From Spirochaetia bacterium (GTDB taxonomy: Bacteria > Spirochaetota > Spirochaetia > SZUA-6 > Bin103): 64,000 nt of DNA. Below are positions 1 to 64,000 of this stretch, in pieces. Position numbers and translations under genes: made by a program. Within the stretch, counting starts at the first letter, position 1. Each line of letters starts with the position of its first letter. Under the pieces are notes generated by a model, which worked only from the letters and a program-made list of their open reading frames with translations, made no database searches and was not told the origin of the DNA. Location: positions 4,800,001-4,864,000 of the forward strand of contig CBDBDQ010000005.1 of NCBI GenBank assembly GCA_965203905.1, written 5' to 3'.

Positions 1-236
1 GTGCCGGCCGCGACGCCGCGGTCGACTATTACCGAGCGCAGCTTCTGGACCTGCTGCAGGTCTATCTGCGACCAGTCGAACACCGTCGCATCTGTGATGG
101 CCTCGTCAGTGAAGATTGCGACCGCGCGGTCGAGTTCCCGGCGCATGCTGCGGCTCCCGGACGGGAGGAGGCCGTCGAGATAAACGGCGGCGGGATTCTG
201 GTCGCTGGGCGCGTCCGACTCGTCCGTGGCTTTCAC
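1..236 (-). CDS. Tyrosine recombinase/integrase, N-terminal part (continues beyond the window)
   Basis: Not in the ORF track. Manual translation from GTG at 236 (GGAG upstream) gives VKATDESDAPSDQNPAAVYLDGLLPSGSRSMRRELDRAVAIFTDEAITDATVFDWSQIDLQQVQKLRSVIVDRGVAAG, resembling the NPAAVYL...W..L N-terminal domain of a XerC/D-like integrase family. The catalytic part is off-window. Confidence 0.6.
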   Translation of the reverse strand, partial: MKATDESDAPSDQNPAAVYLDGLLPSGSRSMRRELDRAVAIFTDEAITDATVFDWSQIDLQQVQKLRSVIVDRGVAAG

Positions 237-379
237 TTCGGCAGCTCCAGAAGCTCGCTACCGTGGCGCTCGATAGGCTCTGCCACCGTCTCAGTATCGC
301 CCCGTTTTCGCGAAAGCACCAGGCCAATCCCCCCAGCCCACCCAGCCCGACCTCCGATAAACTGCCCTACTGTCAACTA

Positions 380-1888
380 CTAGAGTCTCGGTCTCGGGCG
401 GCGTCGATCACGCAAGAACGCCGACGCTCTGTCGTCGGCGCCTATCTCTTGAGCAACTGCTAACAGGTCTAGCCGGCCGAGTAACCCCACCGTGATCGGT
501 CGCTTCGAGTCCCAGAACACGAAGGCGCGCAGCAGCTCCTGGGCAGGCCCACAGTGTAGTAAGCTCTGTACGTAGACCGCCTCGGCTTTCGACTCACAGG
601 GTACAAAGTAGCATGTGTCGTCCAATACAATCGGCTTGCCCTTAAACGAGCCGACCACTCGGAAGTTAAGGTTCTTGTAGAAGCCGGAGATGGCAACCCG
701 CCAAGGCGCGAAAGTGTATGCTCCCACGCCAAACACCGAGAAGCGGGGTCGACCCCGATAGATCGTGCTACCGCGACGGTCTAGCCGATCAGCATGCCCA
801 CAGAGGTACTTCCAAGTCTGGGGAGCTTCAGATTTGATCCGATTGGTGTCGCCCCCGATCGCCGACTGAGTGACCAGCATCCATCGCTTAGGCTCGACCA
901 CAGTTCCGTTCGCTACTTCGGAACTCTTCAACATCGGATATAGGAACCGACGCTCAAGGTGCACCTCTTCTCGGAAGCCATTCACGTACGTGTTTGGACC
1001 GCAACGGCGTAGCTCCATGACCTTCGAGCAATCGTGCTTCACGCCGGAGCGCCACTGGTAGCGCTGCGAGCCAGTCAAATGCTTCCACGTCTCATAAAGC
1101 TGTAGGTCCGCCACGAGCTCTCCGCCCCGAAGCCCGAACCGTGATGAAGGGGCGGCAGCTTCAAGAGAGTCGTAGACCGCACATTCGACTTCTCCATGCC
1201 GACGTGAACCCGAGACGACGAACAAGCACGCGTCGACCGATGCTCCAAAGTGCTTGAAGGCATCGATACAGCGCACTTCCGCACCTCTAAGCCGATGTCC
1301 GTGATTCCAAGCGTAGCGCAGGACCCTTCGAACCACCGCAACCTTACAGAGAATTGCGAGGCTGGCTTCCTGTCCCTGGATCCACTCCAAGGCGCGCAGA
1401 AGCATCCACTCGGAAATGTCGAAGTTGCTCTTTCCCGTGAGGGCATCGAGCCCGCGATGACCATGGAAGTTCGTCTTTTTGGGGAGATTAGAGCTTCCTA
1501 TGCGTGTAATCTCGGCGCTCGTAACCCAGGGCGGATTCCCGAGAACCAATAATGGTTTAGGGAGTCCTACGAGCACCTCATCCCAATCTGTTTGGAAAAA
1601 ATCGGCTTGGCGGATCTGCGTATCCGTAACAGAGTGGGACTCGCGGAGGAGACGCTGGGCCTTGGTAACATGCTGAGGATTGATTTCGAACCCAAGTAAC
1701 CTTTGCGCGGACGGGAACGCCCGAATGGCAGCATCTAGAAAGGCCCCTGTGCCGCACGTGGGCTCAAGGACGCTAGAAGGACGGAAACCGCGGCCGACCA
1801 GAAGCGAGCATACGCGGCTGGCCAGGGACCGCGGCGTCTGAAAATCGCCGAGCTCAGCTCTGACTCTTGAGTTTACCTCAGAAGCCAA
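380..1888 (-). CDS. Type II amino-methyltransferase (N6-adenine type, M.NspV-like)
   Basis: GDFQTP, motif I VLEPTCGTGAFL and motif IV GNPPW; lies 3 bp behind the endonuclease gene. Confidence 0.9.
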   Translation of the reverse strand: MASEVNSRVRAELGDFQTPRSLASRVCSLLVGRGFRPSSVLEPTCGTGAFLDAAIRAFPSAQRLLGFEINPQHVTKAQRLLRESHSVTDTQIRQADFFQTDWDEVLVGLPKPLLVLGNPPWVTSAEITRIGSSNLPKKTNFHGHRGLDALTGKSNFDISEWMLLRALEWIQGQEASLAILCKVAVVRRVLRYAWNHGHRLRGAEVRCIDAFKHFGASVDACLFVVSGSRRHGEVECAVYDSLEAAAPSSRFGLRGGELVADLQLYETWKHLTGSQRYQWRSGVKHDCSKVMELRRCGPNTYVNGFREEVHLERRFLYPMLKSSEVANGTVVEPKRWMLVTQSAIGGDTNRIKSEAPQTWKYLCGHADRLDRRGSTIYRGRPRFSVFGVGAYTFAPWRVAISGFYKNLNFRVVGSFKGKPIVLDDTCYFVPCESKAEAVYVQSLLHCGPAQELLRAFVFWDSKRPITVGLLGRLDLLAVAQEIGADDRASAFLRDRRRPRPRL

Positions 1889-1891
1889 GTG

Positions 1892-2608
1892 TCACCTCAC
1901 CCGCAAGATGCCGTCGACACTGCCGGCTTCTGTGATTACCCGACTATACTGCAGTCTCCACTGCAGTGCATTCGAGATCGTAAGATATCCGATGTCGGGG
2001 GGACACGCGAGAACTTCTTCGGCGAGACGGTTCGCCTCGATCTCGTCCACGGGGAGCATCCGTTCAGAGAAGAAAGCCAGGACGTCATCTGCGTTCCCGT
2101 TATTCGCGACGATCCGCCGGATGCCTGTAGTGGTCTGGAAATCCGCAGTGCGCTCGGCCTTTACGAAAATCGTGTGGAGGATGTTGAGCCGGGCGGTGCG
2201 AGTCTCGCCGTCATCCGTCTTGTTGTACACGAATACGAGCAGTGAGTAGCCGAGCCCATAAAGCTTCTGTCGCGCAGACTCGTAGGGACAGGAAGATTGC
2301 GGCTGCCGATAACTGGTGACCTTGAGGTCCACACATATCTCCGGGAAGTCGATTCCTTTCGCCGAACTCCCCTCTTTGTAAGTGTAGCGGCGGTTAAGAA
2401 CCTCTTGGAACTTGTGCTCTAGGTAGGTCCCGACGGCCTTGCCGTCAGTTACTCCAAACAGCGACGGTTCTTGGTGATCAGATTCGCTCTCAGCGAAAGC
2501 GCGGGCCTCCCGGCAGAGCAGATCAACAGTCAACTCTTGTTTGGTCAGAACAACTCCTCCGCGTGTATCGTCGCAGACGACTTGTGTTGTCGAGTTCTCC
2601 GGTGCCAC
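1892..2608 (-). CDS. Type II restriction endonuclease, NspV-like (true start possibly CTG at 2548)
   Basis: GVTDGKAVGTYLEHKF...GIDFP...VDLKVTS.RQPQSSCP...ISNALQWRLQY matches my recollection of the NspV family; PD-(D/E)XK-like ID..VDLK; paired with a methyltransferase. Confidence 0.8.
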   Translation of the reverse strand: MAPENSTTQVVCDDTRGGVVLTKQELTVDLLCREARAFAESESDHQEPSLFGVTDGKAVGTYLEHKFQEVLNRRYTYKEGSSAKGIDFPEICVDLKVTSYRQPQSSCPYESARQKLYGLGYSLLVFVYNKTDDGETRTARLNILHTIFVKAERTADFQTTTGIRRIVANNGNADDVLAFFSERMLPVDEIEANRLAEEVLACPPDIGYLTISNALQWRLQYSRVITEAGSVDGILRVR

Positions 2609-2808
2609 GCACGACGATCATACTGTTTTCAGCAGTCGGCGTAAAGAGGGTGCGAATCGCTGGAATTCGTGAGCCCCACCGGGGCGCGGTCATAGCAAGT
2701 CCACGACATTACGTCCAGCGGCTTCGCGAGGCCACTCCGAGCGCCGGTAGCGCGGAGGCGCCGCGACCGGAACGTCTAGGTTCTGCGAGGTGGCAGTATG
2801 GGGACGAC

Positions 2809-3600
2809 GCTAAAGGACGGGCCGAGACCTACCGGCGAGACGGCTCGTGTTCCCGATCGATGTGCTCAGTGACGCTGAGGTACGGTTAGTCTACGCCTAC
2901 CTGGAGGCGGCAGAGGCAGAATCGGCTACCGATCCAGAGGGCGCGCGCGCGTTCCTGCGCACTATCTGTTGCCATCGCTCGATGCGTTGGTACGCAACGA
3001 GAAGTTGCTGGCGGCCGCCTCCCTGTTGCTCGGTCCCCGATCTGCTCGTGTGGAGCGCGGACCTGTTCATCAAGAAGGCGCATTCGCCCATGACTGTAAC
3101 CTTGCATCAGGACCTAACCTACTGGGGGCTGGACGACACTGAGGAGACTACCGGACGGGTGCCGCTGTCACCGTCGAGGGTCGACAGCGGCTGCATGCGT
3201 TTCGTCCCAAGGTAGTCACCGGCGCCGAATCTTGCCGCATGTCGATACGTTAGCGGCCGACAACCTGCTCAGCCGCGGCCAGGAGGTCGCCGTAGAGGTT
3301 GACGGACACGATGCAGTTGCAGTCAAGCTGCAGACTGGGCAAGCCTCACTGCACCACGACCATCTGTTTCATGCGTCCAGACCCGACAGCACCGGTGATC
3401 GCCGCATCGGTGTGGCGATTCGCTTATCAAGCCTTCGATGAGCCAGCGTACCGGGGAGCGCCGGATGGTCAGACTGGCGAGCGGATCGGACCGCTACGGG
3501 CACTTCGATCTCGCCGGTCCACCGCGGGGGCGATTGGACGAGGCGGACTTCGAGCGTTGTCGGCACGACGTCGAGGTCAGGCGTCGGCAATTCTACGCTT
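2809..3600 (+). pseudogene. Phytanoyl-CoA dioxygenase (PhyH) family pseudogene
   Basis: Fragments in several frames: FIKKAH...HQDLTYWGL...SGCMRFVP(stop), DNLLSRGQEVAVEV...ASLHHDHLFHAS...DRRIGVAIR. Confidence 0.8.
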
Positions 3601-4461
3601 AGAGAGGGTGGTTCTGTCGGCCCCGTGGCGTCCGCGGTGTGGGAGACTCCGGCTTGACGCCGCAGCGCCAGTCGGCGGTGTGGTACCGGCGGTGGTAGTG
3701 TAACCGCCCCGGATCACGACCGGAGCGCGGCGTTCGCCGAGGCGGCACACGCCAGCCGGGACTTACGGTAAAGGCGGTTCCTGCCGCTCCAGGGCGCAAG
3801 CTGCCGATGATAACAACTGAACGCGCACTACATGCTCTCGATTCGCTCCTGCGATAGCTTGATGAGGTCGTACAAGATGGGTCGTAGATCTGTTTTCCGC
3901 CGATCCGTGTACGTTGATTGAGTAGCGTTGGAGGGCGGCTATTATGACCTCCGGCGATTCGCCGTTCTTCAACCTTAGCAACGCCGCGTGCAATAGAGTC
4001 AATAGCTTGATCAGGGGAGCCTCGAAGTACTAAGTCTGATCGGGTATGGCGCGTGCATCGCTTTGACTTCCCGGGACTGGCCGCCGTCCTTGTAACGGCT
4101 GTCGTGGCTTTCGTCGCCTGCGCCCAGAAGTCCAGGTAGGAACGAGACGAGATTCTGCGATCGCTCGCCGGAAGGCTCGATAGCATTGAGTTGAAGGTCG
4201 AGGCGCTGGATGACGCGATGCCCCAAGGGTTTTGTGAGATCGGGCAACGGGTTTGATCGCTTGGGTACCAAGGTGAATCGCCTGGATGCCAAGGTGGATG
4301 CTGTCAGCGACGGCTTGCAGGACCTACGCCGCGACCTCGAGTCGCACGGCATGCTTCCGCCGTCCGAGGCAGTCGGATGATCGCGGCTGGGGCGCGGTGG
4401 GCGACCGGGAGAACCTAGTAGAATCGACCCCTGCGCCGGCCAAACAACTCAGTCTGCGCCA

Positions 4462-5280
4462 TCATACAGAATCTGCTTTATACCAGGGATTCCCTGCTTC
4501 GCTATACTTCACCTCAATACCCGTCACACTATACGGCGTACAGGAAATCACCTCGGCGTCTTCGATATCAAAGATGGCCGTATTGGACCCATCACCAAAC
4601 TGACTACCATAAATTACCGCTTCATAGCCAGCGTCTCGGAATAGTTCAGACAATATCTGCGTGGGGACGTATCTACCCGACCAATCCTCCGACGTGACCG
4701 GCCGTGAAAATGCGTTATCTACATCCGTCCAGACTGCCCGTTCCTTCGTTTCGGCATCTACCGGTGCATCTCCAAATACTTGCGGCAACGTAAGGCAACG
4801 CATGGCTGATTTACCACTCCCCGAGGACAAATCAATTGCAATTAGATCACGAATCACTATAAGTCGAGCCACTGATATTTCTGAACCAATCCAAGGACGC
4901 ACTTCTGAAATCGCTGTCCGCACACTAGACGCGACGTATAGTACCGGGATTCCTGCGGAGTTCACTCTCCCTTCCGAACCGCGATGAGTTCGAGGTTTCA
5001 TCCGCTCCTCGGAAAATCCGGTTGGTACCTCATCATACTGCTCGCCTTCGGGATCGTACCGAGGATGATACTCTACTCCGACCTGCGCGCGCCAAAACGT
5101 TGAACCGTTTGGAATCTTTGCCTCTCGTCCTTGTCGGGTACTAAGAATAGCGTCTAGAAACTGACGAGTTTCATGGCCCCATACATAGCGCCGGTCTTTC
5201 CTCACATCCTGAGCGAAGTCACGATAGCTCGTCCAAGAACGAAACTCTGGCCCTCTCTGATCACTTGCGTCCATAGGCAT
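4462..5280 (-). CDS. RES-domain protein (NAD+-consuming toxin family)
   Basis: R-E-S signature: EGRVNSAGIPVLYVAS, AISEVRP, YVPTQ...AVIYGS; AT-richer than its neighbours. Confidence 0.85.
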   Translation of the reverse strand: MPMDASDQRGPEFRSWTSYRDFAQDVRKDRRYVWGHETRQFLDAILSTRQGREAKIPNGSTFWRAQVGVEYHPRYDPEGEQYDEVPTGFSEERMKPRTHRGSEGRVNSAGIPVLYVASSVRTAISEVRPWIGSEISVARLIVIRDLIAIDLSSGSGKSAMRCLTLPQVFGDAPVDAETKERAVWTDVDNAFSRPVTSEDWSGRYVPTQILSELFRDAGYEAVIYGSQFGDGSNTAIFDIEDAEVISCTPYSVTGIEVKYSEAGNPWYKADSV

Positions 5281-5349
5281 CGTTATGTTCAGGCCCAGTG
5301 TAGATCACCTAGATCCACGTAGTCCATCCATACATCAAGTCTTGGTGAG

Positions 5350-8300
5350 TTACAGCTCCAGAATGTCCTTGAGAGTCCGGCTCGGTGGCAACTGGTCTGA
5401 GGGAGGTAGGAACTCTGGTGGCTTGAACAGGGGATTGCCGGGGGACCATAGCTCTACGCTTTCGGGGTGCTCCTCGTAGTAGGTCGGGTCGGTGGTGGCA
5501 CGCACCGGTTCGGTCATGCCGGGCGCCAGCAGCCCGTATTCACGGTGGCCGAGCGGTTGTACCCCGGTGCCCTGGGGCAACAGGTTGGGATCGGATATTA
5601 CACGGTCGAGGTCGTCCATCGTGATCGGCGACCGGGGACGCTCCGGTATGGTGAGATCGTCACTCACGACGGCGTCGATGTTGAAGCCGGCGCCGGCGTG
5701 GGCTTCACTAGCGCGGCGCTCGATGGCAGCCACGATGTCAGCGCTGCTTTCCCCTTGACGCGCGGCGGGCGGCAGAACCGCCTTGGTGATCGCCTGCGGC
5801 AGCTCGGCCAGGATCGGCTGCAGGCGACCAACCACCGTCTCGAACAAGCCGATGCGGCTTCGGAGAGCACGGTATACGTCCGTCTCGACCGTACCCTCGT
5901 AATGCAGATTGACGACGCGGATCGTGGCATGGGCCTGACCGACGCGGTCGATGCGGCCGATGCGCTGCTCGACCCGCATCGGATTCCACGGCATGTCGTA
6001 GTTGATCACCGCGCCGCAGAACTGGAAGTTCAGGCCCTCCGCTGCGGCATCGGTACACAACAGAATGTCGGCCTCGCTATCGCGGAAGCGACGCTTCACT
6101 TCGTCGCGATCAACGGGACGCCACGTGCCGTCAGCGGAGGGAATCTCGCCGCCGCGGCCTGAGAAACACATCAGCCGTCCGCTGCCGCCCTTACTCAGTT
6201 GGTCACGCAGGAAGTCCATAGTGTCGGTGTACTGTGTGAACACCATCACTTGGTCGTAACCGTCGCCGTGCAACTCGGCGAGCGCCTCTTTCAGGCGTCC
6301 GCACTTGCTGTCTGGCGGGAGCGGCCGGATGCGCGCAAGCAGATGCTCGATGTCTGCCCGTTCCTCCGCAGCCAGAGCCTGCCTCTCGTGCTCCGCGATC
6401 TCATCAGCATCTAGCAGCTCGTCCGCTGTCTCGTCGTCAGGTGCGTCTTCGTCGAATCCCTTGTCGCGCGATCGGTCGCTGGCGTTGATCATTGCAAGGT
6501 GCCGCTCAAGAGTCGTACGCAGCGCTTGGAAGCTGCTCGCCAGCCGACGCCGGTATATCGTCATCACGAATCCGACCGCGGATCGTTCCGCTGCCGCCGC
6601 CTGGTTCCAGGTTCCGGTAATGTAGGTTTCCACTGCCGCATAGAGCTGTTGCTCGGCCGCGGTCATCTTGAGGAAATGATCGTCGACCCGCCGCCGCGCG
6701 ATGGGCGTGGAGAGCATGCCGGCTTCGTAGTAGCGGCGCAGAAGCGCGCGCGTATGGCGAGAGATCAGATAACGAATCGGCGTATATGCGCGCAGGATCT
6801 CCAGGGCCGCACGGCGCTCGGGCGTTTCCAGTCGTCGGCGCGGGATCGCCGCCTGGTCGCGCAAGGCGCGAAGCACCGTGTTGGTCTTCAGCCGCGACAA
6901 GCTGGTGAGGCGGCGCGCCTCCTCGGGTGCAGTGTCGCCATATGCGCGCTCGGTTGCCTGGAACAACCGTGCCATGCGGTCCAACGACGCCGGCGGTGGG
7001 TTGGGCTGTTCGAGCTCGCGGAAGAAGCTCAGAAACGCCGTGTCCGTCCACTCCGGCGGCAACCCGAGCAGACTCAACAGGTCCCAAACCTCGACGGGGT
7101 GTACCTGCATCGGGGTGGCGGTCAGCAGGACGAGGCCCGAGGCCCGCTCCTTGAGTTTCTGCATGAGGCGCAACAGTGCGTTGGGGCCGCCCTCGCGGGC
7201 TGATCCTGCCGCACGGCGGCGGGCATGGTGAGCTTCGTCAAGCACCACCAGATCCCACGGTTCCGCCTCATGCAGGAGTACGTCCGCCCGGTCGCGGCGG
7301 CGCAGCAGTTGGCTGGAAGCAATCACGATCGGCTCGCGGTGCCAGTCGCGCGGTCCGACCTCGCGCTCGTGCGCCATCCCAAGTGACCACGAGCGATACC
7401 ACGACAGCTTGCGGCCGTCGTAGATCGGCCAGTTGAGGTTGAACTTCTCACGCAACTCGATCTGCCACTGGCGCAGCACCGCCTTTGGCGCCAGGATCAG
7501 AATCCGCCTCGCCCGCCCGGCGAGCCACGCTTGGCGCAGCAGCATGCCCGCCTGAATGGTCTTGCCCAGTCCCACCTCGTCGGCGATCAGGAGCTTCGGC
7601 GGCCACTGCGCGTACAGCCGGTCGAAGGCCCGCACCTGATGCGGCCACGGGTTCACGGCGGCAGTCGCCTCGCCGACACAAATGCCGTAACTCTGGGCAG
7701 GAGCTTCCCGAATGAAGGCCCAGACCAGCCCGCGCCGATCGGCCGCCGGCGGGGGACCAGACCCCGCGCCGGCTGGAACTGCGGGTAGCGCGCCAGCCCC
7801 ATGACTCGGCAGCTTTGATTCCTGCGCCTTCAGGCGAGCGGGCAAATCGTCGCCCGGCATGAACCGCATCAGGTCGCGGCGCGCCGCCTCCGGGACATCA
7901 AGCACGATCACGCGTGCGGATTGCCCGGCCCACAGCCGCGCGAAGTTCTCCTCTTCATGGATGACACGTTCAGGCTCGGTTCCCCAACTGGTATAGACGT
8001 TGATGCTCTCCCAGTTGTGTCGCCAACCGGCCGCAGTCTCGTTCAGGCTCCCATTCCAGGCGATCCGATGGCCGCCCTGGTCCTGAATGATGCCAGCCTT
8101 CTCGTGGAAGATCCCGTCACTGGGAATCGGAGTACGGTCGGCCGCACAGGGAACTGCCACCTTTACCGAGAGATGGCCGCGCTCAATCATCCAGGAGAGC
8201 AGCTCGAGAGCGCCGTTCGCTACCGCGTCGAACGCCGTGAGCGGCGCCGCCGACAGGCGGCGCTCTACCGTATCGCGCAGCCTCTCACCGCGTTCGATGG

Positions 8301-8529
8301 CATCGATTTCGGACTGTTCGAGGGTGCAGCCGACGACCAGCCGCATGTGGCCATCGTTGCGCACCAGTCCTTCGATGCCGCGCGCCGCAAGGGTGAGTGC
8401 ACCGGCGCTGAAGTAACCGGTGAGCCGATCGTAGCACACGGCGTCCTGTAGCGCCGGCACGTAGAACAGATCGACCAGGTCGCCGTCGTCAGGAGTGTAC
8501 TTCAGCCGCCACGGGCGATCGGTCAGCAT
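5350..8529 (-). CDS. PLD-like nuclease fused to an SNF2-family helicase
   Basis: N-terminal DRLTGYFS, FHEKAGII, GSLNET (HKD-like); helicase motifs ADEVGLGKT, DEAHH, TATP, EGLNFQ, QRIGRIDR. Confidence 0.92.
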   Translation of the reverse strand: MLTDRPWRLKYTPDDGDLVDLFYVPALQDAVCYDRLTGYFSAGALTLAARGIEGLVRNDGHMRLVVGCTLEQSEIDAIERGERLRDTVERRLSAAPLTAFDAVANGALELLSWMIERGHLSVKVAVPCAADRTPIPSDGIFHEKAGIIQDQGGHRIAWNGSLNETAAGWRHNWESINVYTSWGTEPERVIHEEENFARLWAGQSARVIVLDVPEAARRDLMRFMPGDDLPARLKAQESKLPSHGAGALPAVPAGAGSGPPPAADRRGLVWAFIREAPAQSYGICVGEATAAVNPWPHQVRAFDRLYAQWPPKLLIADEVGLGKTIQAGMLLRQAWLAGRARRILILAPKAVLRQWQIELREKFNLNWPIYDGRKLSWYRSWSLGMAHEREVGPRDWHREPIVIASSQLLRRRDRADVLLHEAEPWDLVVLDEAHHARRRAAGSAREGGPNALLRLMQKLKERASGLVLLTATPMQVHPVEVWDLLSLLGLPPEWTDTAFLSFFRELEQPNPPPASLDRMARLFQATERAYGDTAPEEARRLTSLSRLKTNTVLRALRDQAAIPRRRLETPERRAALEILRAYTPIRYLISRHTRALLRRYYEAGMLSTPIARRRVDDHFLKMTAAEQQLYAAVETYITGTWNQAAAAERSAVGFVMTIYRRRLASSFQALRTTLERHLAMINASDRSRDKGFDEDAPDDETADELLDADEIAEHERQALAAEERADIEHLLARIRPLPPDSKCGRLKEALAELHGDGYDQVMVFTQYTDTMDFLRDQLSKGGSGRLMCFSGRGGEIPSADGTWRPVDRDEVKRRFRDSEADILLCTDAAAEGLNFQFCGAVINYDMPWNPMRVEQRIGRIDRVGQAHATIRVVNLHYEGTVETDVYRALRSRIGLFETVVGRLQPILAELPQAITKAVLPPAARQGESSADIVAAIERRASEAHAGAGFNIDAVVSDDLTIPERPRSPITMDDLDRVISDPNLLPQGTGVQPLGHREYGLLAPGMTEPVRATTDPTYYEEHPESVELWSPGNPLFKPPEFLPPSDQLPPSRTLKDILEL

Positions 8530-8531
8530 GT

Positions 8532-11507
8532 TCAGGCAAGGTCATCCTGCCACAGCTTGAGCTGCTCCGGTTCGTCGATGCGGTCACGATACGCCAAGCG
8601 GTACAGGTTGTAGAGCGCTTCGAAATCGTTGCCGGCTGCGGCCGCGTCGTCGCCGAGTGCTACACTCGTGAAGTTCTGCGAGAGCGGCAACACTTCCAGT
8701 ACCGCCTCGAAGGCGGCGAAGAAGCGCGGATCCTGTTCGATCAGGGACTCGCCGAGCATTTCGCGAGCGGCGGCCAGCGAGCGCGTCCGTGCCCGGTGGG
8801 CGGTGTGGTGCAAGGCATCGATCATGCCGCGGGAACCATCCACCGGCCCGAGTGCCCCGGTGGCTGCCCGCCGCTCGCTGTCCCACAGCCGCAGGTCGCT
8901 GCCCTTCTTGTCGGCGAGACGACCAACAACGTCGTGATCCGGGTCGACGCCCACCGCGCGCGCCAGCCGTAGCGCTTCGTCGTAGGGGAATACCGGGGCC
9001 CGAAACGCGTCCCATGCCAGCACGAAGAACGCCGTGGCCGGGTCGAGATCCGCGTTTGCCTTCAGGTGGGTCAACTGCTCAAGGCGCCAGCGCTTCACCT
9101 GGCGGCGGGCAACGTTGAGCGCGTCCTCCGGCGTCACCGAATAGGGATCCCATCCCTCGTCGTGGGTCGCCCGTCGCGTACGGCGACGGGGCGCAGGTCG
9201 CTCCCGCGGGGTGCCTCGCCGCAATGGCCAGTCACGGGAGAACTCCTCCAATGCCGGCCCGAAGGACGCAAGGTAGAGGTCAACCCCGGTGATGCCGGCC
9301 GCCTGGAACTCTTCAACACGTGTGCGTACAGCACCCGCAACCCGTGGCTCTAATTCTTCCCAATACTGCGCGGGTGTCTCACTGATTGCCGAGCCACCAG
9401 CTCCTTTCCCGTCTGCCGATCCGCCGGACGAGCCGCGCGGACGGCACACCAGGAAGATCGTGCTCTTGGCCGCCGCCTTGTCCTTGATGTGCATACTGCC
9501 CTCGGCCTCGGTGTTGATCGGCCAGGACGCAGTTATCACGAAGCCGGCATCCATCAGCCCCTTGGTGAGAGCGTCCCAGGCGCCGGTGGCCTTGTGGGTG
9601 AACATCAGGGTCATCACGCCGTCTGGCTTCAGCGCCCGCCGACACTCGGCGAAGATCGATGCCATGCGCTCCTGGTAGTCGCGCTCCGCGAGCGCCTTCG
9701 CCCCCTTCTGTCCACGGAACCGTGCCGGACTGGCTACGGCCTCGTTGTCCTTGTCGGTAAGGTGGCTGCGGAACAGTTCTGGAAACACGTGACCGGCGGT
9801 ACGTTTGAGCCATACGTAGAAGAAATCGGACAGCTCAGCGTACATCACGTTGTCGTAATAGGGCGGGTCCATCACCACCAGGTCGATGCTTCCGTCAGCG
9901 ATGTGGTCCAGGCTGTCGCCCGGCTTGCATGTGATCGTGACGGGTACGCTTGCAGGCGCGGCGGCTGCGGAGTGGCGGAACAACCCATCGGCGTCTGCAT
10001 CGCCTTGAGGGCGGACCAGCGCTATCAGTTCGCCGATGCACTTGGCAGTCTGCTCGAACGCCCAATCGTAGCCCAAGCCCACGATCAGCGGCGCCATCTC
10101 GGCATGTGACCAGCAGAATGCAAAGTCGTGCCGGTTGAATGTATTGGCAACGACTTGCCGGGTCGGCATCCACACCGACATGCGAGAGTTGTAGTTCAGC
10201 AGCTTGTCCAGCGACAGCGCCAGGTATCCGTATGCTGCCTCGCGCACCTCGGTGAGCTTTCCCGCCTCTCGGTCGGCTTCGAGCATCTCGCGGAAAACCT
10301 CGACGCTGGTGCCGTGGCACAGCAGTTGGCGCGGCGAAAACAAGCCACGCCAGATAGTCATGCCGTAACGGTGCGGCTCTGTCGTCTTGTTCCCGTCGGG
10401 GATGCGCTCACTCGGGACGATGTCGAAGGCCTCCCACTCCGGCAGCTTCTCGTCCAGCCGGGCGCGGACCTCGGCGCTGTTGTCATCCTCCGGCCGCGAC
10501 GCCCGGTAACGGCGCACCCACTTCTCCCGCGTCCTCCCAGTCTTCGTCGTGGTCAACACGCGTTCCTTGTAGACGACCGCGAAAAGCTGCTCCCCCATAC
10601 GACCGGCCTGTGCCTGCTCCTTGACCTCGTCACCGTCGATTACGCGTCGGCAGTCCGGATAGGGACAGGTTCCATCGCCGCGCGCCACCGTGCCCGCTGA
10701 CTGCTCCCGCGCCGAAGTGACAACCTCGAAAGTACAGATCCGGCCCTCCGTCCCCGGCCCTCCACCGAGATGCGGCTTTAGCCGTACCCCGGTCCCATCC
10801 GACGCCAGCCGCCAATTCGGCGACAATGGCACCAACCCATCACAATATGGGCACAGAACCGTCCGAGCCCAGAGATACCCATCCGGACGCGTACCCTGAA
10901 CGGGCTCATCAGAAAAAGCCCACGTTAGTCGACCTCGGACGCGCTCGGCGAACTTCGCGCCAATCTCTTCGAACACTGTCTTGATCGCAACACCGTGAAT
11001 AAGCGGCCAATCTATGGTCGCGCGCTCAATCAATGCTGCGACTGGGTTCAGGTCATTTGCCAGCGTTTCGAGCCCGAAGCGGGCCGCTTCAAACGGTACA
11101 CTGCCGCCGCCAGCCGTTGGATCTAGAACTGTGGCGCCACACAACGAATGCTCCTTGAGCAACCAAGCCCGTTCCGAGCTGTTCGGTGCATATCCGAAAG
11201 CACGCGTATACCCATAGGCCTCGGCGCCTAACCGCTCGCCGGTTCGATTCGCGGCCGCAATCCGCTTCTTTGCTGCAACCGGGTCACCGTGGATGCCGAG
11301 GATGTGCAGGAACTTCTGCCGGTCAGCGTCCGCAGGCAATAGCGATGCGAGGATCGCCGCGCGGGAGGCCACTAGCGGTCGCCGCGCCCACCACACGTGA
11401 AGCCGGTTCGGGGCCGGAAATGGGGTCATCGGAGTCCTTTCGCGCGTACTCTCGATGCCAATCTCCGCAATCGGGAGCCAACGCTCGATCAGCCGTGTAT
11501 AGGACAT
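8532..11507 (-). CDS. DUF1156 adenine-specific DNA methyltransferase with a Zn ribbon
   Basis: LHVWWARRPL (DUF1156), LDPTAGGGSVPFEA, CPYC/CPYPDC, DPPYYDNV. Confidence 0.92.
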   Translation of the reverse strand: MSYTRLIERWLPIAEIGIESTRERTPMTPFPAPNRLHVWWARRPLVASRAAILASLLPADADRQKFLHILGIHGDPVAAKKRIAAANRTGERLGAEAYGYTRAFGYAPNSSERAWLLKEHSLCGATVLDPTAGGGSVPFEAARFGLETLANDLNPVAALIERATIDWPLIHGVAIKTVFEEIGAKFAERVRGRLTWAFSDEPVQGTRPDGYLWARTVLCPYCDGLVPLSPNWRLASDGTGVRLKPHLGGGPGTEGRICTFEVVTSAREQSAGTVARGDGTCPYPDCRRVIDGDEVKEQAQAGRMGEQLFAVVYKERVLTTTKTGRTREKWVRRYRASRPEDDNSAEVRARLDEKLPEWEAFDIVPSERIPDGNKTTEPHRYGMTIWRGLFSPRQLLCHGTSVEVFREMLEADREAGKLTEVREAAYGYLALSLDKLLNYNSRMSVWMPTRQVVANTFNRHDFAFCWSHAEMAPLIVGLGYDWAFEQTAKCIGELIALVRPQGDADADGLFRHSAAAAPASVPVTITCKPGDSLDHIADGSIDLVVMDPPYYDNVMYAELSDFFYVWLKRTAGHVFPELFRSHLTDKDNEAVASPARFRGQKGAKALAERDYQERMASIFAECRRALKPDGVMTLMFTHKATGAWDALTKGLMDAGFVITASWPINTEAEGSMHIKDKAAAKSTIFLVCRPRGSSGGSADGKGAGGSAISETPAQYWEELEPRVAGAVRTRVEEFQAAGITGVDLYLASFGPALEEFSRDWPLRRGTPRERPAPRRRTRRATHDEGWDPYSVTPEDALNVARRQVKRWRLEQLTHLKANADLDPATAFFVLAWDAFRAPVFPYDEALRLARAVGVDPDHDVVGRLADKKGSDLRLWDSERRAATGALGPVDGSRGMIDALHHTAHRARTRSLAAAREMLGESLIEQDPRFFAAFEAVLEVLPLSQNFTSVALGDDAAAAGNDFEALYNLYRLAYRDRIDEPEQLKLWQDDLA

Positions 11508-12776
11508 CTAGCCGTGGTCTCCTTCACTTTCCCAAGAACGTAGTTGCGCCGCCAACCACTTGTAGTGGTCATGTTTCTGGATGTTATTCAAAGAACCTAT
11601 CGAAACACCACACTCTCGCAGGATCGTGAGTACAACAAGAATGTAGATCGACTCGGAAAGCAGATACAGTTGCTGTCCACGAATGTTTCCTCGCAGTCCT
11701 GGATGTACTACGTACTTCTTTCGAACCTGCACAACCTCCGAACTCCACGTGTCGATGTCTCCGACAAGTGGCTCGAACAGATCCTTGATATCACGTGCGA
11801 TATCCCTAAGTTCAAGATGTAGCTTGATGTTCTGTTTGTTCCTTCGAATACGGACAAACATCTCCGCCGCAACGACAGAATTGAAATACCGTTGTTCTTC
11901 GTAGAGTGTCGGTGCGTACCAGTGGCTCACCAGCATGGCTACCAACTCTGAGTATCTATCCGAGGAGTCCAACCACGACCGAATGCCATCTACACCACCA
12001 ATGTGGTCAAAGGTAAATGCCATCTTAGCTCTCGGGACGGTATCCTGCTTAGCCGTAGAGCCGATTCCGGTCCATTTCGTATACAAGTCTATAGGGCGAT
12101 CAAGGTCCGGATGAGTCAACTTGACATCGAGAACGGTAGCAGGAGCATGCACACAGGTCGTCACTAGGTTCCGCAGCGATGCGCTCACTCCCAGCAACTT
12201 CATAAGAGGTTGAGGTTCATGGAACCGGTACTCGATTGCACACCCTTGCTCAAGCATAATGCGTTCGAGACTGCGTCTGCATTTCCATGGAAAGGTAACC
12301 GCAATCGCACCATCGTCGACGTTAGTCTCTATTGAGGACACTGGCTCGTATTTGATTCCAAAGAATTTCCCGGAATCTTCGTTGAGCCGATCGTTGACAC
12401 TCAAGCCGTAGCGTCCCACCCACTGTACAAGATTTCCCAACTGCACGGTAACGGAACGGAAATCGATGGGCTCATACAGCTCAAAGTGCGCTCCTGATAA
12501 AATGATTGCAACTTTGTATCGACGCTGAAACATACCGGTGAGTTGCTGCGATACATCAAATAGGTAGCACTGCTCCAAGGTGAGGACCTGCGATCCGGCG
12601 ATTCCGAGGAGGCGTACCGCATCACCATCAAGTCGTACATCCAGAGAATCGAGACTGAGGGAGGGTTCAATGATCGACAGTATTGCGCCATCGGTTGGAT
12701 CGAACCGCAAACGTCCGGCCATCTTTCGATCAGGTCTGTCAGGGCGCCAAAAGTGTCCCTCAACATCAAGCTTCAT
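11508..12776 (-). CDS. ApeA-like protein (ApeA N-terminal domain plus C-terminal HEPN)
   Basis: N-terminus G.FW.P......GRLRF.P..G is typical of ApeA_NTD; C-terminal helical region with an Rx5H motif (RKKYVVH); lower GC than the flanks. Confidence 0.75.
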   Translation of the reverse strand: MKLDVEGHFWRPDRPDRKMAGRLRFDPTDGAILSIIEPSLSLDSLDVRLDGDAVRLLGIAGSQVLTLEQCYLFDVSQQLTGMFQRRYKVAIILSGAHFELYEPIDFRSVTVQLGNLVQWVGRYGLSVNDRLNEDSGKFFGIKYEPVSSIETNVDDGAIAVTFPWKCRRSLERIMLEQGCAIEYRFHEPQPLMKLLGVSASLRNLVTTCVHAPATVLDVKLTHPDLDRPIDLYTKWTGIGSTAKQDTVPRAKMAFTFDHIGGVDGIRSWLDSSDRYSELVAMLVSHWYAPTLYEEQRYFNSVVAAEMFVRIRRNKQNIKLHLELRDIARDIKDLFEPLVGDIDTWSSEVVQVRKKYVVHPGLRGNIRGQQLYLLSESIYILVVLTILRECGVSIGSLNNIQKHDHYKWLAAQLRSWESEGDHG

Positions 12777-12929
12777 TCACCGGTAACCTACTACAGAGAT
12801 AATCGTCGGCCGTCAACAGAGCGTCTTCATTCTGTCCAGGGTGGCAACTCCTCGTGAGGACAGTCGAAATCGATTGAGGACCATTCCTGACGTGGTATCG
12901 GTTCGTCGGCTTGGTTTACGCTCCATTCG

Positions 12930-13432
12930 TCAATCTGAATGCACGTAACCCGAGCCGTGTTTGGCGTCGGTCAGCAGGATACGCAGCGCCATCAGTACGC
13001 GACGCGGGTGTCGGCGATGGATCGCCATTCCTGCCCAGTACGCCGCTTCCTCGTGCTTCATGGTCTCGATGCCCTCGACTACGGCACGCATGTTGGGGCG
13101 GTTGCGCATCGGCGCGAGGGCGCGGAACAGCAAACCCAGTACGAGTGCGACATCTTCGGGCACCGCATAGCCGGCCCTCCGATCTTCAGCGATAGGACCA
13201 AGGCGCACGCCCGATTGCGCGAGCCGGCGTAGCACCCGATGTTCGATCAGGTCCAGGTTTGAACCGCGGAGCCGCGCGACACGTCGGGGGCGAGGCAGGT
13301 TCGGCGTCGCCGATGAAGGAACCTGCCAAATCGCGTACTCGGTGTCGGCTGGGCCGTAACGGCGAACGCGCAACTCATAAAGAGGGGCCGACGCCGAATC
13401 AGTCTCGTCAAGGATGGGCATGACACTCGCGA

Positions 13433-13436
<4 letters not shown>
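12930..13436 (-). CDS. Small conserved protein in the DUF3780-equivalent slot of the DUF499 operon
   Basis: Start overlaps the DUF499 stop (ATGA); C-terminal EEAAYW...ALRILL helix pattern; position between ATPase and methyltransferase. Confidence 0.65.
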
Positions 13437-16405
<2,969 letters not shown>

Positions 16406-16776
16406 CTATGCGTGCTGTCGGGTGCCTGGGAGTGTTGCTCAGCCGCTACGCACCGCTTCGCCGTGGCAAACGAATCCGCAAATCAATCGGCCACTCTGCT
16501 GGCGGAGGATAGCTCGTTTCCGTCACCCGCGTACAGGGGCTGGACCGAAATCAACTCAACCTTCGTGGGCGCCTCGGAAGCATGGTGGGCACGAATGGCG
16601 ACCCTTCGCACTTCGCTCCGGGCCGAACGGGCCCGCTTCCGACCGGCGCGCTATTGGGCAACAGACGGTCTGGAACGTAGGATTCCACTCGTCCACGTTG
16701 CTGAATCACCCTGTTATGGGGAGTTGACACGTGTCTTCACAGTTCCATTCCGGTGCATCACGACAACCGGTCCTGG

Positions 16777-16969
16777 ATGGCTACCCTGTAATCCTACGAA
16801 CGCGAGCGGTTCTGTGGAGTTGATGGGTCTATCGTGCACTACGTTGTGGCGACGCCGTAAGGCCGGCGACTTCCCCGCACCAGTTAGGCTCGAGGGCCCT
16901 GGGTCACGTGCCGTCGGCTGGCGGTGCTCGGACGTGGAGCGATGGTTGGCGGATCTGTCCAAGGCCTAG
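16777..16969 (+). pseudogene. AlpA-family regulator/excisionase, frameshifted near the 5' end
   Basis: ILRTRAVL in one frame, then ELMGLSCTTLWRRRKAGDFPAPVRL...AVGWRCSDVERWL in another. Confidence 0.75.
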
Positions 16970-17207
16970 TAGCTGCCGTCTTTGACGGTGTCGCAAGTCG
17001 CGTGCGAGAAGGTGAGGGACATGGGCGCGGCGGTGGCGGAGCCGCGGTCGACGCCGTCCCCAGTTACCATGACCGGCTCCGCGCGCGTCTCGGCGCTAGA
17101 CCGAAGCGAGTCAGGGATGGTCGGATACCACCAAGGGGTTGCGAAAGCAATAACGGGATATTGGTGTAACGCGTAAACCATTATCACATTTACAAATAGG
17201 CGCAACA

Positions 17208-17401
17208 TTGGTGTAGTCGAACAGGCTGGAGAACCCGAGGCGCAGGTGGAGGTGGCGCGCGTGGATCTCGCGCAGGTGGTCGAGGACGGCGAGCTGCAGC
17301 GCCTGCTCGTGCAGGACGAGGGACCTGGTGTGCGCCAGCAGCACTTGGTCGGGGAGCCCGGAGAGCGAGGAGGAGAAGCCGGGAGCGGTCGCGGCAGCCA
17401 T
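17208..17401 (-). pseudogene. 5' fragment of a DUF222-like HNH gene (paralog of 36029-37408)
   Basis: LPDQVLLAHTRSLVLHEQALQLAVLDHLREIHARHLHLRLGFSSLFDYT aligns with LPDQVLLEQTRMLARHEQALQLSVLDHLREIEARRLYLRLGYSSLFDYT; similarity stops abruptly after FDYT. Confidence 0.9.
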
Positions 17402-17922
17402 GGCGTAAATATAATCATGGCTGAGAAATGACCGGTTTCGGCAAGTCCCGGGACCGGCCCCCGGAAGGGCGCAGGCCGGCGCTGGCGGGGTGCTGGAGGG
17501 CCTGGAGGGCGTGGCGGGATGTTCGAAGGGTCGGAGGGGCCGGAACGCGCGGCAGGGGGCCGTTACGAGCAGCGCCAAACCCGTCAAGTGCTCAGCGCAC
17601 TTTTTGGCACTTTCGCAGAATCCTGCGAGTCCTGCACCGCGGCTCCGGCGTGGCAGCAATGCAGCGGTGGAGACCGGCGTTGCGGGTGGGCGGCAACCCA
17701 TTCATTCCTGGACACATCGTACAGCGAACGAACCACGCACCCTGAAGGCGGCGATCTGGCAGGGCGCCAGGGGCCATCACCGCCGCTCGGCCACGACTGC
17801 CAGAACATCCCTTGCCCACACGGGATTCAGACGTCGTTGAGCATGGGATGGCCCTGGCGCGGTGGGGCGGGTGGTCGCGTCAGTGCGCGCCGTCGGGTAT
17901 CATGGCGCCCGAGGTGTCGCAG

Positions 17923-19137
17923 ATGAACGGTAACAGGTCCGGTTTCGACGAGGATCTTCTGGCCGACGGGTCGCCGCCCGGAGCGGTCTCCCTCACGGCC
18001 CATCCGGGGGCGCGCTACGATTTCGGCGTGGCCTATCCCGATCCCGACTCGCTGCCGCTGCAGCAGCTCGTGGAGTGCCTGGGAGAGGAGCTGCAGCGGG
18101 AGGGACGCAGCCTGGCGCGCTACCCGCACCCGCTCGGCTATCCGCCGCTGCGCGAGTGGCTGGCGGCGCGTCTGGCCGCCAGGCGCGGGTTCTCGGTGGA
18201 GCCCGACGCCATCATGCTCGGCTCCGGGTCGAACGAGCCCAACTTCCTGGTGGCCCAGGCGCTGGTCGATCCCGGTGACGTGGTGCTGGCGGAGGAGTTC
18301 ACCTACGCCGGCACGCTCGGATTCCTGCGCCGCTTCGGGGCCGACGTCCGCGGCGTGGAGTGCGACCACGAGGGCATGCTGCCCGATTCGCTGGAGTACC
18401 GGATTCGGGCTGCGATCGACGAGGGCAGGCGGCCCAAGGCGGTATACACCATCCCGACGTTCCAGAATCCGCTCGGCTTCGTGGCGTCGCTGCCGCGCCG
18501 CGCCGAGGTCACCGAGATCACCGCGCGCTACGGCGTCCCGGTGTGGGAGGACGACTGCTACGTCGACCTGAACTTCGACCATCCCGACCTGCCGCCGGCC
18601 ATCCGCTCCCTCGATGACAGCGGGCGCACGATCTACGTCGCCTCGTTCTCCAAGAACATCGCTCCCGGCATGAGGCTGGGCTACGTCACCGCCGCGCCGG
18701 CGCTCATGGAGCGGATCGCCGCCATCAAGGGCACCGGCGGCGTCAGCCAGTTCACGGCGATGGCCGTGCATCGCTTCGCCCAGACCGGCCTGGACGGCCA
18801 CATCGAACGGTCGCGCATCCGCCTGCGGGCCAAGCGCGACGCGCTGCTGGCGGCGCTGGAGGCGCACCTGGGCGGCCGCGCGCGCTGGACCCGTCCCCTT
18901 GGCGGGCTGTTCCTGTTCGTGCAGATGCGCGACGGCAGCGACACGGTGGCCGCCGCCGAGCGCGCCGCCGCCCGCGGCGTGCTGTTCGCTCCCGGGACGC
19001 ACACCTCCGCGGACGGCGTCTCCGGCCGCGACCGTATGCGCCTGTGCTACGGCTGGAACCGCCCCGACGAGATGGCCCCCGCCATCGCGGAGCTGGCCGC
19101 CGTGCTGACGCCGGAGCCGGCCCTCGCCAGCCGCTGA
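17923..19137 (+). CDS. PLP-dependent aminotransferase, class I/II (MocR/ARO8-like, no HTH)
   Basis: YTIPTFQNPLG, WEDDCY, SFSKNIAPGMRLG; ATG at 17923 with GAGGTG upstream. Confidence 0.9.
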   Translation: MNGNRSGFDEDLLADGSPPGAVSLTAHPGARYDFGVAYPDPDSLPLQQLVECLGEELQREGRSLARYPHPLGYPPLREWLAARLAARRGFSVEPDAIMLGSGSNEPNFLVAQALVDPGDVVLAEEFTYAGTLGFLRRFGADVRGVECDHEGMLPDSLEYRIRAAIDEGRRPKAVYTIPTFQNPLGFVASLPRRAEVTEITARYGVPVWEDDCYVDLNFDHPDLPPAIRSLDDSGRTIYVASFSKNIAPGMRLGYVTAAPALMERIAAIKGTGGVSQFTAMAVHRFAQTGLDGHIERSRIRLRAKRDALLAALEAHLGGRARWTRPLGGLFLFVQMRDGSDTVAAAERAAARGVLFAPGTHTSADGVSGRDRMRLCYGWNRPDEMAPAIAELAAVLTPEPALASR

Positions 19138-19181
19138 TCGCCTTACGTCGCCGTCAGGCCCACAGCGGCTCTCACGGCTGC

Positions 19182-19400
19182 TCAGCCGGCTGCTGCTGCT
19201 TTGTTCGCCACCTCGACGAGCGCGCGGAGGGCTTGGTTTACCGACTTCGAGTCACGAAACACTTTGGCGACGTCAGGATCGAGGACAACGATGTTCGCAC
19301 CGTCGGCGTAGCGCTCTGCATACTTGCCGCGGACTCCACGTGAGAAGTCGTACTCCTCGCGCAACTCGTCAATCCGCACGGTTTCAGGCTCCTTCTTCAT
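19182..19400 (-). CDS. BrnA-like antitoxin
   Basis: EYDFSRGVRGKY...VVLDPDVAKVF.DS..VNQALR; start overlaps a BrnT-like 3' remnant. Confidence 0.7.
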   Translation of the reverse strand: MKKEPETVRIDELREEYDFSRGVRGKYAERYADGANIVVLDPDVAKVFRDSKSVNQALRALVEVANKAAAAG

Positions 19401-19440
19401 ACCCCCGCCGTTCTCTGGCCGTCGCCAGCCGATGCGTTGA
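19384..19440 (-). pseudogene. C-terminal remnant of a BrnT-like toxin
   Basis: RLATARERRGYEEGA-stop matches the BrnT C-terminal pattern (ARxATxRERxxYE); the rest of the gene is absent. Confidence 0.6.
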
Positions 19441-19478
19441 TCAGACTAATGGTGTCGCCATGGTTATCATAGCGACGA

Positions 19479-20237
19479 ATGATAGCAGAGCGCAGCATTG
19501 CCGTCGCCAGGAAGTGCATCGAGCACCTGCGGGGCGAACTTCCCGGCATGGAACTCGAGGGAGTGCGCAGCGTGTTCGTGAGTGGGAGCTACGTGCGGGG
19601 AGACTGGCTCGACGGGCGCAGCGACCTCGACATCGGGCTGGTGACCGATTGCGATTGGGAGCGAGGCTTCGCTGACGTGCGGCGCGTGGTATCCGATGTC
19701 GTTGGCGAGGACGGGTTCGACTCACACGAGGAGGGCGGCATCGACTGGAATCTGATCGCTGCCGCTTCGCTGCCGCGGACCACGCAGCAGGCGATCGATT
19801 CGCCGTATCCCTACTTCAGCGGGTTCCGTTTCGATCTGGATGCTCACTGCGACATTCTGTGGGGAGATGACTTTCGCGCTCCACTGCCGCCGGTGCCGAC
19901 GCCCCATGAAATCGCCCATCGTTTCCTGCGGCAGCGGGCGCAACGCATCGCGCTCCTCCAGGACTCCCCGCTGGGTCGCAAGCGGGCGCTGTACGCGGCA
20001 TACAAGGCAGCCATCGTGCTTCAACTCGTCCACGGCGACTTGACTCTCGACAAGCATCGGATGCCGGGGCTCTTCGAGCACAACGTCCCGGAGTTTCCCG
20101 ACAAGCGGAGTTGCGCCGCCATCATCGCCAACTATGCACGCGGCGGCTTGGCTGCCCCCGAACCGGTGGCGTTCTATCGCGCTCTGATCGATTCCTGCGG
20201 CGACCTGATCTGGTCGATGTCTTCTCGCTCAAGATAA
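19479..20237 (+). CDS. Pol-beta-like nucleotidyltransferase domain protein
   Basis: GSYVRGD...SDLDI motif followed by a helical C-terminal region. Confidence 0.75.
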   Translation: MIAERSIAVARKCIEHLRGELPGMELEGVRSVFVSGSYVRGDWLDGRSDLDIGLVTDCDWERGFADVRRVVSDVVGEDGFDSHEEGGIDWNLIAAASLPRTTQQAIDSPYPYFSGFRFDLDAHCDILWGDDFRAPLPPVPTPHEIAHRFLRQRAQRIALLQDSPLGRKRALYAAYKAAIVLQLVHGDLTLDKHRMPGLFEHNVPEFPDKRSCAAIIANYARGGLAAPEPVAFYRALIDSCGDLIWSMSSRSR

Positions 20238-20380
20238 GGGTAGGCGGCCAGGATCTCGTTCGCCGATCTACCGGCAGCCAAGAGCCCCACTACTGTTGCA
20301 ACGGTTACCCGGAGTCCCCGGATACACGCCTCTCCGCCCATGACATCAGGATCAAGAGTGATTCGAGGGAATCTTTGCAT
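20174..20380 (-). pseudogene. DUF433 antitoxin, C-terminus degenerate, partner absent
   Basis: RITLDPDVMGGEACIRGLRVTVATVVGLLAAG....EILAAYPYLEREDI; 3' end overlaps the convergent nucleotidyltransferase gene. Confidence 0.8.
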
Positions 20381-20518
20381 AGTCATTCTCCTACCGATTA
20401 TAGCGTGGATTGCGTGCTCGTATTTCCTCATGCATGCTATACGCATGCTATCGCTCTCAGGGCCTGCCCAAGCACGGGTGGGTATTGTTCTCGCCACGGT
20501 TGACGTTTGGGTCTTTGG

Positions 20519-21364
20519 ATGAATCCGCTGACGAATGGCGAGATCCGGTTTTTCAAGCGCGAGGGGTACCTGGTCAAGCGCGGCGTGCTCGCCCCGGAGT
20601 TGATGGCGCGCGCCCGCGAGCGCAAGTGGGCAGGTGCGCCGGCGCGCATGAAGCGGGACGATCCCACCACCTGGTGCGGTCCGTTTCCGCCCGACGAGGA
20701 ACAGGGAGAGGCAAGCGAGAACTGTCGCATCGGATTCACCTGGAAGTACCGGGAGCCGGCGCGCGAGCCGTGGATCGTCGCCATGCTGGCCACCAACCCG
20801 GTGATCTTCGGGTGGGTTGAGCAGCTCCTCGGCCGGGACGAGGTGGAGATTCCGGAGCGGATCCGTGGCATCTACTGCCGACTGCCGATGGGCGACCTGC
20901 CGCCGCGCCCGACCGAGTGCCACTGTGACGTGACTCCCGATCGCCTGCACGACACACCGCTGGAGGAACTGCTCGCCCCCGGCCTCGGCGTGGTCGGCCT
21001 GATCGCCGACATTCCCCCGTCAGGCGGGGCGTTCACCGTATGGCCCGGCACCCACCGGATCATCCATGACCTGGTGCTCAACACCGAGGGCCTGGCACGC
21101 AACGAGGCGTACAAGAGGCGTATAATCGAGTTCAACGCCGACCCTCACGTGGAGGGCCACGGGGCCGCCGGCGACATCCTCATCTGGCATCGCCTGCTGG
21201 CGCACACCGCGGGCTGGAACCGGTCGCCGCGGATCCAGCTTCGCGAATCGGTCCTGTGCGACTACCGGAAACGCGAGGGCTCGGTCCCCGATCGCGAACA
21301 ATCCTCCGCGGATATGTGGCAGAGCTGGTCGCACGAGGTGTGCTCGCTGCGAACCTCCCCATGA
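20519..21364 (+). CDS. Phytanoyl-CoA dioxygenase (PhyH) family Fe/2OG enzyme
   Basis: FFKREGYLV, HCD (HxD), GGAFTVWPGTH, AGDILIWHRLLAH. Confidence 0.85.
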   Translation: MNPLTNGEIRFFKREGYLVKRGVLAPELMARARERKWAGAPARMKRDDPTTWCGPFPPDEEQGEASENCRIGFTWKYREPAREPWIVAMLATNPVIFGWVEQLLGRDEVEIPERIRGIYCRLPMGDLPPRPTECHCDVTPDRLHDTPLEELLAPGLGVVGLIADIPPSGGAFTVWPGTHRIIHDLVLNTEGLARNEAYKRRIIEFNADPHVEGHGAAGDILIWHRLLAHTAGWNRSPRIQLRESVLCDYRKREGSVPDREQSSADMWQSWSHEVCSLRTSP

Positions 21365-21470
21365 CTCATTTTCTCCGGGTACGGCCAGTCGTTCTGCGCG
21401 GTCTGCTGCCACAGGATGTTCAGGTTGACACTGAAGTAGGCGTGAACCAGTCGATTGCGTCTGGCTGTCA
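21365..21470 (-). pseudogene. DUF86/HepT-type HEPN toxin remnant
   Basis: RNRLVHAYFSVNLNILWQ (Rx4HxY); only the C-terminal piece remains. Confidence 0.7.
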
Positions 21471-21641
21471 CAACGCTTGACAATATCCCTCCGGCGGGGT
21501 ACCAAAGGCGCTGAGGAGCCTCCAAGGTGACCAAACCGGGCGAGGAACACCGCCATGGACAAGCGCCATGAAGCGGCGGGTCACGTCAACGCCGGAGTGG
21601 AACGAGTCGGAGGAGCGGTCCAGAGGGCGCAGGTTTATTGA

Positions 21642-22493
21642 TTGGTACGTAACGCGAGTCCAAAGAAGTTAGCCGGCGACAGGATTTTTGACGCAGCTTC
21701 CAACACGATCCTTGTGGTTGCTCTGATTGCCGGACTGTTTCCCCTCCTGTGGATGATCACGAACTCTTTCAAGACCTCGGAAGAGATATTTCTGAGATCC
21801 CTTCATCTGCCAAGCACGGTGAGTTTCGGCGTTTTCCCGCGCGCCTGGGACATAGCCAAGTTTTCGTTAGCTGTTCCTAACAGCGTTTATCTTACCGTGG
21901 CCAATGTTCTCTACATTATTGCTTTGTCTTCGCTTGCCGCGTACCCAATTGCCCGAATGAAATTCCTGGGACGTAGTTTCCTCAACTGGCTGCTCATCGC
22001 GTCAATAATAATCTCGCCACAGATTCTCTTGATCCCATCGTTCTTTCAAATGAGAAAACTCGGGCTGATCAATAATCTTCTCAGCGTGGTTTTCGTGTTT
22101 GGAACGCTGGTGGTTCCCTTTGCAGCATACCTGCTTATCAGTTTTTTTAAGGAAATCCCAATTGATATTGAAGAATCGACCAAGATGGATGGCTGCTCGA
22201 GTTTTCGTTTTTTTGTTTCATTCATGCTTCCATTGTCAATGCCGGTGCTGTCGAGTTTGGTCATTTTGACCTCCCTCTGGTCGTGGAATGAGTATCTGTT
22301 CTCGCTGACGTTTCTACAAACGAGCGCCGCCAAGACAATTCCCCCTCAACTGTCCTGGTTCTTTGGAAGATATTACACCGATTGGGGCGGTCTGTTTGCG
22401 GCGTTGACTATCGCAGTCGTACCCTTGGTCATATTGTACCTATTCTTGCAGAGGTACTTTATCAGAGGGCTAACGGCGGGGTCTATCAGATAG
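21642..22493 (+). CDS. Carbohydrate ABC transporter permease (MalG-like)
   Basis: EAA-like loop IEESTKMDGCS, WSWNEYL, QRYFIRGLTAGSIR. Confidence 0.92.
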   Translation: MVRNASPKKLAGDRIFDAASNTILVVALIAGLFPLLWMITNSFKTSEEIFLRSLHLPSTVSFGVFPRAWDIAKFSLAVPNSVYLTVANVLYIIALSSLAAYPIARMKFLGRSFLNWLLIASIIISPQILLIPSFFQMRKLGLINNLLSVVFVFGTLVVPFAAYLLISFFKEIPIDIEESTKMDGCSSFRFFVSFMLPLSMPVLSSLVILTSLWSWNEYLFSLTFLQTSAAKTIPPQLSWFFGRYYTDWGGLFAALTIAVVPLVILYLFLQRYFIRGLTAGSIR

Positions 22494-23419
22494 TGGTAGC
22501 AGTAAGCCTGTTGAAAACAAGAAAGCTCAGAAGGTTTTCAATCACTCCCTATCTATACCTCCTTCCGGCTTTTTTTATGTTGTTTGTGTTCATTTACTAC
22601 TCCATAGTTACGGGTTTCGGCTATTCTTTCAGCAAGTTCAGGGACTTTGCCCCAGCGGGATTCGTAGGCTTTCAGAACTATGTTGACGCGTTCAACAATG
22701 ATGATTTCATAAACTCGATCAGATCAACCCTGATCTGGGTTCTCCTGACGGCAACGATTCCCACTTTTGCAGGACTATTGCTGGCAATTCTTGTCTATTA
22801 TCAGACCACAGGACGGGTTGTGTCCGGAGTAGCCCGCACCATACTGTTCATGCCGATGATGATGTCGGCCGTTGCCGTGGGTCTGCTGTGGTCGCTCATT
22901 TACAACCCTCTGTTGGGCTTGCTGAACCAGTTGCTGCACTTGATCGGGGCGATCCCGGCTGGTACCTATGTTGGATTCTTGGAGAATCCGAAGACCGCGC
23001 TGTATGAGGCTTTTGTCCCGATGGTGTGGCAAAGCGCCGGATTTTCGATGGTTATTTTTTCGGCCGCGCTGCAGGGCATCCCAATCGATATACGCGAAGC
23101 GGCTGTTTTGGATGGGGCCAGCAAAGCCAAGGAAATCAGGCATGTGGTGATACCGTTCATCGTTCCGACGATCGTATCTCTGGTTACCGTAAACATGATC
23201 AGCGGATTCAAGGCCTTTGACCTCCTCAACGTACTGACTCATGGCGGCCCCGCGGACTCGACGATGATCGTCTCCCTGTACATGTACAAGCAGGCGTTCT
23301 CGGCCTGGAAATACGGTTATTCGTCAGCAGTCGCAGTGGTCCTGTTCATGTCGATATTGGTTAGTGTTTTCTTGTTTAGTTTGGTGGCAAAGAGATTGTT
23401 AGAAAGGAGTAGCAAATGA
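22493..23419 (+). CDS. Carbohydrate ABC transporter permease (MalF/UgpA-like)
   Basis: FVGFQNY, EAAVLDGA, THGGP; likely GTG start overlapping the previous stop. Confidence 0.92.
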   Translation: MVAVSLLKTRKLRRFSITPYLYLLPAFFMLFVFIYYSIVTGFGYSFSKFRDFAPAGFVGFQNYVDAFNNDDFINSIRSTLIWVLLTATIPTFAGLLLAILVYYQTTGRVVSGVARTILFMPMMMSAVAVGLLWSLIYNPLLGLLNQLLHLIGAIPAGTYVGFLENPKTALYEAFVPMVWQSAGFSMVIFSAALQGIPIDIREAAVLDGASKAKEIRHVVIPFIVPTIVSLVTVNMISGFKAFDLLNVLTHGGPADSTMIVSLYMYKQAFSAWKYGYSSAVAVVLFMSILVSVFLFSLVAKRLLERSSK

Positions 23420-23490
23420 AAAATGTACCCTGATTGAGTCTTCGTGGTGTAGGTTTCGAGAAAATCATGCTTTTTCATAAGGAGTAAGAG

Positions 23491-24750
23491 ATGAAGAGAG
23501 CTGGAGTATTTGTCGTATTGGCAACTTTGGTGGTTGCTGGCGTGATGGCTGGCGCGGCCGATGAGGCGGCAGGCGAACCGGTCACGCTGCAGTATATGAC
23601 GTGGATAAAGAGTAGCGCGGATAATGCCGCAGCGTTCGATGCGGCCAACCCTGGCATCAATGTTGATGTGGAGTTTCTTGGTGGGGTTGCAGATTATCAG
23701 ACCCCGCTACGGGTCAGGTTGGCGTCTGGAGACCATCCTGATGTGTGGGATTCAAGTTCAGGATCCTTTTACACCCAGCGGGTCGAGGGTGGTGGAGCAA
23801 TGGATATCACCGATCTGTACCATGACCGAGGCTGGAATGAGTATTACTCACAGGGGGCCACCGATGCGGTCACCCGGGACGGACGGATCTATGGTATCGT
23901 GGTCGGCGGTGTATTCCCCTGGCAGATGATTTTTGTAAATGTAGACGTCTTCAAAAGGCTTGGCCTGGAATACCCGAAGACTATCGATGATATGGTTGAC
24001 CTGGTGCCAAAGCTGCGAGCAGACGGTATTGAACCTTTTGGCTTCGTTAATGCTGACGGCTGGATGGGGCAAATCATCTTTGGTGATTATATGATGCAGC
24101 TGGTGGAGCATGACACCGACGAGAAGTTGAATTCTGGTGAGCTCAAGTGGAATGAAGTACCGGAAATGGTGGACGGCTTTGAGGCAGTAAAAAAATTGGT
24201 AGACGCAGATGCTTTCATGGTGGGATGGCAGTCAGGCGGTATCGACGACATGAGACATGCTTTTCTGTCACAAAAAGTAGCAACCATGTATGTGGGAACT
24301 TGGTGGGTCTTGGGAGATTGGGGCGGACCTTATGATTTCGAGATTGATAGTATCCCTCTCCCGCTGATTGATATCAATCAACCGCCTAAAGCCTATCAGA
24401 CGTATCCGGATGGAATCGCAGTGATTTCACCGAACACCAAGCATGAGCAAGAGTCCATCGCTTTTCTGTCTTCATTTGTAACGGATGATTTCCACAGAGA
24501 CATTCTTGGTGCCGGCGGCTCGCTTACTACTGTCCCGAGTGTAAACGAGCAACTTGACCTGCACCCGTTCATTGTCAACGAGCACATTCTGAACCAGTTC
24601 AATTTTCCTTTGACTAACTACTGGACGACATCTTTTCCGGTGCCTGTTGAAGAAGTGCTGGCAACCCAGTTCGACTTGATAATGGCGGGACAGACAACAA
24701 TTGAAAAAGCCCTGGATTTGATTGAGGCTGAGCACAAAGAGTACCGGTAG
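23491..24750 (+). CDS. Sugar ABC transporter substrate-binding protein (family 1)
   Basis: Signal peptide, NPGINVD, DGRIYGI, PKTIDD, ATMYVGTW. Confidence 0.9.
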   Translation: MKRAGVFVVLATLVVAGVMAGAADEAAGEPVTLQYMTWIKSSADNAAAFDAANPGINVDVEFLGGVADYQTPLRVRLASGDHPDVWDSSSGSFYTQRVEGGGAMDITDLYHDRGWNEYYSQGATDAVTRDGRIYGIVVGGVFPWQMIFVNVDVFKRLGLEYPKTIDDMVDLVPKLRADGIEPFGFVNADGWMGQIIFGDYMMQLVEHDTDEKLNSGELKWNEVPEMVDGFEAVKKLVDADAFMVGWQSGGIDDMRHAFLSQKVATMYVGTWWVLGDWGGPYDFEIDSIPLPLIDINQPPKAYQTYPDGIAVISPNTKHEQESIAFLSSFVTDDFHRDILGAGGSLTTVPSVNEQLDLHPFIVNEHILNQFNFPLTNYWTTSFPVPVEEVLATQFDLIMAGQTTIEKALDLIEAEHKEYR

Positions 24751-24869
24751 TTTCTATCGCATGTAGCGAAAGGACTCTGGTCTATTACGATCCCTTATTG
24801 CCGGGTTAACATCATTTGTTAGTACGGTGGTAAGGGGTCTTTTTTTGCACCCCACAGAAGGAGAATGAC

Positions 24870-25883
24870 ATGAAGGAATGTGCCCTCATTGCATGGCAGG
24901 ACCAACATTTCTCATTGGAGGAAGTGGAGCTGCCTGATCCAGGACCTGATCAGGTTCGCATCAAGACCCACTACTCAGGGGTAAGCATTGGAACCGAATT
25001 TGCCTACATCACCGGAAAGGGCAAGATCGAGGGCAAGTCGCACCCGATGTGCACCGGGTATCAGGGAACCGGAGTCGTAGAAGCGGTCGGAAGTGATGTA
25101 GAAGACTTCAAAGAAGGAGACTTGACCTATTTCAGAGGCGGTGCAGGCATAAAGCTGTCGGACGGTACTTCAGTGTCCTCCCTGTTCGGTACCCACGCCT
25201 CGGCAGTGGTCCTCGATCCGCGTGGGGTTGATGGTGCATACCATTTGGTGCCTGGTGCGGACATGGAGTTGGCCAGTCTCTATGTCATGCCCGCGGTAGC
25301 ACTCAAAGGCGTAGATACCGCGAATCCTCGCATGGGCGAAACTGTTGTAGTGTTCGGCTGCGGACTGATCGGTCTCGGCGTCGTCGCGTTGCTGGTGCAC
25401 CGAGGGTGTAACGTCATCGCGGTAGATTTGCTCAGCGCCAGGTTGAAGGTCGCCGAAGATCTTGGCGCCGACCATCTCCTGGATGCATCGGCAGTGGACG
25501 TTAAAGAAGAGGTGCTGAAGTTGGCTCCCAAGGGTGCGGACGTGGTATTCGAATGCACGGGAAGCCCTGCCAGCATTGATCCTGCAATCGACTTGTGCAA
25601 ACAGAAGGGCTCATTCGTTTGGCAGGGATACTACGGGGTCGCTCCGCTTTCAATGCTCGTTCCTACTCCCCAGTACCGCGAAGTAACCATGCATTTCCCC
25701 TGCGGGGACGGACACGAGACGTGCCGCCGTGCGGTGATCAAAAATATGACGTTGGGGACGCTCCAGTGGGAGAAATGTATTACTCATCACGTTTCCTATA
25801 CTGAAGCGGCGGATATTTACACCCGGATCGGAAACAGGGACAAGGATGTCGTCGGCGTCACCATCAATTGGACAGACGCATAG
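24870..25883 (+). CDS. Medium-chain (zinc-type) alcohol dehydrogenase family protein
   Basis: SGVSIGTE, GYQGTGVVEAVG, Rossmann motif GCGLIG, ADVVFECTG. Confidence 0.88.
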   Translation: MKECALIAWQDQHFSLEEVELPDPGPDQVRIKTHYSGVSIGTEFAYITGKGKIEGKSHPMCTGYQGTGVVEAVGSDVEDFKEGDLTYFRGGAGIKLSDGTSVSSLFGTHASAVVLDPRGVDGAYHLVPGADMELASLYVMPAVALKGVDTANPRMGETVVVFGCGLIGLGVVALLVHRGCNVIAVDLLSARLKVAEDLGADHLLDASAVDVKEEVLKLAPKGADVVFECTGSPASIDPAIDLCKQKGSFVWQGYYGVAPLSMLVPTPQYREVTMHFPCGDGHETCRRAVIKNMTLGTLQWEKCITHHVSYTEAADIYTRIGNRDKDVVGVTINWTDA

Positions 25884-25892
25884 GAGCACTGT

Positions 25893-26741
25893 ATGAGCAC
25901 GATATTGGTTACTGGCGCCAGCGGTTTCATCGGCTCGGCGCTGTCCGCCGCGCTGGGAGCCGATCACGAGGTCATCGCCATGAGTCGGAGCACCGTCGAC
26001 ATTCCCGGCGTAACCTACGTCAAGGGTGAGTTTGGTTCTTTTGAAGCTCTCAGACAGCTGGACAAATGGGATTTCGATGCCGTGGTGCATCTTGCAGCGG
26101 AGTTACGGGGTCCGGAACGAGACTTTGTGATGGTGAATGGTGAGGGCTCCCGTTGCCTGATCCGCTACCTGATCGATCGGGGATGCAGAAAATTCGTCAT
26201 GGCAAGCTCGATTGCCGCGATCGGCTGTCAGAGTGTTCGGTTTCGTCCCGATGTACTTCCAATACCCGATGAACATCCCTGCTATGACCTCGATGGTTAC
26301 GGATTCAGCAAATTCATTATGGAAGAGATCACCAAGTACTATTGGCGACAGAATCCGGAGATCGATGTAATCAATATTAGGCTTTGCTCAGTCATACAGG
26401 GCGATGTTCCAAGACCGAGACCGGCGGGGATTAGACCGATTCTGGAGTGGACCGTGGGGAATGTCACCTTGATGTTTCTGTCGGATGCAATTCGCGCCTT
26501 TAGTCTGGCCGTTCTCGGCCCCCTCAAGCCAGGTGTACGTACCCTGAACACGGCCGCGGAGCGTATCTGGGCGACCGTGCCTACCGCCGATTTCCTCGAG
26601 AACTGGTGGGGGGATGCCGTGGACCTTTCTTACTTCCGAAGGCCGGGAAACGAGTTCCGTGGCGTTTACAGCGTCGACCGGTTGCGAGAAGAGTTGGATT
26701 TCACCGCTGTTGATACGCTCAACTATTTGGAAAGTGTGTAG
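25893..26741 (+). CDS. NAD-dependent epimerase/dehydratase (extended SDR)
   Basis: TGASGFIG, VVHLAA, YGFSK (YxxxK). Confidence 0.9.
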   Translation: MSTILVTGASGFIGSALSAALGADHEVIAMSRSTVDIPGVTYVKGEFGSFEALRQLDKWDFDAVVHLAAELRGPERDFVMVNGEGSRCLIRYLIDRGCRKFVMASSIAAIGCQSVRFRPDVLPIPDEHPCYDLDGYGFSKFIMEEITKYYWRQNPEIDVINIRLCSVIQGDVPRPRPAGIRPILEWTVGNVTLMFLSDAIRAFSLAVLGPLKPGVRTLNTAAERIWATVPTADFLENWWGDAVDLSYFRRPGNEFRGVYSVDRLREELDFTAVDTLNYLESV

Positions 26742-26779
26742 CTGACGGGACGACACACGGCGTTTGGACGGGCGCGCCG

Positions 26780-27529
26780 TCACGATTCCGCTCTCGTCTC
26801 CGGCGTTGTCGGGGGGACTTCGTACCCGTACCGTTCCATTGCGGGTGCGAAGAAATCGTAGTAGTTGGGCCCGGGGTCGGTCTTCCAGCGCCCGACCGCC
26901 TCGGGGTTCACGGGAATCCGGGCCAGCTTGACTCCCAGGTAGGACTCCAGGCGGGCGAGCGTGTGGTCCTGGCGTTGGACGAAATCCTCGAACCGCACCT
27001 CGATCCAGTTCCGGGGTCGCGGGGTGGCGCGGACCAGGTCGTACTGGTACTTCCATGACATGGCCCGACGCAGGCGGATGTCTTCGGTTGACGGACAGGC
27101 GATACCCCAGTCGCTCAGGTTGTCCGTGATGTGCCTGCCGACGATGCAGTCGCGCGGGTTGCGGATCCAGAAGATGTACCTGACATCCGGGAACATCCTG
27201 ACGATCCAGGGAAAGGTGAGGGTGGTTTCGGGGATCTTCCATCCTCGGTGCGGCGCCGGGCTCGTCAACACGCTCCGGAGATACGACCGGATCAGCGACT
27301 CGAACTCGGGCGGAATGGGCATCGTGTGGAGGCGGCTGAAGTCCCACTCCAGCGCTCTCAGCCAGCGAACGTGCCGGGCGATCAGGCGGGAGGCCTCGTA
27401 CATCGCCTGCGGCGGCAGCAGGTCTCCCGAGCGGTTCAGCGGCTCGCCCATCCAGACGCCGCTGGCCGAGAGCGTGTGCGACATGGCCCGCGTGCCGGAA
27501 TGCCCCCGCCCGATGATGGTGGTCAGCAT
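26780..27529 (-). CDS. Sulfotransferase family protein
   Basis: 5'-PSB-like IIGRGHSGTR, WKIP, 3'-PB-like IRNPRD, VRFEDFV. Confidence 0.85.
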   Translation of the reverse strand: MLTTIIGRGHSGTRAMSHTLSASGVWMGEPLNRSGDLLPPQAMYEASRLIARHVRWLRALEWDFSRLHTMPIPPEFESLIRSYLRSVLTSPAPHRGWKIPETTLTFPWIVRMFPDVRYIFWIRNPRDCIVGRHITDNLSDWGIACPSTEDIRLRRAMSWKYQYDLVRATPRPRNWIEVRFEDFVQRQDHTLARLESYLGVKLARIPVNPEAVGRWKTDPGPNYYDFFAPAMERYGYEVPPTTPETRAES

Positions 27530-27554
27530 CGGTGCCCACGAGGCCCAACACGAT

Positions 27555-29216
27555 TCATGTGCTCAACATCTCCAGGAGATCTCCCCGGCGGAACGTCGCA
27601 GAGAGCTGCTGCAACGAGATTTCCCGATCTCCATAACACTGCTTGAGCGCGACGCTTACCTTTGATATCGCCCGAGTTTGATAAGTGCCTCCGTGTTGCC
27701 TAAGGAGATTCAACAGTTCCGCAAAGTTTCGGTGTGAAACGTCGGCCAGCTCAATGCCTTGCTCGTGAAGCAATTCCCTTCCGACAAGCATGGAGACATA
27801 ATGGGCACTATAAGGAATGAATGGTGGCGGGGCGACTTCTGACGGTCGTTTCCGCGCATTTTCCACATCACGGAAGATCAGCACGGCAAGAATGGCCTGT
27901 GCCGCATTCAGATCTGTGAAAATGTCCAAATAGAGTTTGCCAAAGTGTTCCTTCCTCCGGAACTTGGCCTGGTGTGGCTTCTCCCTCCACACTGCAAGCG
28001 TTGCTTCCGCGACGATAGAGCTGGTGATGACGCTGGAGCCACCTCCCCCCTCTTCTCTTTGGCGCTTATAGCTGTAGCGGAGGTCCTTCATGCCAAGTTC
28101 CAGAGTCCTTTGAATCTCATCATTGGAACGCAGGTCGCGCAGATCAACTGGGTTCTGACTGTTGGTTGCATACGTGATTTCCTGAACAAAATCCTTTTTT
28201 TCATCGGCCAACTGATAGATTCGTACCATGACATAGGCCGACTGTCCAAACAGATTTGGCAACCCTGATTTCAGCGTCTCATGGATGGTCTTGCAGGTTT
28301 GGCCACCGTTTATGATCTGCATGTTCTTGAGTTGAACCTGGTGATCACTTTTCTGAAACGCATTGTAATCGAACTTGTCACACACCACGGTAATTCCGTT
28401 GTTGTAAAAATAGAACTTGTCTGCGCTGTCAGAAAGCAGCGTTTCATGAATTGCGGAATTCACCCGGTTGCTGTGCAGGCCGAGATAACGTCTGATGTTC
28501 CTTTGTAACAGTCGATCACCATGCCGTTCGAATAGATCGGCGATGTGTTGAACCGCCACACGCCCCAACAACACTCGCATGTAATTCATGTCCTCGACAA
28601 TCAATTGACCACTGAGCTGTAAGGCGGCATCCACTGCCTTCGTGCGCTGAAGGATTCGCACAATGGAATCGTGATTGAAGTGATAAAATTCTACTTTCTC
28701 AGGATAAGCCTTCGTCGTGTCATCTATCCATCCCTGAGCAATTGGGTTCCACTTCGCTCCATTATTGCAGAGCATGACACGAACCTTAGGTATGTACGTA
28801 TCACGAATGAGCGAACGGATCTCTTCAACCTTTGGCGCAAGTCGTTCATTCAAGGTCACGTGCCGGAAGGGATCGAATAGAATCTGAACTGTGCCCACGG
28901 CCTTCTGCACGCCGTTTTCTGGGAAGTTCGCGGTACCGTCGAGGTCATTGATCTTGTACTTTCCTTGAAAGATCGTCACTAAGAACTCACCATCTTCTAC
29001 CTCGTCGATATGCAACCCATCAACACCGGCATCATTGCCGCCATCGGTGAGCAGCTCCACGCAGTCTTCCAGTGGGATCTCGAGGCAGTTCGCCATGCAC
29101 AGCAACACGAACGCTGCAGAGCGCCTTTTGTTGTCGTCGCCGGTTGGCATCCAGTCGGCATGTTTTTCCAATAGTCCAGTTAACTGTTGATCTATGATAC
29201 TGGCGTTGATGTCCAT
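27555..29216 (-). CDS. AIPR family protein
   Basis: DGGNDAGVDG, NIRRYLG...VN..I..TL, FYFYNNGIT, QIINGGQT, ATNSQN..DLRDLRSND; AT-rich. Confidence 0.92.
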   Translation of the reverse strand: MDINASIIDQQLTGLLEKHADWMPTGDDNKRRSAAFVLLCMANCLEIPLEDCVELLTDGGNDAGVDGLHIDEVEDGEFLVTIFQGKYKINDLDGTANFPENGVQKAVGTVQILFDPFRHVTLNERLAPKVEEIRSLIRDTYIPKVRVMLCNNGAKWNPIAQGWIDDTTKAYPEKVEFYHFNHDSIVRILQRTKAVDAALQLSGQLIVEDMNYMRVLLGRVAVQHIADLFERHGDRLLQRNIRRYLGLHSNRVNSAIHETLLSDSADKFYFYNNGITVVCDKFDYNAFQKSDHQVQLKNMQIINGGQTCKTIHETLKSGLPNLFGQSAYVMVRIYQLADEKKDFVQEITYATNSQNPVDLRDLRSNDEIQRTLELGMKDLRYSYKRQREEGGGGSSVITSSIVAEATLAVWREKPHQAKFRRKEHFGKLYLDIFTDLNAAQAILAVLIFRDVENARKRPSEVAPPPFIPYSAHYVSMLVGRELLHEQGIELADVSHRNFAELLNLLRQHGGTYQTRAISKVSVALKQCYGDREISLQQLSATFRRGDLLEMLST

Positions 29217-29513
29217 GACGCTACGTCTCCGGCCAACTGTGAGTCTGTGTCAATTTCGGTTCGAGTTCTCATTTCATGCTGATGCGGGATCATACCACAG
29301 AAACGGTTTGCGGATGAGCATCAACGCTACGCCGGCTCTTCGGGGCTGAACGGCAAGTCCGAGTGGTCCCCGTGCCGGACCGCGTCGGAGCGACCCTGGC
29401 CTGCGGAGCAGGCGAGTCTCGTCGGTGGGTGGGCAGGCAGTGCTTCGGTCGTTAGGGTAGGCTGTGGTGGGCCTGCCGCCGATGCAGTCGCGCGCGACGA
29501 GGTTAAGACCAGG

Positions 29514-30581
29514 TTGCGGGCGGGGGCGGCGAACAACGGCCGTTCCACGGAGGAGGATCGACCCTTGGACGGAAGCCCGAGGCCGACGAGATTGGAGGAA
29601 CCCGAGAGGCGCGGCAGGGTCGAAGCGCCGATTCCCGCACCCTTGGGCGGGGAGCTGCAGGAGTTCTGGGGGGACATTTTCGGGTTTTCCGCCGAGCACC
29701 CGCCCGATGTGGCGCCGGAGGTGTTCTTGGGCAGCGAGGTGGAGCACAACCGCCTGAACGTGTACCTGGAGCGCCGGGGCGACACGCTGGCCGGCACCTG
29801 CACGCTCACCGTCTCGCGGACGGTCCCTATCCTGGGCGGGTTCGGGGAGGTAGCGACGCAGCCGGCGCTGCGCCGGTCGGGCATCGCCACCCGGCTGTGC
29901 GGGCGGGCGGTGCAGGAGTTTCGCGCCGGCGGCGGCCAGGCGCTGTTCCTGGGCACCATCTCGCCGGCGGCGCGCAGGGTCTACCACCGCCTCGGCTGGC
30001 GCAAGCTGGCCGGTGCCGACGTGATGGCCAACGTCACCAGCCGCGAGACGCCGGAGGCGTTCCTGGTCGATTACTTCCGCAAGCCGGGGGAGGCCACCGT
30101 GGTGCCCGCCACTGCGGCGGTGCGGGTGCCGATGATCCCCCTGCTGCACGCTCCCCACGACTGGCTGGTGCTGGACGCCAACGCCGGCATGTACTCGACC
30201 CGGTACTGCGTCCAGTACTCCTGCATGGGGCTGTACCGGCGCTACCTGGCCGCGGTGGCCGGGGGCAAGGGCGACTGGTTCTGCGCCCGCACCGCCGATG
30301 GCCGCGTCGTGGGGCTGGCGACGGTGTGCAGCTCGGGGACCGCCTGCCAGGTCGACGGCTTCACGCACCCGTACTTCGCCGCGGCCTGGCCCGACCTGGT
30401 GGCGGCCGCCATGCAGCGGGCCGCGGTACGGGGGGCAAGCGAGTGCCGTGCGGTGGTGTGCGTGGAGGACGAGGAGAAGCGGGCGCTGTTCGAGGGGCTC
30501 GGCTTCCGCGAGGCGGGCGCGGACTCGGACTTCGTGCTGGACGGGCGCGCCGTGGGCGCGGTCAGGATGGTGGTTGCCTGA
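29514..30581 (+). CDS. Tandem GNAT acetyltransferase (start uncertain)
   Basis: VATQPALRRSGIATRL, ARRVYHRLGW; second domain ends ALFEGLGF. Confidence 0.8.
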   Translation: MRAGAANNGRSTEEDRPLDGSPRPTRLEEPERRGRVEAPIPAPLGGELQEFWGDIFGFSAEHPPDVAPEVFLGSEVEHNRLNVYLERRGDTLAGTCTLTVSRTVPILGGFGEVATQPALRRSGIATRLCGRAVQEFRAGGGQALFLGTISPAARRVYHRLGWRKLAGADVMANVTSRETPEAFLVDYFRKPGEATVVPATAAVRVPMIPLLHAPHDWLVLDANAGMYSTRYCVQYSCMGLYRRYLAAVAGGKGDWFCARTADGRVVGLATVCSSGTACQVDGFTHPYFAAAWPDLVAAAMQRAAVRGASECRAVVCVEDEEKRALFEGLGFREAGADSDFVLDGRAVGAVRMVVA

Positions 30582-30622
30582 AAAGAAGGCCGGGGCGAAC
30601 CGGAGGGTCCGCCCGCGGCCCG
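30581..30622 (-). terminator. Probable intrinsic terminator between convergent genes
   Basis: GC-rich imperfect hairpin GGCCGGGGCG...CGCCCGCGGCC preceded on + by AAAGAA, i.e. a U-rich tail on the minus strand. Confidence 0.45.
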
Positions 30623-30641
30623 GCCACTTGGGGTTGGCTCT

Positions 30642-32258
30642 TTAGAAGAAGGGAGCGCGGTTCCAGGCTGCCTGGTAGACCCGCTCGTATTCCTCGAGCC
30701 CCGCCTTCTGGAGGGCGGTGATGTACGCCTCCCACTCGGCGTCCGAGTTGATGTCGTTCTGGCCGATCACGAACTTCAGGGTGTGCTCCTTGAAGGTGTC
30801 CTGCATCAGCGTCTCCAGGTCCACCTTGGCGTCGATCTCCTCGGGGGTGAAGCCGCCGTACACGAAGCCGACCGCCGGCAGGTGGTCGAAGTCGTCCTTG
30901 GCGGTGAGCATCGGCCGGTTGCGCACGTTCATCTCCAGGAACTCGGGGAAAAACCCGGCGTAACCGCCCAGACCGTAGTCGCGCGTCGAGTGCTCTGCGT
31001 CGGGGTGTCCGGACGCCTTGATGGCGTCGATGTACACCGGCTTGCCGTCCATCCAGTTGAACGTCTCGCCCTCGATGCCCGCGGTGATCGCCAGGGTGCC
31101 GTCATAGGTAAGCAGCCACTCGGAGAACTCGATCCAGCGCGCGAACTTCTCGCTGGAGATGTCCATCTTGGCGGTGAAGGTGGCCCCGAACGGCTGCCCG
31201 GCGGGGTTCTTGTAGGCCAGCATCTGCTTGTCGGCATAGGCCCGCACCTCGGTCTTCGGCACCACCCACTTGGCGTCGGGATACTGCGAGCGCTGGAGCT
31301 GGTCGAAGAACCCGGCCCAGCTCAGCCAGCCGCCGGCGATGAAGGACTGGTTGTTGGCGATGCGTGCCTCCCACTGCTCCAGGGTGATGGTGCCGGCCTC
31401 CTTCTCCATCAGCCCCTCCTTGTAGAGCGTGGCCAGATATTTGAGCAGGTCGCGGTACTTGTCGGTCGCCGGTCCGTACACCACGCCGCCGGCGTCCTGG
31501 TCGTAGATCGGACCGCCCCAGTCGTAGGTGCGGAACGACTCGCGCAGGCCCATGGTGGCCGATCCCGGCCAGCCCCACTTGTGGGTCCAGGGCACCGACT
31601 CGGGGTACTCCACCTTGAACGCCCGCAGCACCTCCAGCAACTCGTCGGTGGTGCTCGGGAACTCCAGCCCCAGCTTGTTGAACTCGGTCTCGTTGTACAT
31701 GTAGCCCCGGTCCAGCGGCCACGGGTACTTGGTCGGCAGCACGTACATCTTGCCGTCGCCGGCCGACATCAGGGAGCGCATGAACGCCCACTCGTCGTCG
31801 GTCCACTGCGCCTGGTAGTTGGGCAGCCGGTCGAGGTAGTCGTCGACGGCGACGAAGTAGCCGCCCGGGATGTGGTTCAGCATCATCACCCGCTGCGCCG
31901 ACACGTTCCAGTTCCAGTTCATGTGGAGCTGCTCGGGAAAGTCGCCGCTGGCGAACATCACCGGCAGCTTGGTGTCGGTCTCGTTCCTGGGTACGTACAC
32001 CCACTCGTATTCGAGGCCGAACTTGTCGCGCAGGAGATCCTTGCGGATATCCATCACCGCCTTCGGCTCGTTGGCGTTGATGTCGTTGGTGAGCGCCGTG
32101 ATGGTGACGACTTCCATCGTCTCCGGAGCGGCGGTCTCCTCGGTTGCCGCGGCGAACAACGGGCCCGCGACCAGCACCAGCGCACCGGCCAGCGCCAGCA
32201 GGCTCATTCTCTTCACTCTCTTCACTTGTGTTCCTCCGTTTCGTAATACGGACGACAA
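30642..32258 (-). CDS. Oligosaccharide ABC substrate-binding protein (LplA-like)
   Basis: Signal peptide, MFASGDFPE, DGKMYVLP, PSTTDELLEVLRAFK, WEAYITALQKAGLE. Confidence 0.9.
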   Translation of the reverse strand: MSSVLRNGGTQVKRVKRMSLLALAGALVLVAGPLFAAATEETAAPETMEVVTITALTNDINANEPKAVMDIRKDLLRDKFGLEYEWVYVPRNETDTKLPVMFASGDFPEQLHMNWNWNVSAQRVMMLNHIPGGYFVAVDDYLDRLPNYQAQWTDDEWAFMRSLMSAGDGKMYVLPTKYPWPLDRGYMYNETEFNKLGLEFPSTTDELLEVLRAFKVEYPESVPWTHKWGWPGSATMGLRESFRTYDWGGPIYDQDAGGVVYGPATDKYRDLLKYLATLYKEGLMEKEAGTITLEQWEARIANNQSFIAGGWLSWAGFFDQLQRSQYPDAKWVVPKTEVRAYADKQMLAYKNPAGQPFGATFTAKMDISSEKFARWIEFSEWLLTYDGTLAITAGIEGETFNWMDGKPVYIDAIKASGHPDAEHSTRDYGLGGYAGFFPEFLEMNVRNRPMLTAKDDFDHLPAVGFVYGGFTPEEIDAKVDLETLMQDTFKEHTLKFVIGQNDINSDAEWEAYITALQKAGLEEYERVYQAAWNRAPFF

Positions 32259-32323
32259 CGATGTACGCCCACCTGGCGCACCCTTGACTTGCGAAGTCTC
32301 CTTTCCTGCGCCTACCCCCTCGT

Positions 32324-33223
32324 TCAGTCCTTCAGCGATCCGATCATCACGCCCTTCACGAAGTAGCGCTGGATGAACGGATAGAGTATCAGCATCGGCA
32401 GCATGGTGATAGCGATCAGGCCGTACTTGATGCCCTGGATCGCCACCGCCTCCTGCTCCATCAGGTCGTTGCGCCCGTACTGGTCCTGCATGAACGACAG
32501 CCGCGCCATCTCGGTGCGCATCACGATGTCACGCAACACGAGCTGCATCGGGTACTTCCTGGTGTCGTAGAGATAGATCATGGCGTCGAAGAACGCATTC
32601 CAGTGGCTCACCGCGTAGAACAATGCGATGGTCGCCACTCCCGCCTTGGCCAGCGGCATCACGATGCGCACCAGCACCGTCGTCTCCTTGGCGCCCTCCA
32701 GGAAGGCCGACTCCTCCAGTTCCTCCGGCACCTGCTTGAAGAAGGTGCGCAGCACCAGCAGGTTGAACGCGCTGATGGCGATCGGCACTGTGAGCGCCAG
32801 GAAGGTGTCGTACATGCCCAGCGCACGCACCACCATGAAGCGCGGAATCAGGCCGCCGCTGAAGAACATGGTCACCACGATCATTACCGTGAAGATGCGC
32901 CGGAACGGCAGCCGCCGCTTGGCCAGCGGGTAGGCCATGGTCACGGTGAAGGCCAGGTTCACGGCCGTGCCGAGCAGGGTGATGAGCACCGAGTTCAGAA
33001 ACGAGCGCGGGATCATCGGATCCATGAACAGGATCGAGTAGTGCTTGAGCGAGAACCCGACGGGGAAGAACGACACGTGGCCGGCGATGATGTGGTAGGT
33101 CTCGCTGACCGAGTTGGAGAGGATGTTGAGCACCGGGAAGATGGTGGTGATCAGCACCACGGCGATCACCGCGTGCACCGCCAGGCCGACCAGGCGAGAG
33201 GAGAGCGAGCGGTCGACTACCAC
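32324..33223 (-). CDS. Carbohydrate ABC permease (LplC-like)
   Basis: GTG at 33223 overlapping the upstream gene; TMFFSGGLIP, ELEESAFLEGA, YPFIQRYFVKGVMIGSLK. Confidence 0.92.
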   Translation of the reverse strand: MVVDRSLSSRLVGLAVHAVIAVVLITTIFPVLNILSNSVSETYHIIAGHVSFFPVGFSLKHYSILFMDPMIPRSFLNSVLITLLGTAVNLAFTVTMAYPLAKRRLPFRRIFTVMIVVTMFFSGGLIPRFMVVRALGMYDTFLALTVPIAISAFNLLVLRTFFKQVPEELEESAFLEGAKETTVLVRIVMPLAKAGVATIALFYAVSHWNAFFDAMIYLYDTRKYPMQLVLRDIVMRTEMARLSFMQDQYGRNDLMEQEAVAIQGIKYGLIAITMLPMLILYPFIQRYFVKGVMIGSLKD

Positions 33224-34263
33224 AGGCTCTCGTCCGAGACCTTGCGTGCCGTGTAGTTGGCAACTACCAGCAGCAGCAGGTTGACCACCGAGTTGAACAG
33301 TCCCACCGCGGTGGCGAAGGAGTAGTCGAACTTGACGATGCCGCGGCGGTACACGTAGGTGCCGATGACGTCGGCGACCTCGTAGGTGAGCGGGCTGTAC
33401 ATCAGCAGGATCTTCTCGATCCCGACGTTGACGAAGGCACCGACGCGCAGGATGAGCAGGATCATGATGGTGGGCAGGATCGAGGGCAGCGTGATGCGCA
33501 CGATCTTCTGCAGCCGGCTGGCGCCGTCGATCGCCGCCGACTCGTAGAGCGAGGTCGGGATGCCGTACATGGCGGCCAGGTACACGATCGCCCCCCAGCC
33601 GATGCCGGCCCAGATGCTGGAGCCCACGTACAGCGGCCGGAACCAGCCCGGCTCGGCCAGGAAGTAGATCGGCTCGATGCCGATGCTGCTGAGCAGCCAG
33701 TTGACGTAGCCGTCGCTGGGCGAGAACAGCATCACCATCATGGCGACCACCGACACCGTGGAGATGAAGTGGGGGAGGAAGCTGATGGTCTGCGCGAACT
33801 TGCGGTAGAACAGGTTGTGCACCTCGTACAGGCACAGCGCGAACAGGATCGCCGCCGGGAACTCGAACAGCACCGAGTAGAAGCCCAGCACCACGGTGTT
33901 GCGCAGCAGCGGAAAGAACTTGGGCCCGGTGAAGAAGTCGACGAAGTGCTTGAACCCGATCCAGGGGCTGGTCAGGTAGTTGGCCACCACCCCCTGCCCG
34001 TACTTGGGCGCGTAGTCGACGAACGAGAGCGAGATGCCGTAGATCGGCAGGTAGTGGAAGATGACGAAGTAGAGGACGCCGGGAGTGATCAGGTAGAGCA
34101 GGGCGCGGTTCTTCTTGACCTCGCGCCAGAGCGCGCGCCGCTCCCGGTACGCGGCATCGCTCGCCACCGGTGCTTGCTGGGTCGCTTCTACGGCTGTCGG
34201 CGTGCCACCGGTTTGCTGCTCGGCGATGCGGTTAGCGGTAACAGACGCCCATCCGGTTGTCAA
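33217..34263 (-). CDS. Carbohydrate ABC permease (LplB-like; start uncertain)
   Basis: SPWIGFKHF, SFLPHFIS, LYESAAIDGA, YSFATAVGLFNSVV. Confidence 0.92.
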   Translation of the reverse strand: MTTGWASVTANRIAEQQTGGTPTAVEATQQAPVASDAAYRERRALWREVKKNRALLYLITPGVLYFVIFHYLPIYGISLSFVDYAPKYGQGVVANYLTSPWIGFKHFVDFFTGPKFFPLLRNTVVLGFYSVLFEFPAAILFALCLYEVHNLFYRKFAQTISFLPHFISTVSVVAMMVMLFSPSDGYVNWLLSSIGIEPIYFLAEPGWFRPLYVGSSIWAGIGWGAIVYLAAMYGIPTSLYESAAIDGASRLQKIVRITLPSILPTIMILLILRVGAFVNVGIEKILLMYSPLTYEVADVIGTYVYRRGIVKFDYSFATAVGLFNSVVNLLLLVVANYTARKVSDESLW

Positions 34264-34323
34264 GCTCGCCCGGCCGGGTCGTAGGGTACAGCCAGCCGCG
34301 GCACGTCGTCTCTGTTGACCAAT

Positions 34324-35673
34324 TCAGTTGCTCGGTCTCTTCCAGGCGTTCGCCTGGTAGAAGGCCGCTCTGCCAACGCCGCCGCGCTCCACGAGCCCGG
34401 CATCCCGCAGCGCGCGGAGTTCGCGCAGCGCCGTATCGCCGCTGACGGCCAGGAAGGTCGCCGCCTCTTCCTTGGTGGTGCGCGTGCGTCCGGCGACGAA
34501 GTGAAACAGCCGGCTCTGACGGGCCGAGAGTGGGGACTCGGTGTCCAGCCGCGGCCGGAAGGTGACCACGAAGAAGTTGGATGCCGCAATCTCCATCGGC
34601 GGGTTGCCGTTCTCCTCCAGCGCCTGCCTCATCCTCGGAATGCCACTGCCGACGCGTTCCACGTAGCGGGCGCGGAACAGGAGATCGGCCACCAGGCGGT
34701 TGCGACGCACACTGCGCTTGCCGAGGTCTGCCAGCGACAGTCCACTGAACAGGCCACCGGGGTTCTCGACTTCCAGCCGGTCCGCGAAGATGCTGACGAA
34801 AACATGCGCCGCATCGTAGTGGTAGTCGCGATGCATGACCGCGTTGGTGATCGCCTCCCTGATGGCGACCAGCGGGTACTCGTACACCTCGCGGCGTTGC
34901 GGGCGAGCGTCCACGAGGTACGCGGTGCGGATGTTCCGGGTAGTGAAGGCTAGCGCACCCTCGATGAGCTCGGGAGGGCTGCCGGTTATCTCCTGCCGAT
35001 CGAGCACGTTGAGCCGCTCCGATCCCGCGAAGCGCACGCAGCTTACGTGACTTTCCTTCACGAAGCGTTGTGGATCCCGAGCGAAGAACAGGACGCCGCC
35101 TTGCCGGAGCAAGATGCCCTCCGCGGCCGGTACCGCCGCGTCGAGACTCGCAAGCAGGTCTTCCGGACGCGCCTCGAAGCGTATTCCCGCGGCCCGCAGG
35201 TAGGCGCGGTAGCGGTTCGGGTCGAAGTCCTGCGGGTAGCGAAAGTGCCGGTTGACGCTCTCGTCGAAATGGTAGTCGCCGGCCTGTAGCACCAGTCGCC
35301 GTATCTCGGCGGTGCTGAGCTTCTGCGTCGTCGCGCCCTGCCTCAGGTAGAAGCCTTCCTTGCAGCGATACGGTTTCTGTACCCCCTCGGCCACCACCAC
35401 TTCCAGCACGCCGGGGCCAGGGTTGGCTACCTCGACCTGAACCGAAGGGTCGCAGTTGCGGGCGATGGCCTGTATCTCGCTGCGAATGCGGTTGGAGGTG
35501 TCGACGCCAACCACCTCGCCCGCATCGTCGACGCCGAGTAGAACCGTGCCGCCCGCCGAGTTCGCGAATGCAACTATTTCACGGTCGAGCCGGGACAGTG
35601 ACTGTCTGAATTCGAGGCGCTGGCCTTCCCCATCGGCCAGGAGGAGGGCGAGGCGGCCTGCCGGGTCGATCAT
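34324..35673 (-). CDS. AlbA_2 (Schlafen-like) + HATPase_c_4 + C-terminal wHTH protein
   Basis: GEGQRLEFRQ, IVAFANSAGGTVLLGVDD, REAITNAVMHRDY, ENPGGL, RNRLVA, VERVGSGIPRM, TALRELRAL. Confidence 0.88.
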   Translation of the reverse strand: MIDPAGRLALLLADGEGQRLEFRQSLSRLDREIVAFANSAGGTVLLGVDDAGEVVGVDTSNRIRSEIQAIARNCDPSVQVEVANPGPGVLEVVVAEGVQKPYRCKEGFYLRQGATTQKLSTAEIRRLVLQAGDYHFDESVNRHFRYPQDFDPNRYRAYLRAAGIRFEARPEDLLASLDAAVPAAEGILLRQGGVLFFARDPQRFVKESHVSCVRFAGSERLNVLDRQEITGSPPELIEGALAFTTRNIRTAYLVDARPQRREVYEYPLVAIREAITNAVMHRDYHYDAAHVFVSIFADRLEVENPGGLFSGLSLADLGKRSVRRNRLVADLLFRARYVERVGSGIPRMRQALEENGNPPMEIAASNFFVVTFRPRLDTESPLSARQSRLFHFVAGRTRTTKEEAATFLAVSGDTALRELRALRDAGLVERGGVGRAAFYQANAWKRPSN

Positions 35674-35714
35674 TCGTAGCCAGTGTACCAAGACAGATCT
35701 GCAGCGTACAGTGC

Positions 35715-35747
35715 TTGCGGCGCAATTGCGGCGCAAATGCGGCGCAT
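35715..35747. promoter_or_regulatory. Three abutting 11-bp palindromes (candidate operator)
   Basis: TTGCGGCGCAA-TTGCGGCGCAA-ATGCGGCGCAT, about 40 bp upstream of the AlbA_2/wHTH start. Confidence 0.5.
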
Positions 35748-35884
35748 TGCACCAGATGGTGCCCTGATGCCAGACATGGGAAATGGCCGGGTGCATTCTT
35801 TCTCTGTGGCACCTGCGGCATCTGTGGTACGGGAAATAGAGACCCCTCCCAGAGATTCGATGATGTGGTAAGCATCTACCCCGG

Positions 35885-36013
35885 TGATGAGTCGTCGCTT
35901 CTGGGACGACTACGAAAGCCTGCTTCCCTCATCGCCCGCCCCAGAATCCACCCAGACCCAGCCAGACCCAGCTCGAGGCGGCCTGACCGCTACCACACTG
36001 ACGGAATGCACCC
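35885..36013 (+). mobile_element. ISKra4/ISLre2-like right-end remnant, copy 1
   Basis: 35945-36013 is near-identical to 37955-38013 and ends GGAATGCACCC; carries a transposase C-terminal tail. Confidence 0.6.
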
Positions 36014-36028
36014 CAGCGCCACCTTGCC

Positions 36029-37408
36029 TCACGTCACCGAGTCTCGCGGTGCGGAGCGCTGCCGGCGCTCGTGGCGGTAACGGTGGTGAGCCGCGCAGCG
36101 CAAGACCAGGTTCCCCGGCTCCGCGCCGCCGCCCACCGCGACCGGAACGATGTGGTCCATCTCGAGGAAGAAGCGCGAGCCGCAGCGCCGCCCGCTGTCC
36201 CGGTCGACGAAGGTGCAGCAGCCCTGGTCGCGCCGCCAAACCTCTCGTTTCACCGCAGCCGGAATCGATCTGCCCGACGATCTGGCGGACTTCTCCACCG
36301 AAGTCGGCTCCCCTGCGCCGCCGGTCCTCCGTTCCGGTGTCGAACTACCGGTTGCCACGCGGGACTTCGCCGCCGAAGTCGGCTCCGCCGATCCTGCGCC
36401 CCCCGTGCTCCGCTCCGAAGTCGAATCGCCGGCTGCCACGCGCGGCTTCGGCGCCGAAGTGCTGTCTGCTGCCGGCTGCGCGGACCCCTTCGTCGCCGAA
36501 GGGGACACCGCCGCCGCCGCGGACTTCCCGGGCCGGTCCGGGTTCTCCGCCGCCGCCGCGACGCGATCTGCCGTCTCCCGCCCCGCTGTCCCGGACGCAC
36601 GCTCGTCACTGATAGAGTCTGACTTCCGCTTCCGGCGGCGCGGCCGGCTCGGATCGTGGCGCTCCAATCCCTCCCGCACCAGCCGCCCGACGAGTTGCCC
36701 GACCGTCAGGTGCGGATCCACGTGCGACAGCAGCTCCCGCAGCTGCTGCAATCCACGCTGGCACTCGGCGTCGATCACCGCCTTCAGCTCCCAGCGCCCG
36801 TCCCCCAGCGCCCGCAGCCGCTCGGCGGGCGCCGCCGCCTCGGGATCCACCTCGGCCAGCATCTGCTGCACCTGCCGGGTGCTCTTGCCCACCGCCTGCT
36901 CCACCAGCCGCTGCCGGGCGTGCGCATCCAGCACGGGCGATGGCGAACCCTCCGCCTCGCCCGGCGTCGCGGATGGAGCCGAGCCGGCACGCGGCGCGGC
37001 GCTGGTGCCGGCTCCCGGCGATCCGGCGGCGGTCCGTCCGCCTGCGCTGCGGTCCCAGCGCTCGAACGAGTTCTGCAACAGGGCGGCGTTGCTCAGGTTC
37101 AGCGAGCCGTCCTGCAGCCACGCGCGGACGCCGCGGGTTTCGCGGCACAGGCGCATGGCCTTGATACGGCGCCAAGCGGCTGCCTCGGTATAGCGCAGCT
37201 CGCGCACGGTGTAGTCGAACAAGCTGGAGTAGCCGAGGCGCAGATACAGGCGCCGAGCCTCGATCTCGCGCAGGTGGTCGAGGACGCTGAGCTGCAGCGC
37301 CTGCTCGTGGCGGGCGAGCATCCTGGTCTGTTCCAGCAGCACCTGGTCGGGGAGCACGGCGACGGTGGAGAAGAGTTCTTCGGAGGCTGCTTCTGTCACG
37401 TTCGTCAT
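36029..37408 (-). CDS. DUF222-like HNH endonuclease with an internal repeat linker
   Basis: N-terminal HLREIEARRLYLRLGYSSLFDY...YTEAAAWRRI; C-terminal IPAAVKREVWRRDQGCC...C...LEMDHIVPVAVGG....NL.LRCAAHH; 75-81 bp repeats at 36290-36460 (TSAxK units). Confidence 0.9.
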   Translation of the reverse strand: MTNVTEAASEELFSTVAVLPDQVLLEQTRMLARHEQALQLSVLDHLREIEARRLYLRLGYSSLFDYTVRELRYTEAAAWRRIKAMRLCRETRGVRAWLQDGSLNLSNAALLQNSFERWDRSAGGRTAAGSPGAGTSAAPRAGSAPSATPGEAEGSPSPVLDAHARQRLVEQAVGKSTRQVQQMLAEVDPEAAAPAERLRALGDGRWELKAVIDAECQRGLQQLRELLSHVDPHLTVGQLVGRLVREGLERHDPSRPRRRKRKSDSISDERASGTAGRETADRVAAAAENPDRPGKSAAAAVSPSATKGSAQPAADSTSAPKPRVAAGDSTSERSTGGAGSAEPTSAAKSRVATGSSTPERRTGGAGEPTSVEKSARSSGRSIPAAVKREVWRRDQGCCTFVDRDSGRRCGSRFFLEMDHIVPVAVGGGAEPGNLVLRCAAHHRYRHERRQRSAPRDSVT

Positions 37409-37634
37409 GGCGTAAATATACTACTGAATTGAAAATGCCTCGAACTTCCAGGTCTCGGACGGGCTTCGGAGATGGCTCAGGACGGGCGTAGCAGGGCGCT
37501 GTCGAGCCAGCGGGCGCGAAGTGTTCTCTGGAAAGTCGGAAGCGCCGCTACGGCCCGTAGAGGGCCGTCATGAGCGCGTCAGAATGCGTCAAGTGTTTTT
37601 CTTGCGAATTTTGGGGATTTCTTGGATCGTCAGC

Positions 37635-37800
37635 CGGCAGCACCGGCCGGGACATCTGCCGCACCGCCGCCTGCTGCGATGCCGTCAGAGCCGCCTCGAC
37701 GTTCACGGCAAAGACCTCCCGCCACGTCTTCAACGAGACGGCCGACACCCACACCTCCGGCGCCAGGTCCACGACGACGCCCATGTTGTTGACGACGCCC
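37635..37800 (-). pseudogene. Short-chain dehydrogenase internal fragment
   Basis: VVNNMG...W REVFAVNV...AL..SQQAAVRQM resembles the NNAG...W...F.VNV segment of SDRs. Confidence 0.45.
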
Positions 37801-38013
37801 ACCGCTACAGCAAGCAGCAGTGCTACGACCTCCAGGGCGAGATCAACTACTTCACGGCCAACCAGCAGCGCATGGACTACCCGCTGTATCGGTCGTGCGG
37901 TCTGCCGATCGGCAGCGGGGTCAGTCGAGGGGGCCTGCAAGAAACGTGGTCGCCAATCCACCCAGACCCAGATCGAGGCTGCCTGACCGCTACCACAGTG
38001 ACGGAATGCACCC
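37800..38013 (+). mobile_element. ISKra4/ISLre2-like transposase remnant and right end, copy 2
   Basis: INYFTANQQRMDYPLYRSCGLPIGSG.VEGACK (frameshifted) is the family motif; internal deletion; ends GGAATGCACCC. Confidence 0.75.
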
Positions 38014-38024
38014 GAATTGGCCTC

Positions 38025-38125
38025 GCGGCTTGGCATTCTGGCCCGGTCTGTGCCTGACGATCATCGTATTCAGCCTGGATCTGTTCGCCGCCGCCCTCGG
38101 GTACCTGCTCGATCCCCGGCCGGGG
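38025..38125 (+). pseudogene. 3' remnant of a DppC-type peptide permease
   Basis: AFWPGLCLTIIVFSLDLF..ALGYLLDPR matches the ends of 43351-44418 and 50246-51160. Confidence 0.75.
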
Positions 38126-38234
38126 GGTGGTGCAGGGCATCTCGCGGCTGATCGCGTCGTCCGGCGAGCGTCATGCTACACTCCACGAGAAGGCGCCGGG
38201 CCAACCCCAAGCGTCGTCAACGAGGATCGCAACC

Positions 38235-39821
38235 ATGCGTTCGTTCAACACTGCCGGTCCCGTCAAGCCCGACATGCACTATTGCATCCCGCCGCTTGAG
38301 CGCATCGACCTGGACGAGGTCCTTCGGCTGGTGCAAGACAAGAAGTACTTCGTGCTGCACGCGCCGCGGCAGACCGGCAAGACGTCGGTGCTGCTGGCGC
38401 TGGCCGAGGTGCTGAACGGAAGCGGCTACCGGTGCGTGTACGTTACGTTCGAAACCGCCCGCACCGCGCGCGACGACGTGCAACGGGCGATGCGCACGGT
38501 GCTCGCCACGCTGGCGTCGCAGGCGCGGGCGACGCTGGACGACGACTTTCCGGACGACATCTGGCCGGACGTTCTGGCGCGGGTCGGTCCGGACTTGGCG
38601 CTGGGCGTAGCTCTGGAGCGCTGGGCGCAGGCGTCGCCGGGACCGCTGGTGCTGCTGATCGACGAGATCGACACACTGGTGGGCGATTCGCTGCTGTCGG
38701 TGCTCCAGCAGCTCCGCGCCGGCTATCCCGGCCGTCCGGAGCGCTTCCCCCACAGCGTGGTCCTGTGCGGCATGCGCGACCTGCGCGACCTGCGCGACTA
38801 CCGCATGGGCGCTGCCGGCAGCCCGTTCAACATCGCCGCGAAGTCGCTGCGGCTGGGTGACTTCTCGCGCGAGCAGACGCTGGCGTTGCTGGCCCAGCAC
38901 ACCGAGCAGACCGGCCAGGCGTTCGCGCCCGAGGCGCTGGAGGCGGTGTGGACGCAGACCCGCGGCCAGCCCTGGCTGGTGAACGCGCTGGCGTACGGTG
39001 TCTGTTTCGAGAACAGGACGCTGCGCGAAGACCGTTCCCGCACGGTGGCCGCGGATGACATCGCGGCGGTGCGCGAGGAGCTGATCGTGAACCGGGTGAC
39101 GCACCTGGACTACCTGGCGGACAAGCTGCGCGAGGACCGCGTGCGGCGGGTGATCGAGCCGATGCTGAGCGGCACGCACCGGCACGCCTTCACGGACCGC
39201 GATGTCGGGTACGCGCGCGACCTCGGGTTGCTGGCCCGCGATGCGCCGCTGCGGGTGGCCAACCCGATCTACGCCGAAGTGCTGCCGCGCGAATTGGCGT
39301 GGGTGGCGCAGGAGACGCTGGAGCTGTCGCCGCCGCGGTACGTGAGGGCGGACGGCAGCCTGGACGCGGAGTTGCTGATGGCGGAGTTCCAGGGCTTCTT
39401 CCGTCGCCACTCCGAGCACTGGCGGACCCGCTTCGCGTACGAGGAGGCGTGGCCGCAGTTGCTGCTGCAGGCGTACCTGCAGCGGGTGGTGAACGGCGGC
39501 GGCCGCATCGAGCGGGAGTACGCGCTGGGGAGCGGCAGGGTGGACCTGCTGATCGTGTGGCCGCTGGCGGACCGGGTGCAGGAGTTCGTGGTGGAGTGCA
39601 AGGTGGTGCGCGAGCACGACGGGCTGGAGCGCGTGGTGGACGAGGGCGTGGAGCAGACGGCGCGCTACGTGGATCGCTGCGCGGCAGAGGCGGGGCACCT
39701 AGTGGTGATCGACCGGCGGGAGAACCGGAGCTGGGAGGAGAAGATCTACCGTATCCGGCGCCGCTCGGAGCATCTGCGGCGCGGCGGCGACGCCGTGCCG
39801 GTAGCGGTGTGGGGGATGTGA
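38235..39821 (+). CDS. AAA-like ATPase with a C-terminal PD-(D/E)XK-type domain
   Basis: FNTAGP, HAPRQTGKTS, LLIDEID, TRGQPWLVNAL, REYALGSGRVDL...VVECK...Q..RY. Confidence 0.88.
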   Translation: MRSFNTAGPVKPDMHYCIPPLERIDLDEVLRLVQDKKYFVLHAPRQTGKTSVLLALAEVLNGSGYRCVYVTFETARTARDDVQRAMRTVLATLASQARATLDDDFPDDIWPDVLARVGPDLALGVALERWAQASPGPLVLLIDEIDTLVGDSLLSVLQQLRAGYPGRPERFPHSVVLCGMRDLRDLRDYRMGAAGSPFNIAAKSLRLGDFSREQTLALLAQHTEQTGQAFAPEALEAVWTQTRGQPWLVNALAYGVCFENRTLREDRSRTVAADDIAAVREELIVNRVTHLDYLADKLREDRVRRVIEPMLSGTHRHAFTDRDVGYARDLGLLARDAPLRVANPIYAEVLPRELAWVAQETLELSPPRYVRADGSLDAELLMAEFQGFFRRHSEHWRTRFAYEEAWPQLLLQAYLQRVVNGGGRIEREYALGSGRVDLLIVWPLADRVQEFVVECKVVREHDGLERVVDEGVEQTARYVDRCAAEAGHLVVIDRRENRSWEEKIYRIRRRSEHLRRGGDAVPVAVWGM

Positions 39822-39876
39822 GTCGGCGGCGGTCGACCCTGATCCGCGGCCCGTTGCCGTTGCTCAGAACGCGCGG

Positions 39877-39905
39877 TTGACAGACTGCGGCGGGCGGTGC
39901 ATGGT
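39877..39905 (+). promoter_or_regulatory. Candidate sigma70 promoter of peptide ABC operon 1
   Basis: TTGACA-17 bp-CATGGT, at a position equivalent to the 46744 promoter in the paralogous leader. Confidence 0.4.
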
Positions 39906-40402
39906 GATTCATTCCAAGGTTTCACTCGTGCCCACGATGCGTGACCATAGCACTCAGCGCTGCTACCAGTTGACGCAACCGGTGCCCCCCCCCCGGCAGC
40001 TTAAGTCTCGTAAATCTTTCAAACGTAAACAGTAGCACCAACCACACGGCTCTTTCGCCGGGCTCCGCCGCGGGCGCCGGCCGGCGCAGCCCGCTACCCG
40101 CCATCTCCAATCCCCCGGCGTTGCCGGACATGGGAACCAGCTACCGGCGAGCCGCCGCCACGCCCGAGGTCGGCGTGCGCCCGCGACCGTCCGGATCGCG
40201 AACGAGGGGGCCCGTGAAGAGGTAAATCCACGCCGCGGGCCGCGGCGGCGCCGTTGCCGCTGATCGCCCCGGGGGCAACTCGAAGTTGTCGCCCTCGTCG
40301 AAATCGCCTGCCCCGCAGAGGGTGCAGACCGGCACACAGGCCGCGGGAACAGGCGAGGGACCGGCACCGAATCGGATGTTCCCGAAACAGAGGAGATTCG
40401 TC

Positions 40403-42304
40403 ATGAGTCAGTACGGTCACACCGTGCCATGGAAGACGATGAAAACCGATACCCAAGCATCGCCCGGCGGGCGGCTTTTTCGGACCAGTCATGCATTACG
40501 AAACTGTAGACTATGGGTTGCGGTAATGATCGGGTTCGCGCTGGCCGCAACCGGCGCCTGGGCGTCGCCCGCCGGCGAGGAAGCGGCCGCTGCTGCGGAC
40601 AAGCCGATGGTGACCGACCCGACGACCGGAAAAATGGTCACCGCACCCGAGTACGGCGGCACGTTTACCTACGCGTACGCTTTGTTCGGTAAGAACACCG
40701 ACCCGTCGATCGAGGGGGGCTGGGCGGGCTTTCAGCTCTCCGGGGTCAACGAGAATCTCGTGCAGGGAGACTGGGGGCTGCCGCGGGACGAGTTCGGTTT
40801 CACCGGGAACTACGTGCCGACCTCGGTCTTCCGCGGTAACCTGGCCGCGAGTTGGGAGCAGCCGGACAACCGGACGTTCATCGTCCAGATCAAACCGGGC
40901 ATTCACTGGCACGACAAGGCGCCGATGAACGGGCGCGAGCTCACCGCCGACGACGTGGCGTGGGCCTACCGCCGCCATAGCGGCCTGCTCGACTTCAGGC
41001 CCGAGTACACCGCAACGCTCTTCGGGTTGCCGTGGGAGTCCATCGAGGCCCCCGACAAGTACACGGTCGTGTTCAAGCTCACCGAGCCGAGCCTCGGCAT
41101 GGTCCGTGCGATCCTGGCGGAGAACACCGCATGGGTGCTGCCTCGCGAGGTCATCGAACAGCACGGTGACTACACCGACTGGCGGAACGTAGTCGGCACC
41201 GGGCCGTTCATGCTGACCGAGCACGTCGAGGAAGTCTCGATGACCAGGACGCGTAATCCCAACTACCACGGCTTCGACGAGAAGTATCCGGACAACCGGC
41301 TGCCATACGTCGACGAGGTGAAGGCCCTGTTCATGGAAGAGGCGGCGACCCGCCTCGCCGCCATGCGCACCGGCCAGATCGACATGATTCACCGTTTCGG
41401 CGGCGGCACCACGATCGGTAAAGTCGAGGTGGTCAATGCGTTGCTGGGCACAAATCCCGACATCCAGGTGGGCACCTACTTCCAGCGTGCGCTGCAAGTG
41501 TCCGGTTTGAACATCCGTAAGCCGCCGTTCGACGACATCCGCGTGCGCCAGGCAATGCAGATGGCTCTCGACCGCGATGCGATCAACGACAGCTACTATG
41601 GCGGGTTCGCGCAACGGAAGCCTTCAGGCTATTTCGGAGACGCCAGTGGCCCCGTTTACACCCCATTCGAAGAGTGGCCACAGGAGCTCCAGGACGCATA
41701 CAGCTACAACCCGGAGGAGGCCGAGCAATTGCTCGACGAGGCCGGCTACCCGCGCGGCGCGGACGGGGTGCGCTTCGAGGTCACCTACGACTTCCGCAAC
41801 ATTGAAGTCATCGACCTGGGCTACGTCGAAATCGCAGCCGGCTACTGGAAGGAGATTGGCGTGGAGGTGGAGATCACCCTCCACGATACCGGCAGTTGGG
41901 TCCCTCGCCGCGTCGACGGGCTCTACGACATGACCACCGGCGATCAAGCCTGGGATCAGGACGTCAGCACGATTTTCGGCTGGTACGGCAATCTCGTGGA
42001 AGGACGGAAGAGTCATTTGACAGAGTATCTTGGCGGGGTTCCCGACCCCACCCTGATTCGGCTCTATCATGCGTTCAACGCCGCGACCGAAGAGTCGGAG
42101 CAGATACGAATTGCGAAAGAGTTCGACCTGTACGCCCTTTCTCAGCATTTTCAGGTATTCGGCTTCAAGTCGCCCCAATACCAGGTGGCCCAGCCATGGG
42201 TCAAGGGCTGGAACGGCGAGTCGTTCCTGCAGGACCAGGGCGATGTCCAGGTTTTTGCCCGGCTCTGGCTCGACCGCGACCTGAAGGCGGAAATGGGGTT
42301 CTGA
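40403..42304 (+). CDS. Peptide/nickel ABC substrate-binding protein (family 5)
   Basis: PEYGGT, GNLAASWE, GIHWHDKAPMNGRELTADDV, VGTGPF, PPFDDIRVRQA; start at 40403 has AGGAG upstream. Confidence 0.92.
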   Translation: MSQYGHTVPWKTMKTDTQASPGGRLFRTSHALRNCRLWVAVMIGFALAATGAWASPAGEEAAAAADKPMVTDPTTGKMVTAPEYGGTFTYAYALFGKNTDPSIEGGWAGFQLSGVNENLVQGDWGLPRDEFGFTGNYVPTSVFRGNLAASWEQPDNRTFIVQIKPGIHWHDKAPMNGRELTADDVAWAYRRHSGLLDFRPEYTATLFGLPWESIEAPDKYTVVFKLTEPSLGMVRAILAENTAWVLPREVIEQHGDYTDWRNVVGTGPFMLTEHVEEVSMTRTRNPNYHGFDEKYPDNRLPYVDEVKALFMEEAATRLAAMRTGQIDMIHRFGGGTTIGKVEVVNALLGTNPDIQVGTYFQRALQVSGLNIRKPPFDDIRVRQAMQMALDRDAINDSYYGGFAQRKPSGYFGDASGPVYTPFEEWPQELQDAYSYNPEEAEQLLDEAGYPRGADGVRFEVTYDFRNIEVIDLGYVEIAAGYWKEIGVEVEITLHDTGSWVPRRVDGLYDMTTGDQAWDQDVSTIFGWYGNLVEGRKSHLTEYLGGVPDPTLIRLYHAFNAATEESEQIRIAKEFDLYALSQHFQVFGFKSPQYQVAQPWVKGWNGESFLQDQGDVQVFARLWLDRDLKAEMGF

Positions 42305-42334
42305 CGCGCACGCCAGCGTTGGACGTGCGAACAC

Positions 42335-42369
42335 GGGGTGGCGGGCGACAACCTGCCACCCCTTTCATT
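42335..42369 (+). terminator. Intercistronic hairpin or weak terminator after the binding-protein gene
   Basis: GGGGTGGCGGG-cgacaa-CCTGCCACCCC followed by TTTCATT. Confidence 0.6.
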
Positions 42370-42386
42370 AAAGGTGCTGAGCCGAG

Positions 42387-43358
42387 ATGCGGGCGTATGT
42401 GATCAGACGGGTTCTGCTGGTGATCCCGACCCTGTTCATCGTCACCCTCCTGGTGTTCCTGTCGGTACGCTTCATCCCCGGCGACATCATCGACGTGATG
42501 GCCGCCCGGATGACCTTCAGCGGGAGCGGCTCGATCGACGAGGAGGCTCTGAAGAAACGGCTCGGGCTCGATAAACCGGTCTACGTGCAGTACGCGAAGT
42601 GGATCGGTGACATCCTGCTGCGCGGCACCCTCGGCCACTCGCTGTACAGCGGCTCGTCGGCCGGCGCCACGGTGGAGGAGAAGCTCGCCGGTCGGGCCGG
42701 GGTAACGGTCGAGTTGGGGCTGCTGGCGATCCTCACCGGGCTCATCATCGCCGCGCCGGTCGGCATCTACTCGGCGATTCGCCAGTACACGGTGGCCGAC
42801 TACGCCGGCCGGGCGCTCGCCATCTTCGGCCTGGCGACCCCCAATTTCTGGCTGGGGCTGATGGTGATGATCTACCCGGCCATCTGGTGGGGCTGGACGC
42901 CGCCGCTGACCCACGTCCGCTTCTCCGAGGACCCCTGGGCCAATCTCGGCATTCTGATCGTTCCCGCCCTGATTCTGGGGACCTACCTGGCGGCGAGCAC
43001 CATGCGCATGACGCGCACGATGATGCTGGAGGTGCTGCGCCAGGACTACGTGCGGACCGCTTGGGCCAAGGGCCTGAAGGAGCGGAGGGTGGTGCTGCGC
43101 CACGCGGTGAAGAACGCGCTCATCCCGGTGGTGACCCTGGTGGCGCTGCAACTTCCCATCATCGCCGGCGGCTCGGTGATCATCGAGAACATCTTCAATC
43201 TGCCGGGGCTCGGGCGCCTGATGCTGACCGCCCTCAACGAGCGCGACTACCCGGTGGTTTCCGGCATCAACCTGCTGTTCGCCTCGGTGGTGGTGGTGAT
43301 CAACCTCGGCACCGACCTGACCTACGCGCTGCTGGACCCGCGGGTGCGCTATGAGTGA
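42387..43358 (+). CDS. Peptide ABC permease (DppB-like)
   Basis: RFIPGD, LGLDKP...QY, QDYVRTAWAKGL, IFNLPGLGRL, LDPRVRY. Confidence 0.93.
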   Translation: MRAYVIRRVLLVIPTLFIVTLLVFLSVRFIPGDIIDVMAARMTFSGSGSIDEEALKKRLGLDKPVYVQYAKWIGDILLRGTLGHSLYSGSSAGATVEEKLAGRAGVTVELGLLAILTGLIIAAPVGIYSAIRQYTVADYAGRALAIFGLATPNFWLGLMVMIYPAIWWGWTPPLTHVRFSEDPWANLGILIVPALILGTYLAASTMRMTRTMMLEVLRQDYVRTAWAKGLKERRVVLRHAVKNALIPVVTLVALQLPIIAGGSVIIENIFNLPGLGRLMLTALNERDYPVVSGINLLFASVVVVINLGTDLTYALLDPRVRYE

Positions 43359-44418
43359 GCCGGTCCCGGGCGATGCGGCCGGGGCCGGCCGCGCAGGCGC
43401 AGGCGGAGACGCAGGCCGTGGCGCAGGCGGTGGTGGCGGCCCAAGCGGCGGCACACGTGGCGGACCCTCCGCGGCGGGCGCCACTGCACCGGCGCGCCGG
43501 CGACTGGTGGCCAGCTTCCTGTTACGGTTGCTGAAGGAGCAGCCGCTGGGAGCCGTTGGCGCCCTCATCGTGCTGGCGTTGGTGTTGATCACCATCTTCG
43601 CCGCGCAGCTCGCGCCCTACGAATTCGACCGCGGCCGGGTGCAGGACCGGATGCAGGGTCCGTCGGCCGCGCACCTGCTGGGCACCGACCACGTCGGCCG
43701 CGACTTCCTGAGCCGCCTCATCATCGGCGCGCGCCTGTCGATCACGGTCGGGCTGGCGGCAACGTCGCTGAACGTGATCGTCGCGCTGCTGATCGGCGGC
43801 ACCACCGGCTTCGTCGGCGGCCGGCTCGACATCTACGCACAGCGGTTCGTGGACGCGTGGATGTCGTTTCCGGGGCTGCTGTTGCTGCTCACCATCATGT
43901 CGATCGCCGGGCGCGGCGTGGTGCAGATCATCGTCGTGCTCGGGGTGGCCGGCGGCATTCCCGCGTCGCGGGTGGTGCGCGGCGCGGTGATCGGGGTCAA
44001 GGAGAACGCCTACTTCCAGGCCGCGGAGGCGACCGGCGCCCGCACGCTGCGCACGCTGATCCATCACGTGCTGCCCAACATCGCGGCGCCGCTGATCGTC
44101 GTGTTCAGCATCAACGTCGGCAGCGTGATCATCGCCGAGGCGTCGCTGAGCTTCCTGGGCTTCGGCCTGCCGGCGACCGTTCCGAGCTGGGGCGGCATGC
44201 TGAGCCGCGAGGGCCGCCAGTACATGGAGATTGCGCCGCGGCTGGCGCTGTGGCCGGGCCTGTGCCTGACGGTGACGGTCTACGCCCTCAACCTGTTGGG
44301 CGACGCGGTGCGCGACCTGCTGGACCCGCGCCTGCGCGGCGCCGCCGGCCGCTACGGGGGCGGGCGCCGCCCCCGCCGCACGCCGCGCCGCCGTGGCGTG
44401 CGCCCGCGCCGTTCATAA
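43351..44418 (+). CDS. Peptide ABC permease (DppC-like)
   Basis: HLLGTDHVGRD, HVLPN, EASLSFLGFG...PSWGGML, GDAVRDLLDPR. Confidence 0.93.
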   Translation: MSEPVPGDAAGAGRAGAGGDAGRGAGGGGGPSGGTRGGPSAAGATAPARRRLVASFLLRLLKEQPLGAVGALIVLALVLITIFAAQLAPYEFDRGRVQDRMQGPSAAHLLGTDHVGRDFLSRLIIGARLSITVGLAATSLNVIVALLIGGTTGFVGGRLDIYAQRFVDAWMSFPGLLLLLTIMSIAGRGVVQIIVVLGVAGGIPASRVVRGAVIGVKENAYFQAAEATGARTLRTLIHHVLPNIAAPLIVVFSINVGSVIIAEASLSFLGFGLPATVPSWGGMLSREGRQYMEIAPRLALWPGLCLTVTVYALNLLGDAVRDLLDPRLRGAAGRYGGGRRPRRTPRRRGVRPRRS

Positions 44419-44769
44419 GCCTTGCGTAGCCGTGCCGGCGCCGGTTTTGGGGCGCTATCTCGCGGACGCTGGCTGAGCCGCCACGGCGCCGGCTGTCTCG
44501 GTTGTCAGCTTACTTTGATCTGGCTGGTTGACCCGAGTCATGTCGGCGAGTGGGGCAAACGGCCGGCCGCGCCACAGTGTCGGGCAGGCGCCGAAGATCG
44601 GCAGCTTCGAGGGCATGGGCAACGACGAGCTCACTCCGCTGTGGTGCGCGGTGGCCCATCGGCTTGACGCAGGCCAATCACTGGAGTCACAATCCAGCCG
44701 GCACCATGAATGCCGGCTTCGACGCGCTCGAGCCAACTGGACATTGGGACGGGATAGATGGGACGATGG

Positions 44770-45035
44770 GATCCGCTATCGGTGGCGCCGGCTCGGTTCA
44801 TCGCCAACCGGCATGCGGACCGCCCACGCCCTTCCCGCCGACCACAACCGCGCCGGATCCCCGCCCGCAACTGACTGCCCGCAAAACCTACCGCCGGCGT
44901 TGCCGGTCAACCACGCTCGTGACTCCCTCAACCACGGGAGGTAAAGATGATACTGAAAGAACCGCACGCGCGCGCGGCGTGAGCCGGGGTGAACCCGCTG
45001 AGTCACACGCCGCGCGCTTCACAAATTGACTCAGA
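44770..45035 (+). repeat. Conserved structured leader, copy A (homologous to 46961-47272)
   Basis: Shared blocks GGTGGC.CCGGCTC, ACCGGCATGCGG, CTGACTGCCCGCAAAACC, CCGGCGTTGCCGG, the uORF and its stems, and TTGACTCAGA. Confidence 0.85.
44947..44982 (+). CDS. Candidate leader peptide MILKEPHARAA (uORF copy 1)
   Basis: GGGAGGT Shine-Dalgarno then ATG; 11 codons; conserved at 47181-47216. Confidence 0.55.
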   Translation: MILKEPHARAA

Positions 45036-46681
45036 TCGCGCCAGGCCAAGCCTGGGAGGGGAGGAAGATGTGAAGTATGCATCAGAAACCTATCGTAGCC
45101 ACCCTGTGGGTAGCCAATCCCACCCGGTAGAGCGTAGCCGGCAGCCGGAAGCGAGTCTTGCGTTGGTCGGGGGCGACCCCGGGGACGAAGCGTAGACAGC
45201 GACCACAGAAGCCGTGTTATTGAGCCACGAAAGAATAATTGCTGGGGCCTTCGTCGTTCTGAGAGCGGGGGCAGCACCGACGTGCCGAAAACAACGGCTT
45301 GGCACGGAGGCCCGGCCGGGGTCGGAGAGCAGGGCAAATGTGGAGCGGGCGGCCCAGGAACCTGGGAGGTCTCGTTGTCTCCATGACGGGAGAGCCGGAG
45401 GGACGCCGGCGGACCAAAGTCCGGGCCTGTGCGGAGGAGCATCCGAGGAAGCACAGGAGCGAATAGACGGGTGCCGACATGGTATCGCCAAGCGAAGGCA
45501 ACGAAGCGCGGCGAGAAGGGCAGCGAGAAGTCTTAGCGCCCCCGTAGTACCGATGAAGTCGGGGAACGGTCGCCGCACCGGACCCGGCGGAGGGAAGGAG
45601 GGCGTCGAGTTGCAGAACCGTTGCGGGGAAACACGGAAGGTGCAATGGAATCTGGGAGCGTGTTAACGAAACAGCAGCGGATAGCAGAGAACGCGAGAAT
45701 CCATCCGGAAGTAGCGTTTACGTCGCTGGCGTATCATATGGATCTGGAGTGGCTGTACGAGGCCTACCGGCGCACCCGGAAGGACGGTGCAGTGGGCGTT
45801 GATGAACAGACCGCCGAGCAGTACGAGGAACACTTGGAGCAGAATCTGAGATTACTCCTGGAGCGCGCGAAGGCAGGTACGTATCGGGCACCGCCGGTGA
45901 GGCGGGTGCACATACCGAAGGGGACAAGCGGGGAAACCCGGCCCATCGGGATACCGACTTTCGAGGACAAGATACTCCAGCGGGCGGTGCAGATGCTGCT
46001 TGAGCCTCTGTACGAGCAGGACTTTTTGGACTGTTCGCATGGCTTTCGGCCCGAGCGATCGCCGCACACGGCGCTGGAGACACTCTGGAAACAGACGTTG
46101 CGGCAAGGGGGAGGATGGGTGATAGACCTGGACATACGCAAGTTCTTCGACACCCTGTCACACACCCACCTACGAACGATTCTCGGGCAGCGGATGCGGG
46201 ATGGAGTGGTTACGCGGCTTATTGGCAAGTGGCTGAAAGCCGGCGTCATGGAGAATGGCGCTGTCTCACACGCGGGGCAGGGTACGCCACAGGGCGGAGG
46301 GATATCTCCGCTACTGAGCAATATCTACCTGCACGAAGTACTCGACCAATGGTTCACCGGGGTAATGCAACGGCACCTGCGGGGACGGGCATTCCTGGTA
46401 CGATTTGCAGACGACGCGGTAATGGTATTCACCGATCGGCACGATGCCGAGCGGGTATTGAATGCACTGCCGAAGCGATTCGCAAAGTACGGGCTGACCG
46501 TTCACGAAGAGAAGACCGAGATGCTGCGGTTTGAGCCACCGGAAGGGGAAAGGGCGGGAGCACGACGGGAAAGTTTTCAGTTTCTGGGGTTCACCCACTA
46601 CTCGGGACGCTCGCGCAAGGGGAAATGGATCGTGCAGCGGAAGACCGCGAGCGACCGACTTACCCGAGCGCTACGCGCTGT
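45036..46681 (+). mobile_element. Group II intron, 3'-truncated (no domain V/VI seen)
   Basis: Typical 5' ribozyme motifs (GCGA...GAAGCGTAGACAG, TATTGAGCCACGAAA, GGAACCTGGGAG, AGAAGTC...CGTAGTACCGATGAAG..GGGGAAC) precede the RT ORF; no GAGCCG..TGCG..GAAA..CGCACGT-like domain V follows it. Confidence 0.85.
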
Positions 46682-46730
46682 ACAGTCAGCGCAGTGGCGG
46701 GTTGCCGGTGACCTTCGCTCACCCCGGTGA
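45645..46730 (+). pseudogene. ltrA: Group II intron reverse transcriptase/maturase, truncated in domain X
   Basis: AVGVD, PPVRRVHIPK, RPIGIPTFEDK, SHGFRP, DIRKFFD, GTPQGG.ISPLLSNIYL, RFADD, FQFLGFTH; homology ends at RLTRALRAV. Confidence 0.9.
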
Positions 46731-46743
46731 CCCCCACGAGTCG

Positions 46744-46772
46744 TTGACGGCGCGCCGCGCCTATGCTAGCGT
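46744..46772 (+). promoter_or_regulatory. Candidate sigma70 promoter of peptide ABC operon 2
   Basis: TTGACG-17 bp-TAGCGT with an extended TGn. Confidence 0.55.
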
Positions 46773-46960
46773 GCCTCACTTGGGGTTCGACGGATGCCGA
46801 TGAAGCGCCATGATAACAGTCAGCGCAGTAGCCGGTTGGCGGTGACGCAGCCGATGTACCCCCCCCTTACTTCTCGAACCGAGAAACAACTAACCGCTCG
46901 GGCTGATCGCCCCCTACGCGACCCCGCGCACGCCGTCGCCTTCACCACCGCCGTAGCTGT

Positions 46961-47325
46961 CGGTGGCACCGGCTCCGTCCATCGCCGAACCGGCATGCGG
47001 GGCGCCCCCACCCTTCCCGGCGGCGAGGGCAGCCGTCCCGGATCGCTGCCCGCGACTGACTGCCCGCAAAACCCACCGCCGGCGTTGCCGGCCATTCAGA
47101 CTCACTGCTGCTCAAACCACCGCCACGCGTGGCGTTGTAACGCAGATCCCGACGTAAATCTAGAGAAGAAGGAGGTTCGAATGACACTCAAAGAACCGCA
47201 CGCGCGCGCGGCGTGAGCCCGGGTGATCCCGGATGAGTCACACGCCGCGCGCTCTCAGGAAGTTGACTCAGACTTGCCGCCCGCGTTGGGCGGGCGCGAA
47301 AAGAGATCGACAACGGGAGTTGAAT
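46961..47325 (+). promoter_or_regulatory. Conserved structured leader, copy B, upstream of the binding-protein gene
   Basis: Homologous to 44770-45035; continues with the hairpin GCCCGC-gttgg-GCGGGC and the GGGAG ribosome-binding site. Confidence 0.7.
47181..47216 (+). CDS. Candidate leader peptide MTLKEPHARAA (uORF copy 2)
   Basis: AAGGAGGT Shine-Dalgarno then ATG; 10/11 residues identical to copy 1, with a synonymous change (CTG/CTC). Confidence 0.55.
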   Translation: MTLKEPHARAA

Positions 47326-49149
47326 ATGCAGATCGCAAAACTCACATGGACCTTCGCAGTAGCGTTGGTCCTGGTGCTGACCGCCACCGGCCTCTGGGCC
47401 ACTGGCACAGAAGAGCAGCCGACAGCCGCAGCTGCCGACAAGAGGAATGTCACCGACCCCGCCACCGGCCAGACGTGGACCGCGCCAGAGTATGGCGGGA
47501 CACTCACGCAGGGCGTTAGGGCCTTTCCCCCAAATAATAATAGTGACGGGTGGTCGGTTCATCCTGGCTGGGCGGCTCACCTCATCAGTGGCGTTAATGA
47601 GAAGCTAGCCTTCGTCGACTGGGGACAATCCAGGGATATATGGACAGGCACACAGCCTTGGACCGCCGAGATGTTTATAGGGAATCTGGCTGAAAGCTGG
47701 TCAACGCCCGACGACACAACGTTCATCTGGCACATCCGCCAGGGCGTTTACTGGGACAATAAGGCGCCGGTGAACGGTCGGGAGTTCGATGCCCATGACG
47801 TCGAATATAACTATCACCGCTATTTGGGTCTGGGCGATTTCACCGAAGACGGACCTAGCGCCCATCAGAGTGCTATAACTGCGTCTGGGAGAGCGGGTGT
47901 AGAGATCGAATCGGTAACAGCCACCGACAAATGGACGGTTGTTGTTAAGCTCAAGCCTCACGTCCTTGTGTTGCAGCATATGCTCAACAACTACTTGATG
48001 ATCTACGCCCCAGAGCAAATCGATGAATACGGCGACGCTAAGGATTGGAGGAACCTGGTCGGCACTGGTCCCTTCAGACTGACTGATGTCGTGGAGGGCA
48101 GCTCGGCAACCTGGGAGAAGAATCCTAACTACTGGGGCTACGACGAAAAATTCCCGGAGAACCGCTTGCCCTATATTGACAAGTTAAGGTCCTTGTTGCT
48201 ACCAGACGTGTCAGCACGTCTGGCAGCTATGCGTACGGGCAAGATTGATATGCTGAGCAACACCGGCGACGCCTATATACAATCTCTCGACGATGTAGAG
48301 AGCCTCCAGAAAACCAACCCTGAAATCGATGTGTGGCCCACTTATGCCTGGATAGCGGGCGCATTCCTTTTCAACCAGTCTCTGCCGCTCACTGCCGACG
48401 TCAATGTGCGCAAGGCACTGCAGATGTCAGTGGACCGCGAGACAATTTCCGCTACCTACTATAAGGGTTGGGGAGATCCAACACCTGGTGCGCTATTCAA
48501 TCAACGCTTTACAGGGTATTCCTGGCCAATGGAAAACTGGCCCGACGAGGTCAAGCGTGAGTATGAGTATCGACCGGATGACGCAGAAGCGTTGCTTGAT
48601 GCGGCCGGATATCCTCGCGGCGCCGACGGCTATAGGTTCAAGGTCAAGCTTGCCTATAACGAGGCGTTCGATTCGACCTATCCAGAAATCATCATGGGGT
48701 ACTTCGAAGCCATTGGCGTTGACAGCGAGCTTGTTATCCTGACTCGTGCTGAAGTAGGAGCTGCCCAAAGGGCGGACACGCACGAGTGGCACCTAGCGGA
48801 TGGGGGATGGATGGGCCTTACAACCCACTTTGGGATCGGGTCTGTAAGCCAAAACATTGATGGCTTCAGCTTCAACAAAGCGAAGGACCCGCGTATGGAG
48901 GCCCTGTATTATGCTGCCGAAGAGACTATGGACATTGAGGAGTATAAGAGTATTCAAAGACAGGCCGATGAGATCACTGTAAGGGAGCACTGGGGCCTAT
49001 CCAAACCCTTCTCCCCTATCGTTTTCGTGAGCCACCCGTGGGTCCAGGGCTATTTCGGTGAAGATTCTTTGGGAAGGGGTGAACGTAATACCTTCTTGGC
49101 CCGCCTCTGGATTGATAGTGAGCTGAAGGAAGCAATGACGGGAAATTAG
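47326..49149 (+). CDS. Peptide/nickel ABC substrate-binding protein (family 5), paralog 2
   Basis: Signal peptide MQIAKL...TGLWA, PEYGGT, GNLAESW, VGTGPF, LPYIDK, VRKALQMSVDR. Confidence 0.92.
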   Translation: MQIAKLTWTFAVALVLVLTATGLWATGTEEQPTAAAADKRNVTDPATGQTWTAPEYGGTLTQGVRAFPPNNNSDGWSVHPGWAAHLISGVNEKLAFVDWGQSRDIWTGTQPWTAEMFIGNLAESWSTPDDTTFIWHIRQGVYWDNKAPVNGREFDAHDVEYNYHRYLGLGDFTEDGPSAHQSAITASGRAGVEIESVTATDKWTVVVKLKPHVLVLQHMLNNYLMIYAPEQIDEYGDAKDWRNLVGTGPFRLTDVVEGSSATWEKNPNYWGYDEKFPENRLPYIDKLRSLLLPDVSARLAAMRTGKIDMLSNTGDAYIQSLDDVESLQKTNPEIDVWPTYAWIAGAFLFNQSLPLTADVNVRKALQMSVDRETISATYYKGWGDPTPGALFNQRFTGYSWPMENWPDEVKREYEYRPDDAEALLDAAGYPRGADGYRFKVKLAYNEAFDSTYPEIIMGYFEAIGVDSELVILTRAEVGAAQRADTHEWHLADGGWMGLTTHFGIGSVSQNIDGFSFNKAKDPRMEALYYAAEETMDIEEYKSIQRQADEITVREHWGLSKPFSPIVFVSHPWVQGYFGEDSLGRGERNTFLARLWIDSELKEAMTGN

Positions 49150-49163
49150 CAGTATACTCCTGT

Positions 49164-49205
49164 GGAGCTGGGTGGCGGTCGCTTGTGAGCGCGCTTCCCA
49201 GCTCC
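49164..49205 (+). other. Intercistronic hairpin after the binding-protein gene
   Basis: GGAGCTGGG...CCCAGCTCC with an inner stem. Confidence 0.5.
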
Positions 49206-49225
49206 CATACTTGGGGCACTAACAC

Positions 49226-50230
49226 ATGAGAGCCTATCTCATCAGGCGGTTATTGCTCATAATCCCCACCCTGTTCATATTGACCATCATAGTCTTTGTT
49301 ACGGTCCGCTTTATCCCCGGCGATGTAATAGACACAATGGTGGCTGAGATGAATACTTTCCAACCAGGGACGATTGACCGTGAAGCTCTGGAGCGTCAGC
49401 TGGGACTAGACGTGCCTGTCTACGTGCAGTATGGACGCTGGATAGGAGTGTTGCCGACCCCTGATCGGATTACCGGTGAGCCCCACTTTAAAGGCCTCCT
49501 CCAGGGCACCTTTGGCGAATCACTGTTTGGCGCTGCTTTTGCGATAGAGGAGATCATAATCGGGAGATTGCCAGTAACCATTGAGCTTGGTGCTCTGTCA
49601 ATCGTAATTGGGCTCGTTATAGCCCTTCCCGTCGGCGTCTACTCGGCGATCCGCCAGGACACCGCCGCCGATTACGTAGGGCGCACCGCCGCCATCATCG
49701 GCTTGGCAACGCCGAACTTCTGGCTCGGAATCATGGTCATGCTCTACCCGGCAATCTGGTGGGGCTGGTCGCCGCCGATGGAGCTGATTCCCTTCAAGGA
49801 AGACCCGCTGGGGAATCTCGGGATGTTCCTCATTCCGGCCCTGATTCTGGGCACGGCCCTTGCTGCCAGCACCATGCGGATGACCCGCACCATGATGCTG
49901 GAGGTGCTCAGGCAGGACTATATCAGGACCGCCTGGTCGAAAGGGCTCAGGGAACGGGTAGTTGTCATGCGGCACGCCATCAAGAATGCCCTCATCCCGG
50001 TAGTTACCTTGGTCGGCCTGCAGCTCCCCCTCCTGGTAGGTGGCTCCGTTATCATGGAGCAAATATTCGCTCTGCCGGGGATAGGCCGTATGTTTGTGGA
50101 TGCGCTCGATAGCAGAGACTATCCGGTAGTCTCCGCCATAAACCTGGTTTTTGCTGCCGTGGTTTTGGGGATCAATCTCGTGATCGACCTGATTTATGCT
50201 TTCCTGGACCCCAGGGTTCGGTATCAATAA
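49226..50230 (+). CDS. Peptide ABC permease (DppB-like), paralog 2
   Basis: Same motifs as 42387-43358. Confidence 0.93.
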   Translation: MRAYLIRRLLLIIPTLFILTIIVFVTVRFIPGDVIDTMVAEMNTFQPGTIDREALERQLGLDVPVYVQYGRWIGVLPTPDRITGEPHFKGLLQGTFGESLFGAAFAIEEIIIGRLPVTIELGALSIVIGLVIALPVGVYSAIRQDTAADYVGRTAAIIGLATPNFWLGIMVMLYPAIWWGWSPPMELIPFKEDPLGNLGMFLIPALILGTALAASTMRMTRTMMLEVLRQDYIRTAWSKGLRERVVVMRHAIKNALIPVVTLVGLQLPLLVGGSVIMEQIFALPGIGRMFVDALDSRDYPVVSAINLVFAAVVLGINLVIDLIYAFLDPRVRYQ

Positions 50231-50245
50231 AGGAAAACGGCGAGT

Positions 50246-51160
50246 ATGAGTGATAAACCATCAGCAGGAAGTGAGCCAAAGAAACGTGCCCGGCTGGCTG
50301 ACTTATTGATGAGGCTGATCAAGGAGAAGCCACTCGGTACGTTCTGCGGGATTGTCGTAGTGATACTGCTTTTCGTGGCCATCTTCGCCGATGCACTGGC
50401 GCCTTATTCCTATAAGGAAATGCACCTGATCGACAGGCTTAAGGGCCCGTCATCCCAGTATCTTCTGGGTACCGACCAGGTGGGACGGGACTTGCTCAGC
50501 CGCCTGATGATCGGGGCTCGTATCTCCGTATTTGTCGGCCTGGCCGCGACTGCGCTGAATGTCGTCGTCGCTGTCCTGGTCGGCGGCACTTCCGGATTCC
50601 TTGGGGGTAGATTGGATCTGGCGGTGCAGCGCTTTGTCGATGCCTGGATGGCGTTTCCGGGATTGCTGCTGTTGCTCACCATCATGTCCATTGTGGGAAG
50701 GGGTACCCTCCAGATCATCGTGGTCCTGGGGATCGCCGGAGGCATCAGCGGCTCGAGAGTCATGAGAAGCGCCGTGATCGGTATCAAGGAGAATGACTTT
50801 TTTGTGGCGGCTCAGGCCGTGGGCACCCCGACGAGCAAAATCCTGAGCCACCATGTCCTGCCCAATATCATGGCCCCGGTCATCATTGTCTTCTCGATCA
50901 ACATCGGAGGGGTGATCATGTCCTTGGCCGCTCTGGGCTTCCTCGGCTACGGTCTGCCACCCACCATTCCTGACTGGGGCGGCATGCTCAGCCGGGAAGG
51001 GCGCAGGTACATGGAGCAGGCCCCGTGGCTGGCGCTCTGGCCAGGGCTGTGCCTGACGATTGTGGTGTACAGTTTCAACATGTTGGGGGACGCCCTCAGG
51101 GACCTGCTCGATCCGCGGCTGCGGGGTGGCGCCGCGGGCAGCGGCGCCACGTCGGTTTGA
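50246..51160 (+). CDS. Peptide ABC permease (DppC-like), paralog 2
   Basis: Same motifs as 43351-44418. Confidence 0.93.
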   Translation: MSDKPSAGSEPKKRARLADLLMRLIKEKPLGTFCGIVVVILLFVAIFADALAPYSYKEMHLIDRLKGPSSQYLLGTDQVGRDLLSRLMIGARISVFVGLAATALNVVVAVLVGGTSGFLGGRLDLAVQRFVDAWMAFPGLLLLLTIMSIVGRGTLQIIVVLGIAGGISGSRVMRSAVIGIKENDFFVAAQAVGTPTSKILSHHVLPNIMAPVIIVFSINIGGVIMSLAALGFLGYGLPPTIPDWGGMLSREGRRYMEQAPWLALWPGLCLTIVVYSFNMLGDALRDLLDPRLRGGAAGSGATSV

Positions 51161-51420
51161 GAGAGTGCGCGTGGGCTCCGCTCCCGGGCCTAACGCCGGG
51201 CGCACGGTGACCTCCACCCGCGGCTCCCTCCCTGGCCCCACGGGTGGCCATGCAGCTCCCGGCCCGCGACAGGACATCGTGGGCTGGGAGCCCGGCGGCT
51301 ATTCCGGAGGCGCGCCGGGAACGCGGCCGACCAGGTCGACGAGCGCCGGGGATGGGTATGGGCGTGACTTGGCCGGTCAGCTCGAAGCGGCACGGAACGA
51401 TCGACCCATCACGCCAATCG

Positions 51421-51555
51421 TTACGGGGACAGGGCGAGTCTGAGGCCGGCGTCGAGGGCGGTCAACCGCCGGGCACTGAGGGCGCCAAGCCGCTCGTTGA
51501 GTTCGGAACCACGGGGCTCGGCCAGCGATGCCCACCAGATCTCACCCCTCCGCAC
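51421..51555 (-). pseudogene. MazF/PemK toxin with a large in-frame internal deletion (44 aa)
   Basis: VRRGEIWWASLAEPRGSE is joined directly to LNERLGALSARRLTALDAGLRLAL; the RP.VV catalytic core is missing. Confidence 0.85.
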
Positions 51556-51781
51556 CGGACCCTTCCCGGATTGACCGGTATTGAAGTTCTGCCAGCGCCG
51601 GGTCCAACGTGGAGTCTTCGTTGGCAAGGACGGCGTTGATCTGCTCTGTTATCTGATCCTCCCGTTCCAGGTACTCCTGAACGGCTCGGGTATAGAGCTC
51701 GCTGCGGGAAATCGCGTGCCGTGCGGCGAACCGGTCAGCCCGCTCGAATAACGGATCCGGTATCGAGATCGCGGTCTTCAT
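51542..51781 (-). CDS. RHH antitoxin (ChpI/MazE-type)
   Basis: MKTAISIPDPLFERADRFA....ISRSELYTRAV.EYL...ITEQINAV; overlaps the toxin start. Confidence 0.85.
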   Translation of the reverse strand: MKTAISIPDPLFERADRFAARHAISRSELYTRAVQEYLEREDQITEQINAVLANEDSTLDPALAELQYRSIREGSGAEG

Positions 51782-51846
51782 AAGGCTGAGTATAGCCTTC
51801 CGCGCCACTCGACGTGAATGTCGTGCGTGTGTAAAAGCGCTAACCA

Positions 51847-52293
51847 CCGACAAGTACACGGTCGTGTTCAAGCTCACCGAGCCGCGCCTCGGCATGGTCC
51901 GTGAACCATGCGCACCGGCCAGATCGACATGATTCATCGTTTTGGCGGCGGCACCACGATCGGTAAAGTCGAGGTGGTCAAGGCGTTGCTGGGCACCAAT
52001 CCCGACATCCAGGTGGGCACCTGCTTCCAGCGTGCGCTGCAAGTGTCCGGTTTGAACATCCGTAAGCCGCCGTTCGATGACATCCGCTGCGCCAATTGCT
52101 CGACGAGGCCGGCTACCCGCGCGGCGCGGACGGGGTGCGCTTCAAGGTCACCTACGACTTCCGCCGTCGAGACCGCAGCCGGCTACTGGAAGGAGATCGG
52201 CGTGGAGGTGGAGATCACCCTCCACGATACCGGCAGCTGGGTCCCTCGCCGCGTCGACGGGCTCTACGACATGACTACCGGCGATCAAGCCTG
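51847..52293 (+). pseudogene. Multiply deleted near-identical relic of the binding-protein gene at 40403-42304
   Basis: Four joined segments match ~41052-41108, 41361-41548, 41726-41797 and 41824-41952. Confidence 0.9.
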
Positions 52294-52305
52294 ATAATGT
52301 GATCC

Positions 52306-52599
52306 GTGATACGGTCGTTTCGTGATCGCGGTACTGCGGGTGTCTTCGACGGATCTGACGACTCAGCGGCGCGAAGGTCCTGTCCGAGAGTCCTTTGGCC
52401 GGTGGCGCGACGCAAGCTGGACCAGATAAGTCGAGTCAGCGACATCCGAGAGTTGGCCGTCCCGCCTGGGAACCGGTTGGAATGACTGCGCGGGGCTCGC
52501 TCCGGTCAGTACAGCATCAGGATCAATGATCGGTACCGTATCTGTTTCCGTCGGGAGGCGGGCTATGCCGACGAGGTTGAAATCGCAGACTACCACTGA
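52306..52599 (+). pseudogene. higB: HigB (RelE-fold) toxin with an in-frame TGA at 52483
   Basis: VIRSFRD...ARRKLDQI...LAVPPGNRLE*LRGARSGQYSIRINDRYRICF...EVEIADYH. Confidence 0.88.
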
Positions 52600-52642
52600 G
52601 CCGCGCCCGGCCGGGCGAGCCACTACTGACGAGAGTCCACTG

Positions 52643-52933
52643 GTGGCGAAGCGGCTGCCGAGCGACAGGCCCCCGACCCATCCCGGCGAAATGCTTCTCG
52701 TGAGTCAGTCGGCGCTTGCCATCCGACTGGGTGTTTCGTTTCCCCGCCTGAACGAGGTCATTCGTGGCCGGCGCAGCGTGACACCGGACACGGCGTTAAG
52801 ATTGGCACGCGTTGTAGGCATGTCCGCGGACTTCTGGCTCGGGCTACAGCAGGATTGGGATCTCTGGCATGCCATGAGGAGTGACAAGGCGGCTGCAATT
52901 GCTGATCTGGAGCCGCTACGGCCACCACCGTAG
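52643..52933 (+). CDS. higA: HigA antitoxin (apparent short deletion after PGEMLL)
   Basis: PTHPGEMLL, SQSALAIRLGVSFPRLNEVIRGRRSVTPDTALRLA, FWLGLQ..WDL. Confidence 0.85.
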   Translation: MAKRLPSDRPPTHPGEMLLVSQSALAIRLGVSFPRLNEVIRGRRSVTPDTALRLARVVGMSADFWLGLQQDWDLWHAMRSDKAAAIADLEPLRPPP

Positions 52934-52951
52934 GCCGAACGCCGGGACCTC

Positions 52952-53224
52952 CTCGCTCCGCCGGCACCGCGCGTACAGAAAGCGGCGGTGGCAAACCCCG
53001 GCGTCGAGTCGGTGTGACGGCGTGCCGTTCAGAACCGGACCGTGACCATGTGCCATCGCGGTGTGGTGACTGCCGGCCGCTATCCGGCAGCGGCCGCGGA
53101 CCTGCGCATCATGACCGCTGGCGGCAATGCGATCTACGCGGTGGCCGCGCTGGGCATATGCCGACGCCGCGGGGCGCTGCCGAGTTTGCCCATCGGCCGC
53201 GAGGTGCCGCCGCTGATCCATTCA
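52952..53224 (+). pseudogene. Degenerate duplicate of 54547-54922 (end of the membrane-protein gene plus start of GGT)
   Basis: CTCGCTCCGCC...CAGAAAGCGGC.GTGGC, GCGTCGA.TCGGTGT and RGVVTAG.Y.A..A.LRIM.AGGNAI...IG.EVP.LI are all shared. Confidence 0.85.
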
Positions 53225-53231
53225 CTGCTCG

Positions 53232-53618
53232 TCACTCCGGGCGGATCCGCTGCTCAATCCAGATGCGGATTTCTTCGCGGCCGATTTGCGACGCCGCCGC
53301 GACGAGAGTCAACTGCTCCAGGGCATCGGTGTCGGCCTCGAGGCGATGGCCATTGGCGAGCAGGAACAGCTCGGTCGCCGCAATTGCGACTCTCTTGTTG
53401 CCATCCACGAACGCGTGGTTGCTGACCAACGAGTGCATCAAGGCTGCCGCCTTTTCCGCCACAGACACGTAGAGATCCTGACCGGCAAAGGACGCGGCGG
53501 GCCGAGCCAGTGCCGATTGCAGCAGCCCCCGATCCCGCAGACCGCCGGCGCCGCCGGTGGCGGCGAGCAGCGACCGATGGAGGTGGAGGATCTGCTGCTC
53601 ACCGAGATACTCGATCAT
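53232..53618 (-). CDS. doc: Doc/Fic-family toxin
   Basis: GLRDRGLLQSALARP, NHAFVDGNKRVA. Confidence 0.92.
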   Translation of the reverse strand: MIEYLGEQQILHLHRSLLAATGGAGGLRDRGLLQSALARPAASFAGQDLYVSVAEKAAALMHSLVSNHAFVDGNKRVAIAATELFLLANGHRLEADTDALEQLTLVAAASQIGREEIRIWIEQRIRPE

Positions 53619-53882
53619 TCATTCTCGATCGTCGCTGCCGCCGGCGAGGCGTTCGTACAGCTCTCGGCGCTCCTCGACGAGACGGTCCACCATTTTCCGG
53701 TATCGCGGTGACACCTTGCCATCCTCGAACAACTTGACTCCGGTGCGCACCACGAAACTCCCGTCACGCGGATCGACCGTCGCGTCGACCTCCATGCCGG
53801 GGCGCAAGGCGAACTCCTTGACCAGATCGTGTGGCAGGGTGACGGCAAGGCTGTTGCCGACGCGTACGAGCTTGCGCTTCAT
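53619..53882 (-). CDS. AbrB/MazE-fold antitoxin
   Basis: RKLVRVGNSLAVTLP; directly upstream of doc. Confidence 0.88.
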   Translation of the reverse strand: MKRKLVRVGNSLAVTLPHDLVKEFALRPGMEVDATVDPRDGSFVVRTGVKLFEDGKVSPRYRKMVDRLVEERRELYERLAGGSDDRE

Positions 53883-54045
53883 ACGTACAAAATACTAACG
53901 ACAGGGGCCGACCTCAAGCCCGAGCACGACACGCTGGATTGACGCCCCCTCCCGCTTCCATCTACCGTCCGCAATCGTGAATATTGGCCCGCCCCGATCG
54001 CGTCGGCTGGTTGACCGCGGTCGTTGGTGCCTATAGCGTGCTTCC

Positions 54046-54705
54046 ATGGAACGCGGGGCGGACGTCAGCTTCATCCATATTCGCCGCCTGACGCTGGCGA
54101 TCGTGGTCGGCCTCGCCATGGCGGTCATGCTCTACGCCGATCCGTTTCCGTTCTGGCACTATCCGTTCAGCTTCCTGGGACGTACCGTCAGCGAGAGCGG
54201 CGCCGCCAACCTGCCCGGTCTGATCGCCTACACCGCCACCATGCTTGTCAGCGGGGCGGTCATGCTGGGCTGCCGCCGCATGTACCGGTCGGCGACGGGG
54301 GTGCCGTATCGGCGTGCCGGTGAGCTGCTCTCCCTCGCCGCCGCCGTCGGCTTTTTCGCCAGCGTGGCGCCGTCCGACCTGCTGCCCTCGTTGCATAACC
54401 TGGGGTCGGGGATGGTGTTCGGTGCCCTCTGGTTCCTCGGTGGGTTGCTGCTGAGCCGTGCCGGACAGCTCCACGGGCTCGCGGTGATGGTGGCGGGCCA
54501 TCTGCTGCTGCAGGGTACGGTGCTGCCCTATGCGGCGTGGTACTTTCTCGCTCCGCCCGCTCCCGGCGTGCAGAAAGCGGCCGTGGCCGCCCTCATCCTG
54601 GTGCTGCTGGTCGGCAGCTACCTGACGCGCGACGTCCCCGCGGCCGAGGCGGCCATGCCCGCGGACGCCGCGGCGGTAGCCGACGCCAGCGTCGAATCGG
54701 TGTAG
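54046..54705 (+). CDS. Multi-pass membrane protein (possibly DUF998-like)
   Basis: About six hydrophobic segments, FSFLG motif and a conserved-looking LH. Confidence 0.6.
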   Translation: MERGADVSFIHIRRLTLAIVVGLAMAVMLYADPFPFWHYPFSFLGRTVSESGAANLPGLIAYTATMLVSGAVMLGCRRMYRSATGVPYRRAGELLSLAAAVGFFASVAPSDLLPSLHNLGSGMVFGALWFLGGLLLSRAGQLHGLAVMVAGHLLLQGTVLPYAAWYFLAPPAPGVQKAAVAALILVLLVGSYLTRDVPAAEAAMPADAAAVADASVESV

Positions 54706-54718
54706 GGTCGGGGCTACG

Positions 54719-56539
54719 ATGGGATTCAGAACGCGTCCGATTATCATGGGCCGCCGCGGCGTGGTGACCGCCGGCCACTACCTGGCGGCGTCCGCCGGCC
54801 TGCGCATCATGAGCGCCGGCGGCAACGCCATCGACGCGGCGGCGGCGATGGGCATCTGCCTGACGCTGCTGGAGCCGCAGAGCTGCGGCATCGGCGGCGA
54901 GGTGCCGACGCTCATCTACTCGGCGCGGGAGCGCAAGACCTTCGCCATTTCCGGTATGGGCTGGTCGCCGAAGGCGTTCACCGTCGACTGGTGCCGCGAC
55001 CACGGCATCGACCTGATTCCCGGCGACGGCTACCTGCCGGCGTGCGTCCCCGCGGTGGTCGACACCTGGGCCGTGGCGCTGGCGCGGTTCGGGACCATGA
55101 GCTGCGCCGAGATCCTGCAGCCCGCCATCGAGCTCGCCGAGCACGGCTTTCCCGTCTATGAGGGCCTCCGGCGCAGCCTGCACGCGAGTCGCACGAAGTA
55201 TGTCGAGCAGTACCCCACCACGGGTGCGATCTACGTGCCGGGCGGCACCGCGCCGCACGTGGGCGAAGCCCTGCACAACCCCGACTTCGGCGCCATGTTG
55301 CGCATCATGTGCCGGGCCGAGGCGGCCGCCGCGGGCCGCGGCCGCGTGGCGGGGATCGAGGCCGCCCGTGACGCCTTCTACCGCGGCGAAATCGCGGAAC
55401 GGATCGACCGCTTCATCGCCGATCATCCGGTGGCGGACGCCAGCGGCGCGCAGCACGCCGGGCTGCTGAGCTACGAGGACCTGGCCGAGTGGCGCGCCCG
55501 GGTGGAGGATCCGGTCACGCTGAACTACCGCGGGCTCGACGTCTTCAAGTGCTCATCCTGGACCCAGGGCCCGGTCTTTCTGCAGCAACTTGCCATTCTG
55601 TCGAACCTCGACCTCAAGGCCATGGGCCACAACTCCGCCGACTACCTGCACACCTGGATCGAGACCGCCAAGCTGGCGTTCGCGGACCGCGAGGCCTACT
55701 ACGGCGACCCCGACTTCGACGCGGTCCCGTTCGACGTGCTGCTCTCTGCCTCCTACGGTTTAACCCGCGCCGGACAGATCGGGCCGGCCGCCTCCCGGGA
55801 GTTGCGTCCCGGCGACCTGGGCAGCGGTGTTCCCGAGTACGCCACGCGCGGCGTGCACGACGACAACCGCCGCGCGCTGGGGACGGCGGGTCGCGCCGGG
55901 GACGCAGAGCACGATCCTGGCCGCCCGACCTCGCCGGCGGACGCACCGCACCTGGGGGACACCACCCACCTCGACGCGGTCGACGCCGAGGGCAACATGG
56001 TGGCAGCTACCCCAAGCGGCGGCTGGATCGGGTCGTCGCCGGTGATCGCCGGGCTGGGCTTCCCGCTCGGCACCCGCGGCCAGATGTTCTACCTCAACCC
56101 GCGGCGACCGAACGCCCTGCAGCCGCGCAAGCGGCCGCGCGCCACGCTCACCCCCACCATCGTCACCAGGGACGGCGACCCGTTCATGGCGTTCGGTACC
56201 CCCGGCGGCGACGGCCAGGACCAGTGGACGCTGCAGTTCTTCCTGAACTACGTGGAGTTCGGCATGGACCTGCAGCAGGCGCTCGACGCGCCGAGCGTCC
56301 ACACGACGCACTTTCCCTCGTCCTTCTATCCGCGCGAGGCACATCCGGGCCGCGTGCAAGCCGAGTCGCGCCTCCCCGCGGAGACGCTCGAGGCACTGCG
56401 CAGGCGCGGCCACGACATCGGGCTCGCCGATGGCTGGAGCAACGGCAAGGCGTTGGCAATCCACTGCCACGCCGACCGCGGCCTGATCGCCGGGGCAGCC
56501 ACGGCACGGAACAACATCGCCTACGCCATGGGCTGGTAA
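54719..56539 (+). CDS. ggt: Gamma-glutamyltransferase family (Ntn hydrolase)
   Basis: GGNAIDAA, GIGGE, FYRGEIA, LAFADR..YYGDP, nucleophile DTTH, PRKRPRATLTP, GTPGGD.Q. Confidence 0.92.
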   Translation: MGFRTRPIIMGRRGVVTAGHYLAASAGLRIMSAGGNAIDAAAAMGICLTLLEPQSCGIGGEVPTLIYSARERKTFAISGMGWSPKAFTVDWCRDHGIDLIPGDGYLPACVPAVVDTWAVALARFGTMSCAEILQPAIELAEHGFPVYEGLRRSLHASRTKYVEQYPTTGAIYVPGGTAPHVGEALHNPDFGAMLRIMCRAEAAAAGRGRVAGIEAARDAFYRGEIAERIDRFIADHPVADASGAQHAGLLSYEDLAEWRARVEDPVTLNYRGLDVFKCSSWTQGPVFLQQLAILSNLDLKAMGHNSADYLHTWIETAKLAFADREAYYGDPDFDAVPFDVLLSASYGLTRAGQIGPAASRELRPGDLGSGVPEYATRGVHDDNRRALGTAGRAGDAEHDPGRPTSPADAPHLGDTTHLDAVDAEGNMVAATPSGGWIGSSPVIAGLGFPLGTRGQMFYLNPRRPNALQPRKRPRATLTPTIVTRDGDPFMAFGTPGGDGQDQWTLQFFLNYVEFGMDLQQALDAPSVHTTHFPSSFYPREAHPGRVQAESRLPAETLEALRRRGHDIGLADGWSNGKALAIHCHADRGLIAGAATARNNIAYAMGW

Positions 56540-56549
56540 CCGGGTTGCC

Positions 56550-59303
56550 GTGAGCAGATTCACCGGGGATGCGCGGCTGTGGGAGATTCTCGATTCCCCC
56601 AAGGCGCGTCTGATCATCGAACGGCACGCCCCGGGGCTGCTCGGGCATGCCGACATCGCGGCCCTGTCCGAGGTCCCGTTGCGGACGCTGGTGGACAACC
56701 CGAGGCTCGGGGTTACGCCGGATCGATATGCCGCCATCGTCGAGGATCTGCGGCGGCCGCTGTCCCACGTGATCCCGGAGCTGCGCTCGCGGCGCTCCCT
56801 GGACGAGGTGGACCGCGCCGGCTTCGCTGCCGGGCCGTCGCCCCTCGACACGCCCGCCCGGCACGTCGCACTCGCGCCCGGCGCCATCGCACACCCCGAG
56901 GCCCCCCTGACCAGGCGCCTCGACGGACACTGGGAGATGGCCGCCGACGGCGAAGAGCGCTCGCGCCTGGCCGGCGCCTGGGACGACGCCATCCCCGCCG
57001 TGGTTCCGGGCAGCGTGCACGCGGCGCTGGTGGCGGCGGGCCGCCTGCCCGACCCAGCGTTCGGAACGAATCAGAAACTGGCCAGGGAGCAGAGCACCAG
57101 GACCTGGTGGTTGCGTACGGAGTTCGCCTGGGACCGCTCAGCCGGTGCCGCCAAGCTGGTCTTCGAGGGCGTGTGCAACCGCTGTACGGTGTGGCTCAAC
57201 GGCCATCGGCTCGGCGAGCACCAAGGCATGTTCGGTGGCCCATCTTTCGAGCTCGGCGCGCTGCTGGAGTCCCGCAACACGCTGGTCGTGAAGCTGGAAC
57301 CGATCCCGGCCGACCGCGAGAGCTGGACGCGGACGGTCGTCTTCAACAACGTGTACGGATGGCACTACTCGAACCTTCCCGCGCTGGGCATCTGGCGTCC
57401 GGTCCGCATCGAAGGAGTGCCGACGGTGTCGATCGCCGATCCGTTCGTGTCGACCGCCGACGCCGCGACGGGTACGGTCGACCTGGTAGTCGATTTCGAC
57501 AGCACGGCCGCGCCGTGGTCCGGAACGCTGCGCGTCACGGTGGCGCCGGAGAATTTCCAGGGAGCGGGATACTCGTTCGAGCGGCGGGTGGAGGCGGATC
57601 GACCACGGTCCCGGCGGCACTATCGGTTCACGCTGCCGGATGCCCGGCTCTGGTGGCCGGTGGATCTTGGGGAGCCCAACCTCTACCGGATGGTGGCGTC
57701 GTTGGTACCGGAGGCGGAGTCCGGCCGTCAGGGAATCGCCGATCGCCGGGGGACCGTGTTCGGCGTGCGCACGGTGGAGCAGGCGCCGCTGCCGGAGGGG
57801 CCGGCCCCCGACCTCTACGACTGGACCTTCGTCATCAACGGTCAGCCGCGATTCATCAAGGGCGCCAACTGGTGCACGTTGGATCCGCTGATGGACTTCG
57901 CGCGCGAGCGCTACGCGCGCTTCATCGACCTGGCCGTTCGGCAGCACGTGCAGATGTTCCGCCCCTGGGGCTCCGGAATGCCGGAGACGGACGACTTCTA
58001 CGACCTGTGCGACCGCAACGGCATCCTCGTGATGCAGGAATGGCCGACCGCGTGGAACAGCCACCAGACCCAGCCCTACGAAGTCCTGGAGGAGACCGTC
58101 CGGCTCAACACGCTGCGCATCAGGAACCATCCTTCGCTGGCCATGTACGGCGCCGGCAACGAGTCCTCGCAACCGTTCGGCGCCGCGATCGACATGATGG
58201 GGCGCCTGGCGGCGGAGCTGGACGGTACCCGGGCCTTCCATCGCGCCGAACCGTGGGGCGGCAGCCTGCATTACCACCTCTTCTGGAGCCGCGATCACCT
58301 GGACCGCAACCTCGGGCTCACGGCGCCGTTCCTCGGTGAGTTCGGCCTGGCGTGCAGCCCGCCGTACGAGAGCGTGCGGCGTTACCTGCCGGAGGAGGAG
58401 CGCTCGCGGTGGCCGCCGCGCGCGGACGGGGCGTTCGCCTATCACACGCCGGTCTTCAACACGCGCGACTGCATCTCGCGGCTCACCCAGTACGCGAGCT
58501 ACTTCGTGCCGGCGGACGGTACGCTCGGGGAGTACACGGTGGGTTCCCAGCTCGCGCAGGCGGTGGCGTTGCGCCATACGCTGGAACGGGCGCGGACCCG
58601 CTGGCCGGATTGCACCGGCGCACTCTACTACAAGATGAACGACAACTATCCGGCCGCCTCGTGGGCCACGGCCGACTGGTACGGGGCGCCCAAGATCGGC
58701 CACTACGCGGTCCAGGACGCTTTCGCCCCGCTGCACGCCTGCTTGCTGTTCCGCACCCTCAATTTCGTCGGCACGCCGATGCAGTTTCCGGTTTATCTGC
58801 TCGACGACGCCGATGCGTTGGCCGGCCGCGAGTGGACGGTGGTGGTGCGGGCGTTCGGCGGCGACCTGGCCGAGGTCGCGCGCGCGGAGTTCGCCGGGCG
58901 CGATGCGGTCGCGGCGCCGGCACGGCTCGGCGAATTCGAGCTGGAGTACGGCCAGACCGACTCGGTACCGCTCCTGCTGGTGAGCGAAGTGCGCCTCGGC
59001 GACGTGGTGGCGGACCGCACCTTTTACGTGGCCAACTATGAGCACGAACGCGGCTGCCTGTTCACGCTCCCGCGGACGACCGTGTCACCCGAGCTCGGCG
59101 CGGGCAGTGTTACCGTGGAGAACACGGGCTCGGTCGCGGCCATCGGTCTGACGCTCGAGCGTCCCGGTCACCTCGATTCGCTCACCGCCGGCGACGGCTG
59201 CTTCTGGCTCGATCCGGCGGAGAAACGCACGCTCGACGTCAACGTCACCGAAGGCTTGGCGCTGACCGGCTGGAACCTCGCCGACCGCGCGCCCGGAGGG
59301 TGA
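56550..59303 (+). CDS. Glycoside hydrolase family 2, beta-mannosidase-like
   Basis: AVVPGSVHAAL..AGRLPDP, GIWRPV, LWWP...GEPNLY, FIKGANW, FYDLCDRNGILVMQE, RNHPSL...AGNE, FLGEFG. Confidence 0.88.
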   Translation: MSRFTGDARLWEILDSPKARLIIERHAPGLLGHADIAALSEVPLRTLVDNPRLGVTPDRYAAIVEDLRRPLSHVIPELRSRRSLDEVDRAGFAAGPSPLDTPARHVALAPGAIAHPEAPLTRRLDGHWEMAADGEERSRLAGAWDDAIPAVVPGSVHAALVAAGRLPDPAFGTNQKLAREQSTRTWWLRTEFAWDRSAGAAKLVFEGVCNRCTVWLNGHRLGEHQGMFGGPSFELGALLESRNTLVVKLEPIPADRESWTRTVVFNNVYGWHYSNLPALGIWRPVRIEGVPTVSIADPFVSTADAATGTVDLVVDFDSTAAPWSGTLRVTVAPENFQGAGYSFERRVEADRPRSRRHYRFTLPDARLWWPVDLGEPNLYRMVASLVPEAESGRQGIADRRGTVFGVRTVEQAPLPEGPAPDLYDWTFVINGQPRFIKGANWCTLDPLMDFARERYARFIDLAVRQHVQMFRPWGSGMPETDDFYDLCDRNGILVMQEWPTAWNSHQTQPYEVLEETVRLNTLRIRNHPSLAMYGAGNESSQPFGAAIDMMGRLAAELDGTRAFHRAEPWGGSLHYHLFWSRDHLDRNLGLTAPFLGEFGLACSPPYESVRRYLPEEERSRWPPRADGAFAYHTPVFNTRDCISRLTQYASYFVPADGTLGEYTVGSQLAQAVALRHTLERARTRWPDCTGALYYKMNDNYPAASWATADWYGAPKIGHYAVQDAFAPLHACLLFRTLNFVGTPMQFPVYLLDDADALAGREWTVVVRAFGGDLAEVARAEFAGRDAVAAPARLGEFELEYGQTDSVPLLLVSEVRLGDVVADRTFYVANYEHERGCLFTLPRTTVSPELGAGSVTVENTGSVAAIGLTLERPGHLDSLTAGDGCFWLDPAEKRTLDVNVTEGLALTGWNLADRAPGG

Positions 59304-59306
59304 CCG

Positions 59307-60572
59307 GTGGCGCAGCCACGTCCCCGGCGCCACGGCGGCGGAGCGGCGGCCGGAGCCGTGGTGGAGCACCTGCGCGACTCCGAGCGCCGCCCGTCACCGG
59401 ACCTGGCGAGGATGGCCGCCTACCGTTATGGCCGTCTGCAGCGGCAGATCGCCGCTCATGACTGCGCCGCCGCGTTGCTGTGCAGCCCGATGAACGTGCG
59501 CTACGCGACCGAAACGCGCTACGCGTCGATTACCAACATGCATTCCCCGACCCGGGCGGTATTCGTGCCGGCCGGGGGAGCGGCCGTGCTCTACGACTCT
59601 GCTACCCCGCGGGCCGACTCTCCCGCCGACTTCATCGCCGAGACCCGCGATTCGCCGATCATCGCCTACTTCGTGGCCGGCGCGGCGTACGCCGAACGCA
59701 CCCGGAGGTGGGCGGCCGAGGTTGCCGCCCTGGTGCGCGGCTGCGCGGGTCGCTGCCGGCGCCTGGCCATCGACCTGGCGGAGCCGGAGCTGCTCGCGGC
59801 GCTGCAGGGCGCCGGGCTGGAGATCGTCAACGCGGAACCGCTGGTCGAGCGGGCGGCCGCCGTCAAGTCAGAGGACGAGTTGCGCTGCATCCTCGCCTCG
59901 GTGGACGTGGCCGAACGCGGCCTGGCGAGGATCCGCGGGCACTTGCGGGCCGGCATCACCGAACGCGCGCTATGGGCACATCTGCCGTACGAGAACGCAA
60001 TCCACGGCGGCGAGTGGTTCGAATATGCGATGCTGGTGTCGGGCGAACGCACCAACCCCTGGGGCAGGGAGTGCAGCGCCAAGCCGATCGTCGCGGGGGA
60101 GCTGGTCGGCGTCGACACCGGCATGATCGGTCCGTTCGGGTACGGCGCCGACGTGTCGCGGACCTTCCACTGCAAGCCGGGTACGCCGTCGGCCGAACAG
60201 CGCCGGCTGTATCGAACCGCGGTCGAGAACCTGACGTTCAATATCGAACTGCTGCGCGCAGGAATGGGGTTCCGAGAGTACGCGGAGCGGTCGTGGCCGG
60301 TCCCGGAGGAATTTCGGGCGCGGCGCTACAACTCCGTCGCGCACGGCGTCGGCATGGGCAACGAGTGGCCGCACATCCCTTTCGCCCAGGACTGGGAGGA
60401 ACACGACCCGCGGGACGGCGTATTTGCAGAGAACATGGTGCTGGCCGTCGAAACCTGCATCGGTCGCGAGGACGGCGGCGAGTGCGTCAAGCTGGAAGAC
60501 ATGGTCGTGGTCAGGAACGGCGGCTGCCAGTTGCTGTCCACGTTCCCGTTCGAAGCGGACCTGCTCAAGTGA
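59307..60572 (+). CDS. M24 metallopeptidase-fold protein, DddP-like
   Basis: NVRYAT, SGERTNPW..E, VDTG...GYGADVSRT, HGVG..EWP, LAVE, VKLED. Confidence 0.85.
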   Translation: MAQPRPRRHGGGAAAGAVVEHLRDSERRPSPDLARMAAYRYGRLQRQIAAHDCAAALLCSPMNVRYATETRYASITNMHSPTRAVFVPAGGAAVLYDSATPRADSPADFIAETRDSPIIAYFVAGAAYAERTRRWAAEVAALVRGCAGRCRRLAIDLAEPELLAALQGAGLEIVNAEPLVERAAAVKSEDELRCILASVDVAERGLARIRGHLRAGITERALWAHLPYENAIHGGEWFEYAMLVSGERTNPWGRECSAKPIVAGELVGVDTGMIGPFGYGADVSRTFHCKPGTPSAEQRRLYRTAVENLTFNIELLRAGMGFREYAERSWPVPEEFRARRYNSVAHGVGMGNEWPHIPFAQDWEEHDPRDGVFAENMVLAVETCIGREDGGECVKLEDMVVVRNGGCQLLSTFPFEADLLK

Positions 60573-60606
60573 TCTCAAACAGTTGCTGCTGCGCCCGTAG
60601 GGGTCA

Positions 60607-60637
60607 TTGACACGCGAGGACGTAATCGTCTTACTTT
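60607..60637 (+). promoter_or_regulatory. Candidate TA promoter with an operator palindrome
   Basis: TTGACA at 60607; GACG-TAAT-CGTC inverted repeat in the spacer/-10 region. Confidence 0.45.
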
Positions 60638-60659
60638 TTTTCCGAAGGAAGGTACGAAG

Positions 60660-60911
60660 ATGGCGAAGGTCAGAGTTGCCGTTTCTGTGGAGCGGGAGCT
60701 GGCCCAGCGCGCGGACGAGGTGGCACAGCGGTGGGGTACGCCGCGCAGCCGCCTGTACGCCCAGGCGCTGGAGGAATTCCTCACCAGGGCAGAGAACACG
60801 GCTCTCCTTGAGGGACTGAACGCCGCATATGCCGACTTCCCCGACGAGGAAGAGTCGGCGACTCTGAAGGGTATCCGAGCGCTACAGGGGATGTCCGCCG
60901 ATTCGTGGTAA
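60660..60911 (+). CDS. RHH antitoxin
   Basis: KVRVAVSVERELAQRADEVA...PRSRLYAQALEEFL...LN.AY. Confidence 0.85.
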   Translation: MAKVRVAVSVERELAQRADEVAQRWGTPRSRLYAQALEEFLTRAENTALLEGLNAAYADFPDEEESATLKGIRALQGMSADSW

Positions 60912-61273
60912 TACGGCAAGGCGATCTGTTCTGGGTGGATCTGGGCCAGTCGGCCGGCTCTGGGCCCGCGTTGCGGCGGCCGTTCGTCGTGATTCAGAAC
61001 GACCTGTTCAACCGCAGCCGGCTGGCCACGGTCATCGTCTGCGCGCTGACATCGAACCTGCATCGGGCCGAGGCACCGGGCAACGTTCTGGTGCCCAAGG
61101 GTGAGGGCAACCTGGCTCAAGACAGCGTAGTCAACGTGACACAGCTATTCACGATCGACAAACGGGAGCTGAAGGAACGGATTGGACGGCTGGGCGGCGC
61201 GCGCATGGCCGACGTGCTCCACGGCGTCCGTCTGGTCCTCGATCCACGCCGCACGCTGGACCCGCTCTGCTGA
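60905..61273 (+). CDS. mazF: MazF/PemK endoribonuclease toxin, intact
   Basis: IRQGDLFWVDL..SAGS.P..RRPFVVIQND.FN.S...TVIVCALTSN, DSVVNVTQLFTIDK. Confidence 0.9.
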   Translation: MVIRQGDLFWVDLGQSAGSGPALRRPFVVIQNDLFNRSRLATVIVCALTSNLHRAEAPGNVLVPKGEGNLAQDSVVNVTQLFTIDKRELKERIGRLGGARMADVLHGVRLVLDPRRTLDPLC

Positions 61274-61276
61274 AGC

Positions 61277-62314
61277 GTGATGGAACGTCTTAGGTATGGA
61301 TTGATCGGCTGCGGCGGGATCGCGCGCGGGCACCTGGGCGCCTACGGCCACCTTTTTGAGCTGGTGGCGTGCTGCGACATCCGCGAGCCGGCCGCCGCCG
61401 AATTCCAGCGGCGGTTCGGGTTCCAGCGTACCTACACCGACTTCCGCACCATGCTCGGGTCCGAGCGGCTCGACTTCGTCACCGTGTGCACCTCCACCAC
61501 CCATGACCGCCTCGACATCGTGCTCGCGTGCGCGGCCGCCGGCGTCCACCCGCTGGTGGAGAAGCCGATGGCCCTGAGCCCGGAGCAGGCGCGGCAGATG
61601 GTGGCGGCCTGCACCGCGGCCGGCGTCAAGCTCGCCGTGTCCCAGCAGTACCGCAACTTCCCGCACGTCAAGGCGGCCTGCGACCTGCTGCACTCCGGCA
61701 CCCTCGGCCGGCCGTTTGTCGGCGAGCTGCGCATGGCCCACCTGGACTGGTTCCCGCTCAAGGGGGCCAAGCCGAGCGACTACTTCGTGAAGTTCGACAA
61801 GGTGCTGCTGCTGAACGGCACCGTCCATCACTTCGACATGCTGCGCTTCCTGTTGGCCGCGGAGCCTGAGCGCATCTACACACGCGCCGGGCAGGCGCCG
61901 TTCCGCACCGCCATCGGCGAGCGCGGCGACACCTGGAGCATCTCCACGGTGGAGTTTCCGGGCTGCACCTTCCAGGTGTTCAACTCCTCCGACTGCCACG
62001 GCGGGGTGACTCAGTGGGACAGTTGGATGCACATCGAGTGCGAGCGCGGGTCGCTGTATCTCAATCCCGACGCCGACACGCCGCTGAAGGCCTACCGCGC
62101 CGACTTGAAGTCGTGGATCGTCCCCGAGTTGCCCGCCCGCGACCAGTTCCGCACCGTCGCCTGGCAGGCCACGGTGCGCCAGTTCGTGGACTGGATCGGG
62201 GGCGGGCCGGAACACCCCACCAGCGGGCGCAACAACCTGGCGACGCTGGCGCTGGTGTTCGGCGCCTACGACTCGGCCGCACGGGGAGTGCCCGTCGATC
62301 TGGGCCCGGCATGA
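61277..62314 (+). CDS. Gfo/Idh/MocA oxidoreductase
   Basis: GLIGCGGIA, LVEKPMA, LLNGTVHHFD. Confidence 0.9.
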   Translation: MMERLRYGLIGCGGIARGHLGAYGHLFELVACCDIREPAAAEFQRRFGFQRTYTDFRTMLGSERLDFVTVCTSTTHDRLDIVLACAAAGVHPLVEKPMALSPEQARQMVAACTAAGVKLAVSQQYRNFPHVKAACDLLHSGTLGRPFVGELRMAHLDWFPLKGAKPSDYFVKFDKVLLLNGTVHHFDMLRFLLAAEPERIYTRAGQAPFRTAIGERGDTWSISTVEFPGCTFQVFNSSDCHGGVTQWDSWMHIECERGSLYLNPDADTPLKAYRADLKSWIVPELPARDQFRTVAWQATVRQFVDWIGGGPEHPTSGRNNLATLALVFGAYDSAARGVPVDLGPA

Positions 62315-62387
62315 CCGCCGACCTGGTGGTCAGGAGGCTCGGGTGCCTGACGCGCCGCAACTGGCCGCTCTACGGTAAGATGCAGCG

Positions 62388-63935
62388 ATGACCGAACGCC
62401 GTCTGCCGATCGGCATGCAGACCTTCCGCAAGGTGCGGGAGCAGAACTGCTACTACGTGGACAAGACGTCATACATCAGGAGGTTGCTCCGCCACGGTAC
62501 GCACTACTTCCTCTCGCGTCCGCGCCGCTTCGGCAAGAGCCTGCTCCTGGACACGCTCAAGGAGCTGTTCGAAGGCAGCGAGTCGCTGTTCCAGGGTTTG
62601 GAGATCCACGGCCACTGGAACTGGTCGGAGCGGTTTCCCGTGCTGCGGCTCGATTTCGGCAGCGGGTACTACCTTGATCCGGCGGGGCTCCGCGAGGACG
62701 TGATGGCGCAACTGGAAGACCTTGCGGAGGAGGCGGGAGTTGTTCCCCGATACGACAGCGCCCCGATCAGGTTCCGCCACCTGATACGGACGCTCAGCCG
62801 GCAGGCCGGGCGCCCCGTGGTGGTGCTGGTCGACGAGTACGACAAGCCGATCCTGGATGCGCTGGAGCAGCCTGAGCTCGCTCAAGGCAACCGCGACTTC
62901 CTGCGCGCGCTGTATGGGGTGATCAAGTCGAGCGACGCGTACGTCCGGTTCACGTTCCTCACCGGTATCAGCAAGTTCTCCAAGGTCAACCTGTTTTCGC
63001 AATTGAACAACCTGACCGACATCACCCTGGATAGGCGCTATTCGGCGATCTGCGGGTACACGGAGCGCGATCTGGACGAGGTGTTCGCGCCCGAGCTGGC
63101 CGGTCTGGACCGGGAGCGCATCCGCGAGTGGTACAACGGCTACCGCTGGCGGGGTGCGGAGCGCGTGTACAACCCCTACGACGTGCTGCTGTTGTTCGAC
63201 TGCCGCGAGTTCAAGGCGCACTGGTTCGAGACCGGGACCCCGGCGTTTCTGGTTTCGACCCTGTTCAAGCGTCGCGTTTCTTCCGTGTCACTGGACGACA
63301 TGGCGAGCCCCGGCGACCTGCTGTCGACCTTCGACGTCGGCAACATCAGCACCGAAGCACTGCTGTTCCAGACCGGCTACCTGACGATCACCGGCGAGGG
63401 GGAGTTGGGCGGCGAGGCGCTGTATCGGCTGGGCTACCCCAACCGGGAGGTGCGCCAGAGCCTGAACCGGAGCCTGTTGCGCCACCTGGTACAGGATGCG
63501 ACGCGACAGACCGCCAACAGCACGCGTCTCGCCAGCCTGCTGGAGGCAAATGACTGCGCGGGGCTCAAGGAACTGTTCCACGCCTTCTTCGCCAGTATCC
63601 CCTACGAATGGTACACGAACAATGACATCGCCGCCTACGAGGGCTTCTACGCGAGCGTGTTCTACTCCTACTTCGCGGCGCTGGGCTACGAGATCGCGGT
63701 CGAAGAGAGCAGCAGCCACGGACGCCTGGACATGGCGGTCCGGGCCGCCGGCCACGTCTACCTGTTTGAGTTCAAGGTCGCCGAGCTGTCGCCGCCCGGG
63801 TCAGCGTTGCGGCAGTTGCAGGAGCGGCGCTACGCGGACAAGTACCGTGATCGCGGCGAACCGATCCACCTGATCGGCGTCGAGTTCAGCCGCGAATCAC
63901 GCAACATCACCGCCTTCGAAGCGGCGCCCGGATAG
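62388..63935 (+). CDS. AAA-ATPase-like protein with a C-terminal PD-(D/E)XK (DUF1703-type) nuclease domain
   Basis: LPIGMQTF, YYVDKT, SRPRRFGKSL, LVDEYDKP, YNGY, YNPY, GRLDM...YLFEFK...ALRQL...Y. Confidence 0.92.
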   Translation: MTERRLPIGMQTFRKVREQNCYYVDKTSYIRRLLRHGTHYFLSRPRRFGKSLLLDTLKELFEGSESLFQGLEIHGHWNWSERFPVLRLDFGSGYYLDPAGLREDVMAQLEDLAEEAGVVPRYDSAPIRFRHLIRTLSRQAGRPVVVLVDEYDKPILDALEQPELAQGNRDFLRALYGVIKSSDAYVRFTFLTGISKFSKVNLFSQLNNLTDITLDRRYSAICGYTERDLDEVFAPELAGLDRERIREWYNGYRWRGAERVYNPYDVLLLFDCREFKAHWFETGTPAFLVSTLFKRRVSSVSLDDMASPGDLLSTFDVGNISTEALLFQTGYLTITGEGELGGEALYRLGYPNREVRQSLNRSLLRHLVQDATRQTANSTRLASLLEANDCAGLKELFHAFFASIPYEWYTNNDIAAYEGFYASVFYSYFAALGYEIAVEESSSHGRLDMAVRAAGHVYLFEFKVAELSPPGSALRQLQERRYADKYRDRGEPIHLIGVEFSRESRNITAFEAAPG

Positions 63936-64000
63936 CCTGCAGCCGCGCTGACGGCCTTGTATTCCTGCTTTTCGGGCGTGCTTGACATCGGCATCGGCCT

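Follow-up and report, generated by a model that had tools for sequence, protein, structure and literature searches.

The locus raises a simple question: why does a block made of a strong ribosome-binding site, an 11-codon upstream open reading frame (uORF) and a GC-rich stem occur twice beside ABC importer genes, and what, if anything, does it regulate? The window, by which we mean the whole 64-kb stretch of spirochaete DNA that was analysed, holds the following features in the region that concerns us.

44775-44935, + strand: copy 1 upstream module, a promoter-region repeat common to the leader family
44937-44942, + strand: copy 1 Shine-Dalgarno sequence (SD) GGAGGT, read directly
44947-44982, + strand: copy 1 uORF, MILKEPHARAA, 11 codons, TGA at 44980-44982, read directly
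44970-44981 / 45006-45017, + strand: copy 1 stem P1, a perfect 12-bp GC helix, GCGCGCGGCGTG / CACGCCGCGCGC
44999-45005 and 45027-45033, + strand: copy 1 heptamers TGAGTCA and TGACTCA, the latter 9 nt past the stem
45027-45035, + strand: TGACTCAGA, partner of TGAGTCA and end of the copy 1/copy 2 homology (pairwise alignment)
45036-46683 (end approximate), + strand: group II intron fragment, 3′-truncated (RF02005, RVT_1)
46684-47170, + strand: normal upstream region of copy 2, with two units (from 46684 and 46818) of a tandem repeat of about 126-134 nt
47171-47176, + strand: copy 2 SD GGAGGT, read directly
47181-47216, + strand: copy 2 uORF, MTLKEPHARAA, 11 codons, read directly
47204-47215 / 47241-47252, + strand: copy 2 stem P1, 12 bp, about -32 kcal/mol
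47264-47270, + strand: copy 2 TGACTCA, 11 nt past the stem, with an unoccupied CTCAGA insertion site
47274-47299 (approximate), + strand: copy 2 GC hairpin P2
47315-49149, + strand: SBP B, a family-5 solute-binding protein (SBP) of 607 aa with a signal peptide; SD GGGAG 47315-47319, ATG 47326
49226-50230 and 50246-51160, + strand: two ABC permease genes of the SBP B operon (BPD_transp_1; Opp/Nik-type permease models)

A preliminary description of this DNA had placed an SD, uORF, 12-bp stem and inner hairpin in each copy, together with a complement of TGAGTCA just past the stem, and all of these are where it put them. Our conclusion is that the block is a strongly conserved and previously undescribed leader, with an 11-codon mini-gene and a strong hairpin, that stands before many SBP genes of GC-rich spirochaetes.

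That conclusion comes from a census of the element. In the window the 23-mer and the 19-mer shared by the two copies each occur exactly twice (shuffles expect 0.02 and 0.10), and a covariance model run over all 64 kb with filters off scored copy 2 at 135.4 bits (47167-47303), copy 1 at 117.3 bits (44933-45063) and the next best match at 11.7 bits. A pattern scan of genomes returned 21 loci (designated by L numbers), of which three 'Spirochaetia bacterium' MAGs contributed 19; matches in Longimicrobium (L004) and Omnitrophota (L019) had no covariance-model match and were rejected as chance. The scan pattern demanded KEPHARAA followed by a stop and was thus biased to intact peptides, so that it would miss any copy whose peptide is broken and left no room for variation in the 5′ strand of P1. 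Run over the scan loci (about 120 kb), the covariance model added one copy, L015:89-222. There are accordingly 20 copies beyond the window, in three MAGs and with at least 13 in one genome, and the set analysed below numbers 22 (two from the window, 19 from the scan and one from the covariance model), drawn from four closely related genomes.

An SBP_bac_5 ORF lies downstream in the same orientation in 20 of the 22 copies, namely all 19 scan-found MAG copies and copy 2, and its ATG is 107-165 nt beyond the uORF stop. The two orphans are accounted for by mobile elements, copy 1 by the intron and L015:89-222 by a DDE transposase. The idea that selection preserves the block in association with family-5 SBP genes is therefore well founded. 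In public data, at least 209 protein clusters contain the SBP N-terminus linked to the leader. The suspicion that Rfam does not hold the element was also correct: between 44500 and 47700 of the window (E<=10) only the intron and three chance-level matches appeared, the 19 loci gave introns and no leader family at the gathering threshold, and the long-form leader of L016 reached 24.6 bits at best, vs a gathering score of 51. Literature searches for the uORF peptide and for spirochaete SBP leader peptides gave nothing relevant among the matches listed, and a distant-mode search of a plasmid collection with the copy-1 block gave no match. Residues 1-47 of the L016 ORF, searched as a translated leader forming an N-terminal extension of mis-called SBPs, yielded four candidates, none significant.

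Copy 2, the working leader in the window, is intact and forms the 5′ leader of SBP B. Its P1 encloses an inner hairpin, CCGGG-TGAT-CCCGG, and TGAGTCA (47234-47240). SBP B itself matches Pfam SBP_bac_5 at 4.1e-57 and has distant relatives in the PDB; it scores under every cut-off of the curated NCBIfam models, so the earlier label 'peptide-binding' goes further than these scores allow. The 487 nt upstream (46684-47170) are 94% identical to L015 2498-2981, in a locus that holds a tandem array of the repeat, yet the coding sequence is closest to L021 (81%), making copy 2 a mosaic. A sigma-70 promoter scan of 44400-47400 gave one weak site, at 44664-44693, and none near copy 2.

Copy 1, on the other hand, is an orphan, the dead 5′ half of a leader. 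Both copies had been said to lie upstream of binding-protein genes, which is true of copy 2 but not of copy 1: the latter sits 3′ of a different ABC operon and is followed by the group II intron. Its P1 (about -30 kcal/mol on folding) encloses the inner hairpin GGG-TGAA-CCC and TGAGTCA, and the DNA before it (44775-44935) is 92% identical to L010 2785-2946, the region 5′ of an intact leader and its SBP gene. The preliminary description had also described the DNA just upstream of the two SDs as differing, and had argued from this that the block is selectively kept. For the pair in the window the premise is wrong, 129 of 160 aligned bases being identical between 44775-44935 and 46956-47120, where similarity resumes past a 49-nt indel. 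Across the family the argument is sound, since conservation begins sharply at the SD and identity 5′ of it falls to 0.04-0.58 in the family alignment. Orphan half-leaders of this kind can mislead a reading made from sequence alone.

The element that separates the two copies is the dead fragment of a group II intron, so called because it has neither a maturase domain nor a 3′ end. Its D1-D4 region (45114-45331) matches RF02005 with 131.3 bits (gathering score 49), and the reverse transcriptase ORF (45621-46730) matches RVT_1 at 1.3e-34, with homology only up to residue 354; the domain search of this ORF gave RVT_1 alone and no maturase (X) domain. The protein shares 60% identity with LtrA from a Halomonas plasmid, in an alignment that ends at aa 354 of 369, and related introns occur on plasmids. 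A search for RF00029 gave no match here, which is uninformative in itself, since full-length relatives gave none either. In its D1-D4 match, its reverse transcriptase and an EBS1-like loop the fragment is like other Rfam D1-D4-6-type group II introns, but its first bases are UCGCG in place of GUGCG or UUGCG. The loop, UCUGAG (45258-45263), is terminal in the alignment to the Rfam D1 model and is complementary to CTCAGA of the 5′ exon. By alignment of the intron 5′ end, CTCAGA (45030-45035), the last 6 nt of TGACTCAGA, is the IBS1 of the inserted intron; the TGACTCA proposed as a pairing partner is present in copy 1, but there the same stretch also contains the IBS1 junction. The 3′ limit is set just before 46684, where DNA resembling the intron-free upstream region of L015 begins.

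These observations suggest a history in which a group II intron homed in directly after CTCAGA of the copy 1 leader, and a later deletion took the 3′ part of the intron, the rest of that leader and the gene it served. Duplication of the block by the intron was ruled out because both flanks belong to the wider repeat family, with copy 1 upstream DNA matching L010 and 46684-47170 matching L015. Conserved leaders, it appears, can serve as group II intron homing sites.

If the element is a leader, its mini-gene should be looked at codon by codon. The start codon (21 ATG, 1 GTG), the SD, the 11-codon length and the TGA are present in 22 of 22 copies, a result to be read knowing that in 19 of them the search pattern had preset codons 4-11 and the stop; the start and codons 1-3 were free. 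In those first three codons the frame is kept in every copy with no indel, and codon 3 has synonymous changes only (CTC in 15, CTG in 7), giving the consensus M[I/T/K/V]LKEPHARAA. The proposed conservation of the uORF is thus upheld within that frame. L015:89-222, the sole copy found free of the peptide bias, is an orphan and carries a non-synonymous change, A10V. GC content is 27-33% over the first 15 nt of the uORF, compared with 64-65% for the whole element. The five free wobble positions of the uORF do not vary among copies and must therefore be constrained at the nucleotide level, which need not mean selection on the peptide. Identity between copies is 0.957 for UGAGUCA with the 3′ strand of P1, 0.714 for the loop, 0.643 for P2 and 0.456 for the linker; the SBP paralogues are 50% identical as proteins and 0.63 identical at four-fold sites. 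Gene conversion contributes to the similarity, since the four genomes are closely related and the 5′ regions of paralogues are mosaic.

The core of the RNA, of about 110 nt, comprises the strong SD, the AT-rich uORF start, P1, the inner hairpin, UGAGUCA, a linker, UGACUCAGACUGG and P2. In all copies the 5′ strand of P1 (12 bp of GC-rich helix, about -33 kcal/mol) consists of codons 8-11 and the UG of the UGA stop. The inner hairpin is variable, and is swapped for different pairing sequences in L007 and L012, and UGAGUCA is invariant and directly 5′ of the 3′ strand of P1. A linker of free sequence (9-14 nt) leads to UGACUCAGACUGG and the GC hairpin P2. Between this core and the SBP start most copies carry a third module, GAGAGUA...UACUCUC; copy 2 and L018 do not. 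Small local hairpins at the SBP start or SD (CAUAC...GUAUG; AUAGG/CCUAU in L023) have no connection with the uORF in the predicted structures.

Pairing is kept in 92.5-94.5% of cells, vs 27-58% when the partners are slid. P2 is kept mostly by C-to-U changes that give G.U pairs, as would fit a sense RNA. Covariation is weak, almost nil, and the controls are marginal. Double changes occur at 2 pairs in alignment A5 (reached by 5/500 shuffles) and at 3 pairs (117/500 shuffles) and 5 cells (17/500 shuffles) in alignment A4, and the RNAalifold covariation term is +0.24. The copies resemble one another too closely to reveal much, and the search had left no freedom in the P1 5′ strand. When the uORF is masked in folding, a UGAGUCA:UGACUCA hairpin enters the predicted minimum free energy structure in 12 of 22 copies, while the predicted pairing of the SBP SD goes up in some copies, down in others and is unchanged in most. 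The pseudoknot or switch put forward in the preliminary description is plausible on steric grounds and agrees with the sequences, but draws minimal support from covariation. Two other candidates were discarded. A long-range pairing from RNAalifold, CCGCACGC:GCGUUGCGG, has one side fixed by the search and uncompensated changes on the other. Inspection by eye of the UGA as a selenocysteine, readthrough or frameshift signal showed loop and linker indels that break the frame and no X XXY YYZ motif before P1.

The best explanation we can offer, which as a whole we consider slightly favored, is that the element forms the 5′ leader of a large set of paralogous family-5 ABC SBP genes found in a lineage of GC-rich Spirochaetia, and that it acts as a new uORF-containing cis-regulatory leader whose P1 a translating ribosome must melt. 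The uORF is presumably translated. With a ribosome anywhere from codon 5 to codon 11, or at the stop codon, P1 would be held open, so that UGAGUCA and the 3′ strand could take other partners, as in the UGAGUCA:UGACUCA hairpin; with the ribosome absent, P1 could instead form an H-type pseudoknot through UGAGUCA:UGACUCA. Since P1 would be melted by the ribosome, occupancy of the uORF, whether governed by initiation rate, pausing at Ala and Arg codons or slow termination at UGA, would set the downstream fold, which in turn may act on SBP expression by way of start-site access, premature termination or mRNA stability. It is quite unlikely, in our estimation, that nascent M-x-LKEPHARAA is itself the sensor, with Arg at -2, Ala at -1 and 0 and UGA in the A site, and with release slowed or blocked. 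In that event the cue might be a small molecule or amino-acid or peptide status, and the paused ribosome would hold P1 open and flip the leader.

Other readings have to be weighed against this leader controlled by uORF occupancy. In pyrBI-like control, a ribosome close behind RNA polymerase prevents a terminator hairpin from forming. P1 could be such a ribosome-gated pause or terminator hairpin, blocked by the coupled ribosome to give readthrough into the SBP gene and formed, with a halt in transcription, when translation is uncoupled, and its stop codon does lie within the 5′ strand of a helix of about -33 kcal/mol; some copies even have a U-rich linker (UUUUUUGG in L018, UUUUAG in L015, UUUUCAU in L020). 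In most copies, however, just 1-4 of the 8 nt past the stem are U, conservation of the linker is poor (0.456), and a U tract after P1, P2 or P3 is absent. The loop, of about 24 nt with a nested hairpin, is atypical for terminators, and a scan of the + strand over 44400-47400 found no intrinsic terminator and did not call P1. We regard this reading as unlikely. It is similarly improbable that the leader senses nothing and that its mini-ORF and hairpins block 5′ decay or load ribosomes, boosting every paralogue constitutively. The strong SD, AT-rich start and highly stable 5′-proximal hairpins would suit that role, no coupling between uORF occupancy and the main start is predicted, and the short variants in copy 2 and L018 retain the core without the third module; but the invariant UGAGUCA/UGACUCA pair, the length-constrained linker and a stop inside a helix would all be left unexplained.

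Conservation might also have arisen at the level of DNA, as an operator, or non-adaptively, in a tract homogenised by gene conversion, the uORF being incidental. TGAGTCA and TGACTCA are exact reverse complements, each containing GANTC, the uORF wobble positions are invariant, and the 5′ regions are mosaic, as copy 2 illustrates with its upstream DNA close to L015 (94%) and its coding sequence close to L021 (81%). Against this, identity runs 0.96 -> 0.46 -> 0.80 inside 50 nt, which is beyond gene conversion alone, and four-fold sites of the adjoining signal-peptide codons are just 0.67-0.77 identical. That G.U pairs are kept by C-to-U on the sense strand only, and that SD, start codon, length and stop persist in 22/22 copies, also speaks for RNA and makes an explanation in DNA very unlikely. 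The last alternative, a REP/MITE-like dispersed repeat, which the preliminary description had named as a refutation of its own reading, is already largely refuted and scarcely credible. The element is multi-copy (at least 13 in one genome) and rich in GC palindromes; 20 of the 22 copies, though, share distance and orientation before one gene family, and intron and DDE transposase account for the exceptions. Neither terminal inverted repeats nor target duplications were observed, and outside the leader loci the covariance model found no copies in the 64-kb window or in about 120 kb of loci.

RNA-level gene regulation in spirochaetes is poorly known, and the GC-rich Spirochaetia with genomes of 5-7 Mb are known only as MAGs. 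One leader shared by 13 or more importer paralogues in a genome points to global post-initiation control of nutrient uptake, and being common to them it would give one input to a regulon with differing promoters; control of this sort would escape protein-based annotation. If the peptide proves to be the sensor, a single ribosome-based device would co-regulate at least a dozen paralogous importers per genome in an uncultivated spirochaete lineage, and M-x-LKEPHARAA would count as a proline-free, termination-arresting relative of the SecM/RAPP class. Compact as it is, with a candidate pseudoknot, a single dominant helix and a clearly delimited uORF, the element lends itself to cell-free translation and reporter assays.

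Known systems offer several partial parallels. The trp, his and pyrBI leaders are ribosome-mediated transcription attenuators, and as in them the end of the ORF overlaps the first of a set of alternative pairings, here P1, followed by UGAGUCA:UGACUCA, CUGGC:GCCAG and GAGAGUA:UACUCUC. Unlike trp and his, the spirochaete leader has no U-tract terminator before the SBP gene (in the window scan and in most copies) and no clear run of a single regulatory codon, just A-R-A-A at the end of the uORF, where the GC helix also dictates the codons. In translational attenuation of ermC, cat and cmlA, a ribosome stalled on the leader ORF causes hairpin segments to re-pair. Those leaders likewise have a short ORF (about 10-20 codons) with its own strong SD and a 3′ part that forms a hairpin strand, but here no hairpin demonstrably hides the SBP start in a uORF-dependent manner, the main start is 107-165 nt away, and the leader is multi-copy before importer rather than resistance genes. 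It also differs from the known Rfam leader families, none of which matches the window, the 19 loci or the L016 leader.

A parallel for the pseudoknot is repY-repZ (repB-repA) of IncI1/IncB plasmids, in which, according to PMC8053102 (citing Asano & Mizobuchi 1998 and Praszkier & Pittard 2002), translation of a leader peptide permits the pseudoknot on which expression of the main gene at the level of translation depends. Both systems have a loop and a downstream complement beside a leader ORF, a candidate pseudoknot here and a translation-coupled one there in that account. On the plasmids the leader ORF runs up to the main start, the pairing partner is directly next to the main SD, and there is competition from an antisense RNA. 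The spirochaete leader is not known to have such an antisense RNA, and its UGACUCA lies about 50 nt or more 5′ of the SBP SD (44 nt in copy 2). For arrest peptides, PMC12992588 gives the RAPP-like core as R-(A/G)-P-(P/G) or RAGP with an essential proline, and RAPP-like and SecM peptides are also treated in PMC10951233 and PMC10951299. By comparison, our uORF is likewise small and upstream and has a C-terminal Arg-Ala pair (R-A-A|stop vs R-A-G|P and R-A-P|P); it differs in ending ...HARAA-stop with no Pro in the last five residues, in having 11 aa and no localisation signal, and in preceding SBPs rather than Sec/YidC. Judged by sequence comparison, then, the leader appears to belong to the general kind of uORF leader, with its own SD, a conserved position and frame and the same strand as its gene, and the overlap of uORF and P1 in the modelled structure suggests that, as in others of that kind, its fold would depend on the position of the ribosome.

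Both leaders carry every part that the preliminary description assigned to them, at the positions read from the sequence below, and the window as a whole holds one intact copy (copy 2) and one copy killed by an intron (copy 1).

Leader elements and operon A (window coordinates)
40403-42304: SBP A, solute-binding protein (SBP) gene of ABC operon A, upstream of copy 1
42387-43358 and 43351-44418: permease genes of operon A
44937-44942: copy 1, Shine-Dalgarno (SD) GGAGGT
44947-44982: copy 1, uORF MILKEPHARAA
44970-44981 / 45006-45017: copy 1, 12-bp stem (P1)
44999-45005; 45027-45033: copy 1, heptamers TGAGTCA; TGACTCA
47171-47176: copy 2, SD GGAGGT
47181-47216: copy 2, uORF MTLKEPHARAA
47204-47215 / 47241-47252: copy 2, 12-bp stem (P1)
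47234-47240; 47264-47270: copy 2, heptamers TGAGTCA; TGACTCA

A 23-mer and a 19-mer common to both copies occur twice each in the window (shuffle expectation 0.02 and 0.10), and the two uORFs are identical apart from 2 of 36 bases, where one change is non-synonymous (I/T) and the other synonymous (CTG/CTC). Covariance model R1, built on alignment A5 of all 21 copies then known and run over the whole window with filters off, found no third copy. SBP B (ATG at 47326) begins 110 nt downstream of copy 2 and is followed by two permease genes; it falls under every curated NCBIfam cut-off, and the proteins of solved structure closest to it bind heme, dipeptides, nickel or opines. Copy 1 had also been placed upstream of a binding-protein gene, but it actually lies downstream of operon A, cut by a group II intron, and SBP A is without a uORF/P1 leader. 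Nor is the DNA upstream of the SD unlike between the copies, as had been thought: similarity persists beyond a 49-nt indel (44775-44935 versus 46956-47120), with 129 of 160 aligned bases identical.

The intron accounts for the region between the copies. Rfam places a group II D1-D4 domain at 45114-45331 (RF02005, 131 bits), and the ORF at 45621-46730 is a reverse transcriptase (RT) in which RVT_1 is the only domain matched. Alignment with related plasmid introns sets the 5' end at 45036, with first bases UCGCGCC where the Halomonas intron has GUGCGCC and the Methylocystis one UUGCGAC; homology between copies 1 and 2 stops exactly there (after ...TTGACTCAGA). The UCUGAG at 45258-45263, which the Rfam alignment places in a terminal loop of domain I, is complementary to CTCAGA at 45030-45035, forming an EBS1/IBS1 pair. 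RT homology ends at residue 354 (about nt 46683), and 46684-47170 is 94% identical to an intron-free region upstream of the homologous leader in another genome (scan locus L015, 2498-2981); the intron is thus a 3'-truncated fragment, joined by a deletion to the DNA that normally lies upstream of copy 2. The fragment (45036-46683, Rfam D1-D4-6 type) sits in sense orientation within copy 1, directly after CTCAGA; in that orientation a complete intron could have been removed by splicing, leaving the leader functional. Related 5' fragments lie on the opposite strand at L006 (~3045-3458), L008 (~2777-2980) and L013 (up to ~2979), abutting the uORF SD (reverse complement ...GCACCTCCT, junction, GTGCGCCGG); the same junction sequence occurs in L012 and L017, where the Rfam match is absent, and the 5' exon of these introns is the anti-SD-like CACCTCCT. 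Introns seem to have targeted this leader family repeatedly, on either strand.

Several further features surround the leaders. The small hairpin CCGGCGTTGCCGG occurs at 40115, 44894 and 47079, each time upstream of an SBP-type leader region, and 40066-40163, upstream of SBP A, bears a weak likeness to the upstream module (65% over 110 nt). A tandem repeat of ~126-134 nt precedes the leader at 46684-46955 (2 units) and at L015 2105-2661 (4.4 units), each unit with promoter-looking motifs, TTGAC(A/G)...TATGCTAGC-like. Pieces of SBP A (41049-41952) recur downstream of operon B at 51844-52293 with 96-99% identity (repeat families D3, D7, D8, D13), probably a recent partial gene duplication or pseudogene fragment. 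A gamma-glutamyltranspeptidase gene (54719-56539) lies downstream of the transporter cluster; upstream, 36029-39821 holds an HNH-endonuclease-domain ORF and an AAA-ATPase/PD-(D/E)XK ORF.

Scanning genomes with a degenerate pattern for KEPHARAA plus stop, a pattern blind to broken-peptide copies, returned 21 loci, 19 of them in three 'Spirochaetia bacterium' records (12 in OZ253572.1, 6 in CBDBOV010000006.1, 1 in OZ242313.1); the window genome is a relative of these MAGs, distinct from them. The other two loci (Longimicrobium, Omnitrophota), without the structure or a covariance model match, were rejected. The covariance model yielded one further copy, L015:89-222 (127.9 bits), whose peptide is MILKEPHARVA, the base change giving a G.U pair in the stem. 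This copy is an orphan: its leader ends abruptly after GAGAGCAG, and the next feature is a DDE transposase ORF. At that locus the orphan leader (89-236), the transposase ORF (520-1902, other strand) and an intact leader ~2.9 kb downstream mirror the window's arrangement with a different mobile element.

All 19 scan-found MAG copies precede a SBP_bac_5 ORF (Pfam) of ~600 aa, with the main ATG 107-165 nt past the uORF stop. In L013 this ORF (3170-4213) is cut to 347 aa, with a Pfam match over profile positions 2-177 of 368, and the gene has probably been disrupted. At least 209 protein clusters contain the SBP N-terminus that is invariably found with the leader; where a source is named, as in a few of them, the label is substrate-binding protein of a Spirochaetaceae or unclassified 'bacterium' MAG, or peptide/nickel SBP. 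A long 3' part (the GC hairpin P2, then GAGAGUA-GCCAG-GGAGCGG...CCGCUCC-GCAA-UACUCUC) is present in 17 of 19 gene-proximal MAG copies, and a shorter form in copy 2 and L018; the P2 unit (CGCCCGCGTTGGCGGGCG-like) is tandemly duplicated in L010, L022 and L023, ~100-150 nt past the uORF start.

Conservation is concentrated in the leader. Across 20 loci (19 MAG copies and copy 2; copy 1, truncated, was omitted), mean pairwise identity is 0.04-0.58 upstream of the SD, then 0.90, 0.80 and 0.70 in successive 50-nt windows, and in the CDS 0.29-0.84. The value for the first of these windows is inflated, since of the 27 pattern bases in it the search fixed 22. Over parts left free by the pattern, identity is 0.957 for UGAGUCA plus the 3' strand of P1, 0.805 for UGACUCAGACUGG, 0.714 for the loop, 0.643 for P2 and 0.456 for the linker between P1 and TGACTCA. 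The 20 SBPs share 50% identity, with four-fold sites 0.63 identical (27,246 site pairs). Swings this sharp over tens of bases, beside old paralogues, indicate purifying selection on the leader and not gene conversion alone. The 5' regions of the family are nonetheless clearly mosaic; upstream of copy 2 the sequence matches L015 at 94% identity, but the SBP B coding sequence (47170-49149 comparison) is closest to L021 (81%), a pattern that indicates recombination among paralogues near the leader. Since at least four classes of upstream region, unrelated to one another, occur in the family, the earlier idea of a selectively kept block holds family-wide, although not for the window pair, whose upstream DNA is similar.

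The uORF, whose codon conservation the preliminary description had singled out for checking, keeps its start and the frame of codons 1-3, all outside the search pattern, in 22 of 22 copies. The distance from the start codon (21 ATG, 1 GTG) to the pattern is always exactly 9 nt, indels being absent, and every copy has a strong SD. Codon 2 varies (ATA 18, ATT 1, ACA 1, AAA 1, GTA 1), codon 3 changes only synonymously (CTC 15, CTG 7), and codon 5 is GAG in two copies. GC content is 27-33% over the first 15 nt and ~65% over the whole element, which suggests a start site kept open.

The folding energy of P1 is between -25 and -35 kcal/mol (mean -32.8, 22 copies). In A5, 94.5% of cells can pair as the named structure requires, and in A4 (15 long-form copies, omitting both window copies, L010, L018, L022 and L023) 92.5% can, as against 27-58% for slid partners. 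Covariation, also raised earlier as a check, is thin: A5 shows compensatory changes at 2 pairs and A4 at 3 pairs (5 cells), among them GGAGUCA/UGACUCC in L012, a GC-to-AU change in the GGAGCGG hairpin and a CG-to-GC change in the hairpin at the start site. In P2 most changes are C-to-U and leave G.U pairs, a signature of sense-strand RNA. Of the 22 copies, 21 have the inner hairpin (L017 does not), with other sequences still pairing in L007 (GGGC/GCCC) and L012 (CCCGA/UCGGG), and the central GAGUC/GACUC pairing is whole in 20 of 22, the exceptions being L008 and L014. The linker varies freely in sequence and measures 9-14 nt, a length that, by frameshift pseudoknot geometry, an H-type pseudoknot needs for the loop across a 12-bp helix; a UGAGUCA/UGACUCA pseudoknot is plausible. 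Both heptamers (44999-45005, 45027-45033 and the copy 2 equivalents) contain GANTC (GAGTC/GACTC), the recognition site of CcrM-type methyltransferases.

We lean modestly towards a functional, uORF-bearing cis-regulatory leader. Because the stop codon lies inside the helix, P1 has to be opened by any ribosome that occupies codons 5-11 or the stop. Occupancy of the uORF would then select between P1, with or without the pseudoknot, and an alternative UGAGUCA:UGACUCA hairpin, which appears in the minimum free energy fold of 12 of 22 copies with the uORF plus 10 nt masked; the choice of fold would be passed on to SBP expression. In the 20 gene-proximal copies, masking the uORF produced no consistent change in the pairing of the SBP SD, and the small hairpins that cover the SD or start codon of the SBP gene seem not to depend on the uORF. 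The preliminary description's pseudoknot or switch stays plausible but not with the certainty first given to it.

The leader might instead be a constitutive stabiliser or standby site. A ribosome-gated pause or terminator is a further rival, and no U-tract terminator is present in the leader alignment or in a terminator scan of the + strand at 44400-47400. Conservation might also act at the DNA level or arise by gene conversion. The five free wobble positions (CCN, GCN, CGN, GCN, GCN) are invariant, which counts against peptide-level selection; the identity swings argue against conversion as the sole cause. A REP/MITE-like repeat is largely refuted, 20 of 22 copies being gene-proximal and the other 2 orphaned by mobile DNA.

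No Rfam family matches the leader, whether in the window region, the family loci or the long form, as the preliminary description had supposed, and the peptide words are absent from the literature searched. This is a real, previously undescribed leader family, of the known uORF/leader-peptide cis-regulator kind. It would work most like the leader-peptide translational attenuators of erm and cat. It departs from trp-type attenuators in having no terminator, their defining feature, and from RAPP-type arrest peptides in lacking the proline that defines them (PMC12992588). It resembles the repY-repZ system of IncI1/IncB, in which leader translation permits an essential pseudoknot (PMC8053102).
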